NCBI GenBank assembly: GCA_021836035.1
Contig: JAKBJL010000002.1
Coordinates: 3,691-67,690 of the forward strand
Direction: 5' to 3'
DNA: 64,000 nt
Source: a bacterium
GTDB taxonomy: Bacteria > Patescibacteriota > Microgenomatia > JAMCZE01
Below, one piece after another: positions 1-64,000 of this stretch (positions are counted from its first letter, which is position 1; each line of letters begins with the position of its first letter). Below the pieces are notes generated by a model. The model was not told the DNA's origin. It searched no databases and saw only the letters and a program-made list of their open reading frames with translations. The translations under genes and the position numbers were made by a program.

Positions 1-8238: not shown

Positions 8239-9377
8239 CAGGACCTTATCGTCAGGTTTTCTATCTGCTGCACGATATTTTCCCCGGCCTCCAGGGAAAT
8301 AAGGCTGCGGGAGGCCCGAGCCGCTTCGCGGTATTTTCCTATTTTTCCAATCATCCTGTCTATTAGCGAGAGCAAAGATCTGCCGGTAAGATGCTCCTGG
8401 TCTAAAATCTCGGCGGCTCCGCGGTCTTTTAGTAACCGGGCGTTAGCGAGCTGCTCGCCGCCGGTGGCGAAAGGGAGGGGAATAAAAACAGCCGGCAAGC
8501 CGACGGCGGCCAATTCCGTAACCGTATTAGCCCCGCTGCGGCTGATCACCAAATCCGCACCGGCTAATATCCCGGCTACTTCTGTTTCATTTAAAAATTT
8601 GTGTAATTCATATCTGGCCGCCAACGGCGCCGGGAGTTTCTCCCGCAATTTCACCAGCCGGTCAAAATCCTTAAACAAGCAGGAGTCGCCGGTTTGGTGG
8701 ACTATCCGATATTTTTCCAAAAGCTTGCCTAAAATTTCCTCCACGGCCAGGTTGATTACGTGCGCTCCCTGATTTCCCCCGGTAATATAGATCTGCGGTG
8801 TCCTCCCGTCGCTTCCGTCTGGCGGGCGGTAATTTTGTGCCAGCTCTTTTACTTTTTCCCTCAGAGGATTACCGGTTAAAACAACTTTGCTCTCGGGAAA
8901 ATGTTTGCCGGAAACCGGCCAGGAAATTAAAACTTTCCGCGATAAACGGAAAATAATCTTATTGGCCAGCCCGGGGGCAAGTGTTTGTTCGTGGGTAATT
9001 ACCGGTACTCCAAAAAAATAAGCGGCTACCACCACCGGTAAGGCAACATAGCCGCCGAAGGAAAGGACGACGTTCGGGCGATACCTGCCAAGCCAATAAA
9101 AAGCCTGCAGGAGACCGCTTACCATCTTACTTAAAGATTTTAGCGACTGTCCTACATTGACAAAAAACCGGCGTTGTAAACGGCCGGTGGTAATTACCAA
9201 ATAGTGTAAATTTTTATCGGGAAAAAGCTCCCGATACTCCAGGGCTTCGCTAGGGTCGTCCTCCATGGCCGTCCTCCGCCCGACATAATATATTTGCCAT
9301 TGGCCGCTTTTCTCCAAAAGAGAAATAACCGCCGCGGCAGGACTGAAATGCCCTCCGGTAATAAATATCTTCTTCAT
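8238..9377 (-). CDS. murG: UDP-GlcNAc:undecaprenyl-PP-MurNAc-pentapeptide GlcNAc transferase MurG
   Basis: N-terminal ITGGHFSPAAAV and a C-terminal GT-B domain, in dcw synteny. Confidence 0.85.
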   Translation of the reverse strand: MKKIFITGGHFSPAAAVISLLEKSGQWQIYYVGRRTAMEDDPSEALEYRELFPDKNLHYLVITTGRLQRRFFVNVGQSLKSLSKMVSGLLQAFYWLGRYRPNVVLSFGGYVALPVVVAAYFFGVPVITHEQTLAPGLANKIIFRLSRKVLISWPVSGKHFPESKVVLTGNPLREKVKELAQNYRPPDGSDGRTPQIYITGGNQGAHVINLAVEEILGKLLEKYRIVHQTGDSCLFKDFDRLVKLREKLPAPLAARYELHKFLNETEVAGILAGADLVISRSGANTVTELAAVGLPAVFIPLPFATGGEQLANARLLKDRGAAEILDQEHLTGRSLLSLIDRMIGKIGKYREAARASRSLISLEAGENIVQQIENLTIRS

Positions 9378-10450
9378 GCTTTGTTCTTGCTGATATTAAG
9401 TAAAATCCCGACCGCAACCATTTCCGTCACCAGGGCTGAACCTCCGTAGGATACAAAAGGCAGGGGAACTCCGGTCAGGGGAATAATCGCCACCATTGAA
9501 CCCAAATTGACGATTGTTTGCAAAGCCAACCAACTGACAATCCCGGCGGCTAATAGCTTGCCGAACTTATCCCCCGCTTTCAAAGCGATTCTAAAGCCCC
9601 GCAAAAAAACAAAGGCAAAAGCGGCCAACAATATGATGGCCCCGATAAAACCCAATTCTTCACCGATAATCGCAAAGATCGAATCGGTAGTCGCTTCCGG
9701 CAGATAGGAATATTTTTGCCGGGAATTGCCCAATCCTAAACCCAATAAACCTCCGCTGCCCAAGGCAATCAACACCTGACGGATATGATAAGAAGCCCCC
9801 AGGGGATCCGCTGACGGATCTAAAAATGTAGTTAACCGTTTTAAGCGATAGGAGGAGCGCAAAATTAAAAGGAAAGCTCCGACGCCCGCAAACGGTAACA
9901 AAGCTAAGCCGTGCCAAAGCGGGGCCTCGGATAAAAAATACATAATCAACCCCATACCGCTGAGAATAATCGCGGTACCCATATCCGGCTCCAAGAGAAT
10001 TAAGGTAACAAAAATCACCAATAAAACTACAAACGGCAAAAGCCGGCCTTTCTCCCGGTTGGCAAACCAGGCGGAAAGGTAAATAATAAGAGCCAATTTA
10101 GCAAATTCCGACGGCTGCAATACAAAAAAATGCAAATTGATCCAGCGATGCGCACCGTAAGCCCGGATTCCGAAACCGGGAATAAAAACCAGAGCCAGGA
10201 GCGCTAGTGAACCGATGAGAATAAGCGGTGACAATTTATAAAACCGGCGGTAATTAAAAAAGGAAGCCCCGACCATTCCCGCAATTCCCAAAAGCGACCA
10301 CTTTAGCTGGTCTTTGAGAAAATAATACTTATCCCCGAAATCACGCAACGCTGAAGAAGAAGAAGCGTCATAAACCATCAGTACCCCGAAGGCGAGCAAA
10401 ATAAGGACCACGGCCAGGAGATACCAGTCGAGAGGAGAATGCTTCATTTT
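9374..10450 (-). CDS. ftsW: FtsW/RodA/SpoVE-family (SEDS) lipid II polymerase/flippase
   Basis: About 10 TM helices and a SEDS-family C-terminus, SYGGSALV. The track start at 10531 probably over-extends, and MKHSPLDWYLL is the likely start. Confidence 0.8.
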   Translation of the reverse strand, partial: KMKHSPLDWYLLAVVLILLAFGVLMVYDASSSSALRDFGDKYYFLKDQLKWSLLGIAGMVGASFFNYRRFYKLSPLILIGSLALLALVFIPGFGIRAYGAHRWINLHFFVLQPSEFAKLALIIYLSAWFANREKGRLLPFVVLLVIFVTLILLEPDMGTAIILSGMGLIMYFLSEAPLWHGLALLPFAGVGAFLLILRSSYRLKRLTTFLDPSADPLGASYHIRQVLIALGSGGLLGLGLGNSRQKYSYLPEATTDSIFAIIGEELGFIGAIILLAAFAFVFLRGFRIALKAGDKFGKLLAAGIVSWLALQTIVNLGSMVAIIPLTGVPLPFVSYGGSALVTEMVAVGILLNISKNKA

Positions 10451-11457
10451 ATTACCCCGAGCCAAAGACCGAAAACGGCAAACAGAAGCGCAATCAGCCA
10501 AAAGCGGGTGACTACTTTCGGTTCTTCCCAACCCTTATACATAAACCAGAGATGCAGGGGGGAAACGGTAAAAAATTTCCGGCCCCAGAAATGCTTGGAC
10601 AACATCTGGATTAAGGAACTGGCGACTTCCACGATAAATACCCCCCCGATTATCGTGAGGGCAAATATTTTTCCGGTTAAAAGTCCGACTACCGCCATGG
10701 TAGCCCCGAAAGCCAGAGCGCCTGTGTCTCCCAGCTCCACGCGGGCCGGATAGATATTAAAATATAAAAAGGCGATCAGGGAACCTATCCAGACAGCTAA
10801 AAATAATGCCAGCGAGGGATGTAAAAGCTGGGCCGCTAAAATAGTAAAAGCCACCAGGCAAATAAGTAAGACCCCGGAGGAAAGTCCGTCTAAACCATCA
10901 GTAATATTATAAGCGTTGGCAAAAGCGACCACAACAAAAGCGGCTAAGGGAACAAACAAAACCCCCATGTTTAAGGTTCCGAACCAATGGATGTTGACGA
11001 AATCATAGCCCAGGATAAGCCAAAAATATAAACCGATAAAAGCACCCACCAAAACCTGGATAATTAATTTATGCCGCCAGCGCAATCCAAAAAAGCCGCT
11101 ATCGTTTTTATGAAAATTTTTCTTAATGTCATCATATAAACCCAGCAGGGCAAAGGAAAGCATTGTAAAAATAACAATAAATAATTCCGCCGGCCGGGCC
11201 TCAACGGATAATAAGCCGTAGGACCAAAGGGAAAGTAAAGTGGTCACGGCGACAACCAAAGCCCCGGCTCCGATAGGAACTTTCTTTTTATAACTTAGAA
11301 GCCTGGCGGTAATGGGAGTAAACTGATTCAGCGTGTCCACCCTTTTTCCTTCATCCGTTTTGCTGATCCGCATCCGGTAAAGAAAATCGATGAAAGGAAC
11401 CATCAGTACCGCCGTCACAAAAAAGGAGAGCAATAAAAGGCCTAAAAGCTGAGCCAT
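10444..11457 (-). CDS. mraY: phospho-N-acetylmuramoyl-pentapeptide transferase MraY
   Basis: Polytopic MraY/WecA family (NAYNITDGLDGL, DTGALAFGA). Confidence 0.9.
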   Translation of the reverse strand: MAQLLGLLLLSFFVTAVLMVPFIDFLYRMRISKTDEGKRVDTLNQFTPITARLLSYKKKVPIGAGALVVAVTTLLSLWSYGLLSVEARPAELFIVIFTMLSFALLGLYDDIKKNFHKNDSGFFGLRWRHKLIIQVLVGAFIGLYFWLILGYDFVNIHWFGTLNMGVLFVPLAAFVVVAFANAYNITDGLDGLSSGVLLICLVAFTILAAQLLHPSLALFLAVWIGSLIAFLYFNIYPARVELGDTGALAFGATMAVVGLLTGKIFALTIIGGVFIVEVASSLIQMLSKHFWGRKFFTVSPLHLWFMYKGWEEPKVVTRFWLIALLFAVFGLWLGVIK

Positions 11458-11472
11458 AAAACCTAAAATTTA

Positions 11473-12810
11473 TTATACTACAGCTATCCGCTCTATTTTG
11501 GCACCTAAAGCCACCAAATTTTCTTCCAGTTTTTCGTAGCCCCGATCTATCTGAGACGTTTCGTCCGTGATCCGCGTTTGACCGGAAGCAATCATCCCGG
11601 CCAGGAGCATAGTCGCACCCGATCTGACGTCGTTAATGGTTACCTCTTTTCCTCTTAAACCGCTAGGGCCGAAAATGCGGACGGCATGAAAGTTTTCCAG
11701 ACGATCGTTTTCCAGGTTAAAATTATAGAGTTCCGCCGGATCGCTAACTTCGGGGTTATAGAGCTGCGTGTGCGCTCCCATTTGCCGTAAATTGGCAAGA
11801 TAGCCGAAGCGGTTCTCAAAAACGGTTTCGTGGATAAGCGATTCTCCCTTCGCCTGGGTCATGAGCGTCGCCCATAACGACTGCCAGTCCGTCATAAACG
11901 CCGGATAGGGGCCGGTAACCACTTGCGTGCTTTTTAGAGGTTCCCGCCAAAAAATATGCAAACCCCCCTTGGCCTCTTCCCACCCTCCGCCGGTTTTTAC
12001 CACCTGCTCCCGGAAAGCCGCCAACACCGTCGGATCAGCGTGTTCTATAAAAATATCCCCCCGGGTTGCCAGAGCGGCACAGGCAAAAGTGACAGCGACA
12101 TTCCGGTCCGGCATAACCTCGTGGTTTACCCCCCGCAAATTACTGACGCCTTCGATTATCAGGCGGCGCGGCTCGCTTCTTTTAATTTTGGCTCCCGCTT
12201 TATTTAAAAAATCGATAAGATTATCGACCTCCGGTTCCGCAGCGGCGTTTTCTAAAATCGTTTTGCCCCGCGCTTTGACGGCGGCCATAATTAAAGTTTC
12301 CGTTCCGGTATGGCTATTTTTAGGAAATCTGTAGCTGCCCCCTCTCAGTCCGTGAGGCGCCCGGATATAAAAAGTCTTGCCTTTAAGGGAAATTTCCGCT
12401 CCCAGCGCTTCCAATCCGGCCAGATGGCGGTCGATCGGCCTGCTGCCGATCCTGTCGCCCCCGGGTAGCGGAAGAATCGCCTGTCCGAACTTTGCCAGCA
12501 ACGGTCCGGCGAACATTGTAGCGGCACGGGATTTCATTCCGCAGGATCGCGGAGCGTCAAAAGAGGATAAACCCTGGGGAAAAACCCTTAAGCTATGATC
12601 GCCGCTGTCCTCAACCTCCCCCCCCAAACTGCGGATTACCTCTTTAGTGGTTTCCACATCTCCGATTTCACTGAGATTATTAATCGTGCTGGGGGAATCA
12701 CCCAGCAGGGCGGCGATTAAGGCCTTAAAACCGGCGTTTTTGGCTCCGCGTAAAACGACGGTGCCTTTCAGGCGGGTACCGCCCGTGATGAGATACTTAG
12801 TCATGAGCAA
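11473..12810 (-). CDS. murA: UDP-N-acetylglucosamine 1-carboxyvinyltransferase MurA
   Basis: EPT family with an N-terminal ITGGTRLKGTVVLRGAKN. Length is 445 aa. Confidence 0.85.
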   Translation of the reverse strand: MLMTKYLITGGTRLKGTVVLRGAKNAGFKALIAALLGDSPSTINNLSEIGDVETTKEVIRSLGGEVEDSGDHSLRVFPQGLSSFDAPRSCGMKSRAATMFAGPLLAKFGQAILPLPGGDRIGSRPIDRHLAGLEALGAEISLKGKTFYIRAPHGLRGGSYRFPKNSHTGTETLIMAAVKARGKTILENAAAEPEVDNLIDFLNKAGAKIKRSEPRRLIIEGVSNLRGVNHEVMPDRNVAVTFACAALATRGDIFIEHADPTVLAAFREQVVKTGGGWEEAKGGLHIFWREPLKSTQVVTGPYPAFMTDWQSLWATLMTQAKGESLIHETVFENRFGYLANLRQMGAHTQLYNPEVSDPAELYNFNLENDRLENFHAVRIFGPSGLRGKEVTINDVRSGATMLLAGMIASGQTRITDETSQIDRGYEKLEENLVALGAKIERIAVV

Positions 12811-13714
12811 ATTCCCCTACCAGAAAAATTTCCTCTTTTAAGTCCAAGCCGAACTTTTGCCGCACTTCCCTTCGGCATAATTCTATTAATTTTAGAACAT
12901 CGAAGGCGCTTGCGTTACCGTTGTTAATAATAAAATTTGCGTGTTTTTGGGAAACCTTTGCCCCGCCGATTATTTTGCCCTTTAGGCCGCATTGCTCGAT
13001 AAGTTTTCCCGCCGGTTGTTCCTTTGAGGGATTACGGAAAGTACAGCCGGCGCACTTGGTATCCAGCGGCTGGGAAAGTGAACGGGTCTGATTATTGGCA
13101 ATAACCGCCTTTAACATCTCTTCCTTCACACCTTTACCCACCGGAAATAGCGCCGTAAGGACAATGTCACCGCTGTCCCTTAGAATACTGTAATCATAAG
13201 CAAAGCGGAAGTAGTCCGCCGGGACCTCCTTAACCTCTTGGCGGGGGGTATAAATTTCCGCCTTCAGAAGAAAATCACCCAGCAACTTATCCTGCCAATG
13301 GGAATTATTATAGATAGCTCCGCCGACGGTTCCGGGAACGGTTGCTAAATTTTCCAGGCCCGTAGATAAACCCCGATTAATCATTTCCATCGCGATTTTG
13401 GCTAATCCCATACCGGCGGCGACTCTGAGCGTTTTTCCTTTTAGGACAAATTCTTCACTATGGAAACGAACCGTTAATCCTTTTATCCCTTGATCCCCTA
13501 CTAAGATGTTGGAACCGCCGCCAAAGACAAATAGCGGTACCCGATAACGGGAAGCGATATCTAAAACTTTTTTTAAGACGGCGGGGGTGTTGACGTCAAG
13601 GTAAAATTCCGCCGGACCGCCGATCTGAAAAGTGGTGTGCCGGGACATCGGTTCCCCTCTTTTTAATGTCCCCTCTCCGGTAATTTTTTCCAAATCCCCC
13701 TGGAATTGATCCAT
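12797..13714 (-). CDS. murB: UDP-N-acetylenolpyruvoylglucosamine reductase MurB
   Basis: FAD-binding MurB pattern (TFQIGGPAEFY, FVFGGGSNIL). Length is 305 aa. Confidence 0.8.
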   Translation of the reverse strand: MDQFQGDLEKITGEGTLKRGEPMSRHTTFQIGGPAEFYLDVNTPAVLKKVLDIASRYRVPLFVFGGGSNILVGDQGIKGLTVRFHSEEFVLKGKTLRVAAGMGLAKIAMEMINRGLSTGLENLATVPGTVGGAIYNNSHWQDKLLGDFLLKAEIYTPRQEVKEVPADYFRFAYDYSILRDSGDIVLTALFPVGKGVKEEMLKAVIANNQTRSLSQPLDTKCAGCTFRNPSKEQPAGKLIEQCGLKGKIIGGAKVSQKHANFIINNGNASAFDVLKLIELCRREVRQKFGLDLKEEIFLVGEFAHD

Positions 13715-13720
13715 AGGCGC

Positions 13721-15028
13721 TTAACGGCTAAAAAGCAGGTCCGAAATCTGATAAATATCCCCCGCTCCCATGAGTAATACCGTATCGTTTTTAGCGGTAT
13801 TGCGGCGAATGAAGTTCGCCACGTTGGTCAAATCCCCGCCTACGTAAGTAGCCTGGGGACCGCCGATGGCCAAGGCTAAATCCTTTCCTGTCGGTTTAGA
13901 AATTTCTTTTTCCCTCCGGGTATAGACATCGGTTACCACCACCCGGTCGGCTTTTCTTAAAGCTTCCTTAAAATCCGCAAACAACAATTGCAGGCGGGCG
14001 TACATATGGGGCTGGAAAACAACCCAAAGTTTACCTTTAATCCGCCGCTCCCTGGCGGCAGCGATATTTACCCGTACGGCGGTCGGGTGATGAGCATAAT
14101 CATCATATATATCTACCCCCTCGGCGGTTTTACCGCGGTACTCAAAACGCCTCTCCAGTCCGGAAAAACTCTCCAGATATTGTTTTATTTGATTCGGAGC
14201 GATTCCCAAGGCCTTAGCGGCGGCAAAAGCGGCCGCGGCATCCGCGCGGATATGTTCCCCGGGTAATTTCAGTTTGATTTCGTTATTTTTGAACCTCTGA
14301 TATTTTATTATTTTTAACCCTTTTACCGACTTAACTGACTTTATCAGCTCTTTACATCCCCCGTCTTCCTGATTTATCACCAATATTTTGGGGGCTTTCA
14401 TTCGCCGTATCAATTTATTAAAGGAACCTAAAATCTGGTTAATATTTTTAAAATATTCCGGATGATCCATTTCTACGGAGGTGACGACTAACAGGTTGGG
14501 TTTATAAAGGAGAAATTTATCCCGAAATTCATCTGCCTCGCAAATAAAGTACTCGGATTTTCCGACACGAAAGTTTTTTCGGTTCCAATCTAACAAATTG
14601 GCTCCGATTTCGCAGGTCGGATCGGTTCCCGCCTGGTCCAATATCCAGGCTAACATTGCCGTGGTGGTTCCTTTGCCGTGGGTACCGGCAACAGCAACGA
14701 CAAACTTTTCCGGCATTAGATAGCGGGCCATAAATTCTTCCCAAGTTACGGCAATCTTTCTTTTTCTGGCCTGCAGATACTCCGGCTCTTTAGCGCTTTG
14801 ATAAAAAACAGCCGAGGTGTGGGCTAACAGACGGATATTTTTCAGATGAGCCGCGTTATGGCCAATCTCTACCGGGATACCCTCATTTCTCAGCAATCTG
14901 GTAATTCTTCCCTCCTCCAGATCACAACCGCTTACCTCATAACCATATCCCCGGGCAATCCGCGCCACCGCACTGGCTCCCGACCCGCCTATGCCCATAA
15001 AATGTACTCGCACAGGTTTATTACTCAT
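13721..15028 (-). CDS. murC: UDP-N-acetylmuramate--L-alanine ligase MurC
   Basis: VHFMGIGGSGASAVA N-terminal Rossmann domain and Mur ligase central motif VAVAGTHGKGTTTAM. Confidence 0.85.
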   Translation of the reverse strand: MSNKPVRVHFMGIGGSGASAVARIARGYGYEVSGCDLEEGRITRLLRNEGIPVEIGHNAAHLKNIRLLAHTSAVFYQSAKEPEYLQARKRKIAVTWEEFMARYLMPEKFVVAVAGTHGKGTTTAMLAWILDQAGTDPTCEIGANLLDWNRKNFRVGKSEYFICEADEFRDKFLLYKPNLLVVTSVEMDHPEYFKNINQILGSFNKLIRRMKAPKILVINQEDGGCKELIKSVKSVKGLKIIKYQRFKNNEIKLKLPGEHIRADAAAAFAAAKALGIAPNQIKQYLESFSGLERRFEYRGKTAEGVDIYDDYAHHPTAVRVNIAAARERRIKGKLWVVFQPHMYARLQLLFADFKEALRKADRVVVTDVYTRREKEISKPTGKDLALAIGGPQATYVGGDLTNVANFIRRNTAKNDTVLLMGAGDIYQISDLLFSR

Positions 15029-16340
15029 ATATATGATTTAAATCTAATACTGCCTTCTTAAATTGGTTTCCTCTGTCTTTATAGTTCTGAAACATATCAA
15101 AACTTGCAGCCGCCGGGGACAGGAGGATGATATCGCCGCGACTGGCAAGTTTACGGGCAGTGGTTATAATTTCGCCCATATTCCGACAGCCGGTTACTAT
15201 TTTAACCGATTTTCCCTTTTTTTGCTCATTTTCGGCCTGCCGGACGGCTTTGGTTATTCTTTTCGCCATTAAACCTATCAAAATTACCGCCCTGATATTC
15301 TTAGCCTTAATTATTTCTTTCCCTAAATGGGTAAAGTCCGATCCTTTTTCACTTCCACCGGCAATTAAAATTAACGGTTCCCTAAACGATTTAATCGCGG
15401 CGATAGTAGTTTCCGGGACAGTAGAAAATGAATCATTGAAGTAAGTTACCCCATCAATTACCGCTACCTCTTCCAGGCGATGCTCTAAACCTTTAAACGT
15501 TTTAATTACCTTTCTGATTATAGGCTCCGGAACCCCTGCTAACTTAGCGGCCGTTGCCGCAGCCGCCACATTCTCCCGGTTATGCTCTCCCCTTAATCCG
15601 ATATCCCCGCTAGCGAAATCTTTTAAGTCACCGCCGCTGACCCAAATAACTTTTCCGGTGGCGGCATCAGCTATATCCCGACAATGCGGGTAATCACGGT
15701 TTACGACAGAAAAATCATCTTTTTGTTGATGAGAAACAATATTTTTCTTGGCATTAACATATTCTTCAACTGTCGGATGCCAATCCTGATGTTCGGAGGT
15801 AACCATCAAAACTACCGCAATATGGGGGCTTTTAGAAAGATCGATAAGTTGGAAGCTGGATAGCTCCAATACCACCCAGCTGTTTTTATTTAAGCGGGGC
15901 AAAAAATCAAATACTTTTTCGCCGATGTTTCCGCCGAGATAAGCCTCTTTGCTTCCCGCCTTAAGCATTTGATAAATTAGGGTCGCTGTGGTTCCTTTAC
16001 CTTTGGTACCCGTCACCCCGATAATTTGTCCCGGGCAGAGATCAAAAAATAGTTTCGTCTTGGAGGAAATTTCCACCCCCGCTTTTTCAGCTTCAATAAT
16101 CTCTTTTCGATAGCGATATACCCCGGGGCTGCGGATTACGGTCTCAAATTTAGTCAAATCGCCGAAGTCTTCTTTTCCTAACTCCCATGTTATTCCCGAA
16201 AATTCTTCCCCATTTTCCGCTACCTTCTTTTTATCGAAAACCGTAATTTTCGCTCCCTGCTCTAAAAGCCACGGCACACAATCCCTGGTATCTATCCCCC
16301 ATCCCAATATAGCGACCTTTTTATTCTGATAACTTGTCAT
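15021..16340 (-). CDS. murD: UDP-N-acetylmuramoylalanine--D-glutamate ligase MurD
   Basis: VAILGWGIDTRDCVPWLLEQGAKITVFD and GVTGTKGKGTT. Confidence 0.85.
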   Translation of the reverse strand: MTSYQNKKVAILGWGIDTRDCVPWLLEQGAKITVFDKKKVAENGEEFSGITWELGKEDFGDLTKFETVIRSPGVYRYRKEIIEAEKAGVEISSKTKLFFDLCPGQIIGVTGTKGKGTTATLIYQMLKAGSKEAYLGGNIGEKVFDFLPRLNKNSWVVLELSSFQLIDLSKSPHIAVVLMVTSEHQDWHPTVEEYVNAKKNIVSHQQKDDFSVVNRDYPHCRDIADAATGKVIWVSGGDLKDFASGDIGLRGEHNRENVAAAATAAKLAGVPEPIIRKVIKTFKGLEHRLEEVAVIDGVTYFNDSFSTVPETTIAAIKSFREPLILIAGGSEKGSDFTHLGKEIIKAKNIRAVILIGLMAKRITKAVRQAENEQKKGKSVKIVTGCRNMGEIITTARKLASRGDIILLSPAAASFDMFQNYKDRGNQFKKAVLDLNHIYE

Positions 16341-16676
16341 ATTATTTTTCCATTCTCAGGTATTTTGGTGCTCTAAACAGGTTTTATTTAATGAGTGCCC
16401 CATTCGTTCCTTCTTTGTTTGAAGATATTTTACATTGTAATGTTAACTGAGTAATCGATTTGCGACCGATTGATTATCATTTCAAAAGTTCCATATTGCG
16501 TTCTAAGCGGTGTTACCGGGGCTTTACGTATATAAGTTTTGTAATCGGTTTTCCTTTGATCCTGAAGTTTACCCAATGCCGTAGGTCCAACTAAATATCC
16601 TTCACGCTCCGTGCTAATCATATTTAAATTATAGGATATTTATCCTGCTTTAAGCAATCTCTGTTTGGGGAATCAG

Positions 16677-16685
16677 TGCTATAAT
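16677..16685 (+). promoter_or_regulatory. extended -10 element TGcTATAAT upstream of the GreA-like gene
   Basis: tgctataat lies 27 nt upstream of the ATG at 16713, inside the 370-bp divergent intergenic region. Confidence 0.3.
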
Positions 16686-16712
16686 CCCCACGGTTTACAT
16701 ACTATACCAGAT

Positions 16713-17279
16713 ATGGAAACATTAAACGGAGAAAAAATAAATCACCTCCCCGACTACGAAGTAAAGAGGCTTGCCTTGTCGGATAAATTAATCCTTGTTT
16801 CACAAGTCGGAGTTAATATCTTGTTTAAACAAAAAGAGGATATTGCTTCTGATGAGAAACGAACCTTAGAAGAATTGGGAATAGTCGCACGCGAAGACTC
16901 TGACCTACCTGAAACTACTCAGTTTAAAGAGCTAAAGACCAGACTTCAATTTGAAATCCCCAGACGAAAAAAAGATCTGAGGGATGTTTTTACGAAAGCA
17001 GTTAAGTATGTAGAGACCCAGGACGGGTCAGTTAGATTCGGAACTAAATTTAGAGCAATAATCAAATATCCGTATGAAAGCGAGACTGGTAATTTTGTTC
17101 TCCTTGGGCCAATAGAGGCTGCTAATAAGAAAATTGATGATGATGGATCCACAATTATTTCCTATAAATCTCCTGTTGGAAGAAATGTTTGGGGCGTTAA
17201 ACCGGATACTGAGGTGGAATTTAAAATTCCCGACGGCAAGGCCAGAATTATCGTTACAGATATCTTCCCTAAAGGATAG
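16713..17279 (+). CDS. GreA/GreB C-terminal-domain protein (transcript-cleavage-factor-like)
   Basis: The C-terminus ISYKSPVGRNVWGVKPDTEVEFKIPDGKARIIVTDI matches the GreA/GreB FKBP-like domain pattern (compare SPIARGLIGK...GDVV.V.TPGG...I). The N-terminal helical region is charged but diverged. The track calls a TTG start at 16665, but the ATG at 16713 is more plausible. Confidence 0.45.
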   Translation: METLNGEKINHLPDYEVKRLALSDKLILVSQVGVNILFKQKEDIASDEKRTLEELGIVAREDSDLPETTQFKELKTRLQFEIPRRKKDLRDVFTKAVKYVETQDGSVRFGTKFRAIIKYPYESETGNFVLLGPIEAANKKIDDDGSTIISYKSPVGRNVWGVKPDTEVEFKIPDGKARIIVTDIFPKG

Positions 17280-17397
17280 TCCCCGGGTATTTCCCAAGGC
17301 TTTTTATCTGTCGGCTTAAGTAGCAAAACCTTGCCTGCTTTATCCAAAAACAAAACCCCGGCGGCTATCCTTTTTTGGGGGTAAGGCTTGATAATAA

Positions 17398-18594
17398 TCA
17401 GCGATGGTCGGCATGGCCCAAAAGATCCTTAGCTATTTTCTGTTCGCTCCACGGAATTTCTTTGCCCCCGATATTCATCGACCGCTGGTGGCCGACGCCG
17501 GTTAAAAGGACTACATCTCCGGGTTTAGCAAGTTCTATTGCCTGTTTAATCGCTTCTTTCCTTTGGGCAAAGCGGAGGTAATATTTCCGCTTCTCGTCAG
17601 GGAAGCTGCCGCCGAAATTAAAGACTTTGCCGTTAATCCCCTTTTCAATTTGGCTGATAATTACTGAGGGGTCTTCCGCATAAGTATCCTCGTGGGTAAG
17701 CATAATTACGTCATCGTATTGCGAAGCAATTTGCCCCATCAGCGGCCTTTTGCTCTTATCACGATCGCCGGTCGCCCCGAATACATGAATCAGGCGACCG
17801 TTTTTCCCCAATAAGTTTCGTGCTTCCGGTAAAACCTTTCCGAAGGCCTGGGGTGTGTGGGCAAAATCTACAATCACGGTAAAGGGGCGGCGGTTTACAA
17901 TCTCCATTCTCCCCGAGAGCGGTTCAAAAGTGCCGACCGCTTTGCTGATCACTTCCGCCTCAATGCCCAAAATCTTAGCGGCGGCTATCGCGGCCAAAAG
18001 ATTATATTCGTTGAACTCGCCGATTAGTTTTGACCGGCAGGGAAAATTTTGCGAATTTATGTCCGCCGGCTGGTAAATACCGTATGTTAAATAGCGGTCC
18101 CGCCTTAAGCCCGCTAAAAGCCGCGCGGAGGACAAATCGTCCGCGTTAACGATTATTTTTCGGCAGGATTTTAGAAATTTTATCTTGGTATTCCGATATC
18201 GCTCAAAAGTTCCGTGATAATCCAGATGTTCGTGGTCGGCTATATTGGTCAAAACCCCCACCTGAAAATTTATTCCCCAAACCCGATATTGATCGATGGC
18301 ATGGGAAGAAACCTCCAGGACGATATGGGTACATCCGCCGTTTTTCGCAGTAGCTAAAAATTTTTGGACTTTCCATCTGCCCGGGGTCGTCGTATGCAGG
18401 CCGGAAAGGGTAGACAAAATACCGGTCCGGTACCCGGCGGCGGTCAAAATGTGGTGGATTAAGTTCGTGGTGGTAGTTTTTCCGTCGGTCCCGGTAACTC
18501 CGATGATAACCAAATTCCGCGAGGGAAAGCCGAAAGCCAGTGCCGCTACCACCGCTTCCAGCAGGTGAAAGATGTTTTTAACCCTTTGTAGCAT
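17398..18594 (-). CDS. murE: Mur ligase, MurE-like, lacking the usual N-terminal domain
   Basis: GVTGTDGKTTTT lies at about residue 35, versus about 110 in canonical MurE. The C-terminal DVVLLTGVGHQRSMNIGGKEIPWSEQ resembles MurE GKGHE.YQ. It is the only Mur ligase between ftsI and murD. Confidence 0.6.
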   Translation of the reverse strand: MLQRVKNIFHLLEAVVAALAFGFPSRNLVIIGVTGTDGKTTTTNLIHHILTAAGYRTGILSTLSGLHTTTPGRWKVQKFLATAKNGGCTHIVLEVSSHAIDQYRVWGINFQVGVLTNIADHEHLDYHGTFERYRNTKIKFLKSCRKIIVNADDLSSARLLAGLRRDRYLTYGIYQPADINSQNFPCRSKLIGEFNEYNLLAAIAAAKILGIEAEVISKAVGTFEPLSGRMEIVNRRPFTVIVDFAHTPQAFGKVLPEARNLLGKNGRLIHVFGATGDRDKSKRPLMGQIASQYDDVIMLTHEDTYAEDPSVIISQIEKGINGKVFNFGGSFPDEKRKYYLRFAQRKEAIKQAIELAKPGDVVLLTGVGHQRSMNIGGKEIPWSEQKIAKDLLGHADHR

Positions 18595-18616
18595 GCCGAC
18601 AGTCTATTTTATCACC

Positions 18617-20368
18617 TTACGGACTTATTCCATAATAGAGCAGAAGGTCATGGGCAATGGCAAAAAAGATCGGGCCGGCGGTATCCGAGCCCCAAGGACG
18701 AACCGCCGGTTCATTCAGTTTGACCAGCAAGAGAAATTTAGGATTGTCCGCCGGGGCAAAACCGATAACGGAACCGATGGTTTTACCTTGCGCGTAATGA
18801 CCCGCGATGGCAATCTGGGCGGTACCGGATTTAGCGGCAATTTTGAAACGGGACAATCCGGCTATCCGGTCGCGGGGAAAATGCAGCGGGCTTTTTTCCG
18901 TGACGCTGACCATCATTTCCGCTATGGTCTTGGTAGTAGCTTCGGAAAGAACCCGCGGGCCGATTTTCGGTTTAATCTCTACCGCCCGATCACCATCCCG
19001 GACGCTGGTAACCACCTGCGGCGTTACCAACATCCCCCCGTTAGCCAAGGCGCAGTAGCCGCGTATCATCTGGACGGCTGTAACCGCGATCCCCTGGCCG
19101 AAAGTAAGCGTCGCCAAATCCAGCGGATACCAGTCCTTCCCCGGATCAAAAGTCCCCGCCTCTTCTCCCTGAAGATCGATGCCGGTTTTTCCTCCGAATC
19201 CGTAGATATCCAGATAGTGCAGCAGTTTTTCTTTTCCCAGTTTCTCTCCGACAAAAACCATTCCGGTATTATCCGAATTTTCCAAAGTTTCCGTCATGGT
19301 AGTATTAGGGTGGTATTTGTTGTTGAAAGTACGGATTATTCCCCCCTCTATCTGCCGGGGACCGGCACAACGGTCACAGACGGTTTCCGGTTTAACTTTA
19401 CCCTCGTTTATCGCCGCCGCCATGATCAGGGGCTTTATAATTGAACCGGGTTCGAAAGCTTCGGCTACCGCTGGATTATCGTAGTTGTTTTCCGGATAAA
19501 AAGCATAATTCGCGGGATCATATGCGGGGAATGAAGCCATGGCGATAATTTTTCCGCTATAAGGATCAGCGACTATGGCCGTACCCTCCGGAGCGTCCCA
19601 ATCCTTCATACCGGCCTGGAGCTTTTCCTCTACAATTTGCTGGACATTTCGGTCCACGGAGGTAAGCAGGCTCCTGCCGTCTTCCGAGGGCTCGTTAAAT
19701 TCGCTACCGATGGCGATCGGCCGGTTAAAAGCGTCTCTCTCCAGCTTTTTCAGTCCCGGACGGCCGGCCAGCTCCCGGTCATAGTAACCCTCCAGGCCGA
19801 AATAACCTTTGGGCGTTCCGTTCTCGTCGGAACCGACAAAACCGAATAATTGGGCCGCCATAGAAGCTTCGGGGTAAAATCTGGTTTGCTCTTCTTCGAA
19901 ACCCAACCCGCCAACCTTAAGGTTGGCGATTTCCTCTTTGGTTTTCCGGCTCAAATTGTGGCGCAGAACCGTCCAAAACGACCCTTCCTGTCCCAACAGC
20001 CTGGTAAGGTTCTCCTTTAGGTCGGAGGCCACTTTTTGCGGTTCTGCCGAGTCAGTTGCCGGTATGTTCATGTCGGCCATGAGAAGCGGAGTCAATTTTT
20101 CCGCCGTCTCCGCCGGGTTATTTTTAAAGAGCCGCAGGTCGGCATAAAGCATGAAAGCCGGCTGATTGGCTACCAGGACATTGTTGTCGGCAGAAAGGAT
20201 TTCTCCTCTTTTGGCCGGAATCACCAAAGTACTGAAGTGTTGCGCGTCGGCAATAGCCGCTAAACTGTCAGCCGAACGAATTTGCCAAAAAAAAAGCCGT
20301 AAGGCGATAATGGCGAAACCCAGAATAAATAACAACGAAAGGGCGCGCAGGCGGACGGAAAAACTCAT
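18617..20368 (-). CDS. ftsI: peptidoglycan D,D-transpeptidase FtsI (class B PBP)
   Basis: N-terminal TM, PBP dimerisation domain, and transpeptidase motifs SIIKP (SxxK), SDN-like and KSGTA (KTG). Confidence 0.85.
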   Translation of the reverse strand: MSFSVRLRALSLLFILGFAIIALRLFFWQIRSADSLAAIADAQHFSTLVIPAKRGEILSADNNVLVANQPAFMLYADLRLFKNNPAETAEKLTPLLMADMNIPATDSAEPQKVASDLKENLTRLLGQEGSFWTVLRHNLSRKTKEEIANLKVGGLGFEEEQTRFYPEASMAAQLFGFVGSDENGTPKGYFGLEGYYDRELAGRPGLKKLERDAFNRPIAIGSEFNEPSEDGRSLLTSVDRNVQQIVEEKLQAGMKDWDAPEGTAIVADPYSGKIIAMASFPAYDPANYAFYPENNYDNPAVAEAFEPGSIIKPLIMAAAINEGKVKPETVCDRCAGPRQIEGGIIRTFNNKYHPNTTMTETLENSDNTGMVFVGEKLGKEKLLHYLDIYGFGGKTGIDLQGEEAGTFDPGKDWYPLDLATLTFGQGIAVTAVQMIRGYCALANGGMLVTPQVVTSVRDGDRAVEIKPKIGPRVLSEATTKTIAEMMVSVTEKSPLHFPRDRIAGLSRFKIAAKSGTAQIAIAGHYAQGKTIGSVIGFAPADNPKFLLLVKLNEPAVRPWGSDTAGPIFFAIAHDLLLYYGISP

Positions 20369-20694
20369 GGCAGCTTAGCTGCAAGCGGCAAAGAAATATT
20401 TACATAAACCGCTTTTTCGGCCGGAACAAATCCCATGGCGGAAGCTTCGATACGGATTTTGACCAGAGATTTGGCCGCGGTTACCTGCTGTGATAAAAGT
20501 TCCTTTTGGGCAAGCAGCTCCGCTCGGCGGGTTTCTAAACGATGCAGCTTTTCCGAGGCTTCCACCAGCTGATTAGCGACCATGATGCGGATGGTACAGA
20601 CCAGGCCTAAAATCAGGAGAATAACCGCGGTGGTCCAAAGCCCCCGCCGGTCCCTTTTTTGCTGTTGTTCCAGATATAATTTTTTCATCAGCAT
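20365..20694 (-). CDS. ftsL: FtsL-like small bitopic coiled-coil protein
   Basis: 109 aa with a TM helix plus coiled coil, between rsmH and ftsI. Confidence 0.5.
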   Translation of the reverse strand: MLMKKLYLEQQQKRDRRGLWTTAVILLILGLVCTIRIMVANQLVEASEKLHRLETRRAELLAQKELLSQQVTAAKSLVKIRIEASAMGFVPAEKAVYVNISLPLAAKLP

Positions 20695-20719
20695 ACCTTC
20701 TGCCTTAAGGTTAATTTCC

Positions 20720-21604
20720 CTACTCCTTAACGGTTTTTTCCGCCGCTCTCAATTTCGCGCTGCGGGCCCGGGGATTAATTCTTATTTCCTCAGGCGTAGC
20801 GGCGAGCGGTTTTTCCGTTAAAACTTTTAAAACCGCCTGGCCCCGAAAATAATCTTTCACGATCCGGTCCTCCAGAGAATGAAAGCTGATAACTACCAAC
20901 CTTCCGTCCTTTTTTAAAAGTTCCTGCGCTTGCGGCAAAACAGCCTTCAGGCAATTAATTTCATCATTAACCGCAATCCGCAACGCCTGAAAAACCAAAG
21001 TTGCCGGATGTATTTTACCCTGCCGCTTGCCGACCACCCGGCTGACAATTTCCGCTAACTGTGCCGTGGTGGTAATTTTCCCCGTCTTCCTTTGCCGTAC
21101 TATCGCCCGGGCTAACGCTTGGGCGAATGGTTCCTCTCCGTAAACCCGGAACAGTTTCGCCAACTCTTCCCGGCCCAGACCGTTAAGCAAATCCGCTGCC
21201 GTTGCCGTTTCCACGGTTTGATCCATGCGCATGTCTAAAGGCGCGTCCTGACGAAAACTAAAACCCCGTCCGGCAGATTCCACCTGATAGCCGGATAATC
21301 CTAAGTCCAGTAATATTCCGGCAACCTGGGAAAAATTGGCTTCCGCCGCTATTTCCTTTAAATGTGCAAAGTTCCCGTAGGTTATCACCAGTCGGGAATT
21401 CGGGACTGGGAATTCGGGATTTGATTTAACATATTCCAGAGCCTCTTTATCTTGATCAATTCCCAATACTTTCCCCCCCGCATGGATAATCGCCCAGGTA
21501 TGTCCCCCTCCGCCCAAAGTCGCGTCGATATATTTCTCACCCGGACGAACGTTTAAAAACTCCAAGGTTTCTTTTAAAAGAACCGGAACGTGGAACTGTT
21601 CCAT
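20720..21604 (-). CDS. rsmH: 16S rRNA (cytosine1402-N4)-methyltransferase RsmH (MraW)
   Basis: VPVLLKE...DATLGGGGH...DLGLSGYQ are hallmark MraW motifs. Confidence 0.9.
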   Translation of the reverse strand: MEQFHVPVLLKETLEFLNVRPGEKYIDATLGGGGHTWAIIHAGGKVLGIDQDKEALEYVKSNPEFPVPNSRLVITYGNFAHLKEIAAEANFSQVAGILLDLGLSGYQVESAGRGFSFRQDAPLDMRMDQTVETATAADLLNGLGREELAKLFRVYGEEPFAQALARAIVRQRKTGKITTTAQLAEIVSRVVGKRQGKIHPATLVFQALRIAVNDEINCLKAVLPQAQELLKKDGRLVVISFHSLEDRIVKDYFRGQAVLKVLTEKPLAATPEEIRINPRARSAKLRAAEKTVKE

Positions 21605-21608
21605 GGGC

Positions 21609-22019
21609 CTATGAGACCGTCTCTTTAAGCTTGTCCCTCATCTGCGTCCAATTAGCCTTATTCCAAATTTCAAAATGATCCCCGGCTCCGATGACTACAA
21701 TATCCTGGGAAAGATCCGCAAATTCCCTTAAATTAGCCGGTACGCTGAATCTTCCCTGCGGATCCATTTCTACCTCTTCGGCGGCGGAAAAAATCTGCCG
21801 CCTGATTATCCTTCCGTCGGCCGTGAATACCGGCCGGTCAAATCCCGCCTGGATAATTTTTTCCCACCCTTCGGGGGAAAATCCGAATATGCACTTGTCA
21901 AATCCGGTAGATAAAATCAGGTTGTCGTCGTTTAAAACTCTTCTGATCTTGGCTGGCAGCGCCAGTTGCCCTCCGGCCAAGAGCTTTGGCTCATAGGTTC
22001 CTAAGAAATATTTGTTCAC
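21609..22019 (-). CDS. mraZ: transcriptional regulator MraZ
   Basis: Duplicated MraZ/SpoVT-AbrB halves, including the DPQGR segment. It is the first gene of the dcw cluster. Confidence 0.85.
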   Translation of the reverse strand: MNKYFLGTYEPKLLAGGQLALPAKIRRVLNDDNLILSTGFDKCIFGFSPEGWEKIIQAGFDRPVFTADGRIIRRQIFSAAEEVEMDPQGRFSVPANLREFADLSQDIVVIGAGDHFEIWNKANWTQMRDKLKETVS

Positions 22020-22029
22020 TAATAATCAC

Positions 22030-22090
22030 TAATATGTACTACTTTACACTAGTTTGCCTCATTTTTCACAGAGTGTCAAGACCCATTTTC
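22030..22090 (-). promoter_or_regulatory. candidate Pmra promoter with TTGACA -35 and three direct repeats (MraZ-box candidates)
   Basis: Minus-strand ggtcTTGACAct lies upstream of mraZ. Plus-strand direct repeats catttttcaca (22051), cattttcacaa (22075) and ctttacac (22033) are spaced about 22 bp apart. Confidence 0.35.
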
Positions 22091-22117
22091 ACAAAGGAAT
22101 GCTAAAATCCGGGGAGA

Positions 22118-22642
22118 TTACGAAGCCAAATCGAGAGTTTTAGACCAGGCGGGTTTATCGCCGGAAGTCGTAATAAAATCTAACTCTAAGTCAAGGCTTT
22201 TAACGCCTTTGTAAGGCACACAACTATAGGTTGAGCAGGTTCCCAAATCCATAGTCTTCGTCCAGACGGCCGCCCCCTGCAAATCGATTGGGGTGGTAGA
22301 ATAAGCCCCCTGGCTGCCCCTATTGGTGGTCTCAAATTGCATTACGTATTCCAGGGTTTTTACCAGCCCCTTGGGGATGCCCTTGACGCTGATGCTGACA
22401 TTTTGCAGGCCGTTAACGCTTTGCCCCTTAACCGCGGTCACTTCCAGTTTCTGAACCCACTCCGGTTGGGTGGACAAATCAATTTTGTGCACGGTCGATT
22501 GCGACGGCGGCAGATGTGGGTTAGCCTCCTTCGCCGGCTGATTAAACTGGGCCTTAAACCACAATCCTCCCCCGACCAGAGCCCCCAGTAAACCCACTAT
22601 AATTACGGCAATAATAATTAAAACCTTTTTATTCATAATCAT
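22118..22642 (-). CDS. hypothetical membrane-anchored or secreted protein
   Basis: 174 aa with an N-terminal hydrophobic anchor and no recognisable family. Confidence 0.4.
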   Translation of the reverse strand: MIMNKKVLIIIAVIIVGLLGALVGGGLWFKAQFNQPAKEANPHLPPSQSTVHKIDLSTQPEWVQKLEVTAVKGQSVNGLQNVSISVKGIPKGLVKTLEYVMQFETTNRGSQGAYSTTPIDLQGAAVWTKTMDLGTCSTYSCVPYKGVKSLDLELDFITTSGDKPAWSKTLDLAS

Positions 22643-23972
22643 CCTTCTGATCGCTGAACTTTCCCCGCCAGCCGCTTTGTGATCTCTTCTTCCAGTTTAA
22701 CAACCGGTACTCGCTCTTGTCCAGTACTATCCCGGTCTCTTATAGTCAGCGTACCGTCCTCAAGTGTTTGATAATCAACGGTAAGGCACCAGGGGGTGCC
22801 GATTTCGTCTTGAGCATAATAACGTTTCCCGATATTGCCCCTCTCATCCCAAGCAACTGAGAAAAATTTCCCTTTTAATTGTTGGTAGATTTCCCTGGCC
22901 TGGTGTACTAAGGCTTCCTTATTAGCCACCAGCGGGAAGACCGCAACTTTGTAAGGGGCCAGGCGGGGATCCAGTTTGAGGTAAATTCTTTTAGCGTCCT
23001 CCCGATAAGCGTCCAGCAGAAAAAACAACAACGCCCGGTCTACCCCGCCCGAAGTTTCGATCACCCAGGGAATAAATTCCTCTCCGGTTTCGGGATCACG
23101 ATAACGCAGATCCTGGCCCGAGAATTGTGCATGCCGCGACAAATCCCAATTGCCGCGGTGGTGAATACCCTCAAACTCTTGCCAACCGAAAGGAGAGTCA
23201 TATTCAATGTCCGTTGCCGCCCGGGCGTAATGCGCCCGCTCATCTTCCTCATGATCCCGGAAACGCAATTTTTCCTTATTTATTCCTAGATCCGTATACC
23301 AATCCATCCGCTGACCTTTCCAATAATCAAACCACCTTTGCCCTTCTTTATCTTCCGGCCGGATATAAAACTGCAGCTCCATTTGCTCAAATTCCCGGGA
23401 ACGAAAAGTAAAATTGCCGGGGGTAATTTCGTTACGGAAAGCTTTGCCGATCTGAGCTACCCCGAAGGGGATTCTGACCCTGGTCGATCCGAGGATATTC
23501 TTAAAATTAACATGAACCCCCTGCGTAATTTCGCCGCGCAAATAAACCGCGGTTTCCGCGCCTTCAACCACCCCCAAGTAGGAGCGGACAAGCAGATTAA
23601 ATTTGCGGGGCTGGGTCCAGACGGTTTTATGCGGGTGTAATCTCTCGTGTTCTTTGATTGCTTGGGATGATCGGCTCTTACTCTTTCATGACAAATTTTA
23701 CATTCGACAAGCGGATCGGTAAATGCCTCTATATGCCCGGAGGCTTCCCAAACCCGCGGATTCATCATAATCGCCGCATCCGCTCCCACCGTATCTTCCC
23801 GTTGGTAAACCATCGCTTTCCACCACTCGTTCTTCAGGTTTCTCTTGAGCTCCGTACCGGCCGGACCGTAATCCCAGGTGCCGGCTAAACCGCTGTAGAT
23901 CTCGCTTCCGGGATAAATAAAACCGCGTCTCTTGCATAAACTGACAAGCTTTTCCATTAAATTGTCGTTCAT
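22639..23972 (-). CDS. glyQS: glycine--tRNA ligase (dimeric GlyQS type) with an apparent +1/-1 frameshift near 23660-23685
   Basis: The N-terminal 102 aa (...ECKICHERVRADH) sit in one frame (23972 down to 23667). The GlyRS homologous C-terminal part (IKEHERLHPHKTVWTQPRKFNLLVRSYLGVVEGAETAVYLRGEITQGVHVNF...) is in another frame that opens at 23685. Confidence 0.6.
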
Positions 23973-24520
23973 ATTTCTTCCAAAATTCTCCGGGTTTTAA
24001 CCCGCCTTTCGGCGATCTGTTCCACAAAATCGGTTACTCCGGTCTGCGGATACTGCCCTCTCGGGAGAAAACCCAATTCCCATAATAATTTTATAACAAA
24101 TTCCTTTGCTTTTCTCTCCGCAACCGCTCGCGGGTAGGAATGACCGGCTAAATCCCGCAGATATTTTTGAAAAGCTTCATAAACCCTATCCTGGGATACC
24201 CCTAGCGGCAGTAATTTATCGACAATCTCCGTAACATAGAATAGATAGCCGACGTTAGAAAATCCCGGACTGGTGGCAGAAATTGCCTTGCTGGTGCTTT
24301 TGACCTCGCTGGCCACCTCAAAAGTCCGGCCCTTATGTAAAATTATTTCCGCTTCATTAAACAGTTCGAGATGGGGCGCCCGGCGGCTTTTGATACTTCG
24401 TATTCCCCGGGCGAGGATTTCTATTTTCCCTTTTTCCCGGGTAAAAAGGGTAATCAGCTTATCCCTTTCGGCAATATTTTTCCTTTTCAAAACTATCCCT
24501 CTTACCTTAACGACTCTCAC
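23969..24520 (-). CDS. recO: DNA repair protein RecO
   Basis: N-terminal OB-fold pattern MRVVKVRGIVLKRKNIAERDKLITLFT and a RecO-like length of 183 aa. Confidence 0.65.
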   Translation of the reverse strand: MRVVKVRGIVLKRKNIAERDKLITLFTREKGKIEILARGIRSIKSRRAPHLELFNEAEIILHKGRTFEVASEVKSTSKAISATSPGFSNVGYLFYVTEIVDKLLPLGVSQDRVYEAFQKYLRDLAGHSYPRAVAERKAKEFVIKLLWELGFLPRGQYPQTGVTDFVEQIAERRVKTRRILEEI

Positions 24521-26430
24521 AATTTTAGGCTGATTTCTTTATCGGTGACCAAATCAAATTCCTGCACCTGGCCGTTAACGGAAACTTTGTAGTGATTGTT
24601 CTCCGTGCCCGGCTGTTTTTGAATCAGTTCCTTGTATTCCCCGCTGAACTTGACCGGCGTCTTGTACCTAATCTGAATCTTCTTAATGCTCTGGGGGAAA
24701 ATATCAAAAAAGCCGTCAACCACGGTTTTTCCTAAATCGTCAAAGGTGGTATTTTTATTCTCATAACCCCGCGCTTCCAAAAGAGTGGAACCGGCCGGCA
24801 GATAAACCCGCAGGTAATCCCGGTTCGTTCCGGCAAGACATACTCCCTCCTTGCGTTCTAAACTGCAATTATCCGCCCGGCGCGGATAACGGTATTCAAT
24901 TACCAGATTCGTTTCCGTCCCCTCCGGCTTTACCGTTACCTCCTGGGTAACCGCTTCGGTAATATATAAATTAGATTTTGCCCCTCCCAAATTAGCATCG
25001 TTGATATGCAGATAATCCCCCTGATAGTTTTTGATTTCCCCCCCCGCACCCAAAGCCAAAACTCCTTTTTGCGCGTCGGCATCCAGAAGATAAAAAAGGA
25101 TGTGTTTTTGCTCCATCTCGGTAAAGGCGGTTTGGAATAGCGAACCCCAAAGCTGCCGCGGTGCCCCCATGGCCTTCTGCATCATAGACTGCAAAAGGAC
25201 TCCGATAATATCTTTACGGCTGCCGCGTTCGTAACCTTTGGGCTCATCGGCGTATTTTTCCAATTCCCAAATAATCATCGGGCAGTCGCAAACCGCCACT
25301 TTTTCCGTCGTAAAATTAGTCCCGTAAGCGGGAATCGGACCCAGAACTTCCATGAGTTTTAATAACACATGCGTGTCCATGGCGATAATCCCGTCAATTT
25401 TTTTCTTGTCTGTGGAGGTGTTATACATGGTCATAAAAGTATTCATGGAACTGCCGAAATCGGGGGAAAAGTTGGCGTTACGGATATTCCAAACGGGCTC
25501 CCGTAAGTATTGCGCTATAGCTGCCGGCGGAGCAGGCTTTCTGGTAATGGTCTGATCGAGCTTGTAAATATCATCGGAAGTATCAATGTTGATTTTCCCC
25601 TTCTGCACCCGGAAAACCGCGTAGGCGGTAATAAAACCGCCGGTGGGGCGCAGCTCCGCATCGTTCTGAAAGAGAACCAGATATTTTTTCTCCGTCGTAG
25701 CGCCCAGCAACTGGGGTAATTGTTTGACCATCGGCCGGGCCTCCGTCAGAAAATCCCCGCTGATATCGACCAGCGTTTTGATATCGGTGATCCGGGAGCG
25801 GATCGGTTTACCCTGAAAGTTTTCCGGATAACGGTTAGCGTCAATCTGGTCAATTTCTTTGCGGGTCAGCTCCAGTTTTTCCGCAATGGCGTCAACCTGG
25901 GGAGTGACTTTGTCCAAAGTCTGTACCACGGTAACAATTCGGTCTTCCACCGTCCCGCCGCTAAAAGTGCCTTTCCCCTTAAGACCTAAAATATCGGAAT
26001 AGGGTTCGACGGCGGAAACTAAAATTTCCCCCGCTTCAATCCCATATTTTCCCGCTTTGGTTAAATGAAAGGCGTCGGCGGTATAATTCCCGAGAAACGG
26101 AATCGCTTTGGTCCAGGAAAGCGCTCCCAGGTCCGTTTCGACAGTTCCCAGTTGCGTTTTTAATTCGGAAAGTTTAGCTTTGGTTTTTTCTAAATCCTGA
26201 ACTTTGGCGGCGTCTTTTAATTCCAGCGCCGTTCCGTTTAATTTCATGGCATCCCGGTAGGTCTGGTAGGCCGGCCGGACGAGCAAAAACAGGGCCGCTA
26301 TAGCTACGACAATTACCAGCGCCAGTATGCCGCCGAGAACTTTTACCATCGTACGGATAGGAAATTGTCCGGAGCGGCTATTGCCCTCCGGCGACCGTTC
26401 AATTTTAATTTCTTTTATCTCCCCGAACAT
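24517..26430 (-). CDS. large bitopic extracytoplasmic protein, DUF4012-like
   Basis: 637 aa with a single N-terminal TM helix and a long exported domain. It lies immediately upstream of the polysaccharide cluster, a context typical of DUF4012 proteins. The family call is tentative. Confidence 0.4.
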   Translation of the reverse strand: MFGEIKEIKIERSPEGNSRSGQFPIRTMVKVLGGILALVIVVAIAALFLLVRPAYQTYRDAMKLNGTALELKDAAKVQDLEKTKAKLSELKTQLGTVETDLGALSWTKAIPFLGNYTADAFHLTKAGKYGIEAGEILVSAVEPYSDILGLKGKGTFSGGTVEDRIVTVVQTLDKVTPQVDAIAEKLELTRKEIDQIDANRYPENFQGKPIRSRITDIKTLVDISGDFLTEARPMVKQLPQLLGATTEKKYLVLFQNDAELRPTGGFITAYAVFRVQKGKINIDTSDDIYKLDQTITRKPAPPAAIAQYLREPVWNIRNANFSPDFGSSMNTFMTMYNTSTDKKKIDGIIAMDTHVLLKLMEVLGPIPAYGTNFTTEKVAVCDCPMIIWELEKYADEPKGYERGSRKDIIGVLLQSMMQKAMGAPRQLWGSLFQTAFTEMEQKHILFYLLDADAQKGVLALGAGGEIKNYQGDYLHINDANLGGAKSNLYITEAVTQEVTVKPEGTETNLVIEYRYPRRADNCSLERKEGVCLAGTNRDYLRVYLPAGSTLLEARGYENKNTTFDDLGKTVVDGFFDIFPQSIKKIQIRYKTPVKFSGEYKELIQKQPGTENNHYKVSVNGQVQEFDLVTDKEISLKL

Positions 26431-26471
26431 AAGAAATAAGGAAGTTTCATTTTAACGGATTATTTTCTATT

Positions 26472-27236
26472 TTACCATTCATTAAACATTACCAGGGGCG
26501 TTTTTATGATGATAAAAAGATCGCGCAAGAGTGACTTGCGGGCCGCATATTCCGCATCTAATTGTACTCTTCTGTCCCAGGATAATTTATTGCGGCCGGA
26601 AACCTGCCAGGGACCGCTGAGACCCGGTTTTACCGAGAGGGCAACCTTCAGCTGGCCGTTAAGCTGGGGATAAATCTTTAATTGCTCGGCAATTTCATCC
26701 CCGACCGCATCGCGCCGGTAAGCCCGGGGACCGACCATGCTCATGTCTCCGGCCAGGATATTCCAGAGGTTAGGCAATTCATCAAAGCTGTATTTACGGA
26801 TAAATCTTCCCACTCTGGTAATCCGCGGATCTTCCCCGGCATCGCCGAACTTCCAACCTTCTTTTTTCTTAAAAACCTTCATATATTGCGGATGTCCGAT
26901 TAAGAATTCGTCGGCGTCGCTGACCATGGAACGAAATTTCCACATATCAAAAATTTTTCCTCCCCGGCCGACCCTTTTGGCTTTATAAATAACCGGACCG
27001 GGAGAATCAAATTTAATGGCTATGGCAATCAGCAGCATCAGGGGAAAAAATACCAAACCGACGAGGGTTGCGGAAACTAAATCGATTACCCGTTTGGCCA
27101 GATCATAAATTTCCCCGGCGGAAACGGCGGTAACTGTCGGAGATAAAGTTTTTGAACTCGCTCCTAAAGCGATCGTTCCCGAATCTTTCGGAATTTTTTC
27201 GGCAATCCCCGGGTTTAATCCGGTCAATGTCGGCAT
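26472..27236 (-). CDS. polyprenyl-phosphate sugar-phosphate transferase (Bac_transf/WbaP-EpsL C-domain type, priming enzyme)
   Basis: KRVIDLVSATLVGL...AIKFDSPGPVIYKAKRVGRGGKIFDMWKFRSM...MSMVGPRA carry the canonical sugar-transferase motifs. The track start overlaps the upstream GT4, so the true start is probably internal and non-ATG. Confidence 0.8.
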   Translation of the reverse strand: MPTLTGLNPGIAEKIPKDSGTIALGASSKTLSPTVTAVSAGEIYDLAKRVIDLVSATLVGLVFFPLMLLIAIAIKFDSPGPVIYKAKRVGRGGKIFDMWKFRSMVSDADEFLIGHPQYMKVFKKKEGWKFGDAGEDPRITRVGRFIRKYSFDELPNLWNILAGDMSMVGPRAYRRDAVGDEIAEQLKIYPQLNGQLKVALSVKPGLSGPWQVSGRNKLSWDRRVQLDAEYAARKSLLRDLFIIIKTPLVMFNEW

Positions 27237-28209
27237 GTCTTACAATATTAACCAGCGCTTCTGGTTTTTGTTCCTCGAAAAACCACCCCGTCTTTCCCTG
27301 GATCACAGTCTCGGTTACTCCGCCCTTACCCAAAGCGATCACCGGCTTACCGAAACTCTGAGCTTCAACGGCAACGAGATTAAAATCTTCTTCTCCGGGA
27401 ATAACTACCGCCCGGCAATTATTATAATAACGGTTCCGCTCCTCATCTGTCAAACTTCCCAAGAAGTCAATATTTGTTTTCGCCAGCGCTTTTAATTTAC
27501 CTTCCTCGCGGCCGCTACCGATTATTTTTAGCGGCCAACCCAGTTGATTAAAAGCGGATACGGCGATATCTAACCGTTTCTGCGGCGCCAGGCGGGAAAC
27601 AATCAGATAAAAATCCCCCGGGGGCGACAGTTGGTCCAAAGAGCCTAAACTTTCTAATCCCACGGGCGGATAGATTACCGTGCTCTCCCGCTGATAATAT
27701 CTTTTAATCCTTAATCTTACCGTTTCCGAAATGGCCAGATAGATATCCGGGCGTTGGGCAATAATCCGGTCATACCATCTTAAATAATTTACCAAGGGTT
27801 TGGTTAGCATTTTAAAGGCGGCCGGCTTTCCGGAGAAATACTGCTCATAACCCGACCACAAATAACTTACCGGGGTAAGGCAGTAGCAGATATGCAAAGT
27901 CTGAGGTTTGGTGATCACGGCTTTGGCAAATTCGTGAGTGACGGTAATCACCAGATCGAAATCGTCTAAATTCAAAGTTTCAAAGGCGGGGCCCATTATA
28001 TATGGATAATATTCGTGTTCAGATTTGGGTAAGGGAGTATTTTGAATAAATGTTGTTCTCACATCAAATACATCAGCCCATGGTGCTCCGCTTATATCAT
28101 ACACAGAGGTGTAAAGCGGTGCTTCCGGCAGAATTTGATGCAGGGCTAATAATACCTGCTCCGCGCCGCCGAATTTATTAACCCGATCGTAAACCAACGC
28201 TGTCTTCAT
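27103..28209 (-). CDS. glycosyltransferase family 4 (GT-B)
   Basis: C-terminal GT4 EX7E region (PGEEDFNLVAVEAQSFGKPVIA). Confidence 0.8.
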   Translation of the reverse strand: MKTALVYDRVNKFGGAEQVLLALHQILPEAPLYTSVYDISGAPWADVFDVRTTFIQNTPLPKSEHEYYPYIMGPAFETLNLDDFDLVITVTHEFAKAVITKPQTLHICYCLTPVSYLWSGYEQYFSGKPAAFKMLTKPLVNYLRWYDRIIAQRPDIYLAISETVRLRIKRYYQRESTVIYPPVGLESLGSLDQLSPPGDFYLIVSRLAPQKRLDIAVSAFNQLGWPLKIIGSGREEGKLKALAKTNIDFLGSLTDEERNRYYNNCRAVVIPGEEDFNLVAVEAQSFGKPVIALGKGGVTETVIQGKTGWFFEEQKPEALVNIVRHADIDRIKPGDCRKNSERFGNDRFRSEFKNFISDSYRRFRRGNL

Positions 28210-29296
28210 AAATTTCCAGGGTTTGCCGGGCCATTTTTTGCCAGGAATATCTCTTTACCCGTTCCCTGCCCCTTGCCGCTAATTTTTTTTGCAGATCAAC
28301 ATCCCGGAGAACACGGATTACTTTCCCGGAGATATCCTGCCTGTCGCCCGGATTAAAGTAATAAGCGGCTTCTCCGTAGACTTCCCGTAATACGGGTATG
28401 TCCGAACAAACCACCGGCAACCCCGAATTCATAGCGTCCAAACCGGGTATTCCGAAACCTTCAATAAACGAGGGAAAAACATATATCCTGGCCCTGCGGT
28501 AGGCGGCCACCAACTGCGCCTCGCTTAAATAACCTAAAAAAAGAAGGTATTCCCCGGCGTTGTGTTCCTTAATTAATTGCGTAAAACGCCGGGTAAAAAC
28601 GGATCTGGCGGAACTGAAAATTAATTTTACTCCGCTTGCCCGATAAACCTCTTTCCAGGCGATAATCAGATTTTCCAAATTTTTATGGGGGTAGGCATTG
28701 CCCGTATAAATGGCAAAATTATCAGGTAAAACCAAATTGCCTAAATCCCCGTGATCTTCGGGACGGATGACGGGAGCTTCGTAAGTAACCCGGATCTTGC
28801 CGGGATTAAGCCGATACCGTCTAAATAACTCTGCTTTAACGCTTTCCGAGGGAACGATAATTTTGCCGCTGAAAAAGAGCACCCAGCGGAAGAGGAAACG
28901 GTAAACCAGATATTTAAGCCAATAAACCAGCGGTTGCCGGGTGGTCGTTGCCCGCCCCCGGGACTCGTGCTTAATAAGGTCGTGGATCGTCACTACGTAA
29001 CGCCCCAGGTAAAACAGGGGTACGTTAATGCTCGGAAAATGCACCAGATCGGGACGCAGCTTATATAATAGGTATGGCAGCAGCCACTGCTCTTTGAGGC
29101 TGTATGCCACCGCTTCCGCCTCAACCTTATGAAAATTGGCAGGCAAGTTAACCTCGCTCATCATTTCCCGCCTCAGGAGCAGAAAGTATTCATTCCGGCT
29201 ATCAATACGGGCAAGCTCATATACAAGCTCCCGGGTATAAATACCTAAGCCGGTATGCGTCGGGCCCCAAAAACGACCGTCAAGACAGATTTTCAT
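28178..29296 (-). CDS. glycosyltransferase family 4
   Basis: FPSFIEGFGIPGLDAMNSGLPVVCS is the GT4 signature. Confidence 0.8.
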   Translation of the reverse strand: MKICLDGRFWGPTHTGLGIYTRELVYELARIDSRNEYFLLLRREMMSEVNLPANFHKVEAEAVAYSLKEQWLLPYLLYKLRPDLVHFPSINVPLFYLGRYVVTIHDLIKHESRGRATTTRQPLVYWLKYLVYRFLFRWVLFFSGKIIVPSESVKAELFRRYRLNPGKIRVTYEAPVIRPEDHGDLGNLVLPDNFAIYTGNAYPHKNLENLIIAWKEVYRASGVKLIFSSARSVFTRRFTQLIKEHNAGEYLLFLGYLSEAQLVAAYRRARIYVFPSFIEGFGIPGLDAMNSGLPVVCSDIPVLREVYGEAAYYFNPGDRQDISGKVIRVLRDVDLQKKLAARGRERVKRYSWQKMARQTLEIYEDSVGLRSG

Positions 29297-30213
29297 AAAC
29301 CGAAAGAGGAAAAATACTTTTCCAGGGCAATTCCCCCGAAAACCAGACGGCTGATAAAACCGGGGTATTTATCCTGATAATGTTTCCGGTAAAAAATGCC
29401 CATCGCTTCGTAGCGGGCGTTATGCCAGAGCTTTTTGACTTCCCGGGAGGCCTTGCTCACTTCCCGTGATACTTTCTTTAAACCGCTGCTGGCTCCCCAA
29501 TAGTGAACAATCCGGACCTCCGGGTTAAACATCACTTTATAACCGAGCTGCTTTACCCGGTAACACATTTCGATATCTTCACCGTAAGAATAATAATCTT
29601 CATCAAACCAGCCGATCAGGTTGAGAATTCTTCTGCGGATCAGAAGAAAAGTGCCGGAACAGGCATCAATTTCATGGACCGTATTTAGCGGAAGATATGT
29701 CGCGGTATAACCGGAAAAAAGCTTACTGCGGGGGAAAAGCCGGGAGAGACCGGAAAAATAGCAAAGCGAGTTCCAGGGACTGGGAAAGCCGCGGTGGCTG
29801 GCATAATAAAACCTGCCGTCGGCCAGATCAACCCGGCAGGTACTGATGCCAATTGCGGTATCATCATCCATAAAAGCGACCATGCAGGGAAGAGTCTTCG
29901 GAAAAACCTTTGTATCGGAATTTAAAAACAAGACATATTCTCCGCGGCTAAAATTCCGGGCCAGATTATTGCCGCGGGTAAAACCGCAATTAAGCTTGCT
30001 CCGGACGATTTTAACCCGGGGGAAAAGACTGCCCACCATCTTTACCGAATCGTCCGTGCTGGCATTATCCACCACTATAATTTCATAATCGGGGCGGTCC
30101 GGCAGGGAGGCAAGACACTGCTCCAAAAGCTCCCGGGTATTGTAATTGAGAATTACTACCGAAAGCTTGATATTTGAGTCCTGAAAGTTAATTTCTCCGG
30201 GCGGTTTCGGCAT
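29293..30213 (-). CDS. glycosyltransferase family 2 (GT-A)
   Basis: LSVVILNYNTRELLEQCL...IIVVDNASTDDS and DxD-type GT2 motifs. The start was trimmed to MPKPPGE to remove overlap with the upstream gene. Confidence 0.75.
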   Translation of the reverse strand: MPKPPGEINFQDSNIKLSVVILNYNTRELLEQCLASLPDRPDYEIIVVDNASTDDSVKMVGSLFPRVKIVRSKLNCGFTRGNNLARNFSRGEYVLFLNSDTKVFPKTLPCMVAFMDDDTAIGISTCRVDLADGRFYYASHRGFPSPWNSLCYFSGLSRLFPRSKLFSGYTATYLPLNTVHEIDACSGTFLLIRRRILNLIGWFDEDYYSYGEDIEMCYRVKQLGYKVMFNPEVRIVHYWGASSGLKKVSREVSKASREVKKLWHNARYEAMGIFYRKHYQDKYPGFISRLVFGGIALEKYFSSFGL

Positions 30214-31399
30214 AAATGTTATCCAGGCGGCTGGAGATAACTTCCCAGTCAAAATCACGGGCGACTAATTCGTACGCTTCCCGGGAAATTCTCCCGGCTA
30301 ATTTTCGGTTGCGGATAACTTCCACCGCCATGGCGGCTAACTCATCGGGATCGTTGCTGATCAGTGCGTGAACTTTATTTATCGCCCCGATGCCTTCGAT
30401 ACCGATCTGGGTAGCTACTACCGGTAACCGGGAAGCCATCGATTCTAAAATTTTATACCGGGTGCCACCGCCTCCGAAAAGCGGGGCCAACAAAACCTGG
30501 GAAGTCTGATAAGCCGAACGGATATCTTCAATGTCCTCAGAAACCCGGATATCCAAAGAAGCAAATTTTTTAATTTCCGGAGTGGGACTTCGACCGACAA
30601 TCCAGAGGCGGGCATCCGCCATTTGTTTTTTGATCCGCGGCCAAATTTCCTTAACTAAAATCGCTACCGCTTCCCGGTTCTGCAGCCAATTAAAGTTCCC
30701 CACAAAGAGAAAAGTTCGCGCTTTTGCATCGGGCCGGTATAGCCGTTGGGAGAAAAAGAGAGTATCCACACCGTTGGGCACAATACCCACGTTTAAGCCG
30801 GGCACTAAATCGGTCATTTTCTTTTGGTCGGCTTCGGACATCGCGGCGACTTTTTTTGCTTTCCGCCAATAGTATTGCTCCCAGTACTTGTGCTTGACCG
30901 AATCGATATACAGCAGGGGTTTAAGCGACCAGAGGGGATAGAAATGCCACCAGGGGGAGGTTTCGGCATAATGCTGGTAAACCAGATATTCAATTGTCTG
31001 TTCTGCCAAAAGCACCGGAACCGGAGTTGCCGGCAGGTTCGGCATAATGTAATAAGTTTCCACATGGATTAAATCGTAATGGGTCTGATTTAATTCCCGG
31101 GCAATTCCCTCCTGAACTTTCCGGTCAAGGTACATATTGACTAAATACGGATAGAGCGAAAAGCCCGTTTTTATAATTTTCCCCGCCGAAGAAAAAGATT
31201 TATGGCGGCGAAATATCTCCACCTTTTGGCAATATTTTCTTAATTCGGCAAGGTCCGGTTCCTTTTGGTCCGTCCGTAAAAAAGAAAAGGAAGTAATCTC
31301 GTGTTTCCGGGAGAGGTTTTTTATCAAATTAAAAGTGCGTGTCTGGCCGCCGGAATTGGGCGGATAAGGTACATAAGGGGTAAACATTAAAATCCGCAT
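30188..31399 (-). CDS. glycosyltransferase family 4
   Basis: GT-B C-domain APLFGGGGTRYKILESMASRLPVVAT. Confidence 0.8.
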   Translation of the reverse strand: MRILMFTPYVPYPPNSGGQTRTFNLIKNLSRKHEITSFSFLRTDQKEPDLAELRKYCQKVEIFRRHKSFSSAGKIIKTGFSLYPYLVNMYLDRKVQEGIARELNQTHYDLIHVETYYIMPNLPATPVPVLLAEQTIEYLVYQHYAETSPWWHFYPLWSLKPLLYIDSVKHKYWEQYYWRKAKKVAAMSEADQKKMTDLVPGLNVGIVPNGVDTLFFSQRLYRPDAKARTFLFVGNFNWLQNREAVAILVKEIWPRIKKQMADARLWIVGRSPTPEIKKFASLDIRVSEDIEDIRSAYQTSQVLLAPLFGGGGTRYKILESMASRLPVVATQIGIEGIGAINKVHALISNDPDELAAMAVEVIRNRKLAGRISREAYELVARDFDWEVISSRLDNIYAETARRN

Positions 31400-31405
31400 A
31401 AACTT

Positions 31406-34400
31406 TTAATCGGGGAGTAAATTATCCGGAACCAATTGGATAATGACGTATTGATCGGTTCTGGCCAGCAGGATATAGGGGTGATTAATATCGACGGGGC
31501 TGGATCCCCCCGCCGGTCGGGACCGGGCGATCAGCCGGTTAGTTAAATCGTCAAATTTCACGCTGACATAATAATCTGCCCCCTGGCTGATCATCTCGTC
31601 AATCGGTTTTTCCACAAGCGGCCAGCCTTTAAGGCCCGTCTGGTATAAAAAGGCGGTATCCCCGTCATAGGGGGCGATCGCCAGGGCTTTTTCGTGTTTT
31701 TGCTCCACCAGAGACCAGAGCTCCCGTCCGGCGGCAACTATTTCCGGATGGTTGATGTTATATAAATCCCGGACGAAGTACCAGCCGAAACCCAACATAA
31801 AAAGCGCGGCGACAAATCCTAAGGGTAGTGCCACAAATTTCTGCAAAAACTGATCGCCGCTAAAGAGGAGATATTCCAAACCACTGCCTACCAGAATTGA
31901 AAGTGCCGGAACAATAAGGATCTGATAATAATCATGCCGGACATTGCCGGTGGCAAAAATAACCAGATATAAAACGGAGGCAAGGAAAAGTACCAGCGGA
32001 AAGAAGCGGTAGCGGCCGGAGTATTTGCGGATAAGCCCCAAACCTACCAGAACCAGGCCCCAATATCCCAGAATTAACCTGCCTATCCGATCCGCAAAAA
32101 GCCAGTACCAAAAAGCGCCTTTAAACCTGATCCCGTCACCGTTTAACAGCCAGGAATTGGCCGGAATTCCTTCCGGAAATTGGTTCATCCAAAGGCGCCA
32201 GAGAACCAGGGGAACCGCTGCCAATACCAATCCTCCCGCTAAATAAAATAAGTTTTTTACTCTCCCCCGTTTCCAACTGGCAACCATTAAATAAGCAATG
32301 GGAATCAGGAGAAAAACCGCGAAGGGTTTTACCAGTAAAGCCGTAGAGGCAAAAAACGCCGCTAAAACCACATACCGCCAGCGGTATTCTTCCAGATATT
32401 TTATGCTCCACCAAATCGCTCCCAGGGAGAGCGCCACCATCAAAGTATCCGGCAAAACAGTTCTCCCGTAGTAAATACTATATGGCGTAAAGGAGTAGGC
32501 AATAGCTGTCAGGTAAGCGATACGGCGATTTAAAATTTTCCGGCAGATCAGAAACAGCAAAAGGGCTGCCGATACTGAAGCCAAAGCCGTAGTCGCTCTC
32601 CCCGCCTCCTCAACAGAAAATTCGGGAACCAGTTTAAGCATTAAAACCGAGGCGGCGTTATATAAAGGAAATTCCACGAAACGCCATCCTTGCGGATTGG
32701 GTTTACCCGAAGGGACGGAAGAGATATCTTCAAAAGTCGGGTAGAGCCAATTAATACTTCCGGCGCGGACAAAATCGCGGGTAACCGCGGAGGTGTCCGC
32801 CTGGCGCCAGGAATGCCAATCCGCTAAAGGACTGGCTAATTTATATGTGCGTATAGCAAAAGCTACCAGCAATATAAGAGTAAGCCAGAGGAAATCGGAG
32901 AGGAAAAACCGCCAGATTCGTTGCCCGTATTCCCGCCAGGGTATTTTTAACCTCAGGGGCTGGTAATCCGCGGTAATTTTATCCCGCACAAGATATAGGC
33001 TGCCCATGGTTATTCCGGCGATTCCCCAGAAGACATAAGCGACTTTACTGGCTTCAAAGATATCAATATACATGGCATTGACCAACAAACCGCCGACCAA
33101 GCCGATAAATCCGGCACCTAGCGAATATAAAAAGGGGTCTTTAATTCCCCCGAGGGATTTGAAAGTCAAAATCGCCATGATTAACAAGGTACCGAAAAAG
33201 GCGGCAAACCCCAAAAAGCCGGTTTCCCCTAAAGCGCGCAGATAGTCGTTGTCCGTTGATTCCGCTTCCGTAAATTCGTACTTCGTAGTTTTGGTTAAGG
33301 TGGCATACCCCGTTCCCAACAAAGGATCGGTCGTAAACCCTTTAATCGCCCGCGGCCAGGTAGCGTCAAAACGGATACCGGTGGAGAGATCGTACATCAG
33401 GGCGTTTTGCGAATAAGTCCGCTGCTTCGGCACCAGAATTTTTTTACCGCTGGCTGAAGTGGTCGCCACCAGGAGGGGAATTTCTTTTCCGGTCACATCG
33501 CTGGGTTTTTGCCCCGGCTTCAGGGTACTCGGCGGCTGATCGGTTTCGGAAGTTACGGCAGCCAGGTTGTTTTCCAAAAAAAACGCTTTATCGGTCGGGC
33601 GGCTTTTTGCCGGGCTTAAAAGTACTTGCCGCAGGCCTTCAACGCGATCGGAAATTTTTAAGAGATGAAGGAAGCGTTCGGAAAGGTCGCCGAAGGAAAG
33701 CATGACAAAAAGGGAAAGAAAAACGACGGTTAGCCACCTGCTAATCCCCCATCCGACACCCCGCCGGTACATCCAGAGAAATACGACTATCGTTACGCCG
33801 CAAAGATAGGCGGCAAAGGAAATCCGGGAGGCGGTTAATATTAACAGCCAAAAACCTCCGCTGACCAAAAGCGCGATTATTAACTTGGCCCAGCGATTGG
33901 GCGCTCCGAAATAAAAACTCCAGCCTAAGGTCAGGGCGATAACCAAATAACCCGCCAAATCGTAATGACCGCCGAAAGTGGACAAGACCCGGGCATGCTC
34001 CGTAAGATAAAGCCACCAGCCCTTGGAAAATTCCCGGTTCATCGTGGAAAAAGCCGGCCAATAAAGATATTTCTGCCCGTAACCGTAAATAATCACCGCG
34101 GCCATCGTCAGGAAAAAGAGCCACAGGAAAACGCGCGCCGATTTCAGGGATCTTATGGAGCTAAAAAGAATAAAAAATAAGGAAAAATATTCGACGCGGC
34201 GTAACCAATGCAGAAAAGTCTTGCCCGCATGCAGATATTCCAGGGGGACCGTCTGTAAAATAAAGATCGCGGCAATTACCGAGAGAAAACCGAAAAAAAG
34301 GTAAGTAAAAAGGCCGGCCACCACGGGACTGAGATGAAATAAGACCTTGCGGCGCAAAAGCTGAACGATATAAAACAGGAGCGTTCCTGCGACGAATAAG

Positions 34401-34552
34401 TCCTCCAGACGGGCCCGGACGATATATCCGGGTATCACATCAAAAAGCGGCCACTTGGGATATAGCGGAATAAATACCAGTAAAAAACCGGCTAAAACCG
34501 GAAGAAGATTGTTATCCAGCCAGGAAAAAATACGGCGCATTATTGAAACCAC
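31406..34552 (-). CDS. 1048-aa fusion of an O-antigen ligase/polymerase (Wzy_C) domain and a GT39 (ArnT/PMT-like) GT-C glycosyltransferase domain
   Basis: The N-terminal half has about 12 TM helices and a Wzy_C-like loop (ASRISFAAYL...DNDYLRALGETGFLGFAAFF). The second half starts a new polytopic domain with an acidic motif after its TM1 (WRQAD) and a soluble C-terminus. Confidence 0.55.
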   Translation of the reverse strand: MVSIMRRIFSWLDNNLLPVLAGFLLVFIPLYPKWPLFDVIPGYIVRARLEDLFVAGTLLFYIVQLLRRKVLFHLSPVVAGLFTYLFFGFLSVIAAIFILQTVPLEYLHAGKTFLHWLRRVEYFSLFFILFSSIRSLKSARVFLWLFFLTMAAVIIYGYGQKYLYWPAFSTMNREFSKGWWLYLTEHARVLSTFGGHYDLAGYLVIALTLGWSFYFGAPNRWAKLIIALLVSGGFWLLILTASRISFAAYLCGVTIVVFLWMYRRGVGWGISRWLTVVFLSLFVMLSFGDLSERFLHLLKISDRVEGLRQVLLSPAKSRPTDKAFFLENNLAAVTSETDQPPSTLKPGQKPSDVTGKEIPLLVATTSASGKKILVPKQRTYSQNALMYDLSTGIRFDATWPRAIKGFTTDPLLGTGYATLTKTTKYEFTEAESTDNDYLRALGETGFLGFAAFFGTLLIMAILTFKSLGGIKDPFLYSLGAGFIGLVGGLLVNAMYIDIFEASKVAYVFWGIAGITMGSLYLVRDKITADYQPLRLKIPWREYGQRIWRFFLSDFLWLTLILLVAFAIRTYKLASPLADWHSWRQADTSAVTRDFVRAGSINWLYPTFEDISSVPSGKPNPQGWRFVEFPLYNAASVLMLKLVPEFSVEEAGRATTALASVSAALLLFLICRKILNRRIAYLTAIAYSFTPYSIYYGRTVLPDTLMVALSLGAIWWSIKYLEEYRWRYVVLAAFFASTALLVKPFAVFLLIPIAYLMVASWKRGRVKNLFYLAGGLVLAAVPLVLWRLWMNQFPEGIPANSWLLNGDGIRFKGAFWYWLFADRIGRLILGYWGLVLVGLGLIRKYSGRYRFFPLVLFLASVLYLVIFATGNVRHDYYQILIVPALSILVGSGLEYLLFSGDQFLQKFVALPLGFVAALFMLGFGWYFVRDLYNINHPEIVAAGRELWSLVEQKHEKALAIAPYDGDTAFLYQTGLKGWPLVEKPIDEMISQGADYYVSVKFDDLTNRLIARSRPAGGSSPVDINHPYILLARTDQYVIIQLVPDNLLPD

Positions 34553-35148
34553 CTCGCTCTTCCCAGGCGGTAATTTAGATCCCGATTTTTCCTTTCGCTG
34601 ATTTTCACCGCCGGGACACCCCCCACAACGGCAAAGTCCTCGATATCTTTGGTTACCACTGCTCCCGCGCCGATGACCGCTCCCCGCCCCACATGCACCC
34701 CCGGTAAAATTATCGCCCGCGGCCCGACAAAAACATAATCCCCGATGACGACCGGTTCTTCAATAACTTTACCGGCCCCGGCAAAATCCGCCTCCTGGAT
34801 ATTATGCTCGCTGTTGTAAATTAAGACCTGAGAGGCGATATCCACATGGTTGCCGATAGTTAAAGGCGCCCGTCCGTCCAGAAATACATGATCGCCGATA
34901 AGCGAATCGTTGCCTATTTTTATCCCTTGCGGCTGATAGAAACGGGCATAAGTATGGATCGTGCTGCCCTCGCCGATCTGCATACCGGCAAGGCGATAAA
35001 AGAAACGGCGGAGATGATGGAGCGGTATCCCGCCCACCCAATAAAGCCACATCAGACACCAATCAAGCCAATAATTAGCCAGCCGCTTTTTAATCTTCGG
35101 CCAGGCCGCCGCAAAGGATAGTTCCCGTCCGTATTTATCTCTAAACAT
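34540..35148 (-). CDS. hexapeptide-repeat (LbH) acetyltransferase, WcaF/NeuD-like
   Basis: IGDYVFVGPRAIILPGVHVGRGAVIGAGAVVTKDI are left-handed beta-helix hexapeptide repeats. Confidence 0.7.
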   Translation of the reverse strand: MFRDKYGRELSFAAAWPKIKKRLANYWLDWCLMWLYWVGGIPLHHLRRFFYRLAGMQIGEGSTIHTYARFYQPQGIKIGNDSLIGDHVFLDGRAPLTIGNHVDIASQVLIYNSEHNIQEADFAGAGKVIEEPVVIGDYVFVGPRAIILPGVHVGRGAVIGAGAVVTKDIEDFAVVGGVPAVKISERKNRDLNYRLGRARWFQ

Positions 35149-35156
35149 ATTTTGCC

Positions 35157-36305
35157 CTACCCCTTAGCCTCAATTAATATTTCCAGAGCCTGTTTTGCTG
35201 CTACTTCCCAATTATACCGTTTTGCCTGGCGCAAACCCAACTTAATCCTTTTTTGGCGTTCCTGCGGGGAAAGGTTAAGTACCTCCCGCAGCCGCAGGGT
35301 AATTTCGTCCGTTTGCAGGGGATTTTGAATAAAAATAGGCGCCGGGCCGCAGATCTCCGGTAAGCTGGTAACCCGCGATACAACCAGGGGAACCCCGGTA
35401 GCCATCGCTTCTACGGCCGGGATACCGAAACCCTCGTAAAGACTGGGCAAAAGATAAGCCTGGGACCCGGCTAATAATAGCGGCACGTCGGCGTCGCTGA
35501 CAAAACCGGTAAAGATTACCCGGTCGTTAAGCTCCAGCTCCTTAACTTTACCGAAAATCTGGCTGTACATCCATCCGCCCCGCCCTTCCCGGATCATCCC
35601 GGCGACCACCAGCCGGACATTTTTATCTTCCAGTTGCTTAAAAGCTTCAATCAGGCGCACTAAATTTTTCCGTGGCTGCAGGGTACCTAAATAAAATAAA
35701 TACCTCTCGCCGGTCCGGTACTTTTCTTTTACTTCCCGGATTTTTTCCGTTTGCCCGGCTACCTGCGGGTTAAAACGGTCCCGGTCATAGCCGGGATAAA
35801 CTACCCGAACTTTGTCTTCGGAAAAACCGTATTTTTCCAGGATGGCTTTTTTGCTGAATTCCGAAATCGTGAGGATTTTCCGGGCGAATTTAGCCGAGAG
35901 CAGAGTCCAATATTTTAACTGGTAGTAGTCCTTTTTCTTAAAATACTGCGGAAAAACCGTAAAAGACAGGTCCATAACGGCAATAACGGAGGGCATCGGA
36001 CAAATTAAAGGAGCGTAATGGGTGGGGGTGAAAAAGAGATCCGGCGCCCTGCCGCTAAATTTCGCTTTTAAAAGCTCTCCCTGTAGCGTAGTTAAAGTCC
36101 ATAAATTTCCGCCCGGCAGCACTTGGTAGAGCCAATTGCCGGTTTCCCGCGGCATGTCCGGTAAGGGAGCTTTTTCTAAATAGACACAAAATCGCAGCGC
36201 CGGTGTGGCTAACCGCCGCAGCCCCTTAAGCAGTTCATAACCGTACTGGCCGATACCGACGCGGTGGGTTACGTTGGCTTCGTTGCCGTTAATACCGATG
36301 ATCAT
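35157..36305 (-). CDS. glycosyltransferase family 4
   Basis: LPSLYEGFGIPAVEAMATGVPLVVS. Confidence 0.8.
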   Translation of the reverse strand: MIIGINGNEANVTHRVGIGQYGYELLKGLRRLATPALRFCVYLEKAPLPDMPRETGNWLYQVLPGGNLWTLTTLQGELLKAKFSGRAPDLFFTPTHYAPLICPMPSVIAVMDLSFTVFPQYFKKKDYYQLKYWTLLSAKFARKILTISEFSKKAILEKYGFSEDKVRVVYPGYDRDRFNPQVAGQTEKIREVKEKYRTGERYLFYLGTLQPRKNLVRLIEAFKQLEDKNVRLVVAGMIREGRGGWMYSQIFGKVKELELNDRVIFTGFVSDADVPLLLAGSQAYLLPSLYEGFGIPAVEAMATGVPLVVSRVTSLPEICGPAPIFIQNPLQTDEITLRLREVLNLSPQERQKRIKLGLRQAKRYNWEVAAKQALEILIEAKG

Positions 36306-37465
36306 TTATATTCCAGACGGTAAAGATTAAGCTTACCCAGTTTCCATGACCGGGAAACACGGACGGGTTTAAAGGCAGCTACTTCGTAGGTTCTATTATA
36401 AAGAACTTCCGCCGGTTCGGCAAAAGAAGTAACGTACAGATGGTCGGCAACGGCATATTCTCCGACCCCTAAGGGATTGGTTCCCGCCAGCTCCAGAAAA
36501 TAGCGGTAAGAGGTCGCCCGGGTATCGCTATCGGTAAAAGAGGCGATGTTAAAATTTAAACCGTTTTTCTGGTCAGCGGCAACCAGGGCGCACAAACGAC
36601 GGATATTTGCGGGATTCACGGCGGGCTGCGGCACTTGCCTGCCCAGCCAGAGCAAGCTCATGACCAGCGAGCCGGACACTGCCGCCAGACCGATTTTACG
36701 GTCCAGCTTACTTAAAAGCAGCGCCAGAACGGGCAATAAAGCCAGAAAATAATGGAAATTAAACCCGCGGTAAGCAGTATCTGCCTGAAGCAAACCCCAA
36801 TATCCCCGGAGATATAAAAAATTATGCCGTAAATCAAAAATAAGAAGCGGCGCAATCCCGACCAAAAAACCGCCCAGGATTTTGGCGATATTTTTCCGGC
36901 CGCCGGCAAAAATCAGCAGGGGCGCCAGGGCAATTGTCGTAATATGCAATTGAAACGCCAACCCCCCAAAGATACCCGCCAGAAAATATTTTTTCCTAAA
37001 AAACGCCAGCAGAAAACCGGCCGCGAAAAGAGGGATCGTGTTGGGATTCCAGGCCCAGCGGTTATAGATTACCGCCAGGGGAAAAACGGCATAAAAAGCC
37101 GCCGAAATTAAACTCCGGTTGGTAAAATAGATCAGCAATACCGTCGCCACCCCCAACAACGCCGTCCAATAATACGGACCGATCGGATCAAAACGGGAAA
37201 CGGCTAAAGCCGGGGCCATTAAATAATAATGCAGGGGCCCGAAGTAGATAATCTTATTGCCGATTTTGGTTTCCGGTCCCAGAAGCGTCAGTTTGTGTTT
37301 TAGTACCATCTCTCTTTCTATCAGGCTGTCCCGGGCTTCATCGTAATGAAAACCGGCCAGCTCCGAAAGCCGATAAAAACGCAGGAAAGAGGCGAGAAAA
37401 AGGACCAGGGCTAATGCTAAAATGGTGCGGATGGGCAAACTGATACTAGCCATCTCCTTACACAT
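36302..37465 (-). CDS. GT-C fold membrane glycosyltransferase (ArnT/PMT-like, acidic motif FHYDEA after TM1)
   Basis: About 10 TM helices. A DE motif sits in the first extracytoplasmic loop. Confidence 0.5.
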   Translation of the reverse strand: MCKEMASISLPIRTILALALVLFLASFLRFYRLSELAGFHYDEARDSLIEREMVLKHKLTLLGPETKIGNKIIYFGPLHYYLMAPALAVSRFDPIGPYYWTALLGVATVLLIYFTNRSLISAAFYAVFPLAVIYNRWAWNPNTIPLFAAGFLLAFFRKKYFLAGIFGGLAFQLHITTIALAPLLIFAGGRKNIAKILGGFLVGIAPLLIFDLRHNFLYLRGYWGLLQADTAYRGFNFHYFLALLPVLALLLSKLDRKIGLAAVSGSLVMSLLWLGRQVPQPAVNPANIRRLCALVAADQKNGLNFNIASFTDSDTRATSYRYFLELAGTNPLGVGEYAVADHLYVTSFAEPAEVLYNRTYEVAAFKPVRVSRSWKLGKLNLYRLEYK

Positions 37466-38747
37466 TCTACTCCTTTCTGCCCTGAAATTTACCGCCTGGC
37501 CGGAGGATTTATTATGGCCTTACCTTAACCTGCACGGGTTAAATTATTACCGGGAAATATTTTTGCTCTACCCCCCGCTCTACTGGTTAAGCCTGACCGT
37601 TTTTCTTAAACTGGCCGGCTTATCGATACTTTCCCTAAAAATTGCCACTTATGCAGTCGTGATTGCCACCGACCTATTGCTTTGGCGGGCAGCTTCCCGT
37701 AAATTGCTCCCGGTGCTTTTCTATATTCCTCTGCAGATATTTTTTGAAGGCAACGGTTTATGGGTAGACCAGCTGCTGGCCCCCCTTCTTCTGGCCGCTT
37801 ATTTGTTTTACCAGCGGCGGAGCTTCTTTTTCAGCGGAGTTTTTCTAGGTTTAGCCCTTATGTCCAAACAAACCGCGCTTTATTTCCTCATGGTCACGGG
37901 CTTAATGCTGCTTTCCGCTAAACCTTTTGCCCTCTCCTGGTTTAAATTCTTGGGCGGTTTGTTCTTCACCCTTTTGGTTATTATCGGCTATTTAGCTTTT
38001 AACCGGGAATTGGCCGGTTTTTTTGACAACGCCGTTATTTACGTTCTCTTCTTTCTTTCCCGGCAACCCTTGCGGGTGCAATGGCCGTCCCCCGGACAAG
38101 CTCTTACGGTTCTAATCGTTGTGCTGCCCGTCGTCTTAACTTTTTGGAAAAGATCTAACCGCTCCCTGGCTTTATTGACCGTTAGCGCGGCTCTGGGAGC
38201 TTTCAACCGCTTTGAATATTTTCATCTGCAGCCGGCCTTGCCGTTTTTAGCCCTTTATTACAATAAAAACAGGAGGGCTGCTTTTCCTCTTTACGCGCTT
38301 TTTTTGCTTTTATTTTTACGCTTCTTTCTTTTTAATTGGGGTATGGAAAACCGTTTTTTTACTGCGGATATTACGGCAAACGCGAAAAAGCTTACGACCT
38401 ACCTTAAGCCGGGGGAGCAAACGTTAATTATCAACACCTGGGATCATTATTATTTTTTAACCCAAACGCGCCCCCTCAACCGCTATTTTGTTCCTTCCAC
38501 CCCCTGGAGCCTGGATTACGACGCTATCCAGGAAAAGATCGCAAAAGGCATCAGGCGCTGCCGCCCCCCGACCATCGTTTATAATCCCTGTTTTGCGGTG
38601 GGTAAATCCTGTTATTTTCCCGCCGCCGTAGATAAAGAGATCCGGGAAAATTACCGGGAAGTTTCAAAATTGGCCGATGGGACCGGTATTTTTCAATATA
38701 ATCCAATGGGTTTGCCGCAAAAAGTCCAGACCGAAAATTGTCAGTAA
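37422..38747 (+). CDS. polytopic membrane protein, GT-C-like, on the opposite strand
   Basis: 441 aa and highly hydrophobic, with a WPED motif after TM1. It is the only plus-strand gene in the cluster. Its ends overlap the neighbouring minus-strand ORFs by 44 nt (start) and 84 nt (end). Confidence 0.5.
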   Translation: MVRMGKLILAISLHILLLSALKFTAWPEDLLWPYLNLHGLNYYREIFLLYPPLYWLSLTVFLKLAGLSILSLKIATYAVVIATDLLLWRAASRKLLPVLFYIPLQIFFEGNGLWVDQLLAPLLLAAYLFYQRRSFFFSGVFLGLALMSKQTALYFLMVTGLMLLSAKPFALSWFKFLGGLFFTLLVIIGYLAFNRELAGFFDNAVIYVLFFLSRQPLRVQWPSPGQALTVLIVVLPVVLTFWKRSNRSLALLTVSAALGAFNRFEYFHLQPALPFLALYYNKNRRAAFPLYALFLLLFLRFFLFNWGMENRFFTADITANAKKLTTYLKPGEQTLIINTWDHYYFLTQTRPLNRYFVPSTPWSLDYDAIQEKIAKGIRRCRPPTIVYNPCFAVGKSCYFPAAVDKEIRENYREVSKLADGTGIFQYNPMGLPQKVQTENCQ

Positions 38748-39761
38748 TAAATATACCGCCAGGATAATATAACTTTTGTAACTTTTCCCGACCGCCGTGG
38801 CGTAAATCATAGTTATCCCCGGGAGAGCCAGGGCCAAATAGTAAGAAGACATATGCCCGGGAAGAAAATAAAAAGGCAATCCGGCGGTAAGAAACCAGAG
38901 AAGGCCCAGTAGAAATAAGCGCGGGTCATAACGTTTGCGGAAATAGGTATAAAGATTAACCGCCATTAAAATTAAAAATACAGCCAGCAGCAGATAAATA
39001 ACGGGGCTGTCGGGGTTATTCCTGATTCCTTCCGGTAAATCAAAAACCCGCAAGAGATACCAGCGCAGGGTGCCCAAGACCTGGAAATTGAATTTTAAAG
39101 TATAGTCCGCTACTTTCGGGAAGCCGATAAAAATAACCCGGAAAAATAAAAGGAGTCCGTCCAATAACCAAAATCCTGCTAACTTTTGCCGGTTCCCCTC
39201 TCTTAAATACCAGCTGCAAAGAGAAAAAATCGCCGGCAGAACAAAAGCCATTTCGTTGCTGCCCAAAGCCAAAAGAAACATGAGGAGACATAAAACCACA
39301 AAGACAAATCCCTGAAGGAGAAAAAAATAAATTGCGCCGAAGAAAAATAAAGCGCCCAAACTGAAATAAGAAGTGGCTATCCAGTAGAATTCGGCAAAGA
39401 GGGAAATATTTAAGGCATAAAAAAAGACCGCGCTGAGGGCCTTATTTTCTTCTCTAAATAATATTTTCATAATCCGGAAAAGGAAAAACAAACTACCCGC
39501 AAAGGCAAAAAACAAGAGCAAATGGTAACCCACAGGATTATTTCCAAAGAGAAAATTCCCCAGGGAATAAAAAACCTGGATCGCAATCGGCCGGTAGGGA
39601 AAGTGCGGTATGGCGGTAAAAACACCCGTCGTTTGAGCCAAACGCATCAGTATTCTGTCATCCTGAAAAAAGCGGGAGGTAAAAGAGTCGCGGTAAATAA
39701 AGGCTACCAAAGAAACCAGGACAAAGAGGCGGACTTGTGGAAATTTAAACCAATTCTTCAT
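38664..39761 (-). CDS. polytopic membrane protein, GT-C-like (FFQDD motif after TM1)
   Basis: 365 aa with about 10 TM helices. Confidence 0.5.
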   Translation of the reverse strand: MKNWFKFPQVRLFVLVSLVAFIYRDSFTSRFFQDDRILMRLAQTTGVFTAIPHFPYRPIAIQVFYSLGNFLFGNNPVGYHLLLFFAFAGSLFFLFRIMKILFREENKALSAVFFYALNISLFAEFYWIATSYFSLGALFFFGAIYFFLLQGFVFVVLCLLMFLLALGSNEMAFVLPAIFSLCSWYLREGNRQKLAGFWLLDGLLLFFRVIFIGFPKVADYTLKFNFQVLGTLRWYLLRVFDLPEGIRNNPDSPVIYLLLAVFLILMAVNLYTYFRKRYDPRLFLLGLLWFLTAGLPFYFLPGHMSSYYLALALPGITMIYATAVGKSYKSYIILAVYLLLTIFGLDFLRQTHWIILKNTGPIGQF

Positions 39762-40896
39762 AGACCTTTAAAGTTTCCCGCGCGGTTTTGGCCCAGGAAA
39801 AATTACCGGCCTGCCGCAAACCGGCCGTTTTTCGGTCTTCCCTTTCCCGGTTTCCCAGCCGTAAAATTTGGCTCATTTTCTCCGCAATCTCCCCTAAATC
39901 TTCCGGGTTAACATAAAAAGCCGCATCTGCGCCTACCTCCGGTAAACTACCCGTGTTTGAGGTAATTACCGGACAACCGCAAGCCATGGCCTCGAGGACC
40001 GGCACCCCGAACCCTTCGTAAAGACTGGGATAAACAAACGCCGCCGCTCCGCTGTAAAGCGCCGGCAAATCCTCCTGGGGAACAAAACCCAACATCTTGA
40101 TCGTTTTATTATTTTTATTAACTTTATTCACGCTACCCCACCCATAATTGCCGCCCCAAACCAAGTCAACCCCCCCTGTCTCCAGCTGCCGGAAAGCTTC
40201 CCCTACCCTGTCGAGGTTCTTCCTCGGTTCCCGGGTCCCGATACATAAAAAATATTTATTCTCCAGCCGGTATTTTTTTCTTACCGCTTCCACTTCGGCT
40301 AAGGGTTTCGGCGTAAATTCCCTTCCGGCCGCCAGATAAATCACCCTAACTTTCTCCTCGGGGATATTCAATATTTCTCGCAGGTCTTTTTTGGTCGCCA
40401 GCGAGTCCGCGATAATCAGGTCGCATTCGTTTTTAACCCACCGCAGGCGCCGCTTTTGAACGGCGACAATATTTGCTGAGGGGGCAAAAACGTCGGTCCG
40501 GAACTGCGTTTTCGCGTGCGAGGATTGCGGATATTTATAAACCACCAGGTCGTGAACGGTGGTAACCTTCCGGGCTCCGGTGGGCGGCTGGATCCAGTCG
40601 CTGGAATGAAACACATCAACTCCCCCGATCAGACGCTCAAGGGGAAGTACATGCAGCCGGTTCCAGAGAGTTTCCAGGAAACTGGGCGGGAAACCAAACA
40701 ATTTTTCGGAGCAGTTTCCCCCGGATAAAGATCGGGTGAAATTTTCCAGTACCTTTTTCCGCCGCAGACTGGAACCGAAAAGAACGTAACGGTTGTCCTG
40801 GTCGTTTTTAAGCAACTCCCGGACAAGGTTCTCCGTATAGCTAGCTACCCCGGTGCCCGGGAATGCCAACTGGCTGATATCAATCCCTATTTTCAT
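39745..40896 (-). CDS. glycosyltransferase family 4
   Basis: VYPSLYEGFGVPVLEAMACGCPVITS. Confidence 0.8.
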   Translation of the reverse strand: MKIGIDISQLAFPGTGVASYTENLVRELLKNDQDNRYVLFGSSLRRKKVLENFTRSLSGGNCSEKLFGFPPSFLETLWNRLHVLPLERLIGGVDVFHSSDWIQPPTGARKVTTVHDLVVYKYPQSSHAKTQFRTDVFAPSANIVAVQKRRLRWVKNECDLIIADSLATKKDLREILNIPEEKVRVIYLAAGREFTPKPLAEVEAVRKKYRLENKYFLCIGTREPRKNLDRVGEAFRQLETGGVDLVWGGNYGWGSVNKVNKNNKTIKMLGFVPQEDLPALYSGAAAFVYPSLYEGFGVPVLEAMACGCPVITSNTGSLPEVGADAAFYVNPEDLGEIAEKMSQILRLGNREREDRKTAGLRQAGNFSWAKTARETLKVYEELV

Positions 40897-42185
40897 AAGC
40901 GATAAGTCCAGACAACTACGCCGTTAAAATTCCTTTCGCTGGCTTTTTGAAAACCCGCGCTTTCTATAGCCAACCTTTCCCTATCCTGAGGATCAAATAT
41001 TTCCTGGACGTAGCGCAGTAAATAAACATTACCCGTCGGGTTAAGCGTTAAATTATTTTTATCCTCTATTTGCAAATTATGACGGTAATAATAAAGCGGG
41101 GCTGCCTGTGCCAGGCTGGGGATAACCGCCCTGCCGCCGTTACTTTCCATATACGCCACCGCTCCGCGCCAGTCTTCCCGCCAGAAACGCGGATGGAGAT
41201 TAAAAAAGACAAGGCTGGCAAAACTAACGGCTATGACCGCCCCGGGAGCCCAGGAATAGCGGCTTGCTCCGTAGGCTACCAAAAGCAGGAAGGCCGGTAA
41301 GACGAAAAGGAAACGGAAATAGGAAAAAACCGGGACGATTAAGGAAAGTAGATATCCCAAGCCCAACGGGATCAGCAACCAAAACCAGAGGGTGCGCTCT
41401 TTTGCCCCTTTTATTAACCAGAGATAAAACAGAGCCGGAATCCCGAAAACTAGCGCATATAAAACTTTATTATCCAGGGTAATCCTCCCGACGGTAAATT
41501 TAACCAAAGTGAGCGGCAGGGCTTTTAAACTGAACCCGCCGACTACCTCCCGCCAGGCCGGATTATTTCCGGCCAAAGTCCACCCGGCGCCGAGTTGACG
41601 GAAAAGAAAGGGCAGCCAGGGAAGCAGAAAAATAAACAACAAAAGAAAAGATTTTAAAAAGTTTTTGCGGTCTTTGGCTAAAAGCAAAAACACCGGCAAC
41701 ATTAACCAGGTAAGATAGTCCGTATATAAGGCGATTAACAAAGTAAGGATAAACAGGTTTCGCTTCCCGGCGAGATAAAAATATACTGCCATGGCAACCG
41801 CCAGCATTGCCAGGGCATACATGCGGGCTTCCTGAGAATAATAAACCGCCAGCGGATTTACGGCCAAAAACGCCGCCGCCCATAATCCCGTTTGCCGATT
41901 AAAAAGTTTTTTCCCTATTAAATACACCATAAAACAGGCGGCGACACCGAAAATCACGGACGGCAAACGGCTGGCAATTTCCGAAAAGCCCCAAAAGGAA
42001 TCCCAGAATTTGAGCCCTAAATAATAGAGGGGCGGGTGAAAATCCCCGGGGGAGAACCGGGTAATTAAAGCGGCATAGGAATAATTTTTGGCCGCCAGAA
42101 CGCTGATTGCCTCATCCAGCCAAAGAGACTGGTTAAGATTGACCAGCCGGATAATAAATCCGAGAAATAATATCAGATAAATCAT
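40893..42185 (-). CDS. glycosyltransferase family 39 (ArnT/PMT-like GT-C)
   Basis: N-terminal LNQSLWLDEAISV carries the DE motif in loop 1. Topology is polytopic. Confidence 0.6.
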   Translation of the reverse strand: MIYLILFLGFIIRLVNLNQSLWLDEAISVLAAKNYSYAALITRFSPGDFHPPLYYLGLKFWDSFWGFSEIASRLPSVIFGVAACFMVYLIGKKLFNRQTGLWAAAFLAVNPLAVYYSQEARMYALAMLAVAMAVYFYLAGKRNLFILTLLIALYTDYLTWLMLPVFLLLAKDRKNFLKSFLLLFIFLLPWLPFLFRQLGAGWTLAGNNPAWREVVGGFSLKALPLTLVKFTVGRITLDNKVLYALVFGIPALFYLWLIKGAKERTLWFWLLIPLGLGYLLSLIVPVFSYFRFLFVLPAFLLLVAYGASRYSWAPGAVIAVSFASLVFFNLHPRFWREDWRGAVAYMESNGGRAVIPSLAQAAPLYYYRHNLQIEDKNNLTLNPTGNVYLLRYVQEIFDPQDRERLAIESAGFQKASERNFNGVVVWTYRL

Positions 42186-43012
42186 TATTTAGATTTCGGT
42201 TCTTTGAAAAACGAGAATAGCACGCTGACAGAAACGGCCGTGTCATAAATAATCTTAAAAGGAAGGCAGACCGGCTCCCGGAATTTTAATGCCCCGTAAG
42301 CGCCCTTAAATACGGAAAGTAAAGGACAATAGCGCCAGAGGTTATAAAATTTCCGCACCGTATTTCCTGTCAGAAATTCATTTTTCCCGAACCACCTGGC
42401 CTGTCGCCAAACTTCCCCGGGACTCTCAGGATTGCGGTGATAATATTTTGCTCCCGGGGCAACCACCGCCATGGTCCCTAATTTTCTGGCTAAAGTCCAG
42501 TCGTCAGTATAACCGATATTTGCGTCAAAACCGCCCGCTTCCTCAAATTTTGACTTTAAAATCGCCCGGAAAACATGTTGGGTATCCGGATAATTATCGG
42601 GATGCATTTTTTCGGCCAAGCGTCCCAAGTTAAGGTTCCAGCAGCGCGCCCAGGGATTATTTTTATTCAGTAAATATTCTTCTTTGCTAAAAGTTCCGAT
42701 GGTTTTACCGTTTCTTATGGGTTCTGTCAGCTTCTCCAAAAAATCCGGCGCAAATTCCATATCCGCATCCGCGAAAATTAAAATTTCTCCCCGTGCCTTT
42801 TCCGCTCCCAAATTTCTGGCCGCTCCCGGTCCCGCGTGCTTTTGCCGCAGTAAAAGGAAATTATTAATTTTATCGGCTGTTTTATCGGTGCTGCCGTCGT
42901 CTATTACTATCACTTCCGTCTCTTTTGCCACCGTTTGTTTAGCCAGGCTCTCCAAACATTTAGTAATGACATTTTCCTCGTTAAAAACCGGAATAATGAC
43001 GGAGTATTTCAT
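42185..43012 (-). CDS. glycosyltransferase family 2
   Basis: SVIIPVFNEENVITKCLESL...VIVIDDGSTDKT...FADADM. Confidence 0.8.
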   Translation of the reverse strand: MKYSVIIPVFNEENVITKCLESLAKQTVAKETEVIVIDDGSTDKTADKINNFLLLRQKHAGPGAARNLGAEKARGEILIFADADMEFAPDFLEKLTEPIRNGKTIGTFSKEEYLLNKNNPWARCWNLNLGRLAEKMHPDNYPDTQHVFRAILKSKFEEAGGFDANIGYTDDWTLARKLGTMAVVAPGAKYYHRNPESPGEVWRQARWFGKNEFLTGNTVRKFYNLWRYCPLLSVFKGAYGALKFREPVCLPFKIIYDTAVSVSVLFSFFKEPKSK

Positions 43013-44088
43013 AACTCGTTGATTAATTTTTCGTATTGCAGATAAATATTGCTCCAGTCAAACCGGTCCGCGTTGACCAGAATACTTTTCCGGTCTTTAA
43101 TCTTTAACGCCCTTGTTAAAGCATCGGCATATTTATCCGTATCTTCGGGATTTATAAATAGGCCCGCTTCTCCTAAAATCCATCTCGCCCGCGGGGCATC
43201 GGTCGTCACCACGGCTTTCCCGGCAGCCATCGCTTCAAGATATACCATCGGCGAATTCTCCTGGGGAAGAGACGGCAGGGTAACCAGATCGGCGGCCGCA
43301 TAATACTCCGGCATCTCCGTATAAGAAACCGTAAAACTGGCAAAGCGTCCCGGACCAAGGAGCTTTTCTCCCAATTCTTTAATCTCCTCCCCCACATACC
43401 CTTCTCCCAAATGCAGGAGGCTGCCCTTTTTTAATCTGGCTACCGCCGCAATCGCCAAATCGATACGTTTATAAGGAACGGCGGCGGAGGGACAAAGTAT
43501 CAGGGGGCGTTCCAGGTCTAGGCTTCGCGGTTTTGCCTGGGAAAAACGAGACAGATCAACCCCATATGGAATCAGGGTTACTTTTGTCCAGGGAGAAACT
43601 TGTTTCGCCCAACTCTGCGTCGGACCGGTGGTCGCAACAAAAATATCGGGTTTTAACCATAAATTCCACTTATCGTCCCAATACGGTCCGGAATGGCCGG
43701 TAATCAGGATTTTGCCGCCGCAAAACAGGGTAATTACCTTACAAAGCAAAACTTGCCAAAAGCCGTTCAGGGGTATCAGCAAATCAAACTTTCCCCTCCA
43801 TAGGTAAGGGAAAGCCGTAAGAGAAAAGTCCAGAACCGACAACGCCGCTTGGTCGAGGAACAGTTTCTTTAAAAGATTATGCCAGGCGTCGGGATAACTG
43901 CCCTGATGGGGTTGGACTACCGGAGCATTTATCCTGACCACCTTATACTTCTCGTCGCCGCGGGGCTCCCCTCCGTAAAAAAAGAACACCTCGTGCTCGC
44001 CGCTTAACCTTCCGGCCAGTTCCTGGGCAAAACTTTCGGCTCCCCGGTTGTTTACCCCGCTGTAAATGTTTAAAAAAGCAATTTTCAC
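43009..44088 (-). CDS. glycosyltransferase family 4-like
   Basis: GT-B C-domain with LPSLPQENSPMVYLEAMAAGKAVVTTD. Confidence 0.6.
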   Translation of the reverse strand: MKIAFLNIYSGVNNRGAESFAQELAGRLSGEHEVFFFYGGEPRGDEKYKVVRINAPVVQPHQGSYPDAWHNLLKKLFLDQAALSVLDFSLTAFPYLWRGKFDLLIPLNGFWQVLLCKVITLFCGGKILITGHSGPYWDDKWNLWLKPDIFVATTGPTQSWAKQVSPWTKVTLIPYGVDLSRFSQAKPRSLDLERPLILCPSAAVPYKRIDLAIAAVARLKKGSLLHLGEGYVGEEIKELGEKLLGPGRFASFTVSYTEMPEYYAAADLVTLPSLPQENSPMVYLEAMAAGKAVVTTDAPRARWILGEAGLFINPEDTDKYADALTRALKIKDRKSILVNADRFDWSNIYLQYEKLINEL

Positions 44089-44903
44089 AGTAATTTTCTT
44101 TTTAGCCTTTTAAGGGGTGTGGCCAGCATACTTAACAAATATTCTCCGTCATCCATTTTCACCCAGGGAGAAGGAGCTATTTCGGGCCCGGGCAGAGAAA
44201 ATACCTCCGGAAATTCCGCTTTGTCCCCAACCGTTATCCCTATTTCGTATTTTCTTTTCCGCCAGCCCTTGACGCTTTCCCGACTCCCCGATCGCTTCAG
44301 ATGGGTCAGGTGCCAGTAATAAGCGTCGAAAAAACGAAGGTGCTCTTCCTGATTATTCACCGGCCGGCCTTCGCCGTCCGTGTACGCCTCCAGGGGGTAA
44401 TTCCCCCGCCAGGAAAATCCCGGCAGTTTGCGGTACGCCCGGATTGTCAGATGGCCCTTGCGGCCTAATAGGCGATAATTTCCCGCCTCTTCCGGTAAAT
44501 AATGGTAGATATCGCCGACACAATTTCTGGTCCGCATCGCTACCCCGTAAATTTCGGGGCCGGCCCTTTCCAGCAATTGCCGTAAAGCCCGGAGGGTTTT
44601 TTCGTTCCAAACCTCGTCTCCGTCTAAAAGCATAAACCAGTCCGTTTCCGTCTCCCGGATCATGGTATTTCGGGCCCGGGTATGATCCTCTGGGGAATTT
44701 AGAGAACCGCTGTCAAACTTAATCTTGGGATCCTTAATCATTTTAATTATTTCGGCGGTATGGTCGGTGGAGTGGTCATCAAATACCAGCATGCGTTCGA
44801 CTGCATCCTTAACCGACATCAGGCTATACCAAACCCAGTTTTCTTCGTTCTTCACGATAGTATGCGTCGTAATTTTTATCATCTGTCCCGGCTGATAAAC
44901 CAA
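44085..44903 (-). CDS. glycosyltransferase family 2-like
   Basis: ITTHTIVKNEENWV...VFDDHSTDHT...LLDGDE has GT-A DxD features. Confidence 0.65.
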   Translation of the reverse strand: MVYQPGQMIKITTHTIVKNEENWVWYSLMSVKDAVERMLVFDDHSTDHTAEIIKMIKDPKIKFDSGSLNSPEDHTRARNTMIRETETDWFMLLDGDEVWNEKTLRALRQLLERAGPEIYGVAMRTRNCVGDIYHYLPEEAGNYRLLGRKGHLTIRAYRKLPGFSWRGNYPLEAYTDGEGRPVNNQEEHLRFFDAYYWHLTHLKRSGSRESVKGWRKRKYEIGITVGDKAEFPEVFSLPGPEIAPSPWVKMDDGEYLLSMLATPLKRLKRKLL

Positions 44904-46105
44904 AAAAACAACCAGAGAAAAATATTTACCGCGATAAACGTAATCGCCGCGCCGTCTGCCCCCAACGGGGGTATGAGCAGAAAATAAAGGATGACACCCA
45001 AAAATAATTGCAGGACGGAACTTAATAAATGAAGATCCGTTCTTCCCAGGTAATAAACCACCTTCGCCGTATAAGGTCCGGCCAGGGAGAAAAATACCAT
45101 GCCGATTAACAGCAGGACGAAAATACCCACGGCGCCGGCATATTTTTGTCCGAAAAGAAGATTAATTACGAAAGGCGAAAGCAACATCGCCAGAATCAGA
45201 AGCGCTACCAGCCCCGCGGTGATCCAGAGGTAATCCTTAAAGCTTTTGGTGATCTCCTTGTCACGGGAAAATTTCGGCGTGAATACCCCCTCAACGGAGG
45301 CCACTAATTGCGGAAAGACCGAAGAGAGTTTTTGGGCTGAAGAATATATCCCCGTTGCCGCCGGCCCTGCCAAAGCATAAACCAGAGGAATATCAATTTT
45401 ATTAACTATGGTGGACAAAAGGTAGGAACCGCCCAGCCAGGAACTGAATTTCATCGCCGTGACAACATTAAGCGAAAAATCCCGAAAGCTTATCAGCCAT
45501 CCCCCCTCCAGAATAAAAAGAAACGCCAGGCCGATAATTAAGGCGGAAAAATTTGCCAGAGTAAAGATTAAGAGCGCGTTTTGGGGGCTTAGGATGCCGG
45601 AAAAAACGGCCAAAAGCGCCAGGGCAATCCGGACGGCATTGCCGCAAATATTGGTAATCACAAAGTGATAGTACTTTTGCTTTGCTAAAAACGACTGGGT
45701 TACCATAGAGAGGGTTAAAAGAGAAAAAGCGATCAGCGCGGAATTTATAAGGCCAGCCTGAAAAATCAATTCTCCGACCAGCGCCAGAAGGAAAAATAAC
45801 GCCGAGATGATAAGCGCTTCGCTTATTGCTACGGTAAAAACCTGCCGGAATTTTTCACTGTGACCGAATTTGATAATAGACGCGCCGAAACCCAAATCCC
45901 CCAGCCCGGCCGCCAGGACACCGATACCCAGGATGTAGGAGAAATATCCGAAATCGGCTAAAGTCAAATTCCGCAGTACCAAAGTATAGAAAGCCAGGCC
46001 GAGAAGCGAGTTTAAAATCGTTCCGAGGGCCAATACAGCGCTGGATCTGCTGTTACTTCCCAGGTAGTGTGTCAACAATAAGGCGAATGTTTTCCGGCTG
46101 AACAT
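44879..46105 (-). CDS. Wzx-type oligosaccharide flippase (MOP superfamily)
   Basis: 408 aa with about 12 TM helices and a polysaccharide-biosynthesis-protein-like N-terminus. Confidence 0.6.
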   Translation of the reverse strand: MFSRKTFALLLTHYLGSNSRSSAVLALGTILNSLLGLAFYTLVLRNLTLADFGYFSYILGIGVLAAGLGDLGFGASIIKFGHSEKFRQVFTVAISEALIISALFFLLALVGELIFQAGLINSALIAFSLLTLSMVTQSFLAKQKYYHFVITNICGNAVRIALALLAVFSGILSPQNALLIFTLANFSALIIGLAFLFILEGGWLISFRDFSLNVVTAMKFSSWLGGSYLLSTIVNKIDIPLVYALAGPAATGIYSSAQKLSSVFPQLVASVEGVFTPKFSRDKEITKSFKDYLWITAGLVALLILAMLLSPFVINLLFGQKYAGAVGIFVLLLIGMVFFSLAGPYTAKVVYYLGRTDLHLLSSVLQLFLGVILYFLLIPPLGADGAAITFIAVNIFLWLFFWFISRDR

Positions 46106-47519
46106 TAAATTCTACCAGCTTTTCCGGGGGCAGAACCGGTATTTTTTTATCATACAGCCAGGAAAAGTAGGGGTCCATATACGAGCGGGCAGGCTCAACT
46201 CCGAAGTAAGAAAAAAGATAGCGAAAACCGTATATTTCGCAGGCATCATGGCTTTTAGCTTCTAAAACAAAAGGTAACTTCCCAACCTGACCGATGGCCA
46301 CTCTTACTGCTTCTATTTTAACATTATAAGAGAAGCTCCGTCGGGCCCTGTTTAAATTGGTTAAATTCAACACGGCAAATATTCCCAGGGCGCCGAGCAA
46401 CAAAACGCGCCCGAACTTCTTTCCCGCCAGCGGTTCTAAGGTAAAACCGCAGAGCAAAAAAAGCGGTACAAACCCGGGCTCAAAAAAGTATTCCGGCAGA
46501 TTACCTTTATAAATAATTAAACCGGCTAAAGTGCTGAAAACCAACAGAAGCAATAACCTGATTGCCGGAACATTTCTTCCCCGATAAACCAAAAATATTC
46601 CCGTCATCACCAAAAGGATGTCTACCCACCATGGTGAGATACCTCTACGCGGATAATAAGCCGGACAAAGAGTTTGTTCGATCGCCAGGTCGTTTGCCGG
46701 AAAATAAAAAAGACGCGAAGTGCTGCTCCCGAAGCCGGAAACTATAGCAAGCAAACGTGTTCCGACCGGGTAAGCCCCCCCGGAAGAAGTGGTAATATAG
46801 CCGGCCAGAGCGCGGCTATTAATAAAATTATGCCTTAATTCAAAGATAGCCAGGGGGGTCTGTAATAATATAAATAGTACTATAGCGATAACTACGAATC
46901 TGCTCTTTAGGGGGAGACGGAAATAAATCCAGGCTATAAGGGTAAACAATAAAAGGGCCATGCCGGTACCATGCGCGTGGAAAGCCAAAGCTAAAACCGC
47001 CGCCAGCGGAATCGCAAACTTAACTCTCTTGTGCCAAATTTCCCAAATAAACCAGATCGTTAAAGTGGCAAGAATCGGCGTCAGGGAGGCATTCCAGTAG
47101 TGGCGGTCGAAAAGGGACATTAAGAATGAAGCGGCGTATAAGAAAGAGGCTATTAGGCCCGCCGCATAATTAAATATTTTTCGGCCGACATAAAAAAGAA
47201 GAAAGGTATTGATAATCCCCAGGAAAGCAACCGTTAGGCCGAATCCCAAAGGATTTCCCGCAAACAGCTTCGCCGGTAGCGCCATTAAATAGACAAATAA
47301 AGGGCCGGAATAAAGGCCGGTCCCGGCGATATGCCCCCCGATCAGAGGAAAATGGTAACCGGTGGCAATATTGTACGGAAGATAACTCCAATACTCCTCA
47401 TCCATGGTCCAATGAAATAATTCCGCGAAACGGTATAGCCGAAAAAAGGCGGCCAGGAGAACTATTAAGCAAACCGGCAGCCAGGAAACAATAGGGGGAA
47501 TCTTAATTTTTGCTTTCAT
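46053..47519 (-). CDS. GT-C fold membrane glycosyltransferase (WTMDEEYW motif after TM1)
   Basis: 488 aa, polytopic. Confidence 0.5.
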   Translation of the reverse strand: MKAKIKIPPIVSWLPVCLIVLLAAFFRLYRFAELFHWTMDEEYWSYLPYNIATGYHFPLIGGHIAGTGLYSGPLFVYLMALPAKLFAGNPLGFGLTVAFLGIINTFLLFYVGRKIFNYAAGLIASFLYAASFLMSLFDRHYWNASLTPILATLTIWFIWEIWHKRVKFAIPLAAVLALAFHAHGTGMALLLFTLIAWIYFRLPLKSRFVVIAIVLFILLQTPLAIFELRHNFINSRALAGYITTSSGGAYPVGTRLLAIVSGFGSSTSRLFYFPANDLAIEQTLCPAYYPRRGISPWWVDILLVMTGIFLVYRGRNVPAIRLLLLLVFSTLAGLIIYKGNLPEYFFEPGFVPLFLLCGFTLEPLAGKKFGRVLLLGALGIFAVLNLTNLNRARRSFSYNVKIEAVRVAIGQVGKLPFVLEAKSHDACEIYGFRYLFSYFGVEPARSYMDPYFSWLYDKKIPVLPPEKLVEFNVQPENIRLIVDTLPGK

Positions 47520-49068
47520 CGGTTAAGAATTTACCGTTTTTAAACGGGTAAAACTTAATTGCGGAATACCATAAAAACCATACCAGGGAAAGGATATAGA
47601 TAACCCCGAAAAATATCAGGTTATTTGCTTTTAATAGTCCGGGATGGTATTGCGAAAGTTGGGTAATAAATACCTTTAGGCCGGTAAGATCATAATAACT
47701 ACGGGCCACCGTTCCCAAGGCGATAAAGTTTAGGGCGATCATCCCGAACATCAATAAATATATTAATAAATTTTCGGCAAATATAAATCTCGGCGGAATT
47801 AAACTCTTTAGACCGATCAATATGACGGCCATCGCCGGGATAATATTGCTAAACAGGTATCTTCCCTGCAGGCCCTGGGAGAAACCCGTGGACTGCATAA
47901 GCCTCCAGTCCCAGAAAAACAAATATAAGATATAAGAAACGGAAGAGATCAGAAAAAACCCCAACGCCCGCGTTTCAAAAGAAATCTTTTTGGATCTGAT
48001 AACTTTTACAAAATAGATAAATATCCCCAGCCCTGCCAGAGCCGCCACCCTGGTAATTATTTTCATAATAAGGGGCGGTAATGTTACTCCCAGCCATTTA
48101 AAAACGCCCCAATACCAGGGCCACATTTCAAAAACCATCTTCGGCACCCGGAATCTTAAATATTTTGTTATTCCCAAAGAGCGGAGGGGACTGGCGGCAG
48201 TAACCACGGGCATATAGGGAATCGGCCATTGCAAAATAAACGCCGCTAGCGGAAGCAACAATAACCCGGCGGCAAGCATTCCCCCCGCCAATTTACCCCG
48301 GAAACGCGAAAAAATAATCACAGCCCCGGCCACCGGCAAAAAGAAAACCATTAATATTTTGGTCTCCATCCCCAGAAATATAACCAGCGCCAGAACGGCT
48401 AAATAACTTGGTTTTAAGCCGTTCTTGATGATACGAAGGCAAACCAGAATTCCCAGAGAATATAAAAGATTTAGGAGATTATCCGGATGAAAACCGGCGG
48501 CCAGGAAACTAACCATCGGCTGAAAGGCAACCATCACGGCTAAGGCTATAGCCGCTAACCCTTTGCCCCAAATTTCCCTGCCGACCAAAAAGGCGACAAA
48601 TGCCAAAAGCAAATGGCTGATAAGGGAAAGCAGCCGAACGGCGAAAAGCCGGTCCATCAGGCCGTTTTTGTAAAAAAGGTTATACAGCGGTAAGGCCAGT
48701 TGATAGTAAAGGGGAGGATATCCCGCCGCTTCCCGGCCCACGTAAGCAGTCCGCGCGGATAGAGGCTGGGAGTTGATTAACCCCTCGTTAATCCCGTTAA
48801 AATTTTTAGCATAGGCGATTTTATAATCCGGATGATAGGTATATTTATTGTTACCGAAATTATCCCGTTTGGTTCCGAGCAGTTCTTCGGAGAGGGCAAC
48901 TTCCCGGGAAAGATTAAGTTCAGCGATTTGCAGGGTCTTTTTTTCCGCGTACCATTGCAGTTGCACAAAATGCGCCTGTTCATCCGGCGCCTGCCAAGGA
49001 GGAACCACCAGCCACCAGATCAGGCTTTTAAAAAAAAGTGCTGAAAATAAGATTATCAGCAGCTTCAT
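47503..49068 (-). CDS. GT-C fold membrane glycosyltransferase, DUF2142/ArnT-like (APDEQAH motif after TM1)
   Basis: 521 aa, polytopic. Confidence 0.5.
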   Translation of the reverse strand: MKLLIILFSALFFKSLIWWLVVPPWQAPDEQAHFVQLQWYAEKKTLQIAELNLSREVALSEELLGTKRDNFGNNKYTYHPDYKIAYAKNFNGINEGLINSQPLSARTAYVGREAAGYPPLYYQLALPLYNLFYKNGLMDRLFAVRLLSLISHLLLAFVAFLVGREIWGKGLAAIALAVMVAFQPMVSFLAAGFHPDNLLNLLYSLGILVCLRIIKNGLKPSYLAVLALVIFLGMETKILMVFFLPVAGAVIIFSRFRGKLAGGMLAAGLLLLPLAAFILQWPIPYMPVVTAASPLRSLGITKYLRFRVPKMVFEMWPWYWGVFKWLGVTLPPLIMKIITRVAALAGLGIFIYFVKVIRSKKISFETRALGFFLISSVSYILYLFFWDWRLMQSTGFSQGLQGRYLFSNIIPAMAVILIGLKSLIPPRFIFAENLLIYLLMFGMIALNFIALGTVARSYYDLTGLKVFITQLSQYHPGLLKANNLIFFGVIYILSLVWFLWYSAIKFYPFKNGKFLTDESKN

Positions 49069-50009
49069 CGGAGGTTACAAAAATATTGACAGGTTAAATT
49101 AATCCCCTCCTCAAAAGAGACCTCGGGCTTCCATTTCAACAATATTTCCGCCTTGCGGATATCGGCGAGGGTATTCTTGGGCTCAATAACCGCGGGGCCG
49201 TGAACCGGCTTAATAGCGGAACCGAGGCTCTCCAGAATTTTTTTGGTAACCTCATTTACCGAATAATTCTTTCCCCCGCCGATATTAAAATAATTGCCCA
49301 AAACCTTTTTATTGCGGCTTGTGGCCGCCAGGATATTTGCCCGTACCACATCGGAAACATAAGTAAAATCCCTGGTTTGTTTTCCGTTTCCGTATATCTT
49401 CGGGCTTTCCCCGGACTTAATTAACCTGATAAATTTGGGAATTAAATTGGAATAGTCGCCGTCGGGATTCTGCCTCGGTCCGTAAACATTAAAATACCTC
49501 AGGCTTACGGTTTCTAATTTGTAAATGAGAGTAAATAAGCGGCAGTAGAATTCGCCGGTCATTTTTTGCAAGGCATAGGGGGAAATGGGGCTTAAGCCCA
49601 TCGTCTCCGTCAGGGGAAGGGTTGTTTGGTCGCCGTAGACGGAGGAGCTTGAGGAAAAAATAAAACGTTTTATCTGATATTTACGGCTAAGCAATAATAA
49701 ATTTAAAGTGCCGTTAATATTGTTATCATGGGTTTCCTGCGGATAATCAATTGAGTACTGTACTCTCGGTTTCGCGGCGAGATGAAACACCCAATCAAAT
49801 TTTTCCCGCTTAAATAAATTTTCCAAATTATCCTTAATATTTTTTTTAGCAAAAGTAAAATGTTTATGATTAAAACATGCTGCCAAATTCTTTTCTTTCC
49901 CGGTAGACAGATCGTCAATCGCTGTTACTTCGTAACCCCTGCTCAACAAACGCTCTGCTAGGTGGCTACCGATAAAACCGGCACCGCCGGTCACTAAACA
50001 TTTCATATT
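49065..50009 (-). CDS. NAD-dependent nucleotide-sugar epimerase/dehydratase (SDR, GalE-like)
   Basis: MKCLVTGGAGFIGSHL with a YxxxK catalytic motif. The start was trimmed to MKC to avoid overlap with the upstream GT4. Confidence 0.8.
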   Translation of the reverse strand, partial: NMKCLVTGGAGFIGSHLAERLLSRGYEVTAIDDLSTGKEKNLAACFNHKHFTFAKKNIKDNLENLFKREKFDWVFHLAAKPRVQYSIDYPQETHDNNINGTLNLLLLSRKYQIKRFIFSSSSSVYGDQTTLPLTETMGLSPISPYALQKMTGEFYCRLFTLIYKLETVSLRYFNVYGPRQNPDGDYSNLIPKFIRLIKSGESPKIYGNGKQTRDFTYVSDVVRANILAATSRNKKVLGNYFNIGGGKNYSVNEVTKKILESLGSAIKPVHGPAVIEPKNTLADIRKAEILLKWKPEVSFEEGINLTCQYFCNLR

Positions 50010-51160
50010 TAATCTTCCGATATTATACAGTCCAATTGTTTTATGGAGGTATCCCAATTAAACGCTTTGGCGATAAGCTTCTGCGCCTTCCCGGACAACT
50101 CTGTTGCTAATTGCTCATTTTCTAAAATCCTGCTGATTGCCCCCGACAACCCCCGGATATCACCCGGGCTTATCGTAAGGGCCGTTTTATTTTTAAGGGC
50201 GATTTCGTCTGTTCCGGGAATATCCGTACAAACTACCGGCGTACCGACGGAAAAGGACTCTAAAATACTGTGGGGCAAGCCTTCATAAATTGAGTTGAGG
50301 ATAAACAAATTGGAGTCGGCAAGAATTTTTAAGGTTTCCTCCCGTCTTTTTCTGCCGAGAAACCGGACAAAGGGAGCTATTAAATATTTTTTCTGCAATT
50401 CCGCCGCCAGCTTTTCCAAATTGGCTTTTTCCTGACCGTCGCCGACGACTACCAGTTTTACCCCGATCCCCCTTTTTTTATTAACCAGAGCGACGGCTTC
50501 GATTATCCCGTCAACTTTTTTCCAGGGCACCAGCCGTCCGAAATAAATAGCCCGGTAGGCGTTTTTCTTTTTAAAATTCCGTTTGCTTGGTTTTGGAAGA
50601 TCAATAGCGTTATAAATTAGCGTAATTTTGGAGCGCTTAATTTGGTATTTAGTAAAAATAATATCAGCCAGGAATTTCGAAGGCACTATTATTTTATCGG
50701 CCAGTAAAAAAGACAGTCTGGTTAATAGTATTACTACCCTGCTCCCCAACCCCGAATCCGGTTGTTCTAAAAATGCGGGGAGAAACTTTCCGGTTAGCCC
50801 CTTTGCGAATGCCGTTTCCCAGGCAGGATCCCCCACATACTTAAGCAAAACCTTTTTATGCAATAGCTTCCCGATAACCACCGTTGCCAATCCGGCCACA
50901 ATCGGATCCTGAGCAAAGAACACTTCGCAATCCCGACCGTAAATAAGCAATTTCCGTACCAAATCGAATTGGCGTGTCAGAGTATTACCCTCCTGGGTTA
51001 CTGCGTATATTTCGGCTCCGTCTAGGTTGTCGGGATTGGGAGTAAAAGTTAAGACGCAAAAAGAGTATTTGTCTTTTAGTCTTTTAATTATTTCCGGGAC
51101 ATAAGAAGCCGGACCGCCTGTTTCCGGGGGGAAAATGGAAGTAGCAATCAGAATCTTCAT
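50009..51160 (-). CDS. glycosyltransferase family 4
   Basis: LNSIYEGLPHSILESFSVGTPVVCT. A paralogous partial copy occurs at 62924-63667. Confidence 0.8.
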   Translation of the reverse strand: MKILIATSIFPPETGGPASYVPEIIKRLKDKYSFCVLTFTPNPDNLDGAEIYAVTQEGNTLTRQFDLVRKLLIYGRDCEVFFAQDPIVAGLATVVIGKLLHKKVLLKYVGDPAWETAFAKGLTGKFLPAFLEQPDSGLGSRVVILLTRLSFLLADKIIVPSKFLADIIFTKYQIKRSKITLIYNAIDLPKPSKRNFKKKNAYRAIYFGRLVPWKKVDGIIEAVALVNKKRGIGVKLVVVGDGQEKANLEKLAAELQKKYLIAPFVRFLGRKRREETLKILADSNLFILNSIYEGLPHSILESFSVGTPVVCTDIPGTDEIALKNKTALTISPGDIRGLSGAISRILENEQLATELSGKAQKLIAKAFNWDTSIKQLDCIISED

Positions 51161-51400
51161 TAATGAATTATCTTCCTATTGGACGGCCTTGGCAATTTGG
51201 GAGGCTACGGATAACCTGCCCTTATCACCAAGGTGCTCGTTAATCGGACCTTCCGTTTTCCAGACAAAATCCGCCGACGGCAACGAATAGGAAAGGTCTA
51301 GAACTTTAACGTTGGGCCCTTTTAAGACCGATTTTACAACGCGGATATTCTCTTTGATGACCGCGGTAATTTCCGGGCCAAAGTTTTCTTGGATAGTCTG
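50460..51400. repeat. copy A of an approximately 0.95-kb paralogous segment (GT4 5' part, intergenic, SGNH-like 3' end)
   Basis: At the nucleotide level, attaaccagagcgacggcttcgattatcccgtcaac... matches attaaccagagcaacggcttcgattatcccgtcaac... at 62983. Identity is about 80-90% across the block. Confidence 0.6.
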
Positions 51401-52153
51401 ATAATCAAGGGGCGTAAAATAAAAAATCAAATTGACCGGATATTCCCGGAAACAATCAATAATATCTCTTAAAGATTTAATTTTGCGGTGACCGGGACTA
51501 ACGGGTTGCAGATATTCGAAAGCGATAATCTTTTTAAACTCCTCGGGGGAATATTTAAAACTATCGATTTTCATAATATCCCGGACTAGGGCAATTTTAT
51601 GCTTCCCGATATATATAGGAGTATTATTAAAGTTATCCGCGCTAGCCCCGTTTAACAATTGATCAGCCTTAAAAACAGCCAGGGGATTATAAGCCGCCAC
51701 TCCCAATGGATACTTGGCTAAGTTTAAGAATAATCGTTCCCGCTCAAACTGGTATTCGGGCCGCAAATCCCATTCCGGAGAAAAAGAACGGATGTTAACC
51801 GGAATAATAATAGCCTGCGGTTTAACTCTCCGGCCGGCGATATACTTGCTATATGCAAGATAAATATCGGGTTGGGAAGCGGCTTGGGCAATTGCCGCGA
51901 CCGTCAGGGGTTTTACCAAATCACTAGTCATCTGCGGCAGGGTCCGCTTATCAGTATCCGTAGCCGCTACCCTCTCTATAATACTATCCCCGAAGTAAAG
52001 GATATCCTTTGGGGAACTCAGATTATCAAAATTAGTAGCGAAACCTTCCGAAACAGAATTTGCGACAGCCGAAGGTTTAAAGGAATAAATCAGCAATTGC
52101 AAAACGATAACCAGAAAAGCAAATATCAGGACTTTATACAAAAAAATCTTCAT
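51176..52153 (-). CDS. SGNH/DltD-AlgJ-like O-acyltransferase partner protein
   Basis: 325 aa with an N-terminal TM anchor, directly downstream of the MBOAT gene. The call rests on context, not on a strong motif. Confidence 0.4.
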   Translation of the reverse strand: MKIFLYKVLIFAFLVIVLQLLIYSFKPSAVANSVSEGFATNFDNLSSPKDILYFGDSIIERVAATDTDKRTLPQMTSDLVKPLTVAAIAQAASQPDIYLAYSKYIAGRRVKPQAIIIPVNIRSFSPEWDLRPEYQFERERLFLNLAKYPLGVAAYNPLAVFKADQLLNGASADNFNNTPIYIGKHKIALVRDIMKIDSFKYSPEEFKKIIAFEYLQPVSPGHRKIKSLRDIIDCFREYPVNLIFYFTPLDYQTIQENFGPEITAVIKENIRVVKSVLKGPNVKVLDLSYSLPSADFVWKTEGPINEHLGDKGRLSVASQIAKAVQ

Positions 52154-52155
52154 TA

Positions 52156-53667
52156 CTAAAACTGAAAGTAGATAAATTTCGATGGCTTCATGGCTCCAAA
52201 ATTAATTATTAAGAGAACAATAACTATATATACAAACCAGCGCGCCGTTAAAGGCAGGCGGGAAAATCGCTCCCAGAAATTATCGCGTCTGTCCAGGTAT
52301 TCAAAAACTAATAAAATTAATAGGCCGATAACCAGCATCATAAATTCAAGCTCGGGCATATCCATCTTCAAGGGTAAATATAATTGATACAGCAATAATT
52401 TATTGGCCTGTCCGGAAAGAACTAACGGCAGCGATTCCCAAAAATAACGAAAATATCCTCCCCAACCCCGAAAGATATCTAAGGCAATATATCGGGCATC
52501 GAAAAGGTTATTGGCGCGAAAGAAGATCCAGGCATAAGTAACTATGACAAAGGTAGTTAATATTTTGATCGCGGAAAATATTTTTAATCCTAAACCCGAG
52601 AGAATATTTTCCAGCAGAACCATCGGCCGGCTAATAAACCTGCCCAATAAATAATAGGAGGCGTGAAGAGCTCCCCAAATAATAAAGGTCCAGTTGGCCC
52701 CGTGCCAAAGACCGCTCAAAAGAAAAACCGCCAGGATGGCGATTATAAAACGATTTATGCCGTACCGACTGCCTCCGATCGGGATATAGACATAATCACG
52801 AAACCAGGAAGAAAGAGAAATATGCCATCTTTGCCAGAAGTCACCGATATCCTTTGCCAGATACGGATGGCGGAAGTTAACCATTAATTTAATGCCCATT
52901 ACCCGGGCCGCTCCGATCGCAATATCCGAATAAGCGGAGAAATCACAATAGATTTGGACCGCAAAATAAAAAGTCGCCATAAACAGAACCGGGCCGTGAA
53001 ACAGCGTCGGCTGGTTATAAATATAATTAACCGCCACCGCCAGACGGTCGGCAATAAACATTTTTTTAAATAGCCCCCAGGCCATAAGCCGCAACCCGCT
53101 TACGGCATTATCGTAATTGAACGAGTGCCTAACTTTTATCTGCGGCAGGAGATTTTGCGGCCGTTCGATCGGCCCGGCAACCAACTGCGGATAAAACACG
53201 ACATAGAGGGCATAGGTCAAGATCTTTTTCTCCGGCTTTATTTTACCCCGATAAACCTCGATCGTATAAGCCATGGCCTGGAAAGTATGGAAGGAAAGGC
53301 CTATCGGCAAAATAATTTCTAACAGAGGGGTAGCATAGCCAACCCCCAGCCAATTAAATAAGGCATTAAGATTAGCGCTAAAGAAGTTGAAATACTTGAA
53401 AAAGCCCAGAAAACCGAGATTGGAAATCAGGCTGATGGTTAAAAATAACCCCCTCTTGGTCTTTTTGCTTTTTGCGATCAGAATTCCCGCAAAGTAGTCA
53501 ATAATAATCAAAGTAATTAAAATGAAAATATAACGGGGAATAAATACCATATAAAATACGGCACCGGCCAAAAGCAGGAGAATGGTACGAAACCTAAAAG
53601 GCAAAACGAAATAAAGGAGGGTAACGATCGGAAAAAACAGGACAAACTGCCAAGAGTTAAATAACAT
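52156..53667 (-). CDS. MBOAT family membrane-bound O-acyltransferase (AlgI/DltB-like)
   Basis: [23 protein letters not shown] and the conserved His region [22 protein letters not shown]. Confidence 0.85.
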   Translation of the reverse strand: [503 protein letters not shown]

Positions 53668-53730
53668 ACGTATCTCCCACCATCCTTAAATTTAGCTACC
53701 CCGTTGTCTCTCTTTAAAAAATGAAGTGTT

Positions 53731-54633
53731 TTATCTGTTAAATTTTTTCTTCTCGAATATCCTAAAGTGATCAATAATATATTGCAGGAAAAGTATAGGC
53801 GGGTTTAAGAGAAGTCCCGCCCTGGGGTGAAGTATGGGAAAAACCCGTAAGGCCTTCCAGGTACGGTATATACTGTGCCTTGGTTTTATTAAGCCCCGGG
53901 GTGTTAAAATTAAATCAACGTTTGCCAAATCGAATGCATGACTCCTGTCGGGATCTAAGAGAATATTAATCTGGCGCTCGGATCCTGAAAGTATCTTCTC
54001 CAAACCTCCGGCATGAGAATAATCGTGATTTTGATGAACGGCGGTTATGACAGAAGACGCATCAACAAGAGGAATATTTTTCTTTTTCGCCTGATAAAGA
54101 AACCAATTATCCCAAACCGATCTGCCTATAATAAATGGCGGTATTTCCAAATCCAAACCTCTGGGAAAAATAAAATAATCTACCGCCTTGATTGATCTGA
54201 TGTTCCCTTCTTTCTGCACCTTTTTGGTAAAGTCCTTTTTCCAATTTCCCCTAAATATATTTTCTTTTTTGGTATCAAAATCCCAGCGTTGCCCGATAAT
54301 TAAAAACTTTTTGCTGCTAATCTCCGATATTTTGGGTAAACATTCGCTAAGCATAATCAAGTCGGAATTAATATATGCCAACAATGGGTATTTGGCCGCC
54401 CGTTCAGCTTGGGAAAATAAATCGGAAACAATCGGGGTGCCTTCCTTGCTGAGTTTTATCCGTGGAATATGCCTTAAACCATACTTTCCGGCTATTTCTC
54501 TTACGCCATCTTCATCTCCCAACAGAATAATTTCACATTTCGGGCTCAGTTTGCTCCAGCTTAAAATAGCGTTTTCCTGAATATCGGCAAATCTGCCCTT
54601 AAATGCTTTAGGAGTAGTAAAAATTGTAAGCAT
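53731..54633 (-). CDS. hypothetical protein, possibly GT-A-like
   Basis: 300 aa and soluble, with DEDG and NSDLIM acidic motifs. There is no firm family assignment. Confidence 0.3.
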   Translation of the reverse strand: MLTIFTTPKAFKGRFADIQENAILSWSKLSPKCEIILLGDEDGVREIAGKYGLRHIPRIKLSKEGTPIVSDLFSQAERAAKYPLLAYINSDLIMLSECLPKISEISSKKFLIIGQRWDFDTKKENIFRGNWKKDFTKKVQKEGNIRSIKAVDYFIFPRGLDLEIPPFIIGRSVWDNWFLYQAKKKNIPLVDASSVITAVHQNHDYSHAGGLEKILSGSERQINILLDPDRSHAFDLANVDLILTPRGLIKPRHSIYRTWKALRVFPILHPRAGLLLNPPILFLQYIIDHFRIFEKKKFNR

Positions 54634-54681
54634 AAATATGCGCCTGGAATTCCGGGAGAAATTGTGCGGTTAATTTATATT

Positions 54682-55674
54682 TTAGATTCCCCTGTCTTTC
54701 AGCTTTGCTACCTGTTTATTAATCCAATTATAAGTCGGGATTAATCCCTGTGTCAGACTAATTCTTGGTTCCCAATTCAACTTTTCTCTTGCCAATCTGT
54801 TGTCAGAATTCCTCCCCCTGACGCCCGTTGGTCCTTCTGTATGATCAATGGTTATTTCTTTAGCTGCAATGTTAATAATTATGTTTGCCAACCGGTTTAT
54901 GGAAACCATTTCTTCCGAACCGATATTTACAGGTCCGCTGAAATTCGGAGTATCCATTAGTTTTCTCATCCCATCAAGGCAATCTTCAATATACAGAAAA
55001 GACCTTGTTTGCCGTCCGTCCCCCCACATCTCGATCCGGCCCGGATTCGAAGCTTCCGCAACCTTACGGCAAGTTGCGGCCGGTACCTTTTCTCTTCCGC
55101 CCCGCCAGGTGCCTTCGGGTCCATATACGTTATGAAATCTGGCTATTCTGACTTTCAGGTGGTAATTTTTTTGATAGCTTAAATATAAATGTTCGCTAAA
55201 AAGTTTTTCCCATCCATATTCACTATCGGGGTCTGCGGGATAAGCCGAGTCTTCCGAGCAAACCGGATTTTCCGGATCTTTTTGATTATAAGAAGGATAA
55301 ACGCAGGCCGAAGAAGAATAAAATACCTCGCCGGCTCCCCTTAATTTGAGAGCATTTAAAACATTAAGATTAATTATTGCGGAATCAGATATTATCTCCG
55401 CGTCGTGTTCACCGGTAAAAATATAACCGGCTCCGCCCATATTTGCCGCCAGCTGGTATACTTCGTTAAACTTTCGGTCAAAGACTCGGTTAACAAAATC
55501 TTTTTCTCTTAAGTCACCGATTATAAATTCGTCAGCGGTAGACTTGCTGAATTCCGGTTCTTTGATATCAACTCCCCTTACCCAATAGTTATCGCGGCTT
55601 AACCGCTTAACCAGATGGCTGCCGATAAATCCTCCGGCACCGCATACTAAAGCTGTTTTTTCTTTTTTAAACAT
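54682..55674 (-). CDS. NAD-dependent epimerase/dehydratase (SDR), likely a UDP-uronate epimerase/decarboxylase-type partner of the adjacent dehydrogenase
   Basis: LVCGAGGFIGSHLVKRL Rossmann motif and YGWEK (YxxxK). The specific substrate is inferred only from context. Confidence 0.75.
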   Translation of the reverse strand: MFKKEKTALVCGAGGFIGSHLVKRLSRDNYWVRGVDIKEPEFSKSTADEFIIGDLREKDFVNRVFDRKFNEVYQLAANMGGAGYIFTGEHDAEIISDSAIINLNVLNALKLRGAGEVFYSSSACVYPSYNQKDPENPVCSEDSAYPADPDSEYGWEKLFSEHLYLSYQKNYHLKVRIARFHNVYGPEGTWRGGREKVPAATCRKVAEASNPGRIEMWGDGRQTRSFLYIEDCLDGMRKLMDTPNFSGPVNIGSEEMVSINRLANIIINIAAKEITIDHTEGPTGVRGRNSDNRLAREKLNWEPRISLTQGLIPTYNWINKQVAKLKDRGI

Positions 55675-55683
55675 CGCGGACTT

Positions 55684-57015
55684 TCATTGATGAATTCCCA
55701 AAGGAATATATTTTGTACTTTCAGGCAGCTTTTGCCGATTCAAAATCCTCCAACAATCAATAATTGTATGGTTGTCCCTTAATAATTTACTATCGATTGT
55801 TTTGTATATTTTGTCCGAAGTGGCAATTACACATAATTTGCTTTTAGCGATAGCTTCAGCCACCGAAGCGCAATAAATTACCCGGCTGTTAAACTTGCTT
55901 TTTGTATTTTCCATAGCCAAAGGATCATAAACATAAACCCGGAATCTCTTTTCAATTAAACTTCTCACCAATTTAATTCCCGGAGACTCGGTGATTACAG
56001 ACGTACCCGGTTTGAAAGCCATACCCAGCACCGTGACACTATTTTCGCCGCTATCCGCAGCGGCCCGCAATACTTTCTCCAACAAAAGCTTATTCTGCAG
56101 ATTATTTATTTCTTCCGTTGCTTCTACCAGGGGGGTTTTAATTTTGAATTTTTTCCCTAAAGCTCTAAAAGCACCCGTATCCCGGGGAAAACAGGTCCCT
56201 CCGTAACCCAACCCGCCCTTTAAATAATAAGGTGAGATACGGCGATCGGCTCCCAAAGCCTTACACACCTTATCTACACTCCCTCCGGGTATTCTCTCGC
56301 ATATATTGGCAATGGAATTAGCAAAACTAATCTTCATGGTTATAAAAGTATTTAAGGCCATTTTGACAATTTCGGCATTAATCAGGGACATTCTAAAGAC
56401 TGGCGTACCTACCGGACATAAGCTTTGATATAATTTTTGGCTTAAAGAACCGGCGTGTTTGTCACTCTCACCGATAAGCACCAAATCGGGATTCAGAAAA
56501 TCATGAATTACAGACCCCAAAGCAACAAAATCCGGAATATAACATACCCCAAATCCTTTATTTAGACGGCGGTTGGAATATTTCTCTATTAAGGGAATTA
56601 GTTTTTCGTTAATTGTGGTAGGCATCACGGTGCTGCTGACAATGAACAAATGATATTTTTTAGGACTATTCTTCAGCGCTGCGGATAAAGACTTCAGCGC
56701 GGTCTCGATATATTTATTGGAAAAATTATCTTTCCTGTCGCTGGGGGTAGCCACAATAACTATCGTAATATCCGTTTCCCCAATAGCCCGACGATGGTCG
56801 GAAGTAACCTGAAGTCTTTTCTTTACCCTCTTTAACAATTCCCCTAAACCTTTTTCCGCGATGGGTGACTGTCCCGCGTTTATAGCCGCAACTATATTTG
56901 AATTGATATCTATGCCCAGTACCCGGTATCCTTTCGAGGCAAAACACGCTGCCAGACATAAACCCAGCTTCCCCAGACCAACCACTGATATTTTTGGCGG
57001 AACAATTTTATTCAT
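55684..57015 (-). CDS. UDP-glucose/GDP-mannose 6-dehydrogenase family nucleotide-sugar dehydrogenase
   Basis: N-terminal VVGLGKLGLCLAACFASKGYRVLGIDIN and the catalytic Cys motif GGTCFPRD. Confidence 0.85.
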   Translation of the reverse strand: MNKIVPPKISVVGLGKLGLCLAACFASKGYRVLGIDINSNIVAAINAGQSPIAEKGLGELLKRVKKRLQVTSDHRRAIGETDITIVIVATPSDRKDNFSNKYIETALKSLSAALKNSPKKYHLFIVSSTVMPTTINEKLIPLIEKYSNRRLNKGFGVCYIPDFVALGSVIHDFLNPDLVLIGESDKHAGSLSQKLYQSLCPVGTPVFRMSLINAEIVKMALNTFITMKISFANSIANICERIPGGSVDKVCKALGADRRISPYYLKGGLGYGGTCFPRDTGAFRALGKKFKIKTPLVEATEEINNLQNKLLLEKVLRAAADSGENSVTVLGMAFKPGTSVITESPGIKLVRSLIEKRFRVYVYDPLAMENTKSKFNSRVIYCASVAEAIAKSKLCVIATSDKIYKTIDSKLLRDNHTIIDCWRILNRQKLPESTKYIPLGIHQ

Positions 57016-58490
57016 TAAATTTCCAATGCGCCTTTCCAGCTTGGGTATGGTTTATAGTCATAATATTTATTTTTGTTATTTTTTAAACAGGTTTTGTATT
57101 TAGGATTATTAGTTACAATCTCGATTTCGTCAAGGCTTTTGATATCAAGATGCTTTTTACCGGATAAAAAATAGGCGAATTGTTTAATTTTTAAAGGATT
57201 AAAACCCATCAGGCGGGTACTTACCACGTCTACGGCAAGTAAGCTTTCGCCACCGACCAATATTCCCGATCTCTTCGGATCGGGGACCAGCGGCCCCATA
57301 TTCTCGCCGCCAACAATGCCGTCCACAATCGAAAAAGTTTTCCGTACTTTCCGGGGTAATTCCCTGCCTCCGGAGGAATAATAATAAATAATCCTAAAGA
57401 GGTCGGCTACCCCCCGCCAGGCAGTATCGTTTCCCGGCCAATTGCCGGCATCCCAAATCCTTTTTTCAGCCGGAATATTTAAACCAAACCGGGCAAGCAA
57501 CTTTAAATACAACCCTCCGTATATCAAACGGTGGACCGTGTCATAAACGGTTTGCCTTTTTGCCAAAAATTTATCATACATCCACCTCTCAAAATGGATA
57601 ACAATCTTCTCTTTCCCCGATAACAATTTATCCGGGAATTGATCCCCCTTCGCGGAGGGTGTTCCCAAACGATAATGGACAAATGAATTTTTATTAGTAC
57701 AAATCCCTACTAATCCTTTGCCGTTTAGGGTAACCCCGACTTTTTTATGAACTTTCATTTTGGGAAGAGAAATATAGACATCGGCTTCCAGGACTGACCG
57801 GGATAATTCATATATGTTTCTGCCTTCGGTATGGTGAGAAATTGTCTCATGGCGGTCATAAAAAGCTCCGTAAAAATTTTTATTTTCTATCCCCCATAAG
57901 GCGCTATCTTCTTTTAGGTCACAGAGGACCGACCCTTTCGGATCGCCCCGCAAAGGAATCATAAAAGAACTAAAGTGGCGGGACTTTGACCAATAATTCT
58001 GCAAGTTCAGGTAACTGACACGGGGACCGGGATATTTTCGATAAAAATTACATACATCGTCCAGCCCTGTTACTTTAATTAAATTGGTAAAGTTACAGTC
58101 ATATTGGGGTGCATCTGCAATAATAATTTTGCCTTTGCCCGCTAAGGCGATCCAGCAATAATCGCTTACCGCCCTGATAACTGCAGGGTGGGTAATAATG
58201 CCATATATACTTTTACCACCGCGATGGCGATCAAGCACAAAGTTCGGTTTAATTATTACGGTCATGCCCGGTTTAATTAACCATTTCAGCGGATTCCAGC
58301 CTACCGAACCGAAGTTTCCAATATCGTATTTCAGGGAATGCAGCAGCTCTCTGACGCCATTATATACGTCATTCCGTTCTCCTTTCTGCAGCTCGGCAAA
58401 GGGGTATTCCGGAAATTTATGCGAAGGATGATAGGGAGCCGAACGGGGGTAGCGCGTGCGACCCATATCGTAAATCCCCACCCTGGTCAT
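57015..58490 (-). CDS. hypothetical protein (491 aa)
   Basis: Soluble with no confident family. The ORF is strong and starts and ends are tightly packed with the neighbours. Confidence 0.35.
   Translation of the reverse strand: MTRVGIYDMGRTRYPRSAPYHPSHKFPEYPFAELQKGERNDVYNGVRELLHSLKYDIGNFGSVGWNPLKWLIKPGMTVIIKPNFVLDRHRGGKSIYGIITHPAVIRAVSDYCWIALAGKGKIIIADAPQYDCNFTNLIKVTGLDDVCNFYRKYPGPRVSYLNLQNYWSKSRHFSSFMIPLRGDPKGSVLCDLKEDSALWGIENKNFYGAFYDRHETISHHTEGRNIYELSRSVLEADVYISLPKMKVHKKVGVTLNGKGLVGICTNKNSFVHYRLGTPSAKGDQFPDKLLSGKEKIVIHFERWMYDKFLAKRQTVYDTVHRLIYGGLYLKLLARFGLNIPAEKRIWDAGNWPGNDTAWRGVADLFRIIYYYSSGGRELPRKVRKTFSIVDGIVGGENMGPLVPDPKRSGILVGGESLLAVDVVSTRLMGFNPLKIKQFAYFLSGKKHLDIKSLDEIEIVTNNPKYKTCLKNNKNKYYDYKPYPSWKGALEI

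Positions 58491-64000: not shown

Follow-up and report, generated by a model that had tools for sequence, protein, structure and literature searches.

A natural fusion of a WaaL/Wzy-superfamily module and an ArnT-like GT-C module in a conserved glycan operon of Microgenomates

In Gtr-type decoration systems (GtrA/GtrB/GtrC; streptococcal GacI-L) a GT-C enzyme adds single sugars from an Und-P-sugar to the growing or finished polysaccharide outside the membrane, and the GT-C has no physical link to the polymerase but is a protein of its own. In WaaL two Arg residues bind the phosphates of undecaprenyl diphosphate (Und-PP), and the position of the ligase His is occupied by His in the O-ligases, by Asp or Glu in the Wzy-type polymerase families and by Asp in SEDS (PMC10920833). 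The only described bimodular enzyme of the WaaL/Wzy superfamily is WadA from Brucella/Mesorhizobium, which combines a GT121 O-ligase with a GT25 for the addition of the last core sugar and has been interpreted as coupled action (PMC10920833). A paper describing the fusion of a Wzy-like with an ArnT-like module was not found in the literature. Such a fusion is described here from the Patescibacteria (CPR), whose cell envelope is almost unknown biochemically.

The fusion gene is located on the reverse strand (31406..34552, (-)) of the 64-kb stretch of DNA that was analysed (the window), and can be read without internal stop as 1048 aa from a GTG at 34552 to the TAA stop at 31408-31406. The public gene call (P0001) is the identical protein with 1044 aa and ATG 34540 as start; this ATG overlaps the stop of the upstream acetyltransferase gene as TAATG and is likely the real start. 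An earlier interpretation of this DNA, the sequence-only reading, had proposed a Wzy_C and an ArnT/PMT-like domain in one 1048-aa membrane protein and had asked for an internal stop or frameshift, for a single family covering the whole protein and for the same fusion in other genomes. The ORF is unbroken, the Pfam search returned two families (Wzy_C and PMT_2, both above their cut-offs) instead of one across the protein, and the fusion recurs in 27 species genomes and in over 100 protein clusters. As the two genes stay separate in most other Microgenomates, a frameshift or a lost stop in assembly or sequencing might have joined them falsely. However, the identical protein is present on 7 contigs from public assemblies, of the 120 best protein clusters (49-100% identical) nearly all measure ~1000-1060 aa and most contain both domains, and a single ORF spans the linker in each of the 27 species genomes, so that an artefact is effectively refuted. 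The ORF is confirmed as one real, intact membrane enzyme of 1044–1048 residues from an uncultured Gottesmanbacteria-type bacterium of the Microgenomates.

The AlphaFold (AF2) model of the whole protein has a mean pLDDT of 79.5 and, together with Foldseek, gives two separate GT-C folds, one WaaL-like and one ArnT-like, which agrees with the two independent catalytic modules that had been expected from the letters. The N-module (residues 1-522; 32987..34552, (-)) comprises 12 TM helices with a large loop (288-436) between TM9 and TM10, in which the stretch 288-354 has low pLDDT, and was assigned to the WaaL/Wzy superfamily (GT-C_B, CAZy clan GT-C1). The N-half modelled alone reached a pLDDT of 83 and a pTM of 0.84, and its best Foldseek match was WaaL (7tpg_B, E 8.6e-8, TMt 0.64), followed by FtsW and RodA with TMt 0.57. 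Wzy_C (PF04932) matches residues 233-453 (33194..33856, (-)) with 42.6 bits against a gathering cut-off of 31.7. This match takes up 221 residues on 144 model positions, and the ~77 extra residues lie within the large TM9-TM10 loop.

The N-module keeps both Und-PP diphosphate-binding Args of WaaL as judged from the alignments. R243 (codon 33824..33826, (-)) is the equivalent of EcWaaL R215 and CmWaaL R191 in a direct HMM alignment. R394 (33371..33373, (-)) corresponds to EcWaaL R288 and CmWaaL R265, and D434 (33251..33253, (-)) stands at the position of the ligase catalytic His (EcWaaL H338, CmWaaL H313), where these two equivalences come from Pfam model coordinates used as a ruler and from motif matching, the hhalign probability being 2-4% with single-sequence targets. 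The motif around R394 reads 'STGIRFDATWPRAIKGFTTDPLLGTG' versus 'SVGVRLKIWHIGLQYFSEHPWTGVG' in CmWaaL, and that around D434 reads 'ESTDNDYLRALGETGFLG' versus 'EHAHNDIVEAASTTGIPG' ('STDNDYL' versus 'HAHNDIV'). R243, R394 and D434 are invariant in 44 fused homologues. In a wider set of N-halves R394 and D434 are still invariant, and R243 drops out of the 90% listing, although the consensus 'LTASRxSF' still has it. R439 and E443 are further invariant charged residues at canonical active-site positions, and all conserved residues of the N-module are found within loops that are predicted to face outward. H196, E174, D198 and D497 are also invariant and outward-facing and could have a share in catalysis, which counts against the mechanism that we propose below.

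The Asp in place of the ligase His is a Wzy/SEDS-type polymerase signature, which is an empirical family pattern and does not prove that the enzyme polymerises. The label 'O-antigen ligase' used in the sequence-only reading is thus not the best one, as the ligase-defining His is exchanged for an invariant Asp as in Wzy and SEDS polymerases; most likely the N-module is a Wzy-like polymerase, with a ligase being less likely. The structural comparison also offers an observation that speaks against a polymerase, since the closest solved structure is WaaL, a ligase, although the matches contained no Wzy structure for comparison.

The C-module is preceded by a basic linker (residues 523-551; 32900..32986, (-)) which is delimited by the stops of split loci and by AF2 and is predicted to be cytoplasmic. 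The domain boundary had been placed at about 560 aa, which is slightly late, as the natural gene splits fall at residues 524-549. In the AF2 model a second polytopic domain (553-931) is followed by an alpha/beta tail (936-1048). The membrane domain of the C-module (residues 552-931; 31760..32899, (-)) has an ArnT/PMT-like GT-C_A fold according to Foldseek and Pfam. With the whole protein as query the best Foldseek match was ArnT (5F15, E 3.2e-8, TMt 0.61), followed by STT3, DPY19, ALG9, AftA, PglB and Pmt4. PMT_2 (PF13231) matches residues 637-785 (32198..32644, (-)) with 67.2 bits against a gathering cut-off of 26.1. The PMT model proper (PF02366) gave no match to the fusion protein at E<=1 and is found as a precomputed match in some homologues only; at the same threshold no Pfam family besides Wzy_C and PMT_2 was obtained and hence no MIR domain. 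In the designation 'ArnT/PMT-like GT39', GT39 is only the NCBI name for PMT_2 matches; the best structural match is ArnT (GT83), and GT39 and GT83 are both candidate families. In the CAZy table both GT39 and GT83 are GT-C_A families that use lipid-P-monosaccharide donors.

The second half had already been noted for its acidic loop-1 motif and its soluble tail, and both were recovered. The motif 'ADWHSWRQAD' extends from D578 (32821-32819) to D586 (32797-32795) at 32795..32821 (-), both Asp residues are invariant in the 44 homologues, and the motif is specific enough to retrieve 564 loci. In a manual motif alignment D586 aligns with EcArnT D31 just past TM1. E627 in 'RFVEFP' (32672..32674, (-)), likewise invariant in the 44 homologues, was aligned with the Glu of EcArnT 'RYFEKP' by hhalign at low probability supported by motif matches, and in the same low-probability alignment the Lys next to the Glu is a Phe here (F628). 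In CmArnT the Glu-Lys pair of 'YFEKP' is E84/K85. The invariant charged residues of the C-module at canonical active-site positions are D578, D586, R624, E627, K742, H873 and D874. The soluble alpha/beta tail (residues 932-1048; 31409..31759, (-); pLDDT 81-94) would lie outside the membrane, in a position comparable to the C-terminal periplasmic domain of ArnT.

The apparent lack of the ArnT phosphate-binding Lys in the C-module and the missing ligase His in the N-module could mean that one of the modules is a non-catalytic scaffold or a substrate-binding partner and that the protein has a single enzymatic activity, and the segments 169-192 and 795-810, which contain invariant or nearly invariant residues, are modelled with low confidence. 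However, neither half looks degenerate because both carry many invariant charged residues in predicted outward loops, densely placed at canonical active-site positions, and both halves persist as separate full-length proteins under the same conservation. We therefore regard a scaffold as very doubtful.

The gene order around the fusion is that of a Wzx-type pathway, with all genes on the (-) strand. Directly upstream lies a WcaF-type polysaccharide O-acetyltransferase gene (34540..35148), which is translationally coupled to the fusion by the TAATG overlap. In nearly all related loci whose sequence extends to that side it adjoins the fusion directly or nearly so, often separated from it by a single GT2 gene. 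Downstream a GT4 gene (30188..31399) starts 6 nt past the stop of the fusion in a conserved position. It is followed by the conserved downstream part of the operon (24517..30258; annotation and synteny), which encodes a GT2 (29293-30258), two GT4 enzymes (28178-29296 and 27103-28209), the initiating polyprenyl-phosphate hexose-1-phosphate transferase (PGT; 26472-27236) and a DUF4012 membrane protein (24517-26430). The upstream part (35157..46105; annotation and synteny) encodes a GT4 (35157-36305), a variable island of polytopic membrane ORFs (36302-39761), a GT4 (39745-40896), a stand-alone PMT_2 GT-C (40893-42185), a GT2 (42185-43012), a GT4 (43009-44088), a GT2 (44085-44903) and a Wzx/MOP flippase (44879-46105) on the same strand as the PGT. 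In total the operon comprises the PGT, six GT4, three GT2, the WcaF-type acetyltransferase and the MOP flippase, and the gene order around the pair is conserved across the class. In one locus (L085) a Wzx gene directly precedes a relative of the N-module. Among the annotated ORFs of the window no second Wzy_C protein was present, which speaks for the mechanism favoured here. A clear polyprenyl-phosphate-sugar synthase or GtrA-like flippase could not be recognised in the window. A chain-length regulator was not recognised (the function of DUF4012 is unknown), and no lpx or waa genes were seen in the window; Patescibacteria are not known to make LPS. The failure to recognise a chain-length regulator, a polyprenyl-phosphate-sugar synthase or a GtrA-like flippase and the apparent Phe at the ArnT Lys of 'YFEKP' are observations that speak against the mechanism favoured here.

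With respect to the carrier of the glycan, the protein might instead be a prime-and-ligate enzyme like WadA, in which the C-module would take one acceptor sugar from a polyprenyl-phosphate donor and attach it to the final carrier, be it a surface or S-layer protein, a pilin, a glycolipid or peptidoglycan. The N-module, as a terminal ligase or O-oligosaccharyltransferase, would then transfer the completed Und-PP-linked glycan en bloc to that sugar. Several points agree with this: WaaL is the top structural match of the N-module and the only strong one, the Wzy_C motifs around both Args are WaaL-like, PMT-type GT-C enzymes glycosylate proteins, and the ~9 cytoplasmic GTs together with the class-wide gene order fit one defined large oligosaccharide and a conserved acceptor. 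WadA is also a precedent for a ligase joined to a GT that adds an acceptor sugar (PMC10920833). The invariant Asp instead of the ligase-defining His and the operon, in which no acceptor protein gene is conserved, argue against it. O-oligosaccharyltransferases of the PglL type also use the ligase His, which adds to the objection, and we consider this reading possible, but doubtful.

Relatives of the pair are widespread. A relative was found in at least 564 GTDB species genomes, and the adjacent gene pair occurs across the Microgenomates. The order of N gene and then C gene holds in every one of the 74 complete loci; 27 of these are fused, and the other 47, from other Microgenomates genomes, carry the two genes side by side as separate ORFs. 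The stops of the split loci fall in the linker at query residues 524-549 (e.g., locus L080). Fused, same-frame and different-frame states have changed into each other multiple times in loci from many candidate phyla. The architecture had been called uncommon, which has to be qualified: the single-ORF form is confined to Gottesmanbacteria-type genomes, but within these genomes fusion is the rule, and the pair itself is widespread. The fused form is a derived state that arose in this lineage when the two genes of the widespread pair merged.

It could be argued that the modules have separate substrates and share only their expression, for example a polysaccharide that is polymerised by one of them and proteins that are O-glycosylated by the other in the manner of PMT, so that the fusion would have no mechanistic meaning. 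The other stand-alone GT-C proteins in the window, i.e., the PMT_2 protein at 40893-42185, another PMT_2 protein at 46053-47519 and a DUF2142 protein at 47503-49068, fit this. In 40 of 150 representative clusters, moreover, the N-module family is fused to an unrelated C-terminal part that has extra TM helices and a metallophosphoesterase-like domain, which fits it as well. However, the strict N-then-C adjacency in many candidate phyla through multiple state transitions makes it quite improbable, and even where the GT-C gene is tandemly duplicated (L070 and L079) it still adjoins the N gene. The functional coupling of the two modules is supported because the N-then-C order is found in every complete locus, and the fusion therefore marks the two genes as working partners in a conserved glycan pathway of the cell envelope. 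The general idea of the sequence-only reading, an Und-PP-glycan transferase coupled with an outer-face GT-C, is supported by the class-wide adjacency and the repeated fused and split states.

The best explanation, which we hold at slightly less than even confidence, is a Wzy-like polymerase coupled to a GT-C that adds one sugar outside the membrane; for this we infer the donors and acceptors, the polymerase role and the location of the tail. The PGT, the GT4 and GT2 enzymes and the acetyltransferase of the operon would build an undecaprenyl-diphosphate-linked oligosaccharide that is flipped by Wzx, and both active sites of the fusion would face the outside of the cytoplasmic membrane. There the N-module may bind the flipped Und-PP oligosaccharide via R243 and R394 and, with D434 as base, move the glycan en bloc onto a sugar hydroxyl, most likely as polymerisation of repeat units like Wzy. 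The C-module (residues 552-1048), with its loop-1 Asp D586, would transfer one sugar from a polyprenyl-monophosphate donor onto this glycan, and the sugar would then either form a side branch or serve as the acceptor needed for the next transfer. In the Gottesmanbacteria-type lineage a stop was presumably lost in the linker, which would have joined the genes and fixed a 1:1 stoichiometry and proximity. The ~9 cytoplasmic GTs are many for a repeat unit, and this observation counts against polymerisation, as it could mean one large oligosaccharide that needs ligation only. In an unlikely extension, the pair and the operon would make a Microgenomates-specific core envelope glycopolymer, comparable in function to teichoic acid or a secondary cell-wall polymer, which the ArnT-like module would prime or anchor on the final carrier (peptidoglycan, S-layer protein or pilin); if true, it would be an undescribed polymerise-and-attach machine from two GT-C classes.

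The fusion flags the conserved-order operon as a likely source of a core surface glycan. It is a natural single-chain construct of a Wzy/WaaL-superfamily enzyme and its GT-C partner that could aid structural work on the coupling of Und-PP-glycan transfer with outer-face glycosylation, and the invariant exchange of His to Asp amid WaaL-like motifs is a test case for the distinction of ligases and polymerases. The public names ('glycosyltransferase family 39 protein', 'O-antigen ligase family protein' and 'Dolichyl-phosphate-mannose-protein mannosyltransferase') each cover only one half of the fusion and are probably inaccurate in their details.

In comparison with known systems, the N-module shares with WaaL (GT121; Cupriavidus metallidurans 7TPG and E. 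coli) the 12-TM GT-C_B fold with its long outward TM9-TM10 loop, the Wzy_C signature and both diphosphate-binding Args within closely similar motifs. It differs in D434, which replaces the acceptor-activating His (Cm H313, Ec H338), in the ~77-residue insert of the outward loop, in its Patescibacteria-type host with LPS genes not seen in the window and in being fused to or paired with a GT-C_A enzyme. An assignment as O-antigen ligase sensu stricto (GT121) is disfavoured, as the catalytic His is replaced by the invariant Asp. The Arg pair and the Asp at the ligase-His position are shared with the Wzy polymerases (inverting clan GT-C1, GT125-GT129) and with SEDS RodA/FtsW (GT119), for which one or two Args and an Asp or Glu are characteristic (PMC10920833). 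Like Wzy, the N-module is encoded in a Wzx-containing heteropolysaccharide operon with an initiating PGT, and RodA/FtsW are its second-best structural matches; its sequence is nearer to the Wzy_C/WaaL motifs than most Wzy proteins would lead one to expect, and a chain-length regulator was not recognised. The C-module resembles ArnT (GT83; 5F15/5EZM) and bacterial and eukaryotic PMT (GT39) in its GT-C_A fold and its PMT_2 match above the cut-off, and ArnT in the Asp after TM1, the C-terminal soluble domain and, by the low-probability alignment, probably the Glu in 'R-x-x-E-x-P' (ArnT 'RYFEKP'). In that alignment it has Phe for the Lys of 'FEKP', and its loop-1 motif is family-specific. For a GT39 protein O-mannosyltransferase, the model PF02366 (PMT) itself gave no match at E<=1, and neither a donor synthase nor an acceptor for the transfer of mannose from polyprenyl-P-mannose to Ser/Thr was identified. 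With Gtr-type systems our reading of the C-module has the concept of outer-face single-sugar addition by a GT-C in common, although the neighbourhood of the fusion gene revealed no equivalent of GtrB or GtrA. As in WadA, an Und-PP-glycan transferase is joined to a second glycosyltransferase of the same pathway; however, the lineages are unrelated, and the partner is a polytopic GT-C that is expected to use an outer-face lipid-phosphate-sugar instead of the globular GT25 of WadA. A WadA-type ligase (GT121 + GT25) was therefore rejected, the second module being PMT_2/GT-C_A, and WadA serves as an analogy only.

The open reading frame at 31406..34552 on the minus strand runs without interruption and encodes 1048 amino acids from a GTG start, from which residues are numbered here. 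In the identical public protein (P0001) the start is placed at the ATG at 34540, giving 1044 amino acids, and this codon shares bases with the stop of the acetyltransferase gene upstream (TAATG). As the next gene starts only 6 nt past the TAA of the fusion, the fusion gene lies within a tightly packed, translationally coupled operon. The sequence-only reading had proposed that a Wzy_C and a PMT-type domain are joined in one protein, and this was borne out: the protein matches exactly two Pfam families and not a single one over its whole length, each above its curated cut-off, Wzy_C at residues 233-453 (42.6 bits, cut-off 31.7) and PMT_2 at residues 637-785 (67.2 bits, cut-off 26.1). The Wzy_C match spreads 221 residues over only 144 model positions and thus contains about 77 extra residues. 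No NCBIfam model names the protein specifically; the search yielded only an Agl23 match that is weak and far under the cut-off.

Among 5.8 billion proteins searched, 939 relatives were recovered. Identity is 49-100% for the best 120 of these; nearly all have a length of about 1000-1060 aa, and both Pfam domains are present in most. The source names given for them are Patescibacteria, Microgenomates or Gottesmanbacteria, and the annotations read 'glycosyltransferase family 39 protein', 'O-antigen ligase family protein', 'Dolichyl-phosphate-mannose-protein mannosyltransferase' or 'hypothetical'. The identical protein is present on seven contigs of public assemblies. By these contigs, the full-length relatives and the occurrence as a single ORF in 27 related loci, an artefactual joining of two genes through a frameshift or misassembly is effectively excluded.

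Relatives were also scanned for in one genome per GTDB species, and at least 564 species genomes contain one. Both halves are present in 74 of the 79 best loci, always with the N-module (residues 1-522) before the C-module (residues 552-1048). The same fusion, a single ORF across the linker, is found in 27 of these 74 complete loci, which are the closest relatives, and all fused loci with an informative name are labelled Gottesmanbacteria. Two separate genes are present in the other 47, from lineages including Woese-, Curtiss-, Beckwith- (complete genome CP011210), Pace-, Roizman- and Chisholmbacteria. In a metagenomic example of the split state (L080) the order is acetyltransferase, GT2, Wzy_C gene, PMT_2 gene, with a 22-bp gap. 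The halves are in different frames in 28 split loci and in the same frame with a stop in 19, and in every same-frame locus a stop maps to query residues 524-549, i.e., to the linker. Stop-codon readthrough or recoding in these loci was considered and rejected, as the stops are ordinary TAG or TAA codons in the linker (checked in L032 and L034) and the same-frame share (20 of 48) is not clearly higher than the third that chance would give.

The fusion arose from a gene pair that is itself conserved. Such a Rosetta-stone pattern, fused in some genomes and an adjacent pair in others, argues strongly for joint action of the two enzymes; that the two modules instead serve independent substrates appears improbable. 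Of the earlier claim that the architecture is uncommon, one part stood and one did not: as a fusion the arrangement is lineage-specific, but as a gene pair it is widespread among the Microgenomates.

Among 1.84 billion cluster representatives, an exhaustive search without profiles gave 2768 matches. Of the best 150, 43 are stand-alone N-halves, 53 are stand-alone C-halves, and 40 have the N-half attached to another kind of C-terminal part. In this sister architecture (P0137, P0142-P0146, P0169, P0173; locus L085, 8001-11801) the same Wzy_C-like N-module, about 40-45% identical, is combined with 4-6 additional TM helices and with a large soluble region, which is Metallophos-like in P0145; some members have a terminal TM anchor, and the gene in L085 lies directly behind a Wzx gene. 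Two genomes carry a tandem duplicate of the GT-C partner gene right behind the Wzy_C gene (L070, 9065-11850; L079, 11538-14320). A GT2+GT-C fusion (P0130, 799 aa; L084, 819-3218) was considered as a donor-synthase/user pair and rejected, as it occurs on one 4.6-kb contig and the Wzy_C gene is absent; this gene is gone from between the extra GT2 and the GT-C gene, and P0130 is probably a deletion variant.

When searched against PDB sequences the family profile gave no match even at E<=10, and therefore structural comparison was needed. The AlphaFold2 model of the whole protein (mean pLDDT 79.5) contains an N-module of 12 TM helices (residues 2-521) with a large loop between TM9 and TM10 (residues 288-436), a basic linker (residues 523-551), a second polytopic domain (residues 553-931) and an alpha/beta tail (residues 936-1048), the last agreeing with the soluble tail expected earlier. 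In Foldseek against the PDB the top match of the whole model is ArnT (5F15, E 3.2e-8, TM-score 0.61 on target), with further matches to the GT-C_A enzymes STT3, DPY19, ALG9, AftA/AftD, PglB/AglB and Pmt4, and the sole Wzy_C-type match is WaaL (7TPG). For the N-half alone, a second model that drew on divergent stand-alone homologues (pLDDT 83, pTM 0.84) matches WaaL (E 8.6e-8, TM 0.64), then the SEDS polymerases FtsW and RodA (TM 0.57), and had no Foldseek match beyond these three. The expected two independent modules are thus present, one WaaL-like and one ArnT-like, and in the nomenclature of PMC10920833 the fusion consists of a GT-C_B module (clan GT-C1) and, behind it, a GT-C_A module. By helix count in the model and by analogy to WaaL, the C-terminus of the N-module and the linker are probably cytoplasmic. 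This is the placement that the first helix of the C-module needs for its loop 1 to be outside, so that both active sites should face outward.

Across 44 full-length homologues many charged residues are invariant in each half; those of the N-half are all located in predicted outward-facing loops, and in a more divergent set of N-halves (36% mean column identity) most of them are still invariant or almost so. That one module is a mere pseudo-enzyme partner of the other seems quite improbable, even a little more so than independent substrates. As hhalign of the half-profiles against single E. coli WaaL or ArnT sequences gave only 2-4% probability, it was replaced by the Pfam Wzy_C coordinates as a common ruler (E. 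coli WaaL 205-354 = model 6-146; fusion 233-453 = model 6-149), by HMM alignment and by motif comparison. Residues R215, R288 and H338 of E. coli WaaL correspond to R191, R265 and H313 of the Cupriavidus metallidurans enzyme. R243 is aligned directly onto R215 by the family HMM, whereas the Pfam ruler and position-by-position motif matches place R394 on R288/R265 and D434 on H338/H313 ('ESTDNDYLRALGETGFLG' vs 'EHAHNDIVEAASTTGIPG' for D434/H313). In WaaL the two arginines bind Und-PP by its phosphates, and the histidine activates the acceptor (PMC10920833). At the position of this histidine, inverting Wzy-type polymerase families have Asp or Glu, SEDS proteins Asp and ligases His (PMC10920833). 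The N-module keeps equivalents of both diphosphate-binding arginines and has an invariant Asp in place of the ligase His. This half, labelled 'O-antigen ligase/polymerase' earlier, therefore lacks the defining residue of the ligases, and from the alignment the Asp tilts the assignment toward a polymerase, without proving it. The outward loop between TM5 and TM6 (residues 163-198, about 33959-34066), 'WPAFSTMNREFSKGW.LYLTEHARVLSTFGGHYDL', is among the most conserved stretches of the protein, with E174, R188, H196 and D198 invariant. Its residues 169-192 have low confidence in the model of the whole protein, and no counterpart was identified in WaaL; the loop may be mobile and serve catalysis or substrate binding.

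In the C-module the acidic loop-1 motif noticed before is confirmed as an invariant 'ADWHSWRQAD' (D578 to D586), and D586 aligns with the Asp after TM1 of E. coli ArnT. E627 in 'RFVEFP' aligns with the Glu of ArnT 'RYFEKP'; this alignment is weak, the motif is clear. The GT39 label is doubtful, as the PMT (GT39) model proper has no match in the protein and the closest structure is ArnT (GT83). By score, fold and key residues the fusion belongs to the Wzy_C/GT-C_B and PMT_2/GT-C_A superfamilies.

The same-strand glycan region around the fusion extends from about 24.5 kb to past 63 kb of the window. Along the plus strand it runs from DUF4012 and an EPS-type polyprenyl-phosphate hexose-1-phosphate transferase (PGT) through GT4, GT4, GT2 and GT4 to the fusion, followed by a WcaF-type acetyltransferase (AcT), GT4, three polytopic membrane ORFs, GT4, a stand-alone PMT_2, GT2, GT4 and GT2, then a Wzx/MOP flippase, a weak PMT_2, DUF2142, an epimerase and GT4, and finally MBOAT, UDP-sugar dehydrogenase and epimerase genes, and others. 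No second Wzy_C protein was detected among the annotated ORFs of the window. The core order GT4-GT2-PMT_2-GT4-GT4-AcT-(GT2)-N-C-GT4-GT2-GT4-GT4-PGT-DUF4012-RecO (24517-44903) is kept in almost all long loci among L002-L079, in all the split lineages named and in Gottesmanbacteria. O-antigen and capsule loci, in contrast, are usually variable in gene order, and the conserved order therefore suggests that the operon makes a core envelope glycan. For DUF4012, enrichment in CPR and Gram-positive bacteria and a link to CPS/EPS clusters had been noted before (PMC6744442).

On the same strand, adjoining the glycan region, 13721-24520 holds recO, a class II tRNA synthetase fragment and downstream cell-wall/division genes (mraW, an ftsI-type PBP, three Mur ligases). 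The extra GT2 between the acetyltransferase and the Wzy_C gene, present in most related loci, is absent from the window and its closest relatives. A variable island (36302-39761), common only to the closest relatives L002-L004 and L020, is inserted between two conserved GT4 genes. Its three polytopic membrane ORFs (36302-37465, minus; 37422-38747, plus, with a weak PMT_2 match at E 0.58; 38664-39761, minus) have no Pfam match above threshold. The middle one is on the opposite strand in the window and L020, and co-oriented and placed elsewhere in L002-L004, which indicates local rearrangement. Beside the Wzx gene are two more GT-C-like membrane proteins, a weak PMT_2 match (46053-47519; 24.8 bits, just below cut-off) and DUF2142 (47503-49068); if the island ORFs are counted as candidates, up to six or seven membrane proteins of GT-C type or similar to it may be encoded in the window. 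The edge of the region has an MBOAT-family membrane O-acyltransferase (52156-53667) and, behind it, a 325-aa protein (51176-52153) with one N-terminal TM helix and no Pfam match, and the two look like a DltB/AlgI-type glycan O-acylation pair. Many MAG records with the operon (L001-L006, L026, L028 and others) are titled 'uncultured Gammaproteobacteria' or 'uncultured Pseudomonadales', and L039 'Limisphaerales'; these look like placeholder or mis-binned taxonomic labels.

As a whole, we tentatively favour, at slightly less than even confidence, a Wzy-like polymerase combined with single-sugar addition by the C-module on the same glycan. The operon enzymes would build an Und-PP-linked oligosaccharide, which Wzx would flip; R243 and R394 would bind the diphosphate and D434 would activate a sugar hydroxyl, and the N-module would polymerise the units in the manner of Wzy. 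At the outer face, the C-module would add to this glycan a single sugar taken from a polyprenyl-phosphate donor, as a branch or as the acceptor sugar. Searches of PDB and NCBIfam pinned down no polyprenyl-phosphate-sugar synthase among the GT2s of the cluster: these have generic EpsD-like matches, and their similarity to DPMS, ArnC and GtrB is weak. One of them (42185-43012) has a single C-terminal hydrophobic helix and is paired with the stand-alone PMT_2 gene, which is not decisive for a synthase role. A possible but less likely alternative follows WadA, the only described bimodular precedent (PMC10920833): the final carrier would receive the acceptor sugar from the C-module, and the N-module would ligate the finished glycan to it; such a ligation would have to proceed with Asp at the ligase-His position.

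The merging of two enzymes of the same pathway is in itself unsurprising. The fusion is a useful lead through its operon of conserved order, its ligase-like motifs with a polymerase-like base and the poorly known CPR envelope. Full-text literature searches turned up no account of Wzy_C and PMT_2 as a fusion or as a gene pair, and this bimodular arrangement of two known GT-C classes is previously undescribed. The relation of the C-module to ArnT is structural, and one motif residue is absent, as the Lys next to the Glu in 'RYFEKP' is Phe in 'RFVEFP'. WadA joins its ligase to a GT25 that adds the last core sugar (PMC10920833), whereas here a GT-C_B module is joined to a GT-C_A module.
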